From Amphiscolops sp. MND2022 (lineage: Eukaryota): a DNA stretch of 64,000 nucleotides. How positions within the stretch are numbered: position 1 is the stretch's first letter; each line of letters begins with the position of its first letter. This document shows positions 1 to 64,000 of the stretch, one piece after another. The DNA lies in the NCBI GenBank assembly GCA_964187785.1, contig OZ076420.1, positions 56,730,001-56,794,000 on the forward strand, in the 5' to 3' direction. The notes below the pieces were generated by a model. The model searched no databases. It had not been told where the DNA came from and saw only the letters and a program-made list of their open reading frames with translations. The translations under genes and the position numbers were made by a program.

Positions 1-220
1 GTAGACAACAGCTTTATTTACTGTGCTGTACGTGTTTCGAGTGCTGATTCTATATGAAATGAGAAGACAAAATTGAACGAACATTTTTATCTGTGGTTGA
101 AATGGTATTTATTAGACGGATGGGAACTAGCTAGGTGCTTATTATTTAGAACCGGATCAGACTACAAGATCATTTCACTACTGATGAGACTACCCATGTT
201 GAGCACTCCCTGCGAATCTG

Positions 221-1000
221 TACAGATCCTGACAGTTACTCTAGGGTTTGTGGAAAATTAATTAGTCATTCTTACAGTTTTGAAATTGAAATTAGTTAGT
301 TACAAAGTGCTCTACAAGATGAACACGCCTCCTAGTTGAAGTTTTGGAAACGTTTCTCTGCAAACCTGTACAGATATCTACAGATCCTGACAGAAATTCC
401 AGGATTCGTCGAAAATTGACGTTACGAAAATGACCAATAAATTACTATAACGTAAGGCAAGTTTCCAAATTACTATAACGTAAGGCAAGTTTCCAGGAAT
501 TACTAAAACTACTCCAGCAAACCATGTTCCCGAGAAATGACAACAACAGCACTTTATCACACATCTACCATCACAGACGGTGGCCACATGTTTAATTACA
601 TCCATCAAAATGATGTCAATGTGACAAACGGGCCTCTCAAAGTTGAACAACCACTTCTGGAAACGTCAAGTGAATTGGATAAATTAATGTATGACCAATA
701 GTGAACATTCCCCGGAAACCAAAAATACCATGTCAGGAACAAGCTTTTCAGCACCCGGATTTCCAGTGATGGAGAGCTTCAACTGACTGAGCCTTGGTCA
801 GCTAAGGAACTCTTTGAAGGAGCCCGAAAATGCGATACATTGCTTCTCAGAAACTCCAGAAAAAATGCCTGAAAAATCTGAAAGAAATCCTTGGAATATC
901 TGTAAAGATCTTTGCAGATCTGCAGTTGTCCTTACGTAGCAGTGGCACGATCTTTACAGATCCTCAAGGATGTTAGGCTCCCAGATCTGTACAGATTCTC
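221..1000. repeat. Degenerate cluster of TACAGATCCTGACAG / AGATCTTTGCAGATC motifs, probably ends of a non-autonomous DNA transposon family
   Basis: tacagatcctgacag occurs near 222 and 379. Related AGATC-core motifs recur at 900-1000. They resemble the subterminal repeats of the MITE at 59141. Confidence 0.35.
440..495. repeat. Perfect 28-bp tandem duplication
   Basis: aattactataacgtaaggcaagtttcca at 440-467 and 468-495. Confidence 0.9.
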
Positions 1001-1357
1001 AAGAAAAGCTCAATACGTGCAGGCATGAGACTACGGATGAGACTACTGCAACAATCAGGTGCAGGAACGGTGATTGCTTGCGGACCTGGATTGGACCTTG
1101 ACTTGGTTTGCAAAAATGATACAGGCTCAATTCTATACTGTTGGCTTGTTCTTTTATCTATCTTGGTGTTCCTTATGGGCGCAAGCTGCTTAGACAACGC
1201 TTCTAATAAATTAGAACGCCTCAAGTAAAAAGGCTTGAAAAGAAATGCCCCGACAATTCTTGGCCTATCTTTAAACCCACGCGCCTTTGAACAAAAAATA
1301 AAACTCCGAACTTTCGCACTAAAACTTAGATCCAAAAACTTGGTAATTTGACACAAC

Positions 1358-4190
1358 ATGGTAACCAATTCCAATTCCAAACATCGAAGCAACAGTAACA
1401 GTCCCTGCCAGACAGAAATTTTGTTGAACATCCTGTGCTCGTTCAAGAACAGAATAGTTGCTATTTTTTACATCCAGCGCGCAAACTCACTGAACATCGT
1501 GCTAGTGGGAATTCCCATTCTGGACGTGGAAACACGCCTCACGTCAACCCTGAAAATGAGCAACCTAAGTTTCATTGATGATCGCAATGAAATACACCCA
1601 AATATTGGGACTGGTCTCAAGTTACTTCATACTATATTGAAGAAACTACCCAACCTTGGAAATCTGATTCGCAAAAAAAAACGATCAGAGAAGACGGAAG
1701 TAAGCCCAGAAAAAGCAGTCGTCTGGTAAATGTCAGCCACTCAAAACTGTCTATTCAGCTTAGGCGCCTCAGGGAGTTCAGTGTCGCTGTGGGTATTTCC
1801 GTTAAATAACCAAGAATCGAGTCATCATAACAAAAAAAATCAACAAAACAAGGATATGTATCAGTTGCTCTTATGCTATTGGAAATGAGCCGACAATTTT
1901 TGCGGATCCTGTGAGAAAGGGTCCCACGGCAATTGAGTGGGATTCAAAAACAACACAATGCCACAAACGAAACTGAAGGAGCAAGGTGGTTCCATAAACA
2001 ATTCGGACCACCCACAGTGAAAGCGACAAAACAATCAGGCTTACCAAACTTGCGCCTTGAAATTGAAAAAAAAACATGACAATTAAAAACATTGTCGCAG
2101 ATGGAATATCACGAAGCAAGGCTTTAGACTCAGGAACATTTGAAAGAGTTGGAAGCATTCAAGACGCTTGTACTGCATGCGAATCAAGAACTACTAGCCT
2201 GAAACCTTCCTTGATGGAAGTCAACCGGAAAATCCAACAACACAGCAATACACAAACGCAAGTCAAAAAGACCTACTCAGCCCAAAGCGCTGCCACGTTA
2301 TCCCAGCTTACAGAAAAGAAAAATTGTCGATCCTTCGAGCTCATACTTCGTGTGGAAAACTCAGACAATGGCCTTGCCAACAGTATGGATATAAAAAACG
2401 TTCGACAAACGTTTCCCAGAAAAACTGATCGACGCTTTCCGGAATAGCAGACAAAACATCCATTTGGAAGTTTTTTTCACTGGAAAAGATTTGGAGAAAA
2501 TAAACTTTCACAAAGTAGTCAAGCTTCAGGTAGAAAATACTTTAAAACAAACCCTACATTCTGAAAGACCCGAGATAAAAAGTGATATGTGGTTCAGTAG
2601 CGACTTCACATTGGAACAACTGGAACACAACCTGAGTTTCATGAAAACATCGGGAAAGTCTCTCGATAGCGACATTATCCCCAAAATGATAAAGTACACA
2701 GGACTCCCGGATAAAGAAGTCCTTCTTCACCTTGCAAAACAGTACTCTTATGAAAATTCATTGACCGTGGAAATATTCAAAAGTCATATTTCTGAGTAAA
2801 CAAGGTAAAGCAGATTACACCACACAGTCATCGTATCGGCCGATAACAATCTCCAGCTATATCGGACAAATTGAGCAAAAACTAGTATATGCCAGGCTTC
2901 TTCGAAAAATTCCACATGATAAACAAAAAGTTCCACAAGAGCACAGTATGGTCGTTGTATGGGTTGAAAATGGAATATCAAGAAATGAGAAGGTGCAAAA
3001 AAGTGGCGCCTAAGTATCCATTGACTTCAAGAAGGCATTAGATTCCTTATGTTTCAATGGACTGCTTTAAATACTCTATAAATCAGGAGTTGAATGTGAC
3101 GTCAATTAACTGATTGAACTTTTTTGAAAAGCCAACAACTCAGCAAAAAAACTGGTAATCTGAGACGCCAATGCTTTGGAGCCAGAGATGGACTGCCAAA
3201 AGGTAATGTGTTATCACTTGTTTAGATCATTTTTTTGTTTTCGACATGTTCAAAGTCCTCAGCTGTAAGAAATTCAAGTTCGCTGACGATGGAAAACTCC
3301 TAGTGACAGGACACACCGAAACCCAAATTTATCTGAACTGTCAAGTTTGTCTTAAGCAGTTGGAACGGTGGTGCAAAATTAGAGGATTGCAGTCAATGGT
3401 GACAGACGTCTATCTTAACTCTGAAAACACGCACGCCCGAAAGTGCTTCGGAGAGACCTGTACTGTCACAAGAAACACAAAAATCCTGGGATTGATTGCG
3501 GACAACAAACTGGATTTCAATTACCAATTACAGCAGGTAGAAAGGAAAATTGCTAAACAGTTGAATACATTTGAACAGTTTTGCTGCTCAAACTGGGGTC
3601 TCAAGCAAGCAACGCTCAAAGAGCATTACAGAAGTCCAGTGCTCCTCGACTTCTAATCGCAGTCGCTGTGCGGGCCAGGAAACACATTCAAGAACATAGC
3701 CGATTCCAGTTTACCGCGCTCAAGATTATCATAGATACAAAAACGAAGTTCAAGCAATTGGCAGCAGACGTACTGTGCGGTCTACCACCTACGCAATTAA
3801 AAATTTTGTATCATTACAATTAAATTTCGAATCAAACTTTCTCAACATCAGGACATATTGTGGGATGTGTATCGGAATTGTCCATTGCCAGAGATAAAAA
3901 CCGATAAAAACCTCATTGACGACTTTATAAAGTCTCAGGTGCAACAAATAGTTACACGGTGTCAACAAGCCATGAGTACATGAAAGGTAGATGGAACAAT
4001 TCTAGAACGCACAGACAGCTAATCTACTGGATTGGTCAACTACTCAAATTGGATTGGAAGAGATTGCCTTTCCAAAAATGACAACCATACACCTAGAAAA
4101 ATTAATCAGCAAAGTTCTTTTCAACATCAACGTGGAACTGGCAGAATATGCATACAAAATTTGGAGAGCGAAAGACTCCACTGTGACCTA
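1358..4190 (+). mobile_element. Decayed non-LTR (LINE) retrotransposon; outer limits approximate
   Basis: Ordered reverse transcriptase motifs on + in several frames. The upstream ORF1-like and endonuclease-like remnants are weak. Confidence 0.75.
2464..3823 (+). pseudogene. LINE ORF2 reverse transcriptase pseudogene
   Basis: FTLEQL..SGK..D.IIPKMIKY (about 2600-2700), YRPITISSYIG (2834), DFKKALDS (3023), GLPKGNVLS (3190), FADD (3279), KILGLIADNKLDF and WGLKQATL occur in the canonical order, with stops and frameshifts. Confidence 0.85.
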
Positions 4191-7085
4191 GTAGAGTAGA
4201 TACAGAATTAGTCCTGCACTAATTTCTTAGCCCCCGGTACAAGCAGTTTCGTGCGCCCGAATTAGCCACAGGAAGTATCTATTCACTTATCTGGACAACG
4301 AGCCCATTAACTTTGTCACAGATTCTGGAAGTTTTGAAAGTAGAACGGAAAGGAAACGGCACTTTCAAGACAATACTCTACTACTAAAGACTCAGAATCT
4401 CTGAGGCAATGACCAGCCGATCTTCAATTTTTATCAAGTTTTTTATAAAATTGATATCACGTGCGTAAATCATATTGTTAGATTGAGCCGCAACCTAGAG
4501 GTTAGGCAGTTTCTATATACATCTATTTTGATATTGCACAATAGGCGAAGTGCTAGGTACGCTGAGATGGAAATTGATCAAAACTTATGTACCCTTTAGC
4601 ATGTTCCTTTGTATAGTGAAAAACTCTTGAAATGAGCCTTTTGCCAAATGAGCCTTTCGTTTTGCACACGGTGCTTGCGGCCTCTTTTTCGTCGATTCAT
4701 TATGCCAAATACGTTGTCTATTGCCGTAATTTTGGCTTGTCTCAGCCTGTGAGCTGCTATTTCTTTTCATACATATCATACCTGTGATGAAAAAAATTCA
4801 CCATTTAGCACCATCTTACGCATTTTTAAAGGGTATCTAGGCGATGATCCCGAAAAAAAAGCATAATGCTCGTCACTGTTGGCAGTAACACCCTGGGATA
4901 GGTCAACAAGTGTCCCTAAGAAGCGGAACTTCCCTTCTGCAGGGAGACAAAATGTACCCGAACACACAACCATTGCATGAGTTCCTCCACCTCTGTCGAC
5001 GAAAGAAGCGCGGGTATCTTCCCTTTTTCATTTTGAGGACCACCGTTTATTCAGCTTTTGAAAACGGATGATGGTGATAACAATGAACTTCTCAGCTGCA
5101 AGTATAAGTATTTTAAGATATACAGAAGTCATAGCATGTTTCGAAGCTAGAAACAAGTTTCTTGATATGTATGAACAACTTCTCCGTTTTTCCGCGGGCG
5201 GACTTTGCACGAATTTTTCTTGTTTTCATGGTCTCAGACATTTTCCGACATCGGACTTTGATCTATGACAATACGGTTAGTAACGGCTAAAGGGTGACGT
5301 TGCACTATTTACATTTTTTAATCGTTGATACATACTGAACTTTCTGGATGTAAAAGACGCAACGATTGTGATAGAACTCTAAGTTGCAAAGGATCTAAGT
5401 AGCAAAGATTACTCCTCGTTTTCCAACACTTGATTCTCTTTCAATCATTTCTCCTCAATAAGCTTGCAAATTTCGATATATTATCTGTGTTCTAAAAATT
5501 AAGAAAACACCACTTACAGTATGTTTTCACGTTTCTGAAGTAGACTTAGTGGCTAGATTTAGTTTTACCTTTTTTCTTCAGCCTTTTTGTGTTGGTTCAT
5601 TTTTTGTTTTTTTTTTGTTAGAAGTTATTTCTTGTTTTATATCGTCACGAAGCAACTCTAATCTGCTTCTAAAATGCTTTCACACCGTAAACACTGCAAA
5701 CATAAACGCCACCAAAGAATCCCCCCATCCCACTTTAAGCTTTGTTCGGCACTTCGGCACTGTGAGATTCTGCAAAAAAAACATTTTCTCAAATTGTTTC
5801 GGAAACTGACTTTTCTGTCTTGTTTGAATTTGTTGTCCTGGTTTTTCAGTTTTTTGTGATTCCAGTTTCTTGTGAAAATCAAGTCAAATGGTAATTATAG
5901 TTTCACCTGCGGATACGATTTGGTCAGTAATTTTTATTTCTTCAAAGCACTCGTTCAGCAATGTCAAATAGCAAAGCATAGCGGCCATTTCTAACTGACA
6001 GCAATTTTGACAGTGAGATTCTGACAATGTTGACTAATTTATACGGTCAAAATTTTTGGACAAACAATTCACTCTGAAGTTCTTCATTTTCTTGTTTCTT
6101 AACACATTGCAAGTTATTACAGTACCCGAATACCGATCAAAAACTTATTCAAATTTTTAGTGTTTTGAGGTTTTTGAAATTTTATAAGAGTCAATTGCTG
6201 AAAACTGAGAGTACAAAAAGTATCAGAATGAGATTCAGTGTCTGGTGAACATTTTCGCGGCATCGCTACTCATTGAGCTTCATTTAAGGCTCTCGGAATC
6301 ATTGCGAGCAATTCAACAAAGAAACAAGGAATCTGAGGAATTTGAAAGAAAAGGAATTCGAAGAATTCGAAAAAAAAAGAAATCCGTGGAATCTGGAAAA
6401 AACGAGGAATCCGAGGGATTCGAAAAAAATGAATCGATTGCAACCCCCGACGCATCAATAAGGTGCAAACAACAGAATTGGATTGACACAAGCAATTAGC
6501 AGTGCCGCAGAAAATTATGAGGAAATGGTTTTGAGGTAAGATGAAATCAGAAGATACATTGCAGTCAAAATCTTGAACGGTCTGCCAACATTTGAAAGAC
6601 CATTGAGAGCGTGCGGGAAATTATCTTCGTGAGATAGCAGTGCTACTTCTAGGGAAAACGAAGATTTGAAAGATCCATTGCAATTGCGGTTTGAATGAGT
6701 TGTTGTATCACGAGGAACACGTCAAAACATCTTGGTTACGCAACAATTGTAAGATTGAGAAAGTTTGGAAGTTATATGTACACGTAAATACTGTCACTAA
6801 GAAAATTTTGATACTGCAGTAAACATTGATCTTTTAGTCTTTTTCATTGAGTAGAGTACCTTTGCTTAGAAAAACTTCAGCACCAAGTGAAAGACTTGTA
6901 ACTTTTTTTAGAAACTCCCAAATAATAAAAGCGACAATCAAAGGTATGGTATACATTTTTCATTTCAGGTCTTTTTCGTTATCGGTTCAAAATAAGCAAT
7001 TCAATTAACCAAGTATTTCATAAAAATCAGTCAGTTTGTCTAGCTGAAAGCATAACGGATAGTTAGATCATGTTCGACTGCATTA

Positions 7086-8208
7086 GAGTGCACAGGCAAG
7101 CCTTATTTGCTCAAAGCGCAACATAGTGCTTTCAATATCTCGGATTCCACGACCATACCTTTAACCGTGCAAAATTGGCAAATTACGTCATTTGTCCCGG
7201 ATTCCACGGATTTTGTCGTGGATTCCAGTAACAAATGCTTAGCTGTACGAACTGTCGGCATGCAGCGGTGTCCCGGATTCCACAAAAACGTAAGTTTTGC
7301 AAAATGAACCAATCAGATTGCAGAAATCATAAATTTCCTGGATTCCACGACTTTATGCTCGACGCGATACGCGGCATCTCTTCTTTAATTAAATTCAAGT
7401 GGAAGACTGAACAAACATAATATTATGCACTACTTTTCGTGAGTAATTTTTTTACTCACGATTGGGACCAAAATATCACAAATTTTTTTTTCATTTTAGT
7501 ATACTGAAAAGCCTCCTTTTTGTCCTCACGAAAGATATTATGGACATATCGTCCCTCTGGCTTCTCATAGCAACGAAATTCGGCTAAAAAAGTAATTCAA
7601 AGGTGGATTTAATCATGAATAATTTTGGACACAAATTGTCACAAAGTTTGATCCTGGTCTCACGAAATTATTGACTGATCTTGCATTGTTTCTGTTTTTG
7701 AATAACATGGCAGTCATACAAAATGTCACTTGAGTTCAAAATTGGGCAAATTATGCTAAACTACCATTTGTTTGAATTGTTATTTGTCATTTCGCTCTCA
7801 CTTGGTTATATTACACAAATATTCGTATTTTCAAGTTTAGTACCGCTTTGAACAAACTGCCAGATCATCACAATCTGCCATTATTTGATGACATGCTTCA
7901 TTTTTGGTACCAGTCACGAGTATCTCTATTCGTACTTCTTGGATTTTTCGTGTCAATCAAAACAATTTCCTTTGATATAAAATTGAATCAATTTGAAATG
8001 ATTACTCAAAATCAGCGGACCAATCAGAGAGCAGCGGCAAAAGTGTCATTATAGCAGCAGCATTGGCGTGGAATCCAGGACAAGCACTGTCGTGGAATCC
8101 AAGACACGCTTAACATCAAAGAGAAATTTTGTCCTGGATTCCACGACTTTTCTCAATTTTCGTGTCCCGGATTCCACGAAAAACAGCAAAAAGCTTGCCT
8201 GTGCACTG
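7086..8208. mobile_element. Tc1/mariner-type MITE with TA target-site duplication
   Basis: Ends are TA|gagtgcacaggcaagc ... gcttgcctgtgcactg|TA. Multiple subterminal GGATTCCAC / GTGGAATCC repeats occur at both ends. No coding capacity. Confidence 0.85.
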
Positions 8209-8685
8209 TAATGTGTAGGCATCTAAAAACGATTATTCATCAAAATCCGTAGACTTTTCGCAGAGTTGAAGACAGACCAATGAATGTTAAATCACTACTT
8301 AGCCCCTCCAAACCCAACCTTTGACTGCTTTGTTGAAGGAGTGCCCATCTCTCAGAGAGATTTGGAAACGTCAAGATGTCATCTTTGGATACTACGTCAT
8401 CCACTACGTTGTGCCAACAAATGTTCATGGATTTTGATGTCTGTTCATGATGAACTTCTGATCATCAGCATGATTGTCCAGTTTATAATCAGCATATTCA
8501 CTATACAGAGCCTGGTCACCATTAAAGACCATATGATGAATAGTCTAGACAATACCGTGGCTGATATGTTGTTATTTTCCGCCCTCACAAATTTATTTGT
8601 GTAGCCAGAAGAAAATCACCATGTGTTGAGTTTTTTATCGAAATTCTGCCAAAAACCCACTCAGTGATATAATAAATTCAGTTTA

Positions 8686-8760
8686 GTCACGGTGGCCCAG
8701 TTTGTGGGGCTTCTGCCTGCCAGTCAGTAGGTCGTCGGTTCGAACCTGGGCTGGAGTCTG
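8686..8760 (+). mobile_element. tRNA-derived SINE head or tRNA pseudogene (Gly-GCC-like loop)
   Basis: A-box-like gtggcccagtttgtgg, B-box ggttcgaacc at 8737 and a gcctgcca anticodon-loop-like segment. No clean acceptor stem. Confidence 0.5.
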
Positions 8761-9489
8761 AAATTTTTCTCCTTTCCCAAGCAGTACGTCTCCTTCGTCA
8801 TACTTTTTTAATGGATATGTGACTTCCATAGGTGAGTTATCATTCCGGGTGTAACTCCTATACAAAAACAGAACGCGCCCTAAGCATCGGGATGTTTTCC
8901 GCCACAATCGGATTGCGAAAAAAAGTTTGACAAAAGTATGACAAAGCCATTGCAGTAGACGTAGACAATTGTGACCAATCAGAGATCAGGTCACGTGTCT
9001 CTTTTGCGAAGATCTTTGGAAAAGCTTACGATGAAATCAAAGGTATTGTTTGTTCATAAACTCTGAAAAAACGTATTTTCGGCCGGTTGACGAGAAAATT
9101 TTAAATGAAATGGTCTATTTTAACAGCATAAAGAGTGGATTTGGAGAATAAGCAACGTGAATTACATTCATTCGAAAATGATAGAGTTTCTGGGACAGAA
9201 TGGGAAAATTAACTTCGCGAGAGAGTTTCTAGACAAACAAAACATTCCTTTTAAACTTTGAGCTAGTTGCAGATCACAAAGTTGATGTCTATTGTCCAAT
9301 GAATAACTTTGGCTGCATCTCATGTAGCCGTCTTACCATCAAATAGAATTTTTGGTCCACTTGGATTTTTCATTCATCGTTTCGTAATGCCCGAGGTTGC
9401 TTTTTCATTATTGTGATGAGATAAATTCCTCATTCAAATTTTTTTGAGAGTCAGTCTATAAAAGTTGAATTGTTAATCGAGTTTTTGTG

Positions 9490-10564
9490 TAACAAGACCA
9501 CACTTATGCAAGTAGTAGCAGCAGAGCTTTTCTTTTCTGCTGATGAAAACTGTTGAAGCTTGAGTTCATTTGGGGTACCATGTTTCTAAGTACATATGAT
9601 TAGATGGATAGAGGTTTTCATCACTTTTAAGTACTTAGTTGGAAAATCGATCCAAAACAATTCAACACACTTCAACTTATTTTTAGTCGGCGCATTTAAA
9701 AAGAAAATGAGCGCGACTGTTACAGTGTTAGCGTTTTCCGTCAGATAACAGAAAGAAAAGTGGACACTTTTTACAGAACTACTGAACTTCTGGACCGGCA
9801 AGCGGAAACGCATCTAAATTCGTGCAAAGTGTCTCCCTTTCATTTTTTCCGTTTTAATGAAAACATACAAAACGGAACGATACTAAAGTGTTTTTCGATT
9901 TTTTACCGACACTGTGGCATTTTTTCCGAAAAGTTGCGTTCCACTAAAGAGGAGGCGGAGGTTCAAAAAAGCGCTCCCATGTGGCTCATCACGCTATATC
10001 CGAACTTCTTAAGCGTTTTCTGAGCACGAAAAGCACCCCTTGGATGTTTCGACACTTGGCTCTTTTCTGTTCTATCCCCCCCACCACCAAACATTTTTTG
10101 GAAGTAAATTTCCTTAAAAACTTGAGACTAGCCTAATTAAAAGTAAAGCCTTCTTTCATAATGGGAAGTTAACGTCAATTGGAGTAGTTTTTTGCTTGAA
10201 CAGAACATTGTCCACGCTTTTTGACTAAAATGGTGTTCGTATTAGGTGTTTATTGATTACTCAAAACAGGAAGCTGTTAATTTCTTCATCAAAATGCGTG
10301 ACTACATATTGAAAAAGCGTGAACAAATTTGTATCTGAATCCTAAACTGCCACAGTCCAAAACTGTCTCAATCCTAAACTGAATCCTAAAAGTCTTTTTG
10401 TTATAAGATTTTCTCTAATTTTTCAAAAAAAATGGTGGTGGACAGAAAAGAGCCCGACACTTTTTTGAGCCTTTTTAAAAATAAATGCGTTTTGAATATT
10501 TTTTTAATAACTGCCTTGTTTGAGCCTGAAGTGTAGCGACGACTATAAACGTTCCCGTCTTAAT
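9490..10564 (+). mobile_element. Dispersed non-autonomous repeat, copy A (Helitron/Helentron-like architecture, tentative)
   Basis: Shares agtggacacttt...ggaccggcaagc.gaaacgcatctaaatt and gctatatcc.aactt...agcgtttt..gagcacgaaaag with 62160-62769, and the 3' end cgact....acgttcccgtctt with copies B and C. The 5' taacaagac is the inverse of 3' gtcttgtta. Confidence 0.65.
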
Positions 10565-12289
10565 GTAAGTTGTCAGAGTTTGTCCAACCTTTTCAGTTAA
10601 ACACATGCAAATTATCTAAAAATTATGCAAAAGTTATGGATGGATTATGTCCAAGGTTCTAACGACATCTCGGAATGCTCCATCGAGGTCGGCAAATATT
10701 GTTAGAAAAATCCATCGAGTATTCTCTCGATCAAATGTCGGAAACTTCGATAGTTTGAATCTAACAGGAGCTTCGAGCACTTTTTCCATACATATTAGAT
10801 GATCTAGTCGAGCACAACGGGTTTTTTTAAAGGTTCATTGCCACTGATTACTGTGTTATACAAACAAACATTTATGCTTCCGAAGTACCATTGCCACAAT
10901 GACGCCATCAGAGCTAGAACCAAGCACGTGATTAAATGTTACCAATAATGTTGTTTATACCTGATTATCATTTACAATTTACTTTCGGGTCCCAAATCCG
11001 TTTTCGGGCAGCTTCGTCGGGTATCAACAGTCTGATTAGGCTCTTCCCCACACACGCTTTCAAAGAAAAAACTCAACATAAAGGATTATATTTGGCTATA
11101 TCGTTTAACCAAGGTAAAGAAGAGTCATTCCAGTATTACAATGGAGACAATTCCGAGTTTTAAATAAAAGATAACAATCCTGAAAAAATTTAACAGCTCC
11201 ATTTTTTTGTTCACACTAACATACAATTTTGCCAAAATTATTTTTGCGAATCAGAATAAAACCGGAAGTGAGCTGAACAAATTTGTGAAAAGATTTTCCA
11301 AATATTAAAAGGAGATAAATTTTTTGAAATTACGTGAAATAGTTCATTGCAAACTCCAATTGAGAGCAAATTAATTGCTAAAACAAAAGCATCTAGAAAG
11401 TGTGTGTCCATAGGGGGATAAACAAGTTCCCCTGCTTTACTTTAACCTGGGAGAACCCAATGTACAGATAAAGTTTCTGATATAAAGAAAGTTTGAAAGA
11501 GAACAATTTGAATGTTTTAACAACAACCAACAGTGCAAACTGTAGTTTGTTACCTGGCGACTGAATGATTACTTTCTTTTTCAAGGAAAACTTGAATTGA
11601 AAAACATTTTTTATAAAATAGCACAATAAAACATAATCGAGAATATCTTGTATTTCAACTAGCATCATCAGTGAGATTATCATTATCAACTCAAACAGAA
11701 GCATCTAAAAACACTAGCTGGTCTCTTGCAAAGCAAACCATCACTATGAGGTTATACCAAGTGCGTCCCAAGTTTTTCAGAGGTAGCCTCATTTTTTAAA
11801 TTGAACAAACTGGGTCTTCGAAAATTCTATCTTGTCTAGATTTAACTATTTTTAGTTAGAGTTGTCGTAACAGAGGAATTTTGTACGAACATAGCGTACA
11901 CATTTGAGGAACGCATTATTCGAGTGATTTCGAGAAAACTTTGAACGAAATTTGAAAATAAAAACTTTGAAGAGGGTTTTTGACAAACAGCAGTTTTGTC
12001 ACGAATCGATAGTACTTAGAATACATCAGCAAACAAACCAGGTCAATGCAATAAAAACGAATGGCAAAAAAGTTTCTCGGAGTTCTTTCTGGAGTTTTTT
12101 TCCAGGTTGTGTTTCAATTTTGAAATAATTTCCATTATAAATCTCTGCTCAAAAGTTTCCACATGAAAGTGTACTAGTGCGACACAGTTGCCGTTATAGC
12201 CAACAAAAGGGTCAGTTCCCAACACCAACTACTAACTGCCGCGTCTCTCGGGAATAAGTGCACTCGAACAAACACTCTCCCGCGCCTCG

Positions 12290-12860
12290 CGAACTCGCCA
12301 TTGGAAACTGCAACTTCATCCAAAATGGTAACAACCAAAGAACATGAACAAGTAGGAAGGTTGTTCAAACGGTTGGTGGAAATGACACTTTTTTGATATC
12401 TCGCTTGGAACGAGCCCTTTTAGATAAAGAATTTTTGCCCTACAACGGAAACACACCAATGTAGCAGAACATTTGCTTTTTGAAAACGACAAAAAAGTTT
12501 CCTCGATTTTGACGAGACAATAATCAGACTGGACAAAACCTGGTCGCACTTACCAACAATGGAAAACGTCATGGAGTTTCTATTGGTGGTTAATCATGAT
12601 CAGAAAGTCATGAGATTTGGATACAGCAATGCACAATTTGAGCATTTAAGTCCCCTTCGAGCCAAACCAAAGAAAGAGAAAACGAGCTCGATAAGGCAAA
12701 TCGTAAGAAGCAATGACGCTTGTGGATGTCCTTTGCAACCCCCGACTCTACAGCAGAGTTGCTGGCAATTCCTGTTCACTATGTACGAGGAGCAGTCGAA
12801 AAAGCAACTCAGTCCCAAATGTCCTGGTGATTTTTGCATGTCATCGGAGTTGTTCCGGTT
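12290..12860 (+). pseudogene. Unknown accessory gene B, copy 1
   Basis: Homologous to 13270-13830; both contain PTMENVMEFLL.V.HD.K.M.FG..NA. Frameshifted. Confidence 0.5.
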
Positions 12861-13269
12861 GATTCTGACTAACTTAAGTTGGTCTTTATTTGTTGCGAAT
12901 ACAGTTAGTTTTTTCTGATATAAAGAGTTTTTGCTTTGGTCAATAAGGGTTACCAGCGATCTACGAATGTGCGGCGTCGTGATTGTTGTGGATATCTAAC
13001 ATACTTTTAAAAACTGAGTTTCTACTTTTTTTAACTTGAAAATCTCAAATGATACGAAACAGGTTTTTCTGAGGAAACTTGTTTCGCGGACATTTGAACC
13101 TTATTCAGGATCACTTGCGCAGAAGAAAAAGCATGGAAGAGACAAGATGTGATGGTCTTTCATCAAGTCTGTTGTAGCCTTGGACGAAGAGGAAATTCGG
13201 AAAGATATTTTTGACATGGCGCACAGTGATTCCGAAGAGTAAAGCGACGACGCAGACCTTTTAGACCAG

Positions 13270-13830
13270 TTTGAGGCAACTTCATCCAGATTAGTAACAA
13301 CCAGTGAACATGAACAAAGATGATTATAGTTCAAACTGTTGGTGAAAGATGACAATTTTCTCGGTATGTTGTTCGGTAGGAGCTTTTTGTCATTTTGGAT
13401 GGATATTGTTTGTCAAAAAAACACATTAATTTAGCAGAACACTTGCTGATTAAAACAGTAATACAATTTTCGTCGATTTGGACGAGTGAAGGAACTGACT
13501 TGACCAAGCCTGGCGGCAATCACCAACAATGGAAAACGTCATGGAGTTTCTACTGTTGGTTGATCATGATCTGAAAGGAATGAAATTTGGATGCAACAAT
13601 GCATACTTTGGGTAAGAAGTCCCCTTTGAGCCAAACCAATGGTACAAAACACGAGCTCTGTACGGCACATCAAGTGAATCATGTGAAGCACCGATGCTTG
13701 GGGATGTCTTTTGCAACCCGCCAGCTCTACAGCAGATTTGCCCGTAATTCATGTTCACAACGCACGAGGCGTAGTCGAAAAAAAAACAATTTGGCTCGAA
13801 AGCTCCTGATGAATTTAGCATGTCTTTTGT
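13270..13830 (+). pseudogene. Unknown accessory gene B, copy 2
   Basis: accaacaatggaaaacgtcatggagtttcta is shared with copy 1; internal stops present. Confidence 0.5.
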
Positions 13831-13879
13831 TGACCGTTTCTGTTTTGCGCACTGCAGCAACAAAAAAGCGTCGTTACAC

Positions 13880-14247
13880 GAGCGTGCCCCGTTACACGAG
13901 CGCTTTTTTGAGAGCTCTAATATGGCAAAACTCTCCGTAAAACCGACTCCATAAAGGACACCGGGACAATAATGCAAGCTTTTGCGATAGAGCGCAATAG
14001 TGTGGAAGTTGTTCAGGCGAGGATTGGCTACCGGAGAGATACTGTGGTAGTCCACGAACTCAAAAAATTCCACTTGGCTGGATTCGGCAAAACAAAAGTC
14101 GCGGAGGCCTTTCTACAGATTCTCTACTCAGTACTCTCGACTCCTGAAGGTAACGAGCAGGATCACTGCCAGGCAGCCCGCTTCATAGGCCGAGTCTTTG
14201 AAAAACCAGCAACTTTTGGAACTCGAAGAGCTGACAAAGTTGAATAA
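13880..14247 (+). pseudogene. Unknown gene A family, partial copy
   Basis: MQAFAI...VEVVQARIG..RDTVVV.ELKK aligns with copies at 15.0, 36.9, 38.2 and 41.4 kb. Confidence 0.6.
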
Positions 14248-16260
14248 GTTTTTTACCCGTTTTTCATTTGTTTTTTTTTTAAATTGGTGAGTGAATTTTA
14301 CTCCGCAACATTTTTTTTTCAAATTAAAAGTCCAAAACGCTTTTCGTAGAACCCTGGTAGTTCTAATGTGATGAGCCAACTCAAAACTGAGTTAGATGCA
14401 GCTGTATTCTTCTCAGGTGGTAAAACAATAGCAAAGCATTTCTGCTAGAGTGCTCGCCAGCATGTTTTGCATGCAACCAATAGCGGCTTCGCCTGAATTT
14501 CAAATCTCCGAGGTGAATAATAACAAATTTCACTTGGGCATTTCCTTTCCCGTAGTACTTCGCCGTTACTATTATTCTTCGTGGCCACCTCTTTATTGCC
14601 GCCGCCAATAATTTTCCCTGTATCTAAGAGAACGTTTTGTTTTAACATTAACAGCAGTGTCTTACTCAAACAAGGTTGGTTAGAACGTTAGTCATAGCGC
14701 GACAGTCCTGATTAGGTTTGCATGTCTTTTGTTCACCGATTCTGTTTTGCGCACTGCAACAACAACGAAACCCAAGAAATGGACATCCGCCTGAAACCCC
14801 AAAAGCACCTCATGGAAGTCGTCATGGTGATTTTTGAGAGGAATTCAACACGAAAATAAAAACTTGAAAACAGATTTTATGTTCATCTGAATTGTTTCAT
14901 TTTGATTGTCACTAACTTGTGATGGTCTTTGTTTTTTGCGAGTAGAGTTAGTGTTTTCCCTACAGAAAATTTTCTGACCCATTTAGGGTTACTACGATGA
15001 TGCGTCGTGATTCCTTTTGCACGAGATTCTGTCCTTGTTTTGGCTCCCAGATTTCCAGTTCGAGCCTTCGCCACACGCTTTTTCCCCACCGTTCTTTCCA
15101 CTGCTGCGAGCTCCGGCAAAAAAAAACGATGGAAAGTACAGTTACCGGAGGAAGGAGTTGCGGGCCGCCTCCACAGCGCAGTCAATGAAGACCTCGCTGA
15201 CACCCGTGTCCCGTTGGACGAGCGCCTTTTTGAGAACTCCGATTTGATGGAAACTTGCAAAAATTTTCGTCAACTCGACTCCCTAAAGGACACCGGGCTA
15301 ACAATGCAAGCTTTTGCGATCGGTCCCAAAACTCTGGAAGTTGTTCAGGCGCGGAGTGGCTCCCTGAGTGATACTATGGTAGTCCAACAACTCAAAAAAC
15401 TCCACTTGGCAGGATTCGGCAATACAAAAGTCGCGGAGGGAAAACGTTTCTACAGACATTGTACTCTCTACCCTCGACTCCTGAAGGTCTCGAGCGGGAT
15501 CACTGCTAGGCAGCCCGCTTCATACAGCGTTTCTGTGAAAACACCATCGACTTTTGGAAGTCGATGAGCTGAGAATAATGAATTAACTTTTACCCCTTTT
15601 TCATTTGTGTTTTTTATATTTGGTGAGTGAGTTTTACTTCGCAACAGTTTTTTTCAAGTTAAAAACCCGAAACGCTTTGTGCAGAACCCTGGTAGTTCTA
15701 ATGTGATGAGTCAAAACGAAACTGAGTTAAATGCAGCTGTATTTGTTTCAGATGGTATCAAAACAGTCGGGCAGTTCTGCGAGAGAGCCTGGCCGGCATG
15801 TTTTGCATGCAACCAATAGCGGCTTTGCTTAAATTTCAAATTTACGAGGGAAAGTCATTAAAACTTTACTTGTGCAGTTCTTTTCCTGTAGTACTTCGCC
15901 CTTACAATTGTTCTTCGTTGCTGCCGCTTTATTGCCGCCGCCATTACTTGTCCATCCCCCACTCCTCTTCCCACGTTTTACGTTAGTTCCATTCGCTGTT
16001 TCTTATAGAACATTTTGTTTTAACAATTAACAGCATCGTCTTACTCAAACAAAGTTAGAGCGTTGGTCATAGCGCCACAGTCCTGATTAGTTTTCCATGT
16101 CTATTGTTCACCGTTTCTGCTTTGTGCAGTGCAGCAACAACAAAACCCGAGAAATGAAAATCCAGCTGAAACCCCAAAAACACCTCAAGGAAGCCTTTAC
16201 GTTAATTTGTTAGAGGAATTCAACACGAAACTCTAAACTTGAAATGTTTTTAACGCTCGT
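14130..16260. repeat. Diverged tandem duplication, unit about 1.34 kb (gene A 3' end, spacer, putative minus-strand gene C)
   Basis: ctcgactcctgaaggt near 14136 and 15474; gcatgttttgcatgcaaccaatagcggc near 14460 and 15796; gtcttactcaaacaa near 14659 and 16038. Confidence 0.85.
14997..15567 (+). pseudogene. Unknown gene A family copy (near full length)
   Basis: ORF 15007-15567: KKKRWKVQLPEE..ARLHSAV..PLDERLF..LKDTGL..QAFAIG..KRFY..YPRLLKV. Confidence 0.6.
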
Positions 16261-16324
16261 CTGCATCGTTTTGGTTGATTCTCACTAACTCGTGATGGTC
16301 TATGTTTTTTGCATTTAAAGAGTT

Positions 16325-16570
16325 TTGTGCTTCAGTCAGGGTTACTTTAGACCTACGGTTGTTCGGCGCGGTGATTGTCATAGATGTCTAACGTACATTC
16401 AGAAACTGACTTTCTACTTTTTTGAATTGAAAATCTCAGATGATACTATTCAAATTATGGTGAGGAAATTTGTATCCGAATTTGAACCTTATTTGGTTTT
16501 TGGAAAATACATCCGGAAACAGAAATTGGTGGAAAATTCTCCAGAGACAAAGTCAGTGGGTTTATTATGA
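16325..16570 (+). pseudogene. Unknown small gene D; second copy at about 12940-13110
   Basis: ttctactttttt.aa.ttgaaaatctca.atgatac and tttgaaccttatt are shared between the two loci. Confidence 0.4.
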
Positions 16571-17283
16571 AAATGACTCAACAACTCGATTAGTCTTCTC
16601 ACGATTCTTTCTGGGACTTTTCAAAGTCCCACATTCGTATGGTCCGTGATGGGGTAGAAACATACCCAGTAAAAACATAATCGAGAACAACGGGGCCGCT
16701 ACCGCAACGTACACTGGGTTGCGATTGTTCAAACCTGCTTTTTTTTCCACGGAAGAAGAGTTGACATCTTTTGCAGCATCCTTGGAGCAAGGCTAAAAAA
16801 AACAAGAAAAGCAGCGGAGTTATTTACATTTAACAAGGAACAATTCATGAAAACTCTCGACAGAAGAATACATCTACAAACAAACCAGGTACTAATAACA
16901 TTTATGAACCAGTATAAAAGGCTGACAAATAATTTTATTTCAGGTTCATTTACATATTGGAGCAAAAATGACAAACTATTATAGTAATTTCCCGCGCGCG
17001 CGGTGATTTGTACTACTGCGGCATAATGGCTTTCGTGAGTAACAAAATGAATCAATAAGGCACACGAACAACAATTTCCCGCGCGGCGCGGGGATTTATC
17101 CGCACGAGCAAATATTCTTCCGCGCCGCGCGGGAAAAATTTTGTCGTTTTTTATCAACTAATTGAATTTGAGCTACGAACGACATAGAGTAATCAAACGC
17201 TACAACAGCTCATTATTTCACCTTTCTTGCTAACATTTAAACGCACTCTCATTTTGCTCGAATTCACCGCTTTTCTCTTTCTC

Positions 17284-17288
<5 letters not shown>

Positions 17289-17324
<36 letters not shown>
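17289..17324. repeat. (CT)18 microsatellite
   Basis: Direct reading. Confidence 0.95.
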
Positions 17325-17327
<3 letters not shown>

Positions 17328-17547
17328 CTCCTGTGTTTGACTTGATTCTCGTTTCTTCTCTCCAACTCTACCTCCATTTCTCGATCAAAAACTACAGTGG
17401 GATTTCAACCGAGATAAACTGCAAATTGTTGTTGATTAGAGATTCAAAAAATTAGAAAAAAAACATAGTTCAGAAATTGATTCACATTTTTTTGTAACTT
17501 AATCAACAAAATTGTAGCACATCTTAGTTGAAATTCCACATTAGACA

Positions 17548-17854
17548 ATGTCTTTCAACAACGATATCAGCAGCCCCAGCAACTCCCTTAGCAGCTTGGA
17601 TTTGAGCCTTGCAACTACACCTCGAATGGAAGACGACCCGGAGCTATCGATGTGAGTATGGTTTCTTCAAATACTTTAGGATTTTTCTGTTTTTTCCTCG
17701 ATTGAGCCTAATACACGTCTTGAAAGACAAAAATACTTTTTGCAGCGTTATTGATTCTGCAACATCAGACTCGGCCATTCTGAATCTGGCAACAGTTCTG
17801 CCATCAGAGGAGACAGTGTAGCCCGATAAAATTGATCTAGCTTCTCTGACCGAG
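17548..17854 (+). pseudogene. Two-exon 5' gene fragment with a 94-bp GT-AG intron
   Basis: ATG at 17548, donor gtgagt at 17652, acceptor ttttgcag ending 17745, next donor gtatga at 17855. Splicing keeps the frame (MSFNND...ELSIVIDSATSDS...) with one TAG. Confidence 0.45.
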
Positions 17855-18575
17855 GTATGATTTGTCGTAAGATGGACGGTTAAAATTAGAAGACGACATT
17901 CCATAAGCACAATTTCAAAACTAAACTGTGAAATCGATATCCAGAAGGTTGCACCGAACAGTCAGTTTCTTAATTTTACAACGTTCAAACTAATAATTGG
18001 CTGAAAAAACAGACACGCTGTTGAGTACATTATTAATAGACATGTAAGTTAAAAAACAATCTTAGTTGGATTTCCCGCGCCGCGTGGGAGAAGATCTCTC
18101 TATTTTCCCGCGCCGCGCGGGAAAACAGCTCTTCATTTTAATTTCCTGCGCCGCGCACGGGAAAACAGCCCTTCATTCGAATTTCCCGCGCCGCGCGGGA
18201 AAAAGTTTCTGCCTAGAATTTTAACAAACAATCAACTTAATATTTCCCGCGCCGCGCGGGAAAAAGTTTCTGCCCAGATTTATAACAAAGAATCATATAA
18301 AAAATAGATTTATATTTATATATAAATTTTTTAAAAAAAATTTTTTTATAAAAAAGAATCCGCACCGCGCGGGAAAATGTTTGTGCCTAGATTTTTTAAC
18401 ACACAACCCCAACTGAGCTTTTCCCGCGCCGCGCGGGAAACGTTTGAGCCTGAACTTTCTTACAAACAACTGAATTTTTCCGGCGCGGCGCGGGAAAAAT
18501 TGTAGCTAGATTTTCTAACAAAAAATCCGAATTAAAATTTCTGTATCATACGGAATAACCCATCACCTATTTTTT

Positions 18576-19175
18576 GCCCAACCCTACTGCATAGGGTACC
18601 TCTGTGAGGGGTGATGTGAGGGTCCGGAAAAATTTTTTTTGTCAAAAATTTTTTTGTCTCAAAAGTGCATAAAAACGTTGAAAAAGTTGAAAAAACACGT
18701 TTTTGACGCCAAAATTTTTTGCCCAACCCTACTGCATAGGGTACCCCCTGTGAGGGGTGATGTGAGTGTCCGGAAAAATTTTTTTTGGTCAAAAAATTTT
18801 TTGTCTCAAAATTGCATAAAAACGTTGGAAGAGCTGAAAAAACACGTTCTTGACGCCAAAGTTTTTTTTGCCCAACCCTACTGCATAGGGTACCCCCTGT
18901 GAGGGTCCGGAAAAATTTTTTTTGGTCAAAAATTTTTTTGTCTCAAAATTGCATAAAAACGTTGAAAAAGTTGAAAAAAAAACACGTTTTTGACGCCAAA
19001 AAATTTTTTTGCCCAACCCTACTGCATAGGGTAGCCCCTGTGAGGGGTGATGTGAGGGTCCGGAAAAATTTTTTTGGTTAAAAATTTTTTGTCTCAAAAT
19101 TGCATAAAAACGTTGAAAAAATTGAAAAAACACGTTTTTGACACCAAAAATCTTTTTTGACCAATCCTACTGCTC
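18576..19175. repeat. Minisatellite, about 4 units of 141-149 bp with long A/T tracts
   Basis: gcccaaccctactgcatagggta at 18576, 18721, 18870 and 19011; partial copy at 19159. Confidence 0.95.
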
Positions 19176-19230
19176 CCTGTTGAACACCTCTATAGTTGTT
19201 ATTAGGTGACTTAAGAGCTTTGACGTTTAG

Positions 19231-20298
19231 GTAGCAAAATTTAGTTCCGACCGAGATGTTCAGCAAGTTCTATATGATTACTTCAAGCAAGGCTGTGTCA
19301 ATTTGCGTCATCACGTCAGAGTTTTTCCATATTACGACGGCGACGTTTTCCTTGGGTGTGAAGCCAGAGTGCGCCTGTTAAGATACCCCGACATTGAAAC
19401 AGAAGCGGATATCAGAAAACGCAGCCGCTTCGATGGTTTTTTGAGTACAACTGCTCGCACTGAGCCTGTAGAATGGAAGACTTCGGCAGTGCTGGATAAT
19501 TATAACAAAAGAGGTTTCCAATACACAGTTGTTGGGGTTGACCAATCGGAAATTCGTGCTGACTTCGAAAATTTATTCAACAGGCTTGACTCGGATGATG
19601 ATGATGATGATGACGCTGATGATGACGGCGATGATGATTCTGGCGATGACGATGAAATGTATTACGAAGGTACCGCTAGATCATTAAACCTAATATCTAC
19701 GCAAGATTTATATAAAGGTGTTCGTGTGTTCAAAGTTCTCATCAAAACAGAGAACCATCCGGCAATTGTTCTCGGAGACAGTCGACCGTCACTTGGTTTG
19801 GAAACAATGTCTCCAAATACGCCGGGTCTCCGTTACATGTGGAATGTTTCCCAACATGTTTTGACGAAGAATGATTTCTCTGTGAAGTTTTTACCAATTG
19901 AGGAAGTGACGGATCAACTTGATGATGCCTGGTTCGGGAGGGGTAACAACAGTGGAGTTTTGGAATTCATCCTGGCGATCGATCTGGACCAAGCACTTTT
20001 ACGCTTCGGTTGCAACAACAGGATGTTTGACTACGTGCTGCCGATTGCAAGATATCAGTGGTACACAGTTAGAGTCGACAATGGCAAAACTTGCGAAGCT
20101 TTGATGCTTCTGGAAGTTTTCAACCAGCCTAAAACTCTAAATGGGACATGTTGCCATTATCTTCTTTCAATTTACCAAAGCAAGCTGACGACGTGTTTAG
20201 CAGATTCACTGGAGAAGACGAATTCATCCAACAACTTTTGGATGGTTACTATTTTGAAGTTGCCGGAGACAGGAAGAGCGAGAGAGAACCGATGTTGA
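19231..20298 (+). CDS. Uninterrupted hypothetical ORF with a poly-Asp tract, probable Polinton accessory gene
   Basis: The frame is open from 19231 (track starts at 19303) to 20298. (GAT)n acidic run at about 19590-19655. No family recognised. Confidence 0.55.
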   Translation, partial: VAKFSSDRDVQQVLYDYFKQGCVNLRHHVRVFPYYDGDVFLGCEARVRLLRYPDIETEADIRKRSRFDGFLSTTARTEPVEWKTSAVLDNYNKRGFQYTVVGVDQSEIRADFENLFNRLDSDDDDDDDADDDGDDDSGDDDEMYYEGTARSLNLISTQDLYKGVRVFKVLIKTENHPAIVLGDSRPSLGLETMSPNTPGLRYMWNVSQHVLTKNDFSVKFLPIEEVTDQLDDAWFGRGNNSGVLEFILAIDLDQALLRFGCNNRMFDYVLPIARYQWYTVRVDNGKTCEALMLLEVFNQPKTLNGTCCHYLLSIYQSKLTTCLADSLEKTNSSNNFWMVTILKLPETGRARENRC

Positions 20299-20749
20299 AA
20301 GCAAGGAAAGCGCTTGTTCCAGCTTTTAAACTGACAATCGAGAAACCATTTTTTGCGCATGAACTAGTTTGAATAAATTGTTTGAATTATCTGTGATGAA
20401 GTCTGCTCATAATTGCTGCTCCATTATGAATTATAGCTTGATCAATTCATTTCGACTCTTCCCATCCACATTTCTTTTTTGTTGCAAACAAAAGTCAACT
20501 TCGTTTCCTTTGTAGCTCTTAAGGTCTTTCACTTTGCATTTTTTACTATGATCCTTGTCAACACTACATACTCACCTTTTCCATTCAAAAAGTTTCAACA
20601 GTAAACAACACAAAAACAAAGACAGAGGCGAATCGACGACTTCAAAAATTAAAATCTTGTAATCTGGTGAAATCGTCCTAAAACAACCAGCAGATAGTAT
20701 CTAATAGGTTGTTTCCAAACTTTTCAGAGCTCGAAGTTGAAAAATGACA

Positions 20750-21523
20750 ATGAACTGCCTGTCAACTGTAATTCGGAAACAAAAGCATGAGCGAAAGTCT
20801 GGTTTCTCGGGCACGGACAACAAAGGTCGGGTCTCTTCATGGTAAATATCACCGGAGGCAGATGAAAGTACGCATGACAAGTGGTGGGACATTTCTGAGA
20901 GTCACAATCGCTGGGTCCGAGTAGGTATCAAAACATATGACAATGCCAGCAGTTCTGGTACTTCAACATACATTGGTCTACGTCTACTCAAACCAGACTT
21001 TGATAGTGGTCAGTGGAACCGTCAAAGTCACTTCTCCTTCACAATTGATGAACTGACCTGCTTTGCGACTTGCTTAGGCTTGGGCGACAAGGCCGCAGTA
21101 GAGGTTGCTGAATTAGGTCAAAATGTGCCTCAAGAATTCAATCGGTTTCTCGAAAGTGCTTTGTGTTGTGTTGAAGACATTGATGACACAAGCGGTTCTG
21201 TCTCATCTTTTGTCGGAAAGAAAACGACCGCTCGCAAGAACACCGTTAAAAATGCAGCCATTGGGATCAGGCCTGGAACAAGCTCACAGACTGCAAAAAA
21301 AAGGACCGTCCAGGCAGCGTCGTCATCGACGGTGGTCAATAGTAGAGACGAACACACAATTCTTTCTCAGCACCAAGCAGACATTCACAACCATGGGAAC
21401 GAAGACAAACGTTTCAAGAGCGGGTGCGACGTTGGCTACCGCGTACAAACCCAGATGGATATGGGCCAAGCTGTCGAGATAGACGACAACAAGTTAGAGA
21501 ATGATGATGTCTTCATGAACTAG
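20750..21523 (+). pseudogene. PC4-like ssDNA-binding domain protein with LxCxE motif (one in-frame TAA at 20843)
   Basis: The frame upstream of ORF 21080 reads WDISESHNRWVRVGIKTY...TYIGLRLLKPD...WNRQSHFSFTIDEL, a PC4-like pattern. LCCVE-DIDD lies at 21161-21187. Confidence 0.5.
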
Positions 21524-21886
21524 TTCAAATACTATGGTGATAGTGAAGGAAGCAGAAAAATTGAAAATGAATATCGCAAGTCCAACGAGCGCTTTTTGTA
21601 TTATGGTTTCACCGACTGTTTGCATATAATATTGACTTTATCACTCAAATAAGTATAAATTTACACCGATTTGTAAATGTGTGTGTGACTGTGTGTAGTT
21701 TGATTTCAAGTTTTACATGTTATGCATCTTGTCGTATTGTATTTTTCTGTGTTGTCAATACGTTCTTCCTTGCATTTTGTTTTTTCTTGCAAAAACTCAT
21801 TGGAACAAATGTGTGACGATTTTTCTCAACAACACCGTTCTGGGCCATTGCGGCAATCAACATCCTGTTTCTTTTTCAGCTAATAA

Positions 21887-24800
21887 ATGGCCGCTTTCAG
21901 GCCAGAGAATTTTTATAGTTTCAATCGCATGTCGCTGAGGAGAAGTCTGTTGCGTGCTGCTAGTAGAGATTACGAAGTTTACTTCACAAACATTGAGAGC
22001 GTTTTGGATAAGTTACGGGAAATATTCAACCATATGATAAACACACTGATTTCCGAAATTCAAGAGAATCGTCCGGGTCATGATCACAGAATTCGATTGG
22101 TTCTGAACGCTCCCACGTTGAATTGCCCCATTCATATTCCTTTTTTGTCTGCAGAAGATTTCGATGGAGACATTGTGCTGAATGAAATAGACAGGGTGGT
22201 GAATTCGAATGAATCGTTTGATATAAGTAACAACATTAAAGTCAATGTTCTCAACGTATCGCTACCTACAATGGGTGGAAAGCGGATAGGTGGAATACAA
22301 AACAGAATGGTTCCCGAACAAAAAATCTGTGATTGTGATTAAAAGTGAAAAAAACGAATGTCTATTGGAAGCTCTTGCAATAGCTCTCAAAGTTGAAGAT
22401 CATCATCAAAGTCTACCAGAAAGAAAAACCTACACCTTGATCGCGCTTCCGTGCAAACTAGAGAGATGCAACTTTTCATGTAGAGAATGAAGGCTGGGAA
22501 AAACATTGAGTCTTCGATGAATTTTTCTGTCTCGCTATCAAGGAACAACACAACTCCAGCCTCAGTGAGATCGGAATCAACAGAGGAGGCTCTAAGTCCT
22601 GCAAACCTCTGGTTCTTCGAGACCTCGAGTATGTTGCCACTACATCTTCACTACGGCCTTTTTGTATATCAGTATACGACAGCAACTTCATGGGTACTTT
22701 CCTGATGTGCTACAACAACACTGCAGAAAGACACATTGACCTTCTTTATGACGCCACAAATCGCCATGTGGACGTTATTACATCAATGAAGGGCTTGTTT
22801 GACGCTCGACATTTCTGCTACAGCTGTCATCGTGCTTTTTCGACAATCAAACACTTATGTTCCGCCATCGGTTGCATGCTTTGTAGACAATCGGACTGTT
22901 TAAACAGAACAGGTTTTATCAATACTTCAGCAAGCCTTGTTAATGGGACTGTTTTATTCCAATGTGATCGATGTCATTTGAAATTACGCAGTCTAAATTG
23001 TTTGCAGTGTCATATCAGCTCGGGTGTTTGTCATTTGTACACCCAGTGTCCCTCGTGCAACAACACTGTTCCCAAAGGGGCGTTTTCCAATCGCTTTTGT
23101 TTAAAAAAGCGCTGCAACTTATGTTCCGAATACTACCGGTTCCAAGACCGAAAGCAGAACAGTGGAGCAGTGGTTCCTATTCATCGGTGCTTCGTTCAAC
23201 AGGCCTGTAAGACCAAATTAGAGTGCAGTCAGACAGATATGGCGTACGAAGGAAACACCAACAATGACAGTCCAAGCCTTCAATTCATTCATAGGGACGC
23301 GATTGGTGAGGATGGTCTGGAGAGTAGTGTTGGGGAAGGAAACTCAATCGGGGCAAAAAAGGCAAAACTCACCGTAAAACATGATCGAGAGGTTCGTCAT
23401 TCCCTTGCTAGACGTTCAAATCAGACGCCTCTCGACCGTGATATTTGGATCTTCGATATTGAAACAGATCAAAGTTGTGGCAATCAAGAAGTTCATAAAC
23501 CAATTTTGCTGCTTGCTGAGTCTTTGATTGGAGAACAGACTGTGTATGTTGGATACGAATTTGTCAGCGAATTTTGCCAAGCGGTATTTGGTACTCATGA
23601 AAAAGTGCGAAAAACGGAATGGTTCATTGCTCATTTTGGAAGTGGATTCGATTTCTTACCATTTCTAGAATGGTTATTCAAACAGCACAAGTATATTCCA
23701 GAAGTTCTCTTGAGAGGTAACAAAGTGGTTTCAATGCGAGTGGGCAACAAGAGGTTTATTGACTCCTATCTGTTCATACTTATCCCTTTATCCAAGTTCA
23801 CTTCAACATTCAACCTGAGAGAACTGAAGAAAGGGTATTTCCCCCACTATCTAACTTCCTCAGAAGCGCTATATCCCGATTCCAGGGAAAAAATTCACAG
23901 CTTTCAAAACTGTGTAAAAGGAGTCAATTGCCGTCTCCGCCAACATATATCTAGAGATTTTAGTCATTGAAACTCTTTTTTGCAACATTTTTTTGCAACA
24001 CGACTGCAAGCTCATCACTGGCACACAATAATACAGTTGACGATGACTTTGCTTTCAAATCTGGGCAGTTTCCGCCAGCATGTCTGTACGCAATCAACTC
24101 AATGAAAGGCGGACAAAATGTCAAAAAATTCTTGGAATGGCACACAACACAGAAACGATACTACAAAGAAAACTCCAAAACTTTCAATTTTGAACAAGAA
24201 TTGATATCTTACTGTGAATCGGATGTCAAGCTTTTGAAGGAAGATGTTTAGAATATCGTAGGATGATTTTACTTGCGGAGAAATAGATCCTTTCGAAGTT
24301 GCATGTACCGCTGCTTCTGCCTGTAACTTCATCTACAGGCAACTTCTCATGCCAAAACACTCAATTGCGATTTTACCGAATCACGGTTACACTGGAAATG
24401 AGCTAACTTCATTTCATGCTGCTTTATTGATGACTTGGATCGAAAAAATGCTTGGGAGACTCTTGAAACCAATCAGATTTTTGTGAAATGAGACTTTACA
24501 AATCCGGAGGTGGCTCAAAAAAGGCAGAGGAAAGGAACAGACACTAGGTTCCTTCAAAGTGGCTTTTGCTTCTGAGGAGAAGCAGCACAAACTCTGATAA
24601 TGCCACAACTTCAAAAAATCACAAGAAAATGATACATCTTTCCATTGTTTTGGAACTTTTTGGGTGCTATTATCATGGATGTCCGACTTGTTATCCCAAC
24701 CGGATTGAGATCAACAAAAAACGCAATGGTATGTCAATGCATGATTTATATACAACAACTGTTGTGGATCGACTCAATTGGCTGCATCTGCAGACCCAGA

Positions 24801-26872
24801 TTGAGAAAATATTCACAACAACCGACCAATTCAAGTTCTACGTTCATAGTGTCTTTCATATATGGGAGTGTGAAATGAACCAACTTCTTCAAGCGAAGGC
24901 AATTGATGATGCATGACCAGCAGGGTTTTCGGAGTCGTTGGAGTCAACGAACTTCACATTGCCCACTACGTTGACGGAGAGGATCAGCAGCTCTACAAAA
25001 TCAAACACCTTCGACGAAAGAGACTTATACGCACCAACGACTTTGACTCAGTTGATTAAATGCTCCTCGGACACTAGACGGTACAGTCCTCTACAGCCTA
25101 GGGATGCATTCGTTGGTGGAAGAACGGAAATTTTTATGAATTTTTGGTGAAGGCAAACTGAGTCGCAAACTTTCTGCTATGTCGACGTCTGCTCCCTGTA
25201 CCCTTACGTCAAGTCGCGGTGCATGTATCCAGTTGGTCACACTGATCAAGTGTTCATTGCAACTGAGCAACGACACCTTGCCACTTATCGAGGAAAAGCT
25301 GAAGCAACATCACAAGTACTAGATGGTCCAAACTCGCCTTCGTCTCCTGTCAACAAAAATGAAGTTACCGAAATACTGTTCCTTGGACGAGGCGAGAGAA
25401 TTCTACGTTTTTCGAGAAACCAACAAGAAACTGATGCAAGAATTACCGATGAAGCAGTGGAGACAACGGTTACGGAATTTTCCGCTCTGTGTCTTTCTCA
25501 ATATACACAATAGTGGAAAAAAATTCTCAATGAGGACTTCTTCGGCCTCATTAAGTGCAAAGTATTACCTCCTTCTAATCTCCACCTACCAATTTTACCG
25601 TTTAAGTATCAATCAAAACTTTTCTTTCCTCTTTGCAGGCGGTGAGTTGAAGAGAGAAGCAACGTCTTAGATCACCGAAGCTTGGAGCTGACTTCTAACC
25701 TCTGTAGTCATTTCAAACCGAAAAAACGAGGTTTTTAGGGTACATTTGCAACCCCTGAACTGAAAAACGCCATTGAAGCAGGTTATCGCGTTCTTAATGT
25801 GGCAGAAGTTTGGAGCTGGTCCCGGTGCAAACGATCCACCAGTCTTTTCAAAGATTACATTGACACTTTCCTCAAAATCAAGATGGAGGCATCTGGTTGG
25901 CCCTCTGAAGGATGTTGCCAAACAAAGTCTGGATTAGTTGAAACACTGTGCTCGCACAAAAAGAAATAATTGGATGACATACGGGCGAAAGAAGGTATCA
26001 CGCTGGACCCTAACAGTATTGAAAAAAACGAAGGTCTCCGATTCATCGCCAAGATTTTATTGAAGAGTTTTTGGGGTTATTTGGGAATGAGAGACAACAT
26101 GCCTAAAACTAGATACGTCAACAACTACCGTGAAGTTGTTGAGTACTTCACATCCAGGACCAATCGTGTGACTGATGCAACTTTGGTCGGTGACGACTTG
26201 ATGCTTCTGCAATATCAGCTGATTGACGATGCCGCAGATTCGCCAAGAAAAATTAATGTCATTCTGGCCGCATTCACAACAGCTCATGCAAGGGTGATTC
26301 TTTACGAAAACATGCAATGTGTTCGAAATCTTAAAAACATTCTCTACTGTGACACAGATAGCATAATGTACGTACATGACAAATCTGATGGACTCGAACA
26401 GAACATACCTTTGGGATCAGCTATGGGTGAAATGACGAATGAGCTTCCTGATGATGTTTAAATCGACAAATTCTGGACTGCCGGTCCCAAATTTTACTCT
26501 TTGTCGGGACACAATGTTTTCTCAGGCCTCGAATACAACGTCTTCAAAGTGAAAAGTGTCGACCTAATCAGGGCGACGGAGAAAACCTTCAACCCAGACA
26601 CTTTCAAAAAGCTAATTCTTGGAGAAACACATGAGCTGAGGAGTCCTTTCACATCCTTAAGTATATGTGTGAAAACTGGTCAAATAAAAACTCGCTTTTG
26701 TGAAAAGAAGGCTCGTGTGACGAGCAATAAGCGTGTGTTTGACAAAAAACTGGTGTATCGGCGCCTTTTGGTTATATCAGTAGCCTTTGACGATAATATA
26801 TTCATTTGTTTTTCTACGTTCCTTTTCAATAGAATTCTTCACCGATTTATTTTTTCTGTTGTTCGAAGGTAG
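21887..26872 (+). pseudogene. polB: Protein-primed family B DNA polymerase (pPolB), multiply frameshifted
   Basis: N-terminal IRLVL..P.L..PIHIPF...VVNSNESF; ExoI FDIET, ExoII HFGSGFD, ExoIII YCESDV; RDAFVGGRTE; YVDVCSLYPYV; AKILLKSFWGYLG; YCDTDS; GPKFYSL. Confidence 0.95.
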
Positions 26873-27643
26873 CAAACAGGTGCTTTTTCAAAACAATACA
26901 AATGCATAGATAGTCCTTTCCTAACTAATTGTTGCTTGCTTTCAGAAAACGCCCATGGAGTTTAGACGCAAAACGTCATCACTATGCAGTCATTTTGTTT
27001 TCTATCCTAATAAAAAATTCGAGAAAAAAGCAGTTGCCCAATGCCTATTTGTGCGTATTAGCATCCGTAAACTTTTGACTGAGTGGGTGCTGGTTTTGTT
27101 AACGGCGGTCATCTCTTCTGTTGCTACCAACAATGTGGTTTCAAGGACGACGGTGTTCAATGTGTTCAAGATTTGTCACCGTATTTGCAGAGCGGTCGTT
27201 TTCCTGCAGGAAGGTGTTACATTCTACCAGATCCTCGAGACAGCACGGCCACAGACAGTCATATACATATACTAGTGTTTTTGCCTCCAGAACAACTACA
27301 GAAAAAAGATGGTATTTGTAAGGAGTCACACCTTGAACCAGGTAACAATAGCAAGAAAATTGAACTGGAACTGAAAACCGAGAACTTTTTTTAAATGGGC
27401 ACCGAAAATGATGGCAAAAGTGACCTGGGAACTCCATTGCATCTGGGAAAACGAACACCGGTGAAAAATCATACTTTGTCATACTTCATGCATTATAGTA
27501 TTCGTTCTCGTCGTCTTGGTTTCATGGCGTCTCGTCTAGATAAAGAATTGAATATCTTGTCTCGTTTTCGGTTTTCTTGAGTTTGAATAGTTTTACTTTT
27601 AGTGTTTTTACTTTTCATGTTGAGCTCATCCTGGAAATGAACA

Positions 27644-28285
27644 GTGGATTTTTTTCAAATTTTTTGGATCGTCATTTGCTTTTTAAATTCAGTCACACGC
27701 ATATCTCTTTTGAAAATTGAAACAATTTACGAACTTGCCAAAGAACTATACAAACATTGTACTAACCACGACAACGACGTGCTCAAAGATTCAATCGCGA
27801 AAACCGTTGAATTGGAAACTGATTCAGGATTGATTTCTCCAAAGTTCGACCTACGTCTCGACGTGGCTGTTTCCCGGCATTTGTATTTAAATCCAAACTT
27901 TTCCTGAGCGTGCTTCTGGTTGAAACTAACAGATGTTCATGTATTAATATCTGTCCCTCGTGTGCTTTCAACAAGTTGCTCAAATGCAATGAATTCTCAC
28001 ATAGAGCTCCTTGGGGCGGGATTATAGGACCAGGGATGACAGTTCGAACTCACTCCCTTGATGGCTCCGTTATTCCCAATTTCAAAATTACACGCTGTTT
28101 TCCACGATGCGTATGGTCATTTGTATCAGTTCCACAAAAAACGACCAGGCTATACATATGCTCTACCCGTAAATCTTGTTCCCAGTTGTTTTTGGTTGGG
28201 ACATATAACCGGTTTCATATTTTTTCTATGGTTGAAAATTAGACATTATGCTGCTTTCAGATACTTTGAGTCTCTACTCAAGTAA
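27644..28285 (+). pseudogene. Hypothetical Polinton accessory gene with hydrophobic N-terminus and Cys-rich middle; contains LKCNE
   Basis: ORFs 27644-27907 and 27910-28242 share a frame and are separated by one TGA; the reading continues in a shifted frame. Confidence 0.4.
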
Positions 28286-28318
28286 AATTGGCTCAAAGAG
28301 AATGCTTTTGATGAGAAA

Positions 28319-29353
28319 ATGACGGCCTTCTTACCATTGTCGAATACCTTGCAACTAGGATTTCACTTTCCTAACAACAATCAGCCTCTCGATCAAAACA
28401 ACTTGAAAAAGTCAACGCAGTCTACGCCGTATCCCAGAGTTACAAGCAGTAGATGGTACGCCACAGAGAGTTTATGCAGTAGTGCTGGATTGATTGGGTC
28501 AAGGCGAGCAGATAGTATTGAGATAAGTTGGGAAGAATACCGCTGTTTGGTGCAAAGTAAACCCATTGCTCTGAACATTCTCACTTTCAGAGATTATACT
28601 AACTCCGAGACAGATGGCGGCAGGATGCAATACGGATTGGCGATTCAAAATCATACGGCTTCGCAATCTTTGACATCCAGTTTTAACAATAGAAACTATA
28701 GAACCAGTTTGAACACTGCTTCTACAGGACACGGTCCGAATTATACCTTGCCGTCCGGTGGTCATGCAGTCTTTCATCAAACAAACCCCAACTACGCTAG
28801 GTACGTTGGTTGCCCGTATGCAAGACTGAGTACTTCGCATCCTACTTGTTTACCCTATATGAACCAACCTTCAGTTTGGAATAACGTACCTGGTTCAACT
28901 CAGCCCAGAAATTGGCCTAGTCAAGAAACTCAAAGACAATATGCAGAAAGGGCTACATCTTCGCATCAACACTTGGGAAATGCTAATCAACCTCAAAATA
29001 ACATAAAGACTTCAATGATCAATTTTTATGACACTCAGAGCCTTGACAACTCGAATGTTTCAACGCCCAACGGTGGCATGTCTCCGACTACGTCAACAGT
29101 TGTACCTGAGGTTTCAAGCAACCGTTCCCTTACTCTCTCATCCATACTTGATGAACAAAGTGGTGATCCTGCTCACCTTCCGATTCAATATCAAGAAGAA
29201 ATAATAAGCGAGTATGAAAACGACGAGGACGAAAGAGAAAAAGAAATTAACCTCTCTACAACGCGACTCTCTCCAAAGAGCGCCAACCCTCCTGAACGAG
29301 TTTATGCTACAGGCGAAGGAGAGAGGGCTCAACTCCTTGATCAAAATACTTAG
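28319..29353 (+). CDS. Uninterrupted 344-aa Ser/Asn/Gln/Thr-rich hypothetical protein with acidic C-terminus
   Basis: ORF track; no family recognised. Confidence 0.55.
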   Translation: MTAFLPLSNTLQLGFHFPNNNQPLDQNNLKKSTQSTPYPRVTSSRWYATESLCSSAGLIGSRRADSIEISWEEYRCLVQSKPIALNILTFRDYTNSETDGGRMQYGLAIQNHTASQSLTSSFNNRNYRTSLNTASTGHGPNYTLPSGGHAVFHQTNPNYARYVGCPYARLSTSHPTCLPYMNQPSVWNNVPGSTQPRNWPSQETQRQYAERATSSHQHLGNANQPQNNIKTSMINFYDTQSLDNSNVSTPNGGMSPTTSTVVPEVSSNRSLTLSSILDEQSGDPAHLPIQYQEEIISEYENDEDEREKEINLSTTRLSPKSANPPERVYATGEGERAQLLDQNT

Positions 29354-29530
29354 GAAACAATCTTTGTAAAAAGAAAAAAACAATGCTTGATGTTGTCCAT
29401 GCTTCTTTTATAATACTTCACTTTGTGTCAATTATCATTTTTCTCCAGACCATCATATTTTTTGCCGAGAATAAACAAGTGTAAAATTAAATGAATCTTC
29501 CGACAATTTTTTCAACCATATCATTTTCAG

Positions 29531-30259
29531 ATGTTGGATGACACGTTTTGTCCTTCCACGTCAGACTCTCTAAAAGTTACTGGTGATTGTGCAACGCCTA
29601 GTCATTTGAATTCCATAAATGCTAACACTGACTTGCAGCTTACAACTGTGAACAATGATAGGGTGCTAGAACATAAATCAGAAGAGAGTACAAGAGACGA
29701 GCAGTTTTGTGAAAGCAGCAGAGGCAGTGGCACCCACTTCCGAAATAAAGTAGTTAAACAGCTGCCTCCAATATCTCAAATTCTCTACCTCACGGAGCTG
29801 TCTGTTATTGTTATTTTGGACACCTTTTGTTTGTTGAAATTAAGTTTTTTACGATTAGAAAGCAAAACCCCCAGCTGCAAGGAATCCGACCAACAATTGT
29901 GTGTAGACACATCTTTATTAATGAGCTTCTTGAGCTCAACATTGGGTTATTTTTTACCGCCTTCAAGATTGCCTGAAAACATTTACGACAAAAATCTTTC
30001 TGCGACTTCTTGTAAAACGGCCGATATCAATAGACAGTCAAAACGGTTGGAGCTATCAGAATCGTTAATACAATCACATTCAAAAGATCTTGATTTTGCT
30101 GATGGTACTCTAGTTGAAGTGATCACATCTCATCCCACCTACACTGAAGGTTCGCATTCAAAACAAGCAACTACCGATCAACAGTGGGTTTTTTCAATTA
30201 AATCGTTGGTCGTGAGTTCTTCATATTTTTCTCACAATTTGTCCTCGTTTTCTTTTTAG
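29531..30259 (+). CDS. Hypothetical ORF containing a small membrane-protein motif (..SLLMSFLSSTLGYFLPP) recalled from Polinton-like elements
   Basis: Two hydrophobic segments and LGYFLPP; sits directly upstream of the ATPase. Family recall unverified. Confidence 0.4.
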   Translation: MLDDTFCPSTSDSLKVTGDCATPSHLNSINANTDLQLTTVNNDRVLEHKSEESTRDEQFCESSRGSGTHFRNKVVKQLPPISQILYLTELSVIVILDTFCLLKLSFLRLESKTPSCKESDQQLCVDTSLLMSFLSSTLGYFLPPSRLPENIYDKNLSATSCKTADINRQSKRLELSESLIQSHSKDLDFADGTLVEVITSHPTYTEGSHSKQATTDQQWVFSIKSLVVSSSYFSHNLSSFSF

Positions 30260-30397
30260 TTATATTTTCTGTTGCTCGGCTGATTTTCGTGAAGTCTTTA
30301 AGTTGTGAGGAGAAAACAGCCTATTTCATGATTCTATCAACAAGTATAGCATATCTTTTGCCCAACGCAGATTCCTTCTACAAACCCCTCAAATGAA

Positions 30398-31260
30398 ATG
30401 AATAAAGTCATATCAACTCAAGTGAGAGTTTTCATGTGCATTTGTGGCTCGGTTGGATCTGGTAAAACACGCCTAATTTTTGAATACTGACACGCAACTC
30501 TGAAGACGGTAGCATTTTCAGACCACCGTTCAAGAAAATTGTTTATTACTATCGTTATTGGCAACCGATTTATGATCAACTTCAAAAAGAAGTTCCCGGC
30601 CAGATTTTTTTTCGCAACTGTAAAGTGTCAGCATCTTTTCAGAAAAGCAAAGAGCATCAAAACAAAAATGAAACCCAAAATCCATTGAATTCAAAACACG
30701 CAAAGTTACGCTACTCTTTGGTTGACATTGACCCACTCATTGAAGAACTTTTGAATCATCAGTCTAGTGTAAGCGATTTCAGAACTGACGAAAACAACGA
30801 CAAAATTTTAGCAATTTTTGATGACTCTTGTGATGAAGTTTTAAAAAGTTCATCTTTCGCTAATTTGGCAACTGCTGGTCGGCACAAAGGTGTCAGTGTA
30901 ATTTTCATTAAACACAATCTCTATCACCAGGGTCGTTATTGCGTCACTGTTGACATTAACAAAACAAAACACATCTTGTCATTATGAAATCACCCAGAAT
31001 GGGCAGGCAGTTGAAAATTCTTGGTTCAGAACTAGAGTTTGCCGATTCCAATTTCATGCAAGCAGCTTATCAGCGCGCTACTTCAGTGACGCATGGACAT
31101 TTACTCAGCCCATTGATCTCAGCGCAACTTGCCACGATTCAATACGTTTCGCGACCAGAATCTGTAACTTCGATGAGAAATTGTCTAAATTCAAGACTTC
31201 GCCCAAACATTTTAGCGGCATCACGAAGGACTGCAAAGTAACCAAATCAGTAGCTCTGGA
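30398..31260 (+). pseudogene. A32/FtsK-like DNA packaging ATPase
   Basis: Walker A GSVGSGKT; PFKKIVYYYRYWQPIY; Walker B ILAIFDD; TAGRHKGVSVIFIKHNLY; YQRATSVTHGHLL. Confidence 0.92.
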
Positions 31261-31289
31261 AAACAGAGATAACCGAACTTCGTTTTCAG

Positions 31290-32110
31290 TTGGTGAGCCA
31301 ACAACCTTTCTCCTTCCTCAAAAACTTTTCTCCCAGTATGCCAGAACTGAGCAATTCAATGATCACTCTAACTTGCCTGACGCGTTGAAAGAGTTATTCT
31401 GTAATTCCATTCTCTTCTGTTTGCTCTACTTCAGTTTTATATGGCAAGTGTTCTTTTAGTGTAGTTGACCTAGTTTGATTGAGCGTCCTTCATCGCCATT
31501 TCCTCATATCCTTAAACGGTCAATGGAAGAATTTGTCCTCATACCTTTGTCAATTTAGAAAAAAACCTATTAACCAGTATAATTACAAATCGGGGCAATC
31601 AACAGCGCGTGTTGACGATGCTGCATTGAGTTTAGAAGAGAATCCTTCGAAAACAGTGAGCAACTCAGCAAAATTAATTGAAAAAGAAATCGCGTCATCA
31701 CGTAGTACTACAGACAATCCACCTGCAACAAATTTGCTGCAGGACGTGGCAAACTCTGTTGAAGGTCAAGGGTTGCCTGTGAAAAAAAGGCATCGAGCGA
31801 CTGAAGAGAAAACCGCTATGTCGACTCGAAAACCAGGATACCAGGAATTTTGAACCTACTTATCCAGTGTGAAGAAATCACCTTCAAGACATCGACATCT
31901 TCGTTCAACTTATCGTCAGCCAGCGGCTCAGTTGAGGAGTATACCGGTCGTTCTACGGACACAACTTTAGACATTTTAACATTTCTCCGTGACTTGCAAG
32001 TTTATCAGAAGAGAGTTCCTGAAAGTTATTTTCTAGTTTACTGTTCCCCGCGACAAGTCACAATTCTGTTCAGCTTGCCAAAAACCTAATTGTGAACAGA
32101 AATAGTTTGA
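31290..32110 (+). pseudogene. Uncharacterised Polinton ORF between ATPase and integrase
   Basis: Fragments FLLPQKLF..., 31479-31853 and ILTFLRDLQVYQKRVP; position typical of Polinton core genes. Confidence 0.4.
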
Positions 32111-32162
32111 GTCACATTATAAACAGAAACGTGCATCAACAAAGATTGCCGCAACATCCCTG

Positions 32163-33182
32163 ATGACTCCATCAAAATCAGATGACCGACCATTGTCGGA
32201 AACGGAATATAGAAGACTTCATGGTATATACACATCTCCTTCAAATCCTGCTGCTTTTGGTAGTGTTAAGAACTTAGTGAAAGCGAGCGGCCTACCGAGA
32301 AAAAAGTTTTGGCTTATCTACAAAGCTCACCAACTTATACCAAATTCAAACCTCCACGCCGACGTTTTCAGCGGCTCCCTGTTATAGCCCTCGGAATCAA
32401 TCATATTTGGTCCCTTGATGTTGCTTACATGGAAAAACTGCAAAAGTTCAACGATGGTTACAAATACTTGCTTCTTGCAGTTGATGTTCTCTCTCGAAAA
32501 ATTCGAGTGCAACCTTTGAAAGACAAGACATGATGGCGCTTCTGCACTGAAAAAAAATGATCAATTTTGACAAACTTGATTTTCCAATCAAAATTTGGGT
32601 TGCTCAAGGCAAAGAATTTCAAGGTGAATTCGCAAAATTTTGTTCCAACAACGCTACAGAAATTAATCACAGTTACAGTGAGACCAAAATTGCATGGCTG
32701 AAAGATACATACGAACCCTGAAATTACTCCTACACAAATTTTTCGAAGAGCGTCGAACTTTCAGATACATCTTACTTTTGCAAAAGTTTGTTGAATTGGT
32801 TAATAACAGGTATAACCGATCCATTGGCATGGCAGCGAGTAGAGTTACACAACGAAAGGTTCCAAAATTGCTCGCTCTGCAAATAGCCAAGTTAGAAACG
32901 AAGACCAACCAGGCTGCTAAACGTTTCAAGGTAGGGGATCGTGTTCGTATCGCGCTCAAAGTTATGCCATTCGGCAAAAGATATAAGCAACAATACACAA
33001 GTGAAGTATTCAAAATTGTCAAGGTACATCAGTACAAGAAGGATCCCGTCACATACAAACTGCTTGATTCTGACACTGAACATATCTTAGGCCAATTTTA
33101 TCAGCCCGAGCTTACTCATTTCAAATATTTACAAAATCGCAGTCAGTCGCGTCATCAAAGAATTTTGTTCCAATCTATTTGA
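32163..33182 (+). pseudogene. int: Polinton retroviral-like (RVE/c-int) integrase
   Basis: YTSPSNPAAFGSV; WSLDVAYM; YKYLLLAVDVLSRK; WVAQGKEF; AERYIRTLK; FKVGDRVRI; YTSEVFKI; GQFYQPEL. Confidence 0.93.
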
Positions 33183-33288
33183 AAGTGAATACGATAACCT
33201 TAACAATTCAGTAATCACCAAGTACATGCTATTTGCCTACCCAAAGTCAGCTTTCAATCACCGTTTCAATTAAAAACGTTTGAAGACA

Positions 33289-34114
33289 ATGACCGAAAAT
33301 TTCACTGTTACTCTATCATCTAACGCGTCTTCAGACGTGTATCCCACAATCACATTGGCATCTTTCAGAACCTGTTTACCGACAACAATTGAACTGGAGG
33401 GAAAACGGGACGTCGGATTGACAGAGATTACCTATCCTCGAAAAATAAACAATGTGAGAGAGTCTACTTTTGATTTTTATTACCATGTGGGTGGAGAAAA
33501 TGGATAAAAAATTGCATGGTTGGGAGAGGCGTCTATACAGACATTGGACAGATCATTGAAGAGATGAACAGAGGCATTCATTATACACGGGGTGTGTGGA
33601 ATAAGGAACAGTTTAAAAAATATTTCAGATGGAAAATCGACCTTGAGGGCAAATTCATGCTGAATTATCAAGATACCGTCAAATTTGCTGCCATGTCATC
33701 CGATCTCTTTCACATTCTCGGATGTAAGCAGGTTACAACTCCTTGGAAGCATCCACCCCTCTATCATGACATGCCATCACATTTTCCTGTAGACATTCAT
33801 CATTGGCATCAAAAATACGTGTACGGGGACTTTATTGAGCAACAATTTGTTGGCAACAGTTGAGCTCCACTCCTGAACACATTTCATCTATTCAACCCAC
33901 AACAAATGCCACCAAAGGAGGAGGAAGAGAAACCTGGAGGCTCCTTCGGGTATGGCGCCTGCTCTTTTGTGTCCTTCCCCAACCCAACATTCAAAATTGT
34001 TTCGAGAAACTGATTGACATACTCATTGAATTGCGCACCGACACAGGAGATTTGGTGCCTTTCATTGGTGTCGGCCGCACGACTGTCACATGTTTCTTTC
34101 GTCGAAAAAACTGA
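33289..34114 (+). pseudogene. Minor capsid (penton-like, single jelly-roll) protein
   Basis: FTVTLSSNASSDVYP..LASFRTCLP..IELEG...VGLTEITYP; YVYGDFIEQQFVGN; IELRTDTGDLVPF. Confidence 0.85.
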
Positions 34115-34296
34115 GCTTTCTTTTGTTTTTTTTAGGTAACAATTTTTTTACACTATTCGAATTATCTCTTTCCATTTTTCCCAAATCGTTTGCCCCAAAA
34201 CAGTTGTATGTGGAATTCTCGGTCTCTCTTTGAGTTTTTAGAGCAACTCCTGAAAGAAAAATTCAGTTGCCTCCCCAATAATCCTGGTCGAACCCA

Positions 34297-34839
34297 ATGT
34301 CTCGAACATCGTCAGGTTCCTTTTCCAATCACAACCGAGTACATCCCACGAATATGAATTATTTCCAAGGATCACCATATCGACAGTGTGGCAGTGGCAT
34401 AGGTGCAGCAATTAAAGCCGGTCTTAGAGGTTTTGTGATACCTATGTTCAAACGGTATGGCCTTCCTGTGGCCAAATCGTTTCTGACTCAAACTGCACCT
34501 GAAGTCCTCAATATTTTAGATCGGACTACCAAGCCGAAAACTGCCATGGAAAATGCCGTCAAAAAGACCATTCGTCAGCAGATTGGCGGTGGTCGGGAAG
34601 GACAAAAAAGAAAACCGTGTCAAAAAACAAGAGAAAAAAGACATCAAAGAAAAAAAGACCATCGTTTGCAAAATAAAATAAGTCAAATCGTTGATTTCGA
34701 AAAACGCACATCTTCGAAAAAATCGAAGAAAACATTTAAGAAGCAACGCTCCCAGGAACCAGCTGGTAAACGCCACAAGAAAACAAAATTTAAAAAAAGT
34801 CGTCAAGACTTTTTTGCATCCATTGCTGATCACGCGTAA
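34297..34839 (+). CDS. Basic core/DNA-condensing virion protein with adenain-type cleavage sites
   Basis: RQCGSGIGA..G..GF.IP.FK amphipathic segment, QIGGG-R site and Lys/Arg-rich tail; located between penton and MCP. Confidence 0.7.
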   Translation: MSRTSSGSFSNHNRVHPTNMNYFQGSPYRQCGSGIGAAIKAGLRGFVIPMFKRYGLPVAKSFLTQTAPEVLNILDRTTKPKTAMENAVKKTIRQQIGGGREGQKRKPCQKTREKRHQRKKDHRLQNKISQIVDFEKRTSSKKSKKTFKKQRSQEPAGKRHKKTKFKKSRQDFFASIADHA

Positions 34840-34951
34840 CTAACCCTATACAGAAACAATTTGATGCACTTGAAACAATTACTTTGCTGACCAGTTGCCT
34901 TTGATATTCATCTTTTTACTATTAGTAGTTTCTCGTGTTTCATTTTACAAA

Positions 34952-36274
34952 ATGCCCGAGACATTTATTTACTCAGAACCACCGACACCGGGAATGCACT
35001 CCGGTTTGTCTTCATTTGGGGCATCCGACATACTAGTCGACTTTCAGCGAGGATATCATGAAGAAGTATTCACCCCCAAACAGTGCTGACGGGCCCGTGT
35101 TGGAATTTGACTTCCAGGGATCCAAGACTGAAATTGGTGGCACAGAGATAGATTTGGTCAATTAATTTTTGAAAATCGATGTCAAAGTGAATTATACCGG
35201 AAAAGAAACTGAAGCCGACTTTGAAATAGACAAGAAACCCGTTTTTGTCAAAGATTTGATGCATAGTCTGTTTCAAAACGTAGAAATTTCTTTGAACGGA
35301 GCACCTGTATCTTCAGCAAACACTTTATAACCCTACAAGGCATTGGTCGGGGCAGAACTGTCGCGTAACGCTTCTTGTGAAGAGGGCTGGTTGCGTTTCC
35401 AGGGATATCAAATTGAAGATAATACTGGTGACGTGTCAGATGAAGCCTTTTCCAACCGTAAAAAGCTCGGGGAGAAACTTACGTCAAGGTGGACTTTATA
35501 TGGGCGGTTTGCTGATAGCTTTCTAGCAGACAACCACAAGTTCTTGCTGCCTGGAGTTGAGGTACGAGTCAAACTATATCGAGCGCCAGATCAGTTTGTT
35601 ATGATACACAGCGATGCTTCGAAAGACTCACAAGGCGATTTTTCTATTCAAATTGTCAGTGCCTCGCTACTAGTACACAAGCTAGAGTAAAAAAACGAAA
35701 CTTACTTGACAATTGAACGAATGTTGTAGGGAAAAGCAGCTTATTTTGAATTTCGAGAAACAGTTCCGAAATCTTTCCGCATTTCTTCTGGAGAAACAAT
35801 GTATTACCGAGATGACATTTCAATCGTGCCCCCATCAGTCGAATAGTTTTGTTCATGGTTCCCGAAACAAGTTTCAGCGGGAATTTTGAGACGAATCTTT
35901 TCCATTTTCAACAAGTGGATCTTGAAGTAGTTCGCTTGAATCGAGAAGGAGCGCTTGTTGGCGCAACACCGATGCACTTGAACGACAATTTGGTTAGTTC
36001 ACACTATAACACGCTCAAATCTTTGGACTTTGAGCATGGAGAGAATAGAATAACCTTAGACAACTTTGGCGATCATTTCTGTCTCGTGTTCGAACTCACT
36101 GCCGATTGTCATATAGAAGACAACACAATTCGTCCAGAACTCACTGGCGCACGACTGGGGCTCAAGTTTTCGAAAGCTGTTTCGAAACCAATTCGTCTCC
36201 TTGTGTTGGGTGAGAGGCGTTCCGTCGTGCTGGTCGATCGCAATCGGGAATTTATCAAGAATTCGAGCAATTAA
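34952..36274 (+). pseudogene. Double jelly-roll major capsid protein
   Basis: GPVLEFDF; MHSLFQNVEISLNG..VS; PYKA..; LLPGVEVRVKLYR..; FSGNFETN.FHFQ; FGDHFCLVFELT. Confidence 0.9.
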
Positions 36275-36275
36275 A

Positions 36276-36757
36276 ATGGTTGACAACACCCAATTGACTG
36301 ACCTAATCAACAAAGACCCGTTGCTGAAATTCAAGTTCCGAGGATGTTTTTCACAAGCCATCTTCCCTAAATTGTTGCCAAATCAGTTTGTTATTGTTAA
36401 TACGGATGCCTCCAACCAATCAGGGGAACATTGGCTACTTATAGCTTCAAAAAACGACAGTATTTTACTGTATGACAGCTTCGGTCGAGCCTTTGAGCAG
36501 TTTTTAGGAGTAATATACAACAAAGTGAACGAATGGACAAAGTCGACCAAACAAAAAAATTCATCAATATATACCAGCTTCAACCATGTTACTACCCGTT
36601 GAAAATGAACTCTGTGGCACATACTGTGTTTGTATTACTCATTTTTTATAGGACTAAGCAATCATTGAAAACAAATGACACTTTATTAGACTTTTCCACT
36701 TTTCCAGCTTATGCCACAGAAGAAGACATTTTGCGATTCATCAGCACTAATTTTTGA
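36276..36757 (+). pseudogene. Adenain-like cysteine (maturation) protease
   Basis: IVNTD...GEHW (His), YDSFG (Asp), LQP (Gln), then LCGTYC (Cys) after a frameshift. Confidence 0.92.
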
Positions 36758-36899
36758 TACATGCCCGTGATTTGTACAAAAAGTGTTTTTAAAATTATTA
36801 ATAGTGTGTCAGCTACTTGGTGCAGCTTTCTGTAACTTCTTCAAGTTTTGTCTATTGATTGAATTGTACGTATTTCTTGATTACATGTTTTTTGTTTAG

Positions 36900-37650
36900 T
36901 TGCCGCAAAGATTAGCTGAGTCTCTTCGCTCGTGTAGAGCAGCTTTGTCGGAGGGGTTGCTGTCTCAGAGACAGCTTTCGGTACTTGAGAGGTCGCTTTC
37001 AAGTATCAACAACATCGCGAACCACAGTTGGGTGCCTTCCTGCACTCATTAACAGATTGCCAGCAACGCCTCAACTAGTTTCCCTGCCTTTTCGCTGTCT
37101 GAGTTTGGTGTCTCTTCACTCATCGGTGTGGAGAGCACCCCAACTTCCCCTGCTACAGTTGGTCCTTCGTCTGCCAAAAAAAACGAAAATTGCAGTTCTC
37201 GGAGTCGGAAGTGAGAGCTCGACCCCATAGTAGTCAGTCCGCTGGATGAAAGCCTCTTCGCAGAGCGCTCCAATATGGAGAGAATCTGCAAAAATCTCCA
37301 AAAATTGGACAGCTTGCGAGACAAAGGGCTTATCCCTCAGCTATTCGCGATAGGCAAAATGATAGTGGAGATAATACAGGAGAGGATAGGTTCCCGAAAA
37401 GATAAAGTGATTGTGGAGGAACTAAAAAATAAATTTCAGTTTCCTTCGGAAAAAGTAACGTTTCCGAAGCGAAACGTTTCTACAAGTTGGGGATCAAGTT
37501 CCCACGTCTCTTGGGCGTAAATGCAAGTTTTACTGCTGTAGAACTCACGCAGGCTGCTCGCCACATTGAGGCAATTTGTGAGCAGGACAAGGACTTCTGG
37601 AGCTGCCCATGGCAAAAGCTTCTTCACCTGCCTCTCTGGAAAAACCTATT
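36900..37650 (+). pseudogene. Gene A family copy directly after the protease
   Basis: PLDESLF..ERICKNL..LRDKGL.PQLFAIGK..EIIQERIG..KRFYKL..FPRLL. Confidence 0.6.
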
Positions 37651-39470
37651 TTTGTTCTTTTTCAACAACTATTATCGTCCTCGTCTTTACTTTATCCGTC
37701 AATCAATCTATCTTTGGTTAGTTCTTTTCATAGTTTAATAGTCATAATGTTAACTGGTTCATAAATGTTATTAGTACCTGGTTTATTTGCAGTTGTGTTC
37801 TTCTCTCGACAACGCCTTTTTTAATCACGGAATTGAAAAACGAAAAATTAGGCACATTTGCAGCATTTGAAGAAACGTCTGGCAGAAACAACATCGCCAA
37901 AGGTAGTACCATGTGTTCTAGTAACATCAAATTAATTTCATTCATGCATACATCTGATGAATACTAAAGATTCTCTAGTCCAACAAAAATTCCTCTGCAA
38001 CAGTTTCCCTAAATGATTGTTTTTCCCTAAATGTTCTGATCAGTTATAGTTTGCTTCGCGCTGCAAGCCGCCACTACAAATTTTATACCGACACTAGTTT
38101 TGGACCAATTACGGGAGATTTTTATTCATGTTATCAACAAATTCAAATCAGAAAATCAAGACTAGGAGCCATGACAAGGCCACAGAAAACGGTTGGTACT
38201 TAACAATCCAACGCTTAACCCCATTCATGCGAACCACAGTTGGGTGCCTTCCTGCACTCATTAACAGATTGCCAGCAACGCCTCAACTAGTTTACCCTGC
38301 CTTTTCGCTGTCTGAGTTTGGTGTCTCTTCACCCATCGGTGTGAAGAGCACCCCAACTTCCCCTGCTACAGTTGGTCCTTCGTCTGCCAAAAAAAAACGA
38401 AAAGTGCAGTTCTCGGAGTCGGAAGTGAGAGCTCGACTTTCGGCAGCGGTGATGGGCGTGACCCCCATAGTCGTTAGTCCGCTGGATGAAAGCCTCTTCG
38501 CAGAGCGCTCCAATTTGGAGAGAATCTGCAAAAATCTCCGAAAATTGGACAGATTGCGGGACAAAGGGCTTATCCCTCAGCTATTTGCGATAGGCAAAAT
38601 GATAGTGGAGATAATACAGGAGAGGATAGGTTCCCGAAAAGATAGTGTGATTGTGGAGGAACTAAAAAAAATTTTCAGTTTCTTTCGGAAAAAGTAACGT
38701 TTCCGAAGCGAAACGTTTCTACAAGTTGGGGATCAAGTTCCCACGTCTCCTGGGCGTAAATGCAGGTTTTACTGCTGTAGAACTCACGCAGGCTGCTCGC
38801 CACATTGAGGCAATTTGTGAGCAGGACAAGGACTTCTGGAGCTGCCCATGGCAAAAGCTCCTTCACCTGCCTCCCTGAAAAAGCCTATTTTTGTTCTTTT
38901 TTCAACAACTATTATCGTCCTCGTCTTTACTTTATCCGTCAATCAATCTATCTTTGGTTAGTTCTTTTTAAAGTTTAATAGTCATATTGTTAACTGGTTC
39001 ATAAATGTTATTAGTACCTGGTTTATTTGCAGTTGTATTCTTCTCTCGACAACGCTTTTTTTAATCACGGAATTGAAAAACGAAAAATTAGGCACATTTG
39101 CATCATTTGAAGAAACGTCTGGCAGAAACAACATCGCCAAAGGTAGTACCATGTGTTCTAGTAACATCAAATTAATTTCATTCATGCATACATCTGATGA
39201 ACACTAAAAATTCTCTAGTCCAACAAAAATTCCTCTGCAACAGTTTCCCTAAATGATTGTTTTTCCCTAAATGTTCTGATCAGTTAAAGTTTGCTTCGCG
39301 CTGCAAGCCGCCACTACAACGTTTATACCGACACTAGTTTTGGACCAATTACGGGAGATTTTCATTCATATTATCAACAAACTCAAATCAGAAAATCAAG
39401 ACTAGGAGCCATGACAAGGCCACAGAAAACGGTTGGTACTTAACAATCCAACGCTTAACCCCATTCATGC
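37019..39470. repeat. Recent tandem duplication, units 37019-38230 and 38231-39470
   Basis: Near-identical text (gaaccacagttgggtgcc... to ...cccattcatgc). Copy 1 lacks about 24 bp near 37220. GC microhomology at the junction. Confidence 0.93.
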
Positions 39471-39620
39471 ACCTCTCATCAGCGAACGACTTCAAGGCTG
39501 ATCTAGTGCGCAACCAAAATGACCGAGTTGTGAAGTCCAATGAGTCTTTTGATATTTGTAACAAAATCAAAAGTGACGATCTGAGCGTTCTCAACCATCG
39601 TGGCAACTATATGATGGAAT
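39255..39620 (+). pseudogene. N-terminal pPolB fragment of a second, diverged Polinton (partly duplicated at about 38015-38230)
   Basis: SLLRAASRHYNVY..VLDQLREIF.H.IN..RLVLNNPTLN.PIH..DRVVKSNESFDI aligns with 21950-22260. Confidence 0.85.
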
Positions 39621-39729
39621 ACAGACCAAATTGGGTCCTGATATAACATTGTTTCCAAATTAGTTTTTACTAATTTGATTGAATGACCAAAGAAACAAAA
39701 AACCAGATTAGTGCGATCAAAACTTCAGT

Positions 39730-40490
39730 GGTAATTTTGAGACCAAATGTTTCCATCTTTAGCAAAAGTATCTCGACGTTTTTGCGGTTGACTCGCGAAG
39801 AAGGAGCAATCGTTGACCAACACTGATGCCTTTGAATGATAACTCGACTCGCTCACATGACAACGCCTTCAAAATTCTAGGTTTCGAGCATGGGAAGAAA
39901 AAGAACAACTGTGATCACTTTCATGACTATTTCTGTCTCGTTTTCAAACTCACAGCAGAATATCATTTTGAAAACAACACATTTAGGCAAGAACTCAATG
40001 GCGCCAACTGCAGCTACAACCTAAATTTTCTTCAGCTTTTTTAAGAACAGTTTTTGAGACTCATTGTGTTGGGGAAGAAATATTCCATCGTGTTAATTGA
40101 TCGCAATTGAGAAGTTATCAAGAACTCCAGCAGATACAATGGTTGACAACATACAGTTCACCGACCTAATCGACAAAAAACCCATGCTCAACATCAAATT
40201 CCAAGGTTGCTACTCGTCTGACACCTTTCCAATTTTGTACGGAAAACATTCTGTTAAAGTGAATTTCAACCCATATCACTTACCAGGGGAGCATTGGTTA
40301 CTAGTAGCCTGAAAACAGGACACAATGTTGTTCTATGACAGTTTCGGGTGGATTTCTAACAGTATTTTAGATCCTTAAACAACAAGCTGGAAACGTGGAC
40401 GAAAGACATCAAAACAAACAATCGAACAATTAAAAGTCTCTTTTTTTCTGCTCCTCACCTTGAGAGTCCACTGTGTGGCATATAAAGTAA
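39730..40490 (+). pseudogene. Second Polinton: MCP C-terminus and adenain protease remnants
   Basis: GFEHG..DHFHDYFCLVFKLTA; MVDNIQFTDLIDKKPML.IKFQGC..GEHWLLVA..FYDSFG..LCGI, paralleling 35870-36640. Confidence 0.85.
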
Positions 40491-40859
40491 ACATTTTGAG
40501 AATTTTTAATTTGAGGAAGTCTTCTGAGGACAAACTATTTTGAGGACATTATTAAAGAATGGAAATACACTCAAGATTTGCTCAATCCGAGCGATTGCCA
40601 CAAGAAGATGACACTGTTTTTAAAAAGCTAGGCTATTTTTTTCCAGTTTTTCGTGCAACCTTTGGTATAGGTCGTTTCTAGTCGGCGCCTTTCCTTTGAG
40701 GTTAAAAAACCTACAGTACGTAGTTTTTTTTCAGCTGACAATCATACTCTGAATGGTCCACTTTTTACAATCTTTTGTTCATTTGTTCATCTAATTTTCT
40801 GAGAAGCAGGAGATCGTGGGTTCAATTCTCGCCTTAAACCACAAATTTGTTTATGCTTT

Positions 40860-41145
40860 CAAAAGTAGAGGCGAGACCAAAGGGGTTTTTTGGCACTATG
40901 CGACTTTTTTTGAAAACTTTCGAATTCTGTCAAAGGGTACATACCCCCTTGCATTTTTTGAAGTTTGAGGTTTGAAAAAACGTTTAGTGAACCCAATTGG
41001 CCTCTTTTTGAGTATATCGGCATTGTGCGACATTTTTAAAAATTCTTTTTTCAAAAAAAATTATTTCTAAATGTTTCCAATAGTTGTTCCTTGAATAATT
41101 TGGAGACTTATAAAAGGCACCGACTTGGGACGTTCCCGTCTTGTT
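40860..41145 (+). mobile_element. Dispersed repeat copy B (3' part), same family as 9490 and 62160
   Basis: ggcactatg.gactt shared with 62450; terminal gcaccgacttgggacgttcccgtcttgtt. Confidence 0.6.
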
Positions 41146-41299
41146 CTAACCTAGAGTTATCAATTCATAATATTGTGTTAAACTTGCGTTTTTGTTTTCA
41201 TTTAGCTGCCTTATTAACTGGGGTGTGCGGTTTTGGCTTGCCGGCATGTCCTTTCGGTGGATTAACAGTATGGCCGGTATTGGCATTGCGCAAACTCCC

Positions 41300-42050
41300 C
41301 CTATATGCGTTCCTCTGCATGAAATTAAGTCCTCGTCAACGCTTCCCGGCTTGCAGGTCGAGGCTTCTCCAGTCGAAGATTCCCCACTGTGTTCTCCAAC
41401 GGTGCCAGGTTCCTCCGGCCAATAGAAGGCGAAACGTTTAGTTTGCGAAGGAAAAAAGTGAGCGCTGCCTCATCCGGGCAGTCAGGGAGGCTGACACCCG
41501 TTGCTTGTTAGTCGAGCGCCTTTTCGAGACGATAGACACGGCGGAGATCCGCAATAACTTTTGTCAAAGTGACTCCGTCTAGGACAACGGCCTGATAATG
41601 CATGCCTTTGCAATCGGAGGCAATTTTGTGACAATTGTACAGAAAAGTGATCCTGCAGTGATATTGTGGTGTTCCACTTAGTGGGATTTGACAAGAAAAA
41701 AGTCCCGGTTAAGAAACGGTTCTACAGACTCGGAACCCTACACCCTCGACTCTTGAAAGTTACGAACAGGTTCAGTGTCGTGGAGCTGACCCAGGCTGCT
41801 CGTTTCATAGAGACAGTCTGTGAAAAAGCCAGCTACGTTTGAAAGCCCGCAAGCTGAAAGTGTCGATGATACTCTACACGTTTTTCAATCTTCCATTTTT
41901 AGTTGGTAAGTCAACCTTAGTTTGCAAAATTTTTTGAATTGGAAAACCCAAAACGCTTTCCGTAGAAGCCTGGTAGTTTATTGAATATCTATTGGACATC
42001 GAAACTGAGGTAAAAGCGGTGGTTTTCTTCTTTTGTCTTGGTTTAGTTAT
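41300..42050 (+). pseudogene. Gene A copy plus the spacer that also follows gene A at 14250 and 15570
   Basis: aaacggttctacaga...taccctcgactc.tgaa.gt; aaaacgctttccgtagaagcctggtagtt matches 14335 and 15670. Confidence 0.6.
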
Positions 42051-45000
42051 CAGATGATACACAATTTTTTTTATTTTATTTGGCATAAAATTCATGAGCG
42101 CATGATAACAATGTTTGTTTGTAGTCATTTAAGGTCATTTTACTCATCCGATTTCATAATTCTAACATCTTCAATGCAAATATGTGACAAGATTTTTACC
42201 ACTTTTTTTCAAAAAGCAAAGACGGCATGATGTCTTCGCTAGCATAAAAATTGAAGTATACCGAGTTTGTTTTAATCATCACAGATTGCAACACCCGGCT
42301 TTGAATTACCTTTAAGAATCACACAATTGAAAATCCGGTAGCGGAAGAAGGACTGCTTTCAAAACTGACCTCAAAGAATTCAGGATTCCGATCGTTAGGC
42401 GTAATGGTATTCTTGTGACAGAGTCTTCTCTACAACAGGCAGCACCTGACGTTCTTAAAATTTTTAACGAGGGGACAAAGTCAAAAAGTGCAAAGAAAAG
42501 TGCAGTTGAGAACACATCCAGAACGCAAAGTCAAGATGGTGGCAGTGGTTGCGCTAGACAGCAAAATTCGCACAAAACGAAAGTCGACTCAATGGAAAAC
42601 ATTTAGTTCGGTCTAAAATCTGCAAAAAAAGACAAAAGTAATTGCCTCACAGAACTCGAAATCGTAAGAAAGCTGACAGTATTTTTCTGAATCTACCTTT
42701 GATTGTGCATAACACTGATTTATCCAATCACTTTTTTCATCCACATAGTGAGCATGAGTTGTGACCATGGAAAAAATACCAAATAGTTTCTAGGATCCAA
42801 ACCGAATAAAGGGTTTTATCGTGTCGTTAGTTACGTTTTTCTTTCAGGCTCAAAAGATCGACTGTCTCCAGCTATCATAGTTTGGTCGGTATAGTTTGAA
42901 CTGATCAATTGCAAACCCTGATACCAGAAAACACTCTACGAAACCTAATCAAGACTAAAGCAAACCTAGAACTAGATTTTCGCCAAAACTTCTAACATGT
43001 TATTCAGTGAATTAAAACAAGGGCCGAAGTGAAAAAATGTTTTCAAACGAGAAAAGGGACTGCAGAATGAACCAGGGAGCGTTTTGTAGTATTTTTGTAA
43101 CACCATCATAGGTTATTACTGTCTCCAATTGTACGGAGGAAGCGCTGCGGTAAAGGATTGCGACTGTTTGAGGAAACTTTATCTTGTGAGTAATATTCTC
43201 AGATGGACCCGAATGCAACATGAGCACTTTGCGTTCGAAACGCAAATCAATATCATTAATACCATAGTCTCACAACATGTAAGAACGTTTCTGAAAGTCT
43301 GACAGAACGTTGAAATGTTTGCAGCGTTAATTGTACTTCTAATTGGTATCGTAACTGTGAATTTTAGTACTTTCAAGGAATGAAATAAAGAAAGGATTTG
43401 GCATCATTTCTAAATAATGCTGCCCTGCTATGAGTAAAGGAACTATACCTCAATTCTTCGTGTTGAGTTCAACAACAGTCTATGCTGACAGGAGACTTAT
43501 CTTACGAGTTTGCACAAATGTGTCCACTCTAGTGAGATGAACCAGTGGAATCATGGGGAAACCTTGAACTATCACAGCTGCCATCAAACAAACTTAAACT
43601 TGAAATCTGGATTACATTGAAAGCATTAGTCTCCTGACTTCCAAAGAAATAAAGAATAAATTCACACGAAAAACTGCTTCGGAAACGTTTTACGTTACAA
43701 TAAAACATTCATGAAACCAAATCAGTTTCCATCTCTAAACACATAGGTGTAAAAGTTTCCAAATGAAAATAGATATAACCACAGTTGTCGAAAAAGACTT
43801 TCACTTCATTTCCTATCGTACTTCAAAACTCTATGAAAGTATATACTATGGCTTCTGACGTCGATATTGACAACTGCGATCAACAATGTCTCGATCAGAA
43901 CAAACTTTTGAGGAGAACTACTGCCAAATACAATCCACTACAATAGATTTCATGAACAAAACACTTTGTACGAAACCTGTGAACTTCGACATGGCGCATG
44001 ACAAATTTGGACAGTTTTCTTTGTCAAAAACGAGAAAAAATCTTAGACGTGCAGTGTAAAGTCTTTGCAAGCCCTTTTCCTACGCATTCTAGTAAAATCA
44101 ATATGTTCTGTTGAGACAGTACGACGAATCATGCGACTGCGAAATCAACTGGTTTTTCTGTAGACAATTTACAAGAGAGGAAAACATGACAAATATCTTC
44201 GTGGCTGAACTATCAAAAAACATTGACGAACAACTGACACTGGTGTACAAACCTACAAGCTTGCAAAGCGACTCCAGTGGAAAAATCGGACGGCTGCTCT
44301 AGCCTCAACACAAATTCCTACAAAGTCAGAGGGCAACACGTATCTACGTAACAATCGCGTGTATTTTCTCCATCCGATAAATACATCTAATAAGTGATAA
44401 ATCTGATCGGTTTTTGAACTTGTTAATTTTGGTCCCTGTCGTGAACACTTTCATTCGTACTTTCTAATTCCCTTTTGGTTGTGCAAATACGTGATGATAG
44501 TGATTCACAATTGTGTAATAAGACTAACTGATTCGCACTGTTTGCGAATCAAGCGGTCGAATTCTAAACCGTAATTACCAGATCCACATGTAACTATCAG
44601 ATGCACAGTGTAGGTAGTCAAATTCCGCAGAAACGATGTTTGGTGTGATCTAGTCAACTACTATGAGTTCCGATGGTGTAAGCTGGTCGTTTTACAAAGC
44701 TGTGTTAACTAGTGGAACAAAATATCAGTGCGTTTAATGTGTGACAAGTGAAAGAAACGATTCGCGCTCTCATTAGACCGAAATCGTACAAATATGCAGG
44801 AACTAACTAGCAGGATCCTGTTAGTTCGTTTCCAGGATGTTTCTCGTAATGACAGAGGAGAAAATCGTGACTCACCCTATTCGCAGATCCAACTCTCATT
44901 ACTTTAGACGTAAGACGGAATTTTAAAAATCTCAAAAACTATTCTAAGTGAACAACAAAGGAGATGAAATTCATTGCCTCTTGGTTACAATGAATCCAAA

Positions 45001-45399
45001 ATGTTATGAAGTACCTGATATGAGACAAATGAAGTACCTGACAAATGAGCAACAATGTAATAATGTTTGGGTGAATTTTTCAATTAGCTTTTTTTCCCAG
45101 TCAACATAGTGAGAATGGTTGAAACCATGGAGAAAATAGAACTTGTGTCTAGGATTAAAATCCAAATTTGTTTTTTTTTTGTGTTTCCGCTGCGTTTTTG
45201 TTGAGGGTTTCAAAACTAGGAATTCTACAGTCACATTAATTGACCGGGATATTTTGGGCTGATCAGATGCTAAACCTGAAACCGAAAAGCACTTCAGATT
45301 TAGAAAACCTAGTATTTTGTGGTAATACTATTTTGGCGTTTAATCGAGGAGAATAATTCTTGTATTCGAGGAAATATTCTTATTCATTGCGCCACTAGT

Positions 45400-46450
45400 C
45401 ACAAAATAGATATCCTACCTGGCTCCAAGCCGAGAAAATTACCGAATGGCCGCACGCCCTTGCACTACAAGGAAGATTTGCAAGAAAAAACATGCCTTCT
45501 TGGATAAACAACTCATCGAACCCTGTCATAGTCCATACAGCGCACCGGCAATGCTCGTACTGAAAAAAAGTGGCAAGCTACGTTTGGTAATAGATTATAG
45601 ACAATTGAACAGTCAAACGATAAAGTCCTGTTGGCCGATACCGTCGATTGAAGAAATTTTCGACACGCTTGAGGGAAGCGCGTTCTTCTCAACAATCGAT
45701 ATGTCTTTCAAATACCCATGGATGATAAAAGTCTGGATTATACGGCTTTCAGCACGCCATTTGGTTCCTTCAAATGGCTCCGAATGTCAATGGGTCTTTC
45801 GAACAGTCCGCCTACGTTCCAAAGTGTAATGGAAATAGTTCTTCCAAAGTTGATCTGGAACACTGTGGTCCCCTATTTAGACGATTGTATCATCTTTGCG
45901 GCCACACCCGAAGAACATCTCCGTAGGATTCGAGAAGTCCTAGTCCGGTTCCGAGCAGCGAAGCTGAAAATTAATCCTCTGAAATGTGAGTTCTTTAGAA
46001 CAAAAGTACAGTTCCTGGGCATGTCATCAGTAAAGATGGTCTACAGGTGGAACCCGAGAAAATCGCTGCTGTCAAACAGTTCCCAGTTCCGACAATACAA
46101 ACTTATGTCGAATCCTTTCTGGGACTTTGCTCGTATTATCGACGATATGTGAAACATTTTGCCAATATTGCTAGACCACTCCATAAGGCCAGCGAGACGA
46201 GTATCCCATTCAAATGGACACCCGAAGCACAAGAGGCTTTCGACAAGTTGAAGGCCTGCTTAACTACAGTATCAATTTTAGCTTTTCCTTCTATGAAAGC
46301 CGTTTATTCTGTACACCGACGCTAGTTTTTCGGCAATGGGTGCAGTCTCAGCCCAAATTCAAGACGGAAAGGAACGAGCTAGTTGCTATGCCTCCAAGGC
46401 TCTCACAATCTCAAATGAACTACTCAGCAATTAAACGTGAACACCTGCTT
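45400..46450 (+). pseudogene. pol: Gypsy reverse transcriptase and N-terminal half of RNase H
   Basis: SPYSAP..KKSGKLRLVIDYRQLN; TAFSTPFG.F.W.RM.MGL.NSP.TFQ; YLDD; KCEFF..KVQFLG; FLGLCSYYRRY; LYTDAS; YSAIKRE. The second half of RNase H is missing. Confidence 0.95.
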
Positions 46451-46660
46451 TGTTCGTCTCAGAAAAGCACCAACTGGCGGGGATCGCTCGATAAGGGGAG
46501 TGGCCTAATGCAGGTGTTACAATGACATACCGCCCGCGCCGCTCCCCTTCCGGAGGATGTCTTACAACACCCAATTTCCCAGTGTAGGGTGATCAAATCC
46601 AAGCCATCGGAACCCCTAAAACGACAGGAGGTACTCGTAGAAAGGGCAACGGAACCAACG

Positions 46661-47070
46661 AAGTACGCCGAGATAAAGGGAGACTTGTTTGAATCAAAGG
46701 ACTCGATAGCCCATTGTGTCTCCGCGGTTTTCAAAATGAGTTCTGGGATAATGCGGTCTTGCAAACAGAAATACCCAACTGCGTATCCGGGACGAATTCG
46801 CTGTTATGATGTCCCTCTGTGGACGCAGTGGCTACCAGAAACCAAGAGGTATATTTACCACCTCCTGACGAAAAATCATTTTTACCATATCCGACATTTG
46901 CGGCTCTTCGAGCGCCGTTGGAACGTATGCGCGAACATGCCAAAGCAAACGGCGTGTCATCGATTAGCATTCCTCAACTTGGTTGTGGACTCGACAAATT
47001 GGAGTGGCCCTTGGTACGCGACATTATGCAAAAAATTTTTGAAACCTCGGGTGTTTACATCCGTGATCCA
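46661..47070 (+). pseudogene. TARG1/OARD1 (Poa1p-like) macrodomain embedded in pol between RNase H and integrase
   Basis: IKGDLF..SIAHCVS..FKM..GI; YIYHLLTK; PTF..LR..LE.M..H...NGV..IS.PQLGCGLDKLEW..V..I..KIF. One frameshift near 46875. Confidence 0.9.
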
Positions 47071-47099
47071 ACCACAACTGTTTCGAACAATGATGAAAG

Positions 47100-48450
47100 C
47101 GCAATTGACGAAGTGTCCGATACAGAGACCGGTAATCTCACCGAAAACCTCCGCAAAGGACAGGAGGCTGATGAATGGTTACGACTGGTACGCGAGTGCG
47201 TACGACGAGGCCGCGTACTACGAAATAATGACCTAAAGGGTTGTCCCGAGCTCGCTTGGAAACTGTATACCCAATTTCACAGTCTGTACCTCATAAATAA
47301 TGTACTGTGTCAGCGATTTGAACCCATCGGTGGCGATTTACCGTTCCTCCAACAAGTAGTGCCTCCTGCACTGGTAGATGATGTCCTGGTATCTCTACAC
47401 AGTTCAACCACTGGCGGTCACCAACGAGTTGCCAAGCTCCTTGGAAAAGTGAGACAGCGCTTTTGGTGACCCGGTCTCAAAGATTACGTGCAAATTTTGT
47501 GCGCCGTTACGTCGAATGCCAAAAGCGATGTAATCCTCCACAGACCCATCGCCATTCTCTCGTTGAATGGAAGCAAAGCTACAATTTTCAGCACATTGGC
47601 ATCGGTTTCATGGGTCCTCTACTGGAATCAAATGGCAATAAGTTCATTTGTTTTTTTTGGTGACCATTTTAATGAGTCAATGAGTGGTTTTAATGAAAAG
47701 GTATGAGGCAATTCTTTACCGGGTCAGAAAGCAACAACTACGGCCTCGGCTTTAATCGAGCATTGGATTTCCCGATTTGGATGCCCTCACAGTATCCACA
47801 GTATTCAGGGCAGAAATTTCGAATCGCACCTTTACAAAGACTCTGCAACTTTTAGAAATTGAGAAGACAGGGATTTCAGCATTTCATCCGTAGTCTAACG
47901 CAGTGATTGCGCGTAAGAACCGCACTCTGCAAAACATGCTCGCGAATGTGTGGATGAGGATCCATGAAATTGATCGACCAAACTGCCGTACGTTATGATG
48001 GTCTATCGCTCGTCTGTGCATGAATCGACCTGCTTTTCTCCGTAGTTTCTCGTGCAGGGACGGGAATTGGCCCTCCCAATTGACGTTATGTATCCCAACC
48101 CTAATCAGGGACCACTGATGACCCCAGTCGATTTTGTCTACAATCGTAAGAAGGCCTTCCAACGGGCCTTCGAATTAGTTCGCGCTCACCTTAATCATAA
48201 CCAGAAGCGCCGCAATGCATTGTATAATCAAAACATTCTTGGACCCAAATATGAGACAGATCAAAAAGTCTTGTTGCATAACCTAGCGTTCTCTGTCGAC
48301 CAAACATCAAAGCTTTCATCTCCGTGGCGCGGGCCCTACATCATTCTAGATTGTCTGAATGATGTCACGTACAAAATTCGCCAACTTACAACTAACACGG
48401 AATCAGTCGTACACTATGACCGTTTGAAGCCTTTCTTTGAAACACCAGAT
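47100..48450 (+). pseudogene. pol: Gypsy integrase with zinc finger remnant and GPY/F module
   Basis: LHSSTTGGH...RQRFW; IGIGFMGP; RFGCP.SIHSIQGRNFES; NRTL; GRELALPID; KLSSPWRGPY; VVHYDRLKPF. Confidence 0.92.
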
Positions 48451-49035
48451 TCCTTCAACGTTCCTACCCGAGCTACTCGGGACCCGGCTCCTCAACCACT
48501 CAACTCTAACGTCCCGACTCGCAGCGTAAATAATTCTGAACCTTCTCCTGATTATCGCGACCACAGTGCTTGTTGCTATTTTCAGCAGATACCGATGGCT
48601 TTTTCTATGCCATCTGTCTCTCCCACCACCCCTACCGTACCCCGTACTTCGCGCACTCCGCATTCACCTAAGGCACCAATTACTCGCAGTGCCGCCTCGC
48701 CGGTCCCGACCGCAACGACCGATCCCCAGGCATCGCCATCGACGCCGATAACAACCCCTCTTTTGCCTTTTCCACTACTACTAAGACTACTACTGTGCCA
48801 TCGGGCACTGTCCATACTCGCGCTTTTATTGAACGAGCAGCGGATAACTTACGGCGTACTGCTGGCCACTCCTACAATCTCCGGCCTAGCATACGTGACT
48901 AACGACTGGCACACCCACTTCATGAAGCCTCAATTCCAAACAATTTAGTTAACCACCAGTACCCACGAACAACTGATCAGACCCGCCAGCCTCGCAAGCG
49001 CTAGCGTCTAGCGTTTCAGACATTTCCCAATCAAC

Positions 49036-51259
49036 ATGCGTCCTCATGCCATTTGGGTTGTGTGTCTTATTATTATAGACATTCCTCTCTCGTGTGATCA
49101 GGTTCAATTCAGTCCTCATCTCGATGATAACCTGGAACAACCTGTCTTCGAAAAGGGTGCTGCTTTTGTATTCAAATATCAAGCAGTTACCTCTGAAAGT
49201 GAGAGTAAGGTTCGTGTATTTTCCCCTTTTCCTCAGATGTCTGCCATCAACCTCACTCGTGCCCTCTCCGATGTAGAGGCCTTTAAAACAAAACCCCGTG
49301 GCATCGGCTCCTTGTACGTTAACAAACGTTGCGAATTCACGGACTTTAACAACACTTACCCGTCAATCTAATACCTCCTCCTCTAGCAACTAGAAACGCG
49401 GGTCAGCTTTTTGCAGATGGAACTAGCAGCTGCTCAAGAGGAGGAAGTCACCTTGATGGAAGTGGCAAAGTCATTTATTCCTCCTACTCCTAATAAAGAA
49501 TGTGAACCTAAGCGCCAACGTCGTGCTAATGGGGCTATCGCTGCAATAGCAGCTGGAGCGGGAATGATTCTGGGTGAACCCGTCAAGGAAGCAGCGTGCA
49601 CCGCGCTCTCTATCTTTAATCTATGTCGCAATGATGATGCCCTGTCAAAAGATGTAGATCAGTCATGACTAAACAGACGACAATAATTGAAACACTGCAA
49701 CGTGTACAAAGTCGAAATGATAAAAACTTCTTCTTACTGGGAAATGAAATCAGGAACACCCAAGAGAGCGTGAAGAATCTCAGAGATAGTGTGGGACAAC
49801 GCTTTCAGCACATTGAATATTACTTAGATACTTGATGGGAAGAAGTCTAGATTGCGATAAAGTAATAGTAGGACATATTAACCTTTTGCAATATATTCGT
49901 AACTATATTTATCATCTGTGTACCCTGTATACTCATTTAGAAGTCATCCCGCGCCGCTTTTTACGCCTATCGTAATTGGCTCTTCACGACAATTTCATCT
50001 TTAGCTGGTGGCTACATTACACCACAGTTTCTGCTTCCGCAACAAATTACTGAAATTTTTTAAAGAGTTGACCGAAGACGAAGTTCTGCGGGGAACTAAT
50101 ATGTCTCCTGCATTCCGCCCTGGTTTTGAGGCAATATACTAAGAGATTCAAATAGTTCTCGAGATAACTCTGATACCTCGTGGCATCTCAGTGATACTGG
50201 GGATCCCGATGAATTCAACATCGTCAACATTTGATATCACTGGACCCACTGTATCAGCCCAATAACGACCAGAAAACGGCTTCTCTTTTCAGTTTCACAA
50301 ATCCTTTCCTCGCAGTCTCTACTGCCAATAGTAGATTTGCAGAGCTAGGAGCTAATAAGCTGCAACAATATTCGTGTAACAACAGAATAAAACTTTGCAG
50401 GAAGGGCATTTCTACTACCACGGATGAAACCTTGTTATTCCTGGGCTCTCTATTCTATAAATATGATATGCCAGCCCTGCGCAGTTGCAAAGTTAAATCC
50501 GTTCTGTTGCCGGATGCTCCTCAAGCCTTCTATTTGGCCGAAGAGTTGTACCACATCAGCTCTAGAGCCCCTTTTCTTCAGATAAAGAACGATAGTCGAG
50601 CTAAAGGCCTGTCTATCTCTACCATAAATTGTCAGGCTTGTGTGATGCGCCCCAGTTGTTCTAGTATTATTTCATTTATTCAAGGGGACCTCGTTTTGTA
50701 CCCAGATATGGATTTTTGTGGAAAGAATACCAAACCTTCTCTGACATCCATTGAATTAACTCCTTCACCTAATAAGGTCTTCTCGCATGTTCCATCAATT
50801 AGTACCGCTGATTTTCATGCTTATTCTCTCCGGGAAGCACGTCAACCCGTCCTAAGAATTTTACGCCTGGAACTAGCTGAGCTACCAGACGACGAACACA
50901 TGACTGAGGAAACCCTCGACAAGTTGACGCAACCAATTGCTACCTACTACTCAGCAGTCTCGCCAGCCACGTCAGCAGCCTTGGAATCTTATCTGCCCAT
51001 TCGAACAGCTATTCTTATGTCGACCCTGTCGATTACAATGTCACTGTTAACATTTTCGATAAGCCTCACGCACTTCCCACGACAGTGGCGCCGCCTCTTT
51101 ACTCATCCACAGAAGTTCTTTCGTGGTCATTCAGGACGCTTCATCTACATTGTCGACGACCAATGCTATGACTACGAACCAATTGATCCAATTTTTGCGT
51201 ATCTATGGAGCTACTATGGAGCTTCAAGCAATTATTTCCCTGGCACGAGAAACAATTAA
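49036..51259 (+). pseudogene. env: Envelope glycoprotein, class I fusion-protein-like
   Basis: Signal peptide; furin site RQRR (49513-49524) followed by ANGAIAAIAAGAGMILG; heptad region; Cys-rich region; C-terminal TM ILMSTLSITMSLLTFSISL. A few stops and frameshifts. Confidence 0.85.
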
Positions 51260-54200
51260 ACAACCTATCGCTCCTAACTCGAACTACACTACACCTAAAG
51301 CACCTTGTCTCCCCCACGTGTTTACCCGGATGTGTCAGCCCGTCAGTTTTCGGAAACAATCACTTAAATTTAACCTTCTTTCTGTCTTTCTATCAATGTC
51401 ATCATTTGTTTTATTTTCAGCAAACTAGAAACACTCAACTCAGTTGATGAAATAGGATAGGCTCTAACCTTGTTCGAAATCTCCCAACGCTTGCGTTGGT
51501 GTTAGTCTCAACACTTTCTAGTGTGTAGCCCATTCTCTTGTATACTTAATTTGAGGACGTCCCTCAACCTTGCTCACCTATTGTGTTGATCATCCAGTTA
51601 GTATGTATCTTTCTAGATCATCACGAGTATCCTAGTCTGTATTCCCTGTAGCTAGTGTAGTTAATAAGGTCAACGTCTCCTAGTTGTTGAGTATAACAAC
51701 TAGTGAACTTAATTTCCTCACTCTCGAGGTGACGTCCGTGTCGTCCGATGTCAACCCACAACGTCAAACAGTCATGATCCAAACGATTAACTCCAATGAA
51801 CGTCCTCTTGGTAAAAATGCTACCGAACTATGGTTGCCTGCCCCGTCCAAATCGACTATTGCAGCCGATGTGAACTTCGACCCAGTCCCTATGGAGTGCA
51901 ACTGTCCATCAGCAGTGCCACCCCCAGTGCACCCGGATATGGTTGATGCGACTGTGGAGGCCTCCTTAGGGCAGAACGAGAGTCTTGAGTTACTGGCAGA
52001 AGACTTCAGCTCAATACAAGAGCTCAAAAATCAACTTGAAGAAGCTCAGAAGGCGTCTGATGTCACGTTTTCAGTTTCACAAATCCTTTCCTTGCAGTCT
52101 CTACTGCCAATAGTAGATTTGCAGAGCTAGGAGCTAATAAGCTGCAACAATATTCGTGTAACAACAGAATAAAACATTGCAGGAAGGGCATTTCTACTAC
52201 CACGGATGAAACCTTGTTATTCCTGGGCTCTCTATTCTATAAATATGATATGCCAGCCCTGCGCAGTTGCAAAGTTAAATCCGTTCTGTTGCCGGATGCT
52301 CCTCAAGCCTTCTATTTGGCCGAAGAGTTGTACCACATCAGCTCTAGAGCCCCTTTTCTTCAGATAAAGAACGATAGTCGAGCTAAAGGCCTGTCAATCT
52401 CTACCATAAATTGTCAGGCTTGTGTGATGCGCCCCAGTTGTTCTAGTATTATTTCATTTATTCAAGGGGACCTCGTTTTGTACCCAGATATGGATTTTTG
52501 TGGAAAGAATACCAAACCTTCTCTGACATCCATTGAATTAACTCCTTCACCTAATAAGGTCTTCTCGCATGTTCCATCAATTAGTACCGCTGATTTTCAT
52601 GCTTATTCTCTCCGGGAAGCACGTCAACCCGTCCTAAGAATTTTACGCCTGGAACTAGCTGAGCTACCAGACGACGAACACATGACTGAGGAAACCCTCG
52701 ACAAGTTGACGCAACCAATTGCTACCTACTACTCAGCAGTCTCGCCAGCCACGTCAGCAGCCTTGGAATCTTATCTGCCCATTCGAACAGCTATTCTTAT
52801 GTCGACCCTGTCGATTACAATGTCACTGTTAACATTTTCGATAAGCTTCACGCACTTCCCACGACAGTGGCGCCGCCTCTTTACTCATCCACAGAAGTTC
52901 TTTCGTGGTCATTCAGGACGCTTCATCTACATTGTCGACGACCAATGCTATGACTACGAACCAATTGATCCAATTTTTGCGTATCTATGGAGCTACTATG
53001 GAGCTTCAAGCAATTATTTCCCTGGCACGAGAAACAATTAAACAACCTATCGCTCCTAACTCGAACTACACTACACCTAAAGCACCTTGTCTCCCCCACG
53101 TGTTTACCCGGATGTGTCAGCCCGTCAGTTTTCGGAAACAATCACTTAAATTTAACCTTCTTTCTGTCTTTCTATCAATGTCATCATTTGTTTTATTTTC
53201 AGCAAACTAGAAACACTCAACTCAGTTGATGAAATAGGATAGGCTCTAACTTTGTTCGAAATCTCCCAACGCTTGCGTTGGTGTTAGTCTCAACACTTTC
53301 TAGTGTGTAGCCCATTCTCTTGTATACTTAATTTGAGGACGTCCCTCAACCTTGCTCACCTATTGTGTTGATCATCCAGTTAGTATGTATCTTTCTAGAT
53401 CATCACGAGTATCCTAGTCTGTATTCCCTGTAGCTAGTGTAGTTAATAAGGTCAACGTCTCCTAGTTGTTGAGTATAACAACTAGTGAACTTAATTTCCT
53501 CACTCTCGAGGTGACGTCCGTGTCGTCCGATGTCAACCCACAACGTCAAACAGTCATGATCCAAACGATTAACTCCAATGAACGTCCTCTTGGTAAAAAT
53601 GCTACCGAACTATGGTTGCCTGCCCCGTCCAAATCGACTATTGCAGCCGATGTGAACTTCCACCCAGTCCCTATGGAGTGCAACTGTCCATCAGCAGTGC
53701 CACCCCCAGTGCACCCGGATATGGTTGATGCGACTGTGGAGGCCTCCTTAGGGCAGAACGAGAGTCTTGAGTTACTGGCAGAAGACTTCAGCTCAATACA
53801 AGAGCTCAAAAATCAACTTGAAGAAGCTCAGAAGGCGTCTGATGTCACGTTTTCAGTTTCACAAGTCCTTTCCTTGCAGTCTCCACTGCCAATAGTAGAT
53901 TTGCAGAGCTAGGAGCTAATAAGCTGCAACAATATTCGTGTAACAACAGAATAAAACTTTGCAGGAAGGGCTTTTCTACTACCACGGATGAAACCTTGTT
54001 ATTCCTGGGCTCTCTATTCTATAACTATGATATGCCAGCCCTGCGCAGTTGCAAAGTTAAATCCGTTCTGTTGCCGGATGCTCCTCAAGCCTTCTATTTG
54101 GCCGTAGATTTGTACCACATCAGCTCTAGAGCCCCTTTTCTTCAGATAAAGAACGATAGTCGAGCTAAAGGCCTGTCTATCTCTACCATAATTTGTCAGG

Positions 54201-55290
54201 CTTGTGTGATGCGCCCCAGTTGTTCTAGTATTATTTCATTTATTCAAGGGGACCTCGTTTTGTACCCAGATATGGATTTTTGTGGAAAGAATACCAAACC
54301 TTCTCTGACATCCATTGAATTAACTCCTTCACCTAATAAGGTCTTCTCGCATGTCCCATCAATTAGTACCGCTGATTTTCATGCTTATTCTCTCCGGGAA
54401 GCACGTCAACCCGTCCTAAGAATTTTACGCCTGGAACTAGCTGAGCTACCAGACGACGAACACATGACTGAGGAAACCCTCGACAAGTTGACGCAACCAA
54501 TTGCTACCTACTACTCAGCAGTCTCGCCAGCCACGTCAGCAGCCTTGGAATCTTATCTGCCCATTCGAACAGCTATTCTTATGTCGACCCTGTTGATTAC
54601 AATGTCACTGTTAACATTTTCGATAAGCTTCACGCACTTCCGACGACAGTGGCGCCGCCTCTTTACTCATCCACAGAAGTTCTTTCGTGGTCATTCAGGA
54701 CGCTTCATCTACATTGTCGACAACCAATGCTATGACTACGAACCAATTGATCCAATTTTTGCGTATCTATGGAGCTACTATGGAGCTTCAAGCAATTATT
54801 TCCCTGGCACGAGAAACAATTAAATAACCTATCGCTCCTAACTCGAACTACACTACACCTAAAGCACCTTGTCTCCCCCACGTGTTTACCCGGATGTGTC
54901 AGCCCGTCAGTTTTCGGAAACAACCACTTAAATTTAACCTTCTTTCTGTCTTTCTATCAATGTCATCATTTGTTTTATTTTCAGCAAACTAGAAACACTC
55001 AACTCAGTTGATGAAATAGGATAGGCTCTAACTTTGTTCGAAATCTCCCAACGCTTGCGTTGGTGTTAGTCTCAACACTTTCTAGTGTGTAGCCCATTCT
55101 CTTGTATACTTAATTTGAGGACGTCCCTCAACCTTGCTCACCTATTGTGTTGATCATCCAGTTAGTATGTATCTTTCTAGATCATCACGAGTATCCTAGT
55201 CTGTATTCCCTGTAGCTACTGTAGTTAATAAGGTCAACGTCTCCTAGTTGTTGAGTATAACAACTAGTGAACTTAATTTCCTCACTCTAG
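50286..55290. repeat. 1782-bp tandem triplication (env 3' half, spacer, fragment of the post-env ORF)
   Basis: ttttcagtttcacaa at 50286, 52068 and 53850 (offsets 1782, 1782); scattered SNPs between copies. Confidence 0.95.
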
Positions 55291-55472
55291 AGGTATCCTA
55301 GTTGTGTCACAACCTCAGCTAGTGTAGTGAAACAAAAGTCCCAGTTCCCCAGTTGTATCTCCAACGCAACTGGTGTGTCAACGCCGAAAGTCACTCGTAC
55401 GCTCTATCAGCCCAACGTCTCGAGCGTTATTCAAATACATCTTCTCAACTATATCTAAACACATGCACCCTT

Positions 55473-56491
55473 ATGGCAGGCGTTTTTAATGATCTGTTTT
55501 GTTACAGGTACAAATTTGACGTCGAGGTCGTGCCTCCAGCTCCATTGCTGCTCTCGGATGGGCGGGTACACTATCTGGCCCGTGCTCACACCGTCCGTAT
55601 GTTAGATGTAATGGACTACCGTGTCATCCGATGTAACCCACAACGCCAAACAGTCATGATCCAAACGATTAACTCCAATGAACGTCCTCTTGGTAAAAAT
55701 GCTACCGAACTATGGTTGCCTGCCCCGTCCAAATCGACTATTGCAGCCGATTTGAACTTCGATCCAGTCCCTATGGAGTGCAACTGTCCATCACCAGTGC
55801 CACCCCCAGTGCACCCGGATATGGTTGATGCGACTGTGGAGGCCTCCTTAGGGCAGGACGAGAGTCTTGAGTTACTGGCAGAAGAGTTCAGCTCAGTACA
55901 AGAGCTCAAAAATCAACTTGAAGAAGCTCAGAAGGCGTCTGAAGTCACGTTCAAACTGATGCAAGCAAGTGTAGAGATAGGTAGTCAACGGGCGGAGCGC
56001 ATTACGGCTCTGTACCAAGAAATAGGCGGTTTGAAATCCCGATTGAAAACCCTTACGGAAGAAAACGAGTCGCTACTCCACCACTCATTGAAGCAGAGTG
56101 ATGAACTAAGCACCTTACGACTGGAAACAGCGGCCGCCAGCAATCATCAGTTAACCGCCAAAATGCTTTGTTACCAGATGTCTACCTACCGCCCTCAGTG
56201 GACTACGTTGACAACAACCTCGTGTTCTATCTCCTGTGTAGACCGCCAACCTCAACAACTGACGAATTGAAGGAAAATGCCCGCCACTTGCTGCGGTTGA
56301 TCCACCCGGACAAAAACCCCACTGTCTCCCCAGCGGTCGCCAAACTGGTGCAGACGATCACAGAAGCTCGTAATATACTGATAGACAAGACTCTCAACAG
56401 GATTTATCAGTGTTGTGGGATTCGAGGTGTCCGACGTGCGCAAAAGGGCCTAAGGACTTGCATGGACTGCGACCCGCATGTCCGCGAATAG
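55473..56491 (+). pseudogene. Post-env accessory ORF: Pro-rich region, coiled coil, then DnaJ (J) domain; one frameshift near 56160
   Basis: ELKNQLEEAQK..LKSRLKTLTEENESL coiled coil. TTDELKENARHLLRLIHPDKNP...ITEARNIL.D...R.Y..G follows the J-domain helix pattern, with HPD at 56303-56311. C-terminal CxxC. Confidence 0.8.
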
Positions 56492-56522
56492 CTGTCCTCT
56501 TAGTTGCGTGGACGCAACCTTC

Positions 56523-56536
56523 AAGAGAGGGGGTGG
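56523..56536 (+). promoter_or_regulatory. Polypurine tract
   Basis: aagagagggggtgg immediately before TGTAGCG; preceded by hairpin gttgcg-tgga-cgcaac. Confidence 0.85.
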
Positions 56537-56629
56537 TGTAGCGAGCGAGGCACCGCTATAGGAGGAGCGAAAGGCGAATAAAAGAGCAGATGCAAACTGG
56601 GAAATTAAATTGTTAAACAGCTCGCTATT
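56537..56629 (+). repeat. 3' LTR remnant (very short or internally deleted)
   Basis: Starts TGTAGCGAG, has AATAAA near 56577, and ends ctcgcta (inverse of the start) at 56621-56627. Confidence 0.6.
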
Positions 56630-56939
56630 TATTATTTCTTAGCACAAGTTGTTTATCATTTATTGTTCTCGAGAGTTCTCGAGAGAGCAATATAATGGTT
56701 TTAAAATATTAATGCCCTTTTGTGCAGCTTAACAGCAGCACTTCAGTCATACTGTGTGTGTATTATTAATTAACTTGAGGCGCTTTTTAAATTTATATAA
56801 AAGACTTATTAAAGAAAGAATGAAAATTGGAGACAAATTTCCTCCTCACTCCTTACTGGTGCAGATTCTCTGCCTGCATTCCCCTGCTGTGCAATATAAT
56901 TAAAAAAGATGCAGATTCAACAAAAAATATTTAGACGAA

Positions 56940-57560
56940 TTTTAAAAGGAAGTTTAAATTCATTCAATTCCTCAGCTACTGAAATGTAAGTTTGTTTGTA
57001 ATTTGTAACTAAAAGTAAAATCCTAAAGTTGTTCTAAGCCGAATTTTTCTTAACAATTTTGTTATCATAAATTGACTAAATTTACTTTTAAATTTCTTTT
57101 CTCAAGAAATTTATAGAGAAAACCTAAGAACCAAAAACACCCACAATCGCCCCTACGCATTCAAAATTCCAATAAAATTGATTGAGATATATACAAAGAA
57201 AGGCGATTGTCAAATACTAAAACTTTAAAACCGAAAACGAGTTTGAGAAAAACACTCGATCATACACAACCCTAACCGCTGAGATGTAAGTTGCTTTCTA
57301 TAACATAAATTTTCATCTTAAAGTTTATCTTAAGTCGTCTAACTAAACTGTTAATTTCTTAAATCTATTTGTTTCACTAAAGATAACTAAACTTTTTCTT
57401 CGTCATAGATTGACTATCTCTTTTTCAAAGAAAAATTTTTCAAAAATTTTACAGAGGTAACCCAGCTACCAACACACCAGCAATCGCCCTGCGCATTCGA
57501 GCCATAGCAAAACAAACAAAAGTATTGAACTAATAAAACAAACGATTGTCAAACACCTTT
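56940..57560. repeat. Old degenerate duplication of about 310-335 bp
   Basis: ctga.atgtaagtt near 56979 and 57280; caatcgccc.t.cgcattc near 57146 and 57481; cgattgtcaaa near 57204 and 57544. Confidence 0.5.
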
Positions 57561-58147
57561 ATCTTCAATCATATTCAATACTTGAACTCATTTCGCTTCC
57601 CAATGTTTTATTTTGTAAATCACCGACAACGCTTTTCTTTCTATTCTAGATTCTTCGATCGTGAATGAATCGCTATTTCTACGAAACAAGGTCAACCGCC
57701 ATAGTGGATTATGTCGACATATCTTGCAAAACTGAATTGTTCTAGGTGTGAAAACTTTTGAAACAGTTTTTTAGGCGAAAAGTCGGTAATGTTGCAAATA
57801 AAACCAGCGTTGATTTCCTGTTTTCAGTTTTTCAATATGAAAAATATTCTGTAAAACCTTTTCAGAACAGAAATAATTTTGAACTTAATCTCGAAATGAC
57901 TCTTCGAGTAAATCACTTCGTTGCAAGACTCCAGCTAGAGCTGTATCGAGATCTTTGTAAATTTTTGGGGCCATCTTTCTCAAAGACTCTCCTTTTTTGA
58001 GATCCTTTTCTCTCAATTTCAATCATTCGCAGTCCTTTTTCATTAAATTTTGCTCACTTTCCCTGAATGTCTTTTTTACAAAGATAGAAAGGCAACGATT
58101 TCCCCAGAAATTCACAGCGAGGAGGTCAAACTAATAACTTTAACCGG

Positions 58148-59053
58148 TCAAGCAATATGAGAAGCAGCTGCCAGTTTGGGAATCTGTGACTTCAAGGATC
58201 CCTTCCGTTTGTACTCAAACGACTCCCGCTTCAACTGCTGGCTGAGTGACTCTGAGCTTTTGGCCTTGGCTGCGTTGTCCAGAGATGCCGGAATCTCTGC
58301 TGGCTCCTTGCTGTCTCTGGGTCTGGGAATTCCAGACTTCGCAATCATTTTTGGAATTCCGCTGGCAGAATTGGATGATTTCAAATAGTAGCCACAGTTG
58401 CTGGATGCTGCATTGCCACAACTTTCTTGGTTTTCTCCGGGCTTGTTGGCTAGACTGGCGTTTTGTGACTTGATAACAGTAGTTGAACTTTGGGGAGAAG
58501 GTGCAACTGATAAAGGCGCGAAAGCTTTTGTGGGTGACTTTTTCTCAACGGGAGAATCGAAGGAATTCCCAGAAGGAGGTAATTTGGGAATTTTACTGTG
58601 CCGCCTTTCTGGAATTCGGGAAACTGGTGGACTTTTTCCGGGAATTTCAGGAGTTTTGTTGGCACTACGATTAACATTCCTATCATTATTGTTGTTGTTG
58701 TTTTCACTTGGTTCTGATTGGGTTTCGGAATGAATTCCAGAGGGCTTTTTATCAATTGTCGATGATGTAACACCATTTGGGGCATCTTTTGTAACTTCTC
58801 CAGAGGATTTCTGAGATGAATGAGGAGATGAATGTTTGTAGTCGCACTGATTTTCGTGATTTGAAGTAACATGATTTGAGTTTATTTGATGATGATCAGA
58901 TTTGGTTTCAAGGGCGGGTTGTGATTGTATCAAAATCTGCTCCTCTCCACATGCACCGTTCTGTTCTATGTTTTTCTCTCCTAGTAAAAGCGACACTCCG
59001 TTCGTTAGTTGGACGTTAGTTTCATCCACACAATTCACCGCAAGGTCATTGTC
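58148..59053 (-). CDS. Terminal coding exon of a host gene; disordered Ser/Pro/Lys/Asn-rich tail with five SxIP motifs (EB1-binding +TIP candidate)
   Basis: Open frame from acceptor (ctttcatcatttcttttAG on minus, exon start 59053) to stop at 58148; SRIP, SKIP, SGIP, SGIP, SQIP. Confidence 0.8.
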   Translation of the reverse strand, partial: DNDLAVNCVDETNVQLTNGVSLLLGEKNIEQNGACGEEQILIQSQPALETKSDHHQINSNHVTSNHENQCDYKHSSPHSSQKSSGEVTKDAPNGVTSSTIDKKPSGIHSETQSEPSENNNNNNDRNVNRSANKTPEIPGKSPPVSRIPERRHSKIPKLPPSGNSFDSPVEKKSPTKAFAPLSVAPSPQSSTTVIKSQNASLANKPGENQESCGNAASSNCGYYLKSSNSASGIPKMIAKSGIPRPRDSKEPAEIPASLDNAAKAKSSESLSQQLKRESFEYKRKGSLKSQIPKLAAASHIA

Positions 59054-59142
59054 CTAAAAGAAATGATGAAAGTGAAGCAGAAGAATTTAGAGATGAATTT
59101 GTCGCAACGAATATGGTGCCGTGCATTGTAGCAATCTAACTA

Positions 59143-59857
59143 CCCTGGTTGAGAATGAATGCATACCTTGCAAGGATCTTGCAAGAACCTTGCAAAAAAC
59201 ACATGCCTTACAAGATCTTGCAAGGAAATTTTTGAATTCTTGAATTCAAGGTTCTTGAATTCAAGGTCTTGAATTCAAGGTATTTCATACTGAGACATTG
59301 TTATAACGTAGTCATGATTTCAGTATAATGTCAAAAACGTTAATAACTATTGTTTCATTAGGGCTATTTAACAAATTGAAACAATTTCATTGAATAAATT
59401 ATGCATGGCCTAAGTTTAACTCATTAACCAGTACATAACACTAGTTATCCGAAAAAAATTTCAAAATTCTTTGAAACTGTATTTTCAATGTTCCGTCACT
59501 GAAATATATTATTACTATTTCCATAACTTCGCCAAGATCACACTTCTAGATGGTTTCTAGAGTTTGCAGCTTTTTGGTTGTTGAATCTCCGAGTAAATAA
59601 TCGCAGCTTCTGATATCAATCTGATAGTCACGATGCTGTAGTCAATTTGAAACTAATAAACAATAAATATAACAAATAAACATTTTAATGTCAAGAATAA
59701 TTTCATGAAATTTTCCTCCTTGAAAGAATCTTTCAAGGAAATTTTTCCGTTGCAAGATACTTGCAAGATGTCTTGCAGAAAAATACATTAACTTGCAAGA
59801 TCTTGCAAGAAAATCTTGCAAGATCCTTGTAAGGAATGCATATTTTTCCAACCAGGG
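59143..59857. mobile_element. MITE with TIRs and probable TA target duplication, in the host intron
   Basis: TA|ccctggttgagaatgaatgcataccttgcaaggatcttgcaaga ... tcttgcaagatccttgtaaggaatgcatatttttccaaccaggg|TA; internal CTTGCAAG and CTTGAATTCAAG palindromes. Confidence 0.85.
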
Positions 59858-61519
59858 TAATCAATTGGTAGTTTTAAAGCGAAGGAAATGAAGGACTCGT
59901 TTGTCTGCTGTGGAAAATTTTAAAAAAATATGGAAATGACAGAGAGAAAACAGGTAATTTAGGGGTCTTGATATTAGAATTTGAGAAAATGCGTGATTCA
60001 AATGTTTTTCAGTGAGGAAAAGTGTTTCAATTTTCTTTTATTTAGGGCAACAGTCAACGAATTAACAGGGTGTAGGTTTAAAAGCATGATAAGCAGTTGA
60101 TTATTTCACTTGCAAGTTTTTACCAGTATAAGCAAATATGTAAAGCTATGATAAACTGAAAGTGAGACGGTAAGCTTTGAAAAAGATCTTATTTCATTCT
60201 ATCTAAACTTCTAGTTCAGCTGCTGCTAAATGGGATACAGGATACCATCTGTTTCGACGTATTAACCTCGACAGTCCACCGAGAAGTCAAAAAATTGACA
60301 AAAATTTGGCAAAACTTTTTAAAAGCTTCATTTCCCCAGGAGTAATAACCACAGTTCAAATCGGGTTACTAGAGTGGGACAGTAACTTAGCAAACAGTTG
60401 CTCAGAGAAAAGGCCATTTTTCTGAAATGTAATATTTTGCAGTTTTTCACTTTTTTCCAGTTACTTTTTTTGCTGGTGGTTCAAAAAACAAACTATATTG
60501 ACACAAATAACAACTAGCCCCAGATAGTCCAAAAGATTGTCGATACGAAAGACAATATTTCGTTTTCCTATACGCTTTTTTCGTTTGATAATTTTTTATT
60601 GATTGCAAAAAAATTGCTGTCTTCATTTCCTCATTCGAGGACAAAATCACTGTCGAGCTTAAGACAACTGTGAACATCAAAATTAATAGCGTCTCATTTC
60701 CAGTTACCATTTTTAATTACTGAAAAAAGTTGGAAATAGAAAAAACTTTTTCGATGAGATCAAGAGATGGGAGTGTGATTAATGTCGTTTAATGTCTATG
60801 ATGAAAAAGGTTCAATAACGGCACTTACCCTGCATTAACTAAGGAAGATGTTTTTGCATTTCATCTTCAACGGACGCGGTGGAGGCGGTAGAAAGAAAAA
60901 TTATTACAAAAGCGTATTTCATTTTAAAATACTCTTAGTGAAAAATCTTTGACAATTCAGGCACAATAATGAAAACTTGCATTCAATTTCTGTGTTTACA
61001 AGAATAAATAAGATTATCATAGATCCGCACTTAGTGAACCATTTTCTGTAGGGTCTCGCAGTTTTTCGAAAAAAGGTTTGAAACTGTCCTTTCAAGTTTT
61101 TACGCTCCCTGCTTGCACTTTTGACGTATTGTGAGTTGGCGAGCTAATTTATTCATTATTTTTCCATAGAACTAACAAGGAAACTTGCTTGCATTAAAAT
61201 ATTTCTGACTGAATTGACTTTCATCAAGGTGCCTAAAAATGCATCCTAAATTTGGCGGCAATTCAGAGCAATAGAATTTTACAAGTTCTACTATAGATTT
61301 ATTTACAATTTTCAAATCCAGCTGAGACCTTTCCAACTTCAGTTGTTCCATAGATTTCAAAGTACAGTCAAATTCAACGTACAATTTGACTGACGGTTAT
61401 TACATAAGTTGAATATTAAGAAACAGAAGTGTGAAAACAACGTGATCGAGACGGTGAAGAAGTAAGGAACGTTTCAGTTTTGATTGAAATAGTGGAAGCT
61501 GCATTTTAATCCTACAAAA

Positions 61520-61870
61520 TATAGACCAATTTTGAATTTCCTAGCGATTTGAGATCAAATTTCTCTTGATTTCAGATCATTTTTCCAGTAATTGTAAACC
61601 ATATTTTGGTGATTTCAGATCTTGTTAGAAACATTTTGAATATAACTTTTGGTTGTTTTAAATCATATTCCTAGTACTTCCAGATGGCATTCTTGAGGAT
61701 TTTAGATCCTTCACCATTGATATCCAATCTTATTCAAAAGATTCAGGATCATATTCCTAGGGATCACTAAAATCACTAAACTTTTAGACTTTAGATCATG
61801 TTCATACTAATTTCAGATCGAGTGATTTAAAATCTCATTCCAGGGGTTTTGAATCATATTCGTGACTCTA
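61520..61870. repeat. Degenerate short-period minisatellite (ttt(c/t)agatc core)
   Basis: Recurrent gatttcagatc, ttttagatc and atcatattcc motifs. Confidence 0.5.
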
Positions 61871-62159
61871 TATCATTCACAGCGGGGTTTTTAGTAAGCG
61901 CATTTTGTAAGAAAATGTGCTCAACTATTAAAATGACACAAAAGCCGTCTTGAGCACTTTTTGAGCTTTGAGCGGGACACAAACTTTTTCCGAGCTAATT
62001 CTGCGATTGCGTGCTTGGAACGTGGTTCGTCAACACGGGTGACTGTTCATTCGTACAGAACTACATTTCTAGCATTTTGTCATAAACTTACATTATCCGG
62101 CCTTGTTATTAGTCAGCACGTTTTCCTTTAAGGAAAAAGCCCGAATATTACAGTGCCTA

Positions 62160-62769
62160 TTGTTTACAGTGACTAGAATACTTGCGTAGTGGACACTTTT
62201 CACAGTACTAAACTACCGGACCGGCAAGCAGAAACGCATCTAAATTAGTGCAAAATGCCACCTTTCAATTATTCCCCTCTTTAACGTAATATACAAAACC
62301 GGACGTCCCCCCTTCAAATTTTTTCGCCCTGTGCGACTTTGTTTCGAATTTGTTTGTCTCCAACGTGTCCCCCTTCAAATGTTTTGATGTTTTGCAATAA
62401 ACTTGAATTTCAAAAAACCCAAAGGGTCTCTCCTTTTACATTTTTCGGCACTATGAGACTTTCAAAAGTCTTTTTTTAGCCTGAAATTATGTTCTCTCAA
62501 TTTATACCAACAAAGAACTTTTTTCAATTTTGTCCAAAATTTTGACGTAATATCCGAAGTAATTTGCGTTTTACTGATCAAAAAGCACCCGCATTTGTTT
62601 CAGTAGGCTATATCCCAACTTTTGAAGCGTTTTCCGAGCACGAAAAGTACTTTTACGGTTTTTCGAAAATGAAACTTTTTCATTTGAAAACGTCCTGAGC
62701 ATACCCTAAAATCTTTGCGCTTTTTGAGCCTTAGATACAGCGCCGACTTTAGACGTTCCCGTCTTGTTT
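62160..62769 (+). mobile_element. Dispersed repeat copy C (family of 9490 and 40860)
   Basis: Shared blocks with copy A; 3' end gcgccgactttagacgttcccgtcttgtta. Confidence 0.7.
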
Positions 62770-64000
62770 ATCCATTGCATTAAGTTGTGCAGAGTCTGTA
62801 AATTCATCAGGGATACTCGACACTCTGGAAAAAATTAATATTAAAATTAGGCAAAACACTATTTCATTTTTTTTTCACGACTGTTAGATTGCAGAGCTTT
62901 TAGAAAAATTTCCGTTAGGAAAACTTGAGTTGCGTTTTGTACTCACCGCCAACAAGGCTTCGAAATCTAGTGCGTACAATCAGAGGGCGATCAAACAAAT
63001 TTGAGCTTTCAGTTGACGGCCCTAGTTGAACTTGCTGGGAAGTTTTACATGTTCATTAAGGTTGCCAAGCACTTTTAGCATGACTTTTGGAGTTTCATAG
63101 AGAATCATTCAAGAAAAATTTTTCCCTGATGCAATGATATTTCTTCAGGGATTTCTACACAATTTGGCGGGCTTTCAGAGCAACATCAAGGAAATTGAAG
63201 AAAAAAACTCCCGCGAAATTTTCCCTGTTTTCGCGGGCACAACCTCAACTTTTGTAAGTGCAGACACTACAAAATAACGTAAACAAAACTGCCTGTGTGG
63301 CAAACAAATTTGTATCACAGGAAATTTTTTCGTGTGAAAATTTTTTTTCTTCACCCAAAGTGTTAAGAAACTCGAAATTTATCACTTTCAGGTTTTTGAA
63401 CACTAAAAAAAACTGCTATTAATGTTCTATGGAAAATTATTTTTGGGACTACTTTGAGAGCGTAATATCAGAAATCAGATATTTTGATTGGGTGAATTTT
63501 CAAACATTTTGTTAGCCCAGAAAGTTGAGATAAAACGGGGAAACAAGCAAATATTTTTGTTTCTTTCATGTAATTTAGTTTGATAATTTGGACATTTTTT
63601 GAAAATAAAGAGAGGAAAATTGCACCTCGCGACTGCTTCTTGAAAACATTTTTAGCCGAAAAGTTTGTTTGTGAGTTCCAGATTACCTTCTGTCGCTTAT
63701 ATGCCCGGTTTCTTTGGTACAAAACATGCTGATCCTCAATTGAGGGCGCAATTGATGCCAATGATGACAGACTCTTGATTGTTGTGCTTGATCAAAATCA
63801 GTTGGAGATACCAAGAAACAAGTGAAAAATGTCAAAACTGCGGAATCGTCGGAAGGTACTCTTTGAAAGGAAGTGAGCTGTTTTGAGAGCCACGTTCTCA
63901 CATTTTGGCGCAGAAACGTATCATATAATTATAAGTATAACATATGATCTAATAATAAGTATAACCTCTGCCTAATTTGTCTGAAAAATATTATAAGGAC

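Follow-up and report, generated by a model that had tools for sequence, protein, structure and literature searches.

A four-gene, env-bearing Ty3/gypsy lineage with a TARG1-like macrodomain in Pol and a J-domain gene after env in Amphiscolops sp. MND2022

The stretch of DNA analysed here (the window) comprises 64,000 nucleotides of contig OZ076420.1 from Amphiscolops sp. MND2022 and carries the remains of an env-bearing Ty3/gypsy element (Table 1). These begin inside the reverse transcriptase (RT), at about 45390, and no gag, protease or 5' LTR was found across the entire window. RT (Pfam RVT_1, E 1.4e-21), integrase (H2C2 and p58_C matches), macrodomain, env with its furin site, coiled coil and J-domain, polypurine tract (PPT) and LTR, all named in the initial annotation, are recognisable by Pfam, motifs or alignment, as is RNase H, of which only a remnant is left. 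The LTR is present but ends at about 57554 and not, as first given, at 56629. The modules had been described as a single element on the forward strand. They do follow one another in order, but the element is truncated at its 5' end, frameshifted and contains a threefold 1782-bp unit that had been overlooked.

Table 1. Features of the element, in positions of the window
Feature	Positions	Strand	Content	Basis
Decayed pol remnant	45390..49007	+	RT from mid-domain, RNase H, macrodomain, integrase, Pro/Ser/Thr-rich tail	Pfam per frame
Macrodomain, TARG1/OARD1-type by sequence	46670..47070	+	Between RNase H and integrase; two frames in the window copy	Motifs at 46679 (GDLF), 46709, 46862 (LLTK) and 46981 (GCGLD)
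env, first copy, complete but broken	49020..51259	+		Sequence, intact 788-aa relative, hydropathy; Baculo_F E 3.6e-5, below cut-off
Tandem triplication	50286..55631	+	1782-bp unit: env 3' part, spacer and 315-bp ORF4 fragment	
env-ORF4 spacer	54826..55507	+	3' end is a pyrimidine tract and a predicted CAG splice acceptor	
ORF4	55508..56491	+	KOW/Tudor-like barrel, linker, coiled coil, J-domain (HPD at 56303), CC..CxxC	
PPT	56523..56536	+		
3' LTR	56537..57554	+		BLASTN against the LTR of an intact relative

The three repeated units are 98.8-99.7% identical to one another and the third continues into a full ORF4. Compared with a natural intact relative, there are 17 frame-breaking indels in pol, 7 in env and a single one in ORF4 (between coiled coil and J-domain), together with stop codons. 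Nucleotide identity between the window pol and one intact copy (G000:C9:45.0M) is 80-87%. The window element is a dead member of an env-bearing Ty3/gypsy lineage that has been mobile in recent times. The spacer between env and ORF4, previously thought to be structured, does not stand out from shuffled sequences either in the window (z -0.46, matched by 7 of 20 shuffles) or in an intact copy (z -1.74, matched by 6 of 100).

As the initial annotation had proposed, intact members were sought in the source genome, and co-occurrence and dN/dS were determined for the modules. The genome contains at least six subfamilies of a Ty3/gypsy element of about 13 kb with the gene order gag, pol, env, ORF4. 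Four open frames are preserved in 7 of the 25 elements examined, and the LTR pairs of these seven are 99.6-100% identical. Intact copies consist, in order, of LTR, a tRNA-Leu primer binding site (PBS), the four genes, PPT and LTR; pol lies in the -1 frame relative to gag and overlaps it. The LTRs of intact relatives measure 650-780 bp, the PBS is complementary to the end of a host tRNA-Leu(CAG), and target duplications of 4 bp are legible at most flanks. Pfam analysis of two intact Pol proteins gives the order protease (PR), RT, RNase H (RH), integrase (IN); the macrodomain lies between the last two.

Macrodomain, env and ORF4 occur in all 24 elements that retain RH and IN (this set was chosen through J or env matches, and of the three counts just those of macrodomain and env escape circularity). 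At 66 of 66 family env sites, ORF4 lies 3' of env. The search tables place it at a distance of up to 8 kb at 53 of these sites and of 18-31 kb at 3; a profile scan supplied the other 10. In the element counts, a stretch on the wrong side of its element (C2:11.37M) was left out and two C10 stretches were treated as one interrupted element. Between intact and window copies, dN/dS is 0.10 for RT, 0.23 for the macrodomain, 0.16 for env, 0.145 for ORF4, 0.11 for the J-domain and 0.52 for the low-complexity tail. Most dS values among subfamilies A, B and C are at saturation, so that dN/dS relies on closer pairs. Macrodomain and ORF4 are fixed, ordered and under purifying selection (dN/dS 0.1-0.25) in at least six subfamilies. 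The four-gene architecture is real and family-wide; it is the functions of its genes that we infer.

A decayed copy (L161) has no macrodomain and was considered as a possible macrodomain-less subfamily. This was rejected: the copy looks like a deletion, which also clips the integrase. The absence of macrodomain or J-ORF from other copies, named at the outset as what would count against the proposal, was not encountered across the subfamilies, and a one-off insertion of either module is rejected on the family-wide co-occurrence and dN/dS. It is likewise very improbable that a dead element is carrying the two modules neutrally or captured them just once. The heavy decay of the window copy and the lack of both modules in other Gypsy families of the genome would suit such passengers, but the modules occupy the same position in six subfamilies with saturated synonymous sites, their selection is as given above, their motifs are conserved, and relatives occur in other assemblies. 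Homologue searches returned only ENA/Logan proteins.

Paired LTRs, PBS, PPT, target duplication, PR-RT-RH-IN order and an RT closest to that of Ty3 place the family in the Metaviridae (Ty3/gypsy). In a best-hit test, as distinct from a tree, the RT matches Ty3 RT at E 4e-82, the next entry at 4e-56 and an MLV-type RT at 4e-35. It is Ty3-like and not of retroviral type, and the family is not a member of the Retroviridae. An RT tree constructed from our own and database rows has weak deep nodes and includes three rows from unrelated flanking elements.

The env gene of the window has a predicted splice acceptor (AG, 49018-49019), an ATG at 49036, a signal peptide, a furin site (RQRR at 49513), a fusion-peptide-like stretch and a transmembrane (TM) segment. 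These last four features are those of an errantivirus-like env as third ORF. The Baculo_F profile matches one of eight members, at E 2-4e-5, below its cut-off, and assignment to the F-type class from anatomy and this sub-threshold Pfam match is a weak one. A profile search of env against the PDB gave nothing meaningful. A fold search listed viral glycoproteins, two of them F proteins of baculoviruses, but with TM of about 0.1, and was discarded (model pLDDT 39.7).

Pfam scores the family macrodomain under its cut-off. In an intact relative the domain matches human TARG1 at E 2.4e-30 and a DarG-type entry at E 5e-5. Lys84 and Asp125, the catalytic dyad of TARG1 (PMC9411070), are retained in 32 and 31, respectively, of 35 locus rows, two of which are duplicates. 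TARG1 reverses Glu/Asp- and DNA-linked ADP-ribose (PMC11102865). The dyad is intact in five of the six macrodomain-bearing groups (subfamilies A-D and the non-autonomous family M described below). Subfamily E carries Arg/Glu at this position (a stop in one copy) and an altered GDLF; catalysis is therefore not universal in the family. By sequence family and dyad, subfamily E excepted, the macrodomain is of the TARG1 type and is predicted to strip ADP-ribose. It has these properties in common with human TARG1 (OARD1, C6orf130; PDB 2l8r, 4j5q) and bacterial DarG but is embedded in a retroelement polyprotein, with the dyad lost in one subfamily and an activity that is a prediction. The macrodomain tree is a quick version with no outgroup, and an ESM Atlas search with the RH-macrodomain-IN region gave only matches below 0.9.

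Three other Gypsy families occur in the same genome. Family M is a separate, non-autonomous family of about 100 copies encoding only Gag, protease and macrodomain. Its macrodomain shows dN/dS of 0.11-0.37 in seven of eight pairs, the eighth (1.0) having very low divergence. Selection on this Gag-protease-macrodomain arrangement fits a role of the macrodomain inside the particle. Family G (related, autonomous gag-pol) and family V (distant, env-bearing) have many long open frames with neither macrodomain nor J-domain; in this host, Gypsy elements and env can thus function in the absence of either module. An ADP-ribose reader or tether, which would bind its ligand at PARP-marked chromatin or DNA breaks and so guide integration, as chromodomains do in chromoviruses, or complete the repair of the integration intermediate, is a fairly unlikely alternative to an eraser. 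The macrodomain adjoins integrase in Pol, and one entire subfamily has exchanged the catalytic pair while keeping the domain, as a reader might; against this, the dyad is kept in the other five groups, and family M joins the domain to Gag-protease with integrase absent.

ORF4 has no conserved ATG. In all six subfamilies it starts at a conserved phase-2 acceptor, AG^G (caret, splice point), which is echoed by the N-terminal 'CFR/VFR' of relatives with 45-68% identity. A donor motif, AT^GTAAGT (chance expectation 0.01-0.02 per LTR), is present in the LTRs of four subfamilies (A, B, C and E), and AT^GTTAGT, read from the sequences, in those of D and F; AT^GT(A/T)AGT is common to six LTRs that otherwise cannot be aligned. 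In the window 3' LTR the motif occurs twice (56986 and 57286) and in a related intact LTR once. Splicing from this donor to AG^G would create a start codon. ORF4 is therefore likely to be a spliced gene with a splice-created start. Where the base after the env acceptor is A in place of G, an in-frame ATG follows closely. Given the conserved donor and acceptor motifs, env may also be expressed from a spliced subgenomic RNA. Annotation that depends on ATG starts would overlook such a design, as would Pfam, below whose cut-off the macrodomain scores.

ORF4 is a J-domain protein by fold and HPD motif. In the window, Pfam DnaJ is found above cut-off (E 1.9e-7); the HPD between helices II and III is kept in all six subfamilies, basic residues of helix II are only partly retained in C-E, and the modelled domain has a fold match with Z 9.3 (rmsd 2.4 A, 74 aligned). 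Modelled with host Hsp70 it scored 0.74, the best of three controls reaching 0.00. At least 95% of contacts agreed between runs, partner pLDDT was at least 68, and the HPD lay on Hsp70 residues 390-394. Among solved pairs, 51 of 78 attain this mark, as do 2 of 108 pairs that are mismatched, and such a pass can stem from likeness to solved J-Hsp70 complexes. ORF4 is predicted to recruit host Hsp70. The best fold match of the barrel is an SPT5 KOW domain (Z 7.9, below the distinctive level of the tool), tied with Tudor and other SH3-like folds, so that any ligand is a guess. KOW/Tudor-like barrels more commonly bind nucleic acid or methylated peptides.

ORF4 might instead be an assembly or trafficking co-chaperone, bringing Hsp70 to Gag or Env while particles assemble, uncoat or are released. 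The cysteines that follow the J-domain would then carry lipid, like those of cysteine-string protein, and would not bind zinc. The best sequence match of the J-domain is indeed DNAJC5/CSP (E 1.6e-6), whose N-terminal region also aligns at Z 8.1, and ORF4 accompanies env throughout the family while being missing from the env-less families G and M. This is nevertheless rather improbable: the lead of DNAJC5 is small (next J-protein E 1.3e-4), the CC..CxxC spacing is constant in relatives as for a metal site, the env-bearing family V has no ORF4, and barrels of this kind more often have the ligands mentioned above.

Our preferred interpretation, which is probably correct in outline, is that this env-bearing lineage works like a complex retrovirus, with a TARG1-type domain in Pol that is predicted to take off ADP-ribose, and with a fourth gene, probably spliced, whose product is predicted to recruit Hsp70. 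Full-length RNA would be translated into Gag and Gag-Pol. The 5' LTR donor would be joined to the env or the ORF4 acceptor, AT plus G providing the start codon. As part of Pol, the macrodomain would be carried within the particle, where it would clear RT, integrase, capsid or cDNA intermediates of the Glu/Asp- or DNA-linked ADP-ribose with which host PARPs would tag them. Env, cleaved by furin, would allow particles to pass between cells. In the weakest steps of the scheme, ORF4 would act as a non-structural regulator, oligomerising through its coiled coil; its barrel would bind element RNA, chromatin or a host complex on these, and its J-domain would have Hsp70 remodel the bound complex so that the element is expressed more readily.

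Macrodomains serve RNA viruses as a means of countering PARP-based immunity. More tentatively, and possible rather than probable, a Metaviridae lineage may have independently evolved complex-retrovirus organisation, in which one LTR 'AT' donor serves env and an Hsp70-recruiting regulator, the eraser is particle-borne because host PARPs are an anti-retrotransposon defence, and the Gag-protease-macrodomain element supplies the eraser in trans to a macrodomain-less helper sharing its LTR. A TARG1 domain with intact dyad, selected in two Gypsy architectures of one genome, suggests that in invertebrate-type hosts LTR retroelements, too, are restricted by ADP-ribosylation. An accessory gene with a J-domain, placed after env, under selection and apparently expressed from a splice-created start, would represent a fourth-gene, complex-retrovirus-like design outside the Retroviridae.

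Polyomavirus T antigen, baculovirus BJDP and giant-virus DnaJ are HPD J-domain proteins that, like ORF4, would hijack Hsp70. These are encoded by DNA viruses whereas ORF4 belongs to an LTR retroelement. Similarity of ORF4 to viral J-domain proteins is confined to the J-domain, with no full-length match, and BJDP and giant-virus DnaJ appeared only as weak J-fold rows in the fold search. An ESM Atlas search with ORF4 gave only matches below 0.9, and a metagenome scan with its profile gave 25 pattern matches, none confirmed.

Macrodomains may already be annotated in animal retrotransposon polyproteins in databases, so that the J gene may be more novel than this domain. What appears new from the sequences is the splice-created ORF4 start via the LTR AT^GT donor and the non-autonomous Gag-protease-macrodomain family. 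The combination had been proposed as undescribed, and no macrodomain or J-domain in an LTR retrotransposon was found in the open-access literature searched (Repbase, GyDB and Dfam lay outside its scope), including a term look-up in the portions covered of 10.1101/2021.11.30.470311, PMC6338049, PMC4695847 and PMC8120803. Env-bearing Gypsy elements, however, are already known to be widespread. The metazoan 'errantiviruses' of Chary and Hayashi (eLife, PMC13524379) are alike in LTR-gag-pol-env organisation, furin site, fusion peptide, young multi-copy insertions and, in some clades, tRNA-Leu priming. 'Pseudo' and 'mini' domains are placed there between RNase H and integrase, and one of these may conceivably be an unrecognised macrodomain. 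The main text, as far as covered, contains no match to 'macro', 'DnaJ', 'accessory' or 'splic', nor does it mention a gene that follows env; of 10 occurrences of 'macro' in the supplements, the 4 displayed all fall within names of species.

In Drosophila springer-subclade iERVs (Senti et al., PMC12992720) the env exon is spliced from an AU to form a start codon, as we propose here. The text covered includes no accessory gene, and in the present family one donor would feed two acceptors, env and the fourth gene. CERV of the C. elegans element Cer1 shows that Gypsy elements can own Rev-like accessory proteins (PMC10309623). Like ORF4 as proposed here, it is a Gypsy-encoded regulator made from a spliced mRNA, with a Cys-rich loop and a helical region for oligomerisation, but it begins at the start of Gag and is built of H, M and G-protein-like domains (no match to 'DnaJ' in the text covered), whereas ORF4 follows env and consists of barrel, coiled coil and J-domain. 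The additional ORF3s of bdelloid LTR elements (GDSL lipase, DEDDy nuclease) are likewise captured enzymatic extra genes; these replace env, whereas ORF4 has been added after it (PMC5408684).

By sequence, the family is a member of Ty3/gypsy and not a retrovirus (the RT finds its best match in Ty3, E 4e-82), and its likeness to a complex retrovirus is one of layout. Querying the source genome with the J region, the DnaJ-type domain of the fourth gene (ORF4), gives at least 116 matches among the best 150 candidates scored. The fetched elements are 12.5-13.5 kb long, with LTRs of 650-780 bp, a PPT, 4-bp target duplications and a PBS matching the end of host tRNA-Leu(CAG). The intact relatives that the initial annotation proposed to seek do exist: in 7 of the 25 elements examined all four frames are open, namely gag with 409-449 aa, pol with 1598-1646 aa and a -1 overlap with gag, env with 788-808 aa, and ORF4. 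Because these frames are open and the LTR pairs are 99.6-100% identical, the family has moved recently. It comprises at least six subfamilies (A to F), with RT 71-86% and ORF4 27-53% identical to those of A.

Macrodomain, env and ORF4 occur together in 24/24 elements keeping RNase H and integrase, a partly circular count since these were chosen via J or env matches. The reverse test is not circular: among 66 family env sites, a J match lies within 8 kb at 53 and at 18-31 kb for 3, and the remaining 10, when fetched, all carry ORF4 or its remnants directly after env. One decayed copy has no macrodomain; the deletion there also clips integrase. ORF4 relatives in other assemblies number 142 representatives (E up to 1e-10), a few being ordinary DnaJ proteins; one tested against the source genome gave a best identity of 50%. 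The initial observation is partly confirmed, and the initial reading, an infectious Gypsy lineage with two host-manipulation modules, has partial support: the four-gene architecture and its selection are nearly certain, whereas the mechanism is inferred. Between L043 and L047, two family elements, ORF4 dS is 0.28 and the LTRs are 90% identical, against a dS of 0.01 for gag, pol and env, so the ORF4-LTR module appears to have been exchanged between sublineages. A far more divergent ORF4-like frame (L125; about 27% identity, DnaJ E 8e-9) lies behind an env tail remnant; the remainder of its element was not found beside it.

The window copy is a decayed remnant beginning inside RT. No gag, protease or second LTR was found within the 64-kb window, and compared with a natural intact relative there are 17 frame-breaking indels in pol, 7 in env and 1 in ORF4. 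Pfam recognizes, in separate frames, RT, a partial RNase H, a weak Macro match, integrase domains and DnaJ (above cut-off). The RT, RNase H, macrodomain, integrase, env and J-domain initially described are present. The LTR interval had been drawn too short (it is about 1 kb), and the 'structured spacer' is not more stably folded than shuffled sequence (z -0.46 in the window, -1.74 in an intact copy).

In Pol, the macrodomain is preceded by RNase H and followed by the zinc finger of integrase. It matches human TARG1 (E 2.4e-30) far better than DarG-type entries. Of the TARG1 catalytic pair, given as Lys84/Asp125 (PMC9411070), 32 of 35 locus rows retain the Lys and 31 the Asp. Subfamily E has Arg and Glu at these positions and GNVL in place of GDLF (L061, L067, L069), which suggests a possible pseudo-enzyme or reader. 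By a pairwise counting method on one pair, the macrodomain has a dN/dS of 0.23, compared with 0.10 (RT) and 0.52 (low-complexity tail). TARG1 is described as stripping ADP-ribose from Glu/Asp and from DNA; the DNA modification is made by PARP1 on single strands (PMC11102865). Since reverse transcription produces this PARP1 target, we prefer the reading that the macrodomain would act as an ADP-ribose eraser carried in the particle.

The macrodomain matches scored in the genome (best 150 of 997 candidates) belong mostly to a second, non-autonomous family. All nine fetched copies have a single 834-929-aa frame (Gag-like region, protease and macrodomain) and none has its own RT or integrase; eight are flanked by roughly 2-kb LTRs, and about 100 loci match the protease at 76% identity or more. 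The catalytic pair is kept and macrodomain dN/dS is 0.11-0.37 in 7/8 pairs; the macrodomain is therefore under purifying selection even if fused only to Gag-protease. An autonomous gag-pol family (L143, L144), having neither macrodomain nor env, shares 89-90% LTR identity with this non-autonomous one. Distant env-bearing families (L091-L102, L114-L116) have neither macrodomain nor ORF4, so that both modules are dispensable for some Gypsy elements here. The env of these distant families has an identity of about 24%, and 3 kb separate it from pol.

The first Met of ORF4 is unconserved (position 0-196). In every subfamily a pyrimidine tract and YAG|G stand where the conserved region begins, the codon always being split after two bases; the equivalent spot in relatives from other assemblies reads 'CFR' or 'VFR'. 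A single AT|GTAAGT stands 66-73% of the way along each of the otherwise unalignable LTRs of A, B, C and E (chance 0.01-0.02 per LTR); those of D and F contain AT|GTTAGT. Donor AT plus acceptor G makes an in-frame ATG, and we predict from these motifs that splicing from the LTR creates the ORF4 start codon. The env acceptors obey the same rule, since the next base is G (B, C, D) or A with a nearby ATG (A, E). Env of Drosophila springer-type elements is similarly reported as spliced from an AU dinucleotide (PMC12992720).

Intact Env has a signal peptide, RxRR furin site, hydrophobic Gly/Ala-rich stretch, long helices, Cys-rich part and TM segment, with a dN/dS of 0.16. This predicted anatomy is class I/F-type (Pfam Baculo_F matches below cut-off, in 1/8 members), and Env would mediate enveloped spread.

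The predicted ORF4 structure has a mean pLDDT of 78.6. J-proteins are matched by its J-domain with Z values reaching 9.3. For the barrel, the fold matches include SPT5 KOW (Z 7.9, rmsd 2.1 A, 62 aligned), NusG and Tudor domains, with Z of 6.6-7.9, and it is therefore assigned only an SH3-like fold. HPD is present in 6/6 subfamilies. dN/dS between subfamily A and the window copy is 0.145 (J-domain 0.11), and between two B lineages 0.16 over 356 codons. A modelled complex of the J region with host cytosolic Hsp70, in which HPD contacts Hsp70 residues 390-394, scores 0.74 (best control 0.00) and so passes a mark reached by 51/78 solved and 2/108 mismatched pairs; resemblance to J-Hsp70 complexes already solved may account for this pass. 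ORF4 would then be a spliced regulator recruiting Hsp70. That the particle-borne eraser, this regulator and enveloped spread act jointly seems to us moderately probable.

Env-bearing Gypsy elements are reported as widespread across animals (PMC13524379), and CERV is described as a spliced regulator encoded by a Gypsy element (PMC10309623). The literature searched yielded no LTR retrotransposon with a macrodomain or J-domain, transposon databases and subscription papers lying outside that scope.

The ORF4 region has been tandemly amplified independently at several loci, and other features lie in the window or elsewhere in the genome (see table). The tRNA-Leu-like sequence has 753 exact matches genome-wide, one match elsewhere being called tRNA-Leu(CAG).

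Coordinates of elements, loci and ORF4 model parts (G000, source genome)
Feature	Location	Strand	Details
Window copy	window ~45390-57554	+	Single LTR retroelement remnant
ORF4-region triplication	window 50286-55631		1782-bp unit (env 3' part, spacer, ORF4 piece) x3, 98.8-99.7% identical
ORF4-region triplication	C12:47.30M (L141)		x3
Further amplification (L139-L140; L142)	C12:54.71M; C5:40.87M		At least 10 J fragments; several
L043; L047	G000:C4:16.67M; C3:11.09M
ORF4-like frame	L125:1498-2358	-
Second carrier, example	L071:2917-10000		Related copy G000:C3:50.31M
Its ORF	L071:5186-7687		~834 aa
ORF4 barrel	residues 11-70		Five to six strands, then disordered linker
ORF4 helix	residues 130-208		80 residues
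ORF4 J-domain	residues 238-312		Followed by CC..CxxC tail
Decayed Polinton/Maverick-like element	window 19200-36600		Protein-primed-type DNA polymerase B fragments (E 4.6e-5), Pox_A32 packaging ATPase (E 1.6e-7)
Open frame, possibly a host exon	window 58148-59053	-	301 aa, low-complexity, no Pfam match
MITE-like	window 59141-59859		46-bp imperfect inverted repeats, 627 bp apart
Tandem array, tRNA-Leu-like 3' sequence	G000:C8:35.59-35.66M		Period ~296 bp

Follow-up and report, generated by a model that had tools for sequence, protein, structure and literature searches.

Accessory genes of retroelements and J-domains of viruses

Invertebrate env-carrying Ty3/gypsy elements have been described as three-gene elements, and the particles of retroelements are thought to need host chaperones. 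The closest described relatives of the element treated here are the errantiviruses in the wide sense, which share with it the order of the pol domains, an F-type env, a polypurine tract (PPT), an LTR starting with TG, and the occurrence of multiple near-identical copies (PMC13524379), whereas the element treated here has a further gene between env and the PPT. The terms DnaJ, J-domain, and chaperone have no occurrence in the main text of that study, nor have DnaJ and PF00226 in seven supplementary files, and according to a 2012 review Drosophila errantiviruses have not been shown to possess accessory genes (PMC3383448). Captured extra open reading frames (ORFs) located 3′ of pol are known from other LTR retrotransposons, such as the ORF3s of bdelloids and Burro of planarians (PMC5408684; PMC6431247). 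According to excerpts of these two papers, they are family-specific captured enzymes or adaptors, typically placed on separate spliced messages, as is the case for the expression of the bdelloid ORF3s (PMC5408684), and they carry GDSL lipase, DEDDy exonuclease, transmembrane or coiled-coil ORFs, and apoptosis and ubiquitin domains (PMC5408684; PMC6431247). Neither DnaJ nor chaperone was found among the terms searched in these excerpts, and in the element treated here the extra gene comes on top of env.

J-domains encoded by a mobile genome are likewise known from viruses, although their carriers are not reverse-transcribing elements. As described in the parts of the respective sources that were available, polyomavirus T antigens combine a J-domain having an HPDKGG loop with an LxCxE motif (PMC11720896), the baculovirus gene bjdp encodes a J-domain protein (PMC5794183), and J-domains are found in 11 RNA virus families of Kitrinoviricota and Pisuviricota (bioRxiv 10.1101/2022.02.15.480533). 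Together with the DnaJs of giant viruses, the J-domains of these viruses are the better precedents. No published report of a J-protein gene in an LTR retroelement was found in the open literature, with repeat databases and subscription journals lying outside the search and an unpublicised annotation perhaps in existence. Viral J-domains and captured ORFs of LTR elements are each known, and a J-protein gene in an LTR retroelement is new within the literature searched.

Structure of the element

The stretch of DNA analysed here (the window, 64 kb) harbors what its coding remnants indicate to be a decayed, 5′-truncated, env-carrying Ty3/gypsy retroelement, with the following features outside the accessory gene.

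45410-46420, + strand: pol remnant with reverse transcriptase and the start of RNase H, several frame changes (PF00078, E 1.4e-21; PF17919/PF17917)
46650-47062, + strand: TARG1/OARD1-like macrodomain over two frames (phmmer to OARD1/C6orf130 structures, E 7.7e-12 and 0.0047)
47350-48450, + strand: integrase remnant with zinc-binding N-terminus, broken core, and SH3-like C-terminus (PF17921, E 1.4e-8; PF22938, E 3.6e-10)
49036-51364, + strand: env, coding for an F-type fusion glycoprotein and interrupted by stops and frame changes (the natural 777-aa homolog P0091 maps here)
50286-55294, + strand: tandem repeat with a period of 1782 bp (self-BLAST, 98.8-99.3% identity)
51736-52069 and 53518-53851, + strand: extra pieces of the 5′ half of the accessory gene (97% identity to 55619-55951)
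54929-55472, + strand: non-coding spacer from env to the accessory gene, CTAG-rich (CTAG count)
56503-56518, + strand: 16-bp palindrome ahead of the PPT (sequence)
56523-56536, + strand: PPT (sequence), starting 31 nt past the stop of the accessory gene
56537-56629, + strand: candidate 3′ LTR, 3′ end uncertain (TG start, AATAAA at 56577)

The order of reverse transcriptase, RNase H, and integrase is that of Ty3/gypsy, and all parts of pol are broken. The copy begins inside pol, cut 5′ of reverse transcriptase; gag, protease, PBS, and 5′ LTR were not found, and no Pfam match was obtained in the three forward frames of 42000-45500. The macrodomain, which in pol separates RNase H from integrase, is a second captured host-type domain that might possibly counter ADP-ribosylation, and the titles and abstracts returned by a literature search contain no report of a macrodomain in such a pol. 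The env possesses a basic cleavage site, a hydrophobic peptide, and a C-terminal hydrophobic segment, and weakly matches the solved fusion proteins 9w4c/9w4d (E 0.04). Of 29 env homologs, four match PF12259 (Baculo_F) at E ≤ 0.05, the lowest value being 3.4e-8, and the other 25 fall below the profile. Within the protein collections searched, the env family is very large, with clusters of 141, 109, and 188 members (examples are P0096, P0118, and P0124). In the 1782-bp unit, the 3′ part of env is joined through the spacer to 334 bp from the 5′ half of the accessory gene. The repeat, by which the 3′ part of env is triplicated, arose either through recent rearrangement or as an artefact of assembly. 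A 130-aa ORF resulting from this repeat is also present in the protein collection (P0084).

At the 3′ end, the candidate LTR has a 10-bp terminal inverted repeat with 2 mismatches. No second LTR copy was detected by self-BLAST or motif, and RNA structure at the PPT/LTR was no better than in shuffles (z -0.79). Five residues encoded at the palindrome and its neighbours recur in the read-through tail of the distant P0047, and P0080 has a similar stretch, hinting that this region may be a conserved pre-PPT signal.

The accessory gene and its reading frames

The gene between env and the PPT consists of two parts in different frames, with the following features.

55473-56195, + strand: 5′ part (77% identity to P0001 residues 1-238)
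55506-55507, + strand: candidate 3′ splice site, a T-rich AG just inside the ORF start, below the pyrimidine threshold used
about 55545-55721, + strand: predicted SH3-like beta-barrel, within the 5′ part
between barrel and coiled coil, + strand: Pro/Cys linker, within the 5′ part (sequence)
about 55860-56180, + strand: coiled coil, within the 5′ part
56189-56491, + strand: 3′ part with J-domain and Cys tail, in a frame differing from that of the 5′ part
56219-56419, + strand: J-domain (PF00226; J fold by structure match)
56264-56320 and 56357-56419, + strand: J-domain motifs quoted in the preliminary description, located in the window
56303-56311, + strand: HPD, intact in the window copy
56411-56419 (CCG) and 56459-56470 (CxxC), + strand: Cys tail (sequence)

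A preliminary description of this DNA, made by eye, had proposed a J-domain with an intact HPD in this gene, and the profile and fold checks suggested with it were both run with positive results and no refutation; indeed, the 128-aa frame at 56105-56491 matches PF00226 with 31.5 bits (E 1.9e-7; curated cut-off 27.8), and the motifs quoted lie within 56264-56419. It had also treated 55473-56491 as one ORF, and this has to be corrected. The frame opened by the ATG, 55473-56270, encodes the barrel and the coiled coil, and natural homologs mapped onto the window place a frame switch near 56189-56195, separating the coiled-coil frame from the J-domain frame; past the switch, the former runs out of register to 56270. 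The 3′ part is 83% identical to P0001 residues 237-339, and its stop comes a few codons before that of most homologs. Frameshifted as it is, the window copy is probably dead or non-functional. Programmed frameshifting as the normal mode of expression was rejected because the overlap has no slippery heptamer and the natural copies are single-frame. LxCxE is absent from both frames, as had been noted by eye. In a six-frame scan with a profile made from the accessory-gene family itself, the J-like pieces of the window amounted to 1 of 1655 (117.7 bits, the next being 9.5), a score whose height is partly by construction because of the origin of the profile, and no other DNAJ exon was detected within the 64 kb.

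Association of the gene with the element

The accessory gene is the fourth gene of the element, located between env and the PPT, and is not a stray host exon. Its stop at 56491 is followed after 31 nt by the purine tract from 56523, close to the 30 bp or so first estimated. Read-through tails of P0018 and P0005, which are found on other contigs, translate the window DNA past the gene and through the PPT, and the tail of P0018 continues 42 nt into the LTR, matching window DNA to 56578. Since other copies show the same PPT/LTR junction and the gene travels with its cognate env, we assign it to the element, in agreement with its original placement.

Linkage to env was assessed by comparing the lengths of 48 J-gene contigs with those of 161 env contigs (up to 15 listed members for each cluster). 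At least 20 of the 48 pair with an env-bearing contig among the members listed, one env cluster per J cluster, a shared length being taken as a stand-in for contig identity, which for large contigs does not imply adjacency. Among the members listed, pairing by J cluster was 9/12, 4/11, 2/3, 1/1, and 4/5, as compared with 0/3 for the closest broken copies and 0/13 for scattered representatives; 28 of the 48 are left without an env partner among the 161. Five paired contigs are 7.2-12.8 kb long, roughly the length of one element. Adjacency of gene and env in other copies thus rests on equal contig sizes together with the read-through tails. None of seven other env clusters (92 listed members) has a paired J-gene contig, so that the gene may be missing from many relatives, or may be present in them and masked by cluster representatives. 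In four matched pairs, identity was 39-80% for the accessory gene and 74-85% for env. The gene is multi-copy, env-linked, and found in diverged families as well; absence from other copies and an adjacent host DNAJ exon, both raised at the outset as possible objections, were looked for, and the gene recurs with no such exon beside it. Near-complete J-gene proteins are also recorded on contigs of 1.5-2.5 kb, which have no room for env (P0004, P0021, P0035, P0045, and P0062), and these records may stem from subgenomic transcripts or may just be fragments.

Spacer and expression

In the interval 54824-55472, which includes the spacer, CTAG/YTAGT occurs 9 times against 3.2 expected, a count found in 2 of 500 shuffles with five patterns tried, and the CTAG-rich spacer is possibly a protein-binding or packaging signal. 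Nine homologs start with dissimilar F/C/Y-rich residues and then have a common C-[FY]-R. The AG at 55506-55507 is considered as a candidate 3′ splice site because translation across an acceptor would yield such dissimilar N-termini. From these sequence features, the accessory gene is probably expressed from its own subgenomic RNA, which is perhaps spliced.

Architecture and fold of the intact homologs

A search with the upstream frame yielded five relatives, the best being P0001, a single-frame protein of 340 aa that includes the J-domain and whose cluster has 12 members on 12 contigs with 93-99% identity to it. The J-frame search gave 45 representatives at 50% clustering, of which 13 were classed as cellular and 32, on account of a common tail and flanks, as element-like. 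Single-frame proteins of 305-381 aa occur naturally and consist of an SH3-like beta-barrel, a linker, a coiled coil of ~110 aa, the J-domain, and a Cys tail. A coiled coil before the J-domain had been noticed earlier and is indeed present, its length being about 110 residues (helix 125-233 of P0001) and not ~90; the N-terminal barrel ahead of it had been missed. PF00226 was found in 22 of 26 homologs at E ≤ 0.05, with scores of up to 59 bits, and seven exceed the curated cut-off, P0001 itself scoring slightly below it (26.6 against 27.8 bits).

The AlphaFold model of P0001, built from 27 alignment rows, has a pLDDT of 83.4 and a pTM of 0.46, and places a beta-barrel at residues 20-80, followed by a disordered linker, the single helix, and the J-domain, where pLDDT exceeds 90 across most of the domain. 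In the model, the latter has the helical J fold and places HPD in the loop that joins helix II to helix III; it superimposes on solved J-domains with Z 9.8-10.2 and rmsd 1.8-2.4 over 71-74 residues. Modelled alone, the barrel reaches a pLDDT of 85.8 and is predicted to adopt an SH3-like fold. It ties between the KOW domains of Spt5/NusG and Tudor domains (VIA-align Z 7.0-7.5), with chromo-like folds also matched, and the domain-only search gave no structure match at Z ≥ 8, which puts the similarity at background level. Comparison of the barrel with viral structures gave nothing at E ≤ 0.001, and the ESM Atlas contained no usable match to the barrel or to an env piece. Derivation of the barrel as a copy of the C-terminal domain of the element's own integrase is unsupported, since BLASTP gave no alignment.

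The Cys tail follows the pattern C[GD]-x8-16-CxxC in 20 of 32 divergent representatives. The protein lacks a hydrophobic segment, hydropathy reaching at most 0.7 as compared with 1.8 in env. The features of classes A and B are absent, in that the J-domain is C-terminal and no DnaJ_C or zinc-finger family was matched, and the accessory protein is classified, by sequence and predicted fold, as a soluble class C J-domain protein. It falls outside the T-antigen, DNAJC5, and class A/B groups. Compared with the polyomavirus T antigens, it has HPDKNP in place of HPDKGG, carries its J-domain at the C-terminus, and lacks LxCxE, a motif present in 5 of 14 homologs at three unrelated positions, none of them conserved. 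DNAJC5 (cysteine string protein) provides the top solved J-domain by both profile and Foldseek and likewise has cysteines after the J-domain, but these form a cysteine string, whereas only CC and CxxC are found here, and its J-domain is N-terminal while that of the accessory protein is placed behind barrel and coiled coil. In a Foldseek search, giant-virus DnaJs came first and a baculovirus Bjdp had rank 13, and these viral matches are confined to the J-domain (TM about 0.2 of the query). The cellular matches to the J frame also cover the J-domain only, at 33-41% identity, and the homolog searches returned no cellular protein with the barrel-coiled coil-J architecture.

Conservation and origin of the J-domain

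Of 30 forms with at least 300 aa, many of which are near-identical copies, 29 retain HPDK. An alignment of 32 divergent representatives shows 23 with an intact HPD, and H, P, and D are conserved at 88, 91, and 88%, as compared with 44% for the median column. The nine representatives without HPD comprise eight shorter than 250 aa and the full-length P0004, which has HLD. Between homologs, open frames of 280-380 aa are maintained at 20-50% identity. Because HPD or HPDK is kept across full-length and divergent forms, the accessory gene appears to be under selection. K directly follows HPD in 26 of the 32 representatives and K/R stands seven residues before it in 23, whereas the Tyr eight residues before HPD survives in 4. 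Helix II contains a median of 2 K/R with a net charge of +1, the values for 13 cellular J-domains being 5 and +5. Given this weakly basic helix II and the loss of most of the Tyr, stimulation of Hsp70 may be weak or partner-specific.

The tree of J-domains that had been proposed against DNAJ genes was calculated from 58 rows and 76 columns (39 element-like and 19 cellular). It groups 34 of the 39 element-like J-domains, including that of the window, in one branch with support 99/93, the element branch being separated from cellular J-domains by a long branch; the other five sit among the 19 cellular rows. Under the AU test a single origin stays tenable (p-AU 0.36). By profile, the top solved J-domain is that of DNAJC5 (56.1 bits), followed by DNAJB8 (51.6) and DNAJA1 (47.5), and mouse DNAJC5 is the sole Foldseek match of the J-domain at E ≤ 0.001. 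DNAJC5 is thus a candidate donor by score that the tree does not confirm, as the rows resembling DNAJC5 do not group as sister to the element branch.

Proposed function and alternatives

Helix II, HPD, and helix III form the Hsp70 interface of J-proteins, which stimulates ATP hydrolysis, and other domains pick the client, as summarised in the accessible text of PMC10410713. Reasoning from how J-proteins work, the coiled coil would oligomerise the accessory protein, a client would be bound through the barrel or the Cys tail, and the J-domain would recruit host cytosolic Hsp70 and trigger ATP hydrolysis, upon which Hsp70 would remodel the client. We consider it probable that the protein is an accessory class C J-protein recruiting host cytosolic Hsp70, and that its client is most likely the Gag/RNA particle of the element itself, during assembly, release, or uncoating. 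The earlier suggestion of a retrotransposon-encoded co-chaperone is favored to the extent that a J-domain established by profile and fold is borne by the element and recurs in copies and diverged families, and the weakly basic helix II calls for caution. In our ranking, action on the element's own particle comes before action on a host defence complex, and the latter before a decoy.

Retroviral accessory genes occur 3′ of env, and the position of the present gene resembles theirs. This is in keeping with an active co-chaperone of Hsp70 directed against a defence or silencing complex of the host (e.g., small-RNA or chromatin machinery), on which the barrel would dock and which Hsp70 would dismantle, as would be the fold of the barrel, like that of Tudor, KOW, and chromo-type reader domains, and the faster divergence of the accessory gene than of env, which fits conflict with the host as well as it fits work on the particle. 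Action of T antigen on pRB-E2F, described in the available part of PMC11720896, is a precedent. We nevertheless regard a defence target as rather unlikely, the barrel having its fold similarity at background level with no Z ≥ 8, and LxCxE being missing in the window copy and conserved nowhere in 14 homologs. More doubtful still is that the J-domain serves as a decoy or scaffold with weak or no Hsp70 binding, HPD being kept for structure or for sequestering Hsp70 and the protein acting mainly as a coiled-coil adaptor. Loss of the basic surface of helix II and of the conserved Tyr, the long branch leading away from cellular J-domains, and HLD in full-length P0004 would all be explained in this way, but HPD, though located in a loop, is among the five most conserved columns, and the basic residues after it and at -7 are mostly retained (26/32 and 23/32). 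That a host DNAJ cDNA or exon was merely caught in the window copy, as neutral cargo or a chance neighbour playing no part in the element, is very improbable and already largely refuted: it would suit the frameshift of the window copy and the host DNAJC5 being the nearest solved J-domain, yet the searches gave no cellular protein of such architecture, at 20-50% identity the frames have stayed open over 280-380 aa, the gene is linked to its cognate env, and the 64 kb contain no other DNAJ exon.

A broader and tentative scenario, which we hold to be possible but not likely, is that of an old lineage of infectious, env-carrying retrotransposons that has become complex and retrovirus-like and is equipped with a host-control kit, in which a dedicated Hsp70 co-chaperone with a Tudor/KOW-like barrel would act against silencing or restriction machinery, or on the element's own capsid, alongside a TARG1-like macrodomain in pol reversing ADP-ribosylation. 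Within the literature searched, it would then be the first case of a reverse-transcribing element with a J-protein as accessory gene. Under the preferred reading, that of a co-chaperone for the element's own particle, a conserved fourth gene recruiting Hsp70 would show that env-carrying Ty3/gypsy elements of invertebrates can evolve accessory genes like complex retroviruses, and would name the host machine on which they depend. The chaperone step would become directly testable, because the client of the element's own co-chaperone marks the step that needs Hsp70. The J-protein family, for its part, would gain a new architecture and a new source, the retroelements.

Other features of the window

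A decayed Polinton/Maverick-like element with internal duplications occupies about 19000-40300 and retains a protein-primed PolB (PF03175), an A32-like ATPase (PF04665), and an adenovirus-type protease (PF00770). At the left edge of this region, short AT-rich and GC-rich repeat arrays with periods of about 33-64 and 145 bp are found at 18076-19155. Downstream of the retroelement, on the minus strand at 58148-59053, lies a low-complexity open frame of 301 codons, rich in Ser, Pro, and Asn and without a Pfam match, which is probably a host exon.
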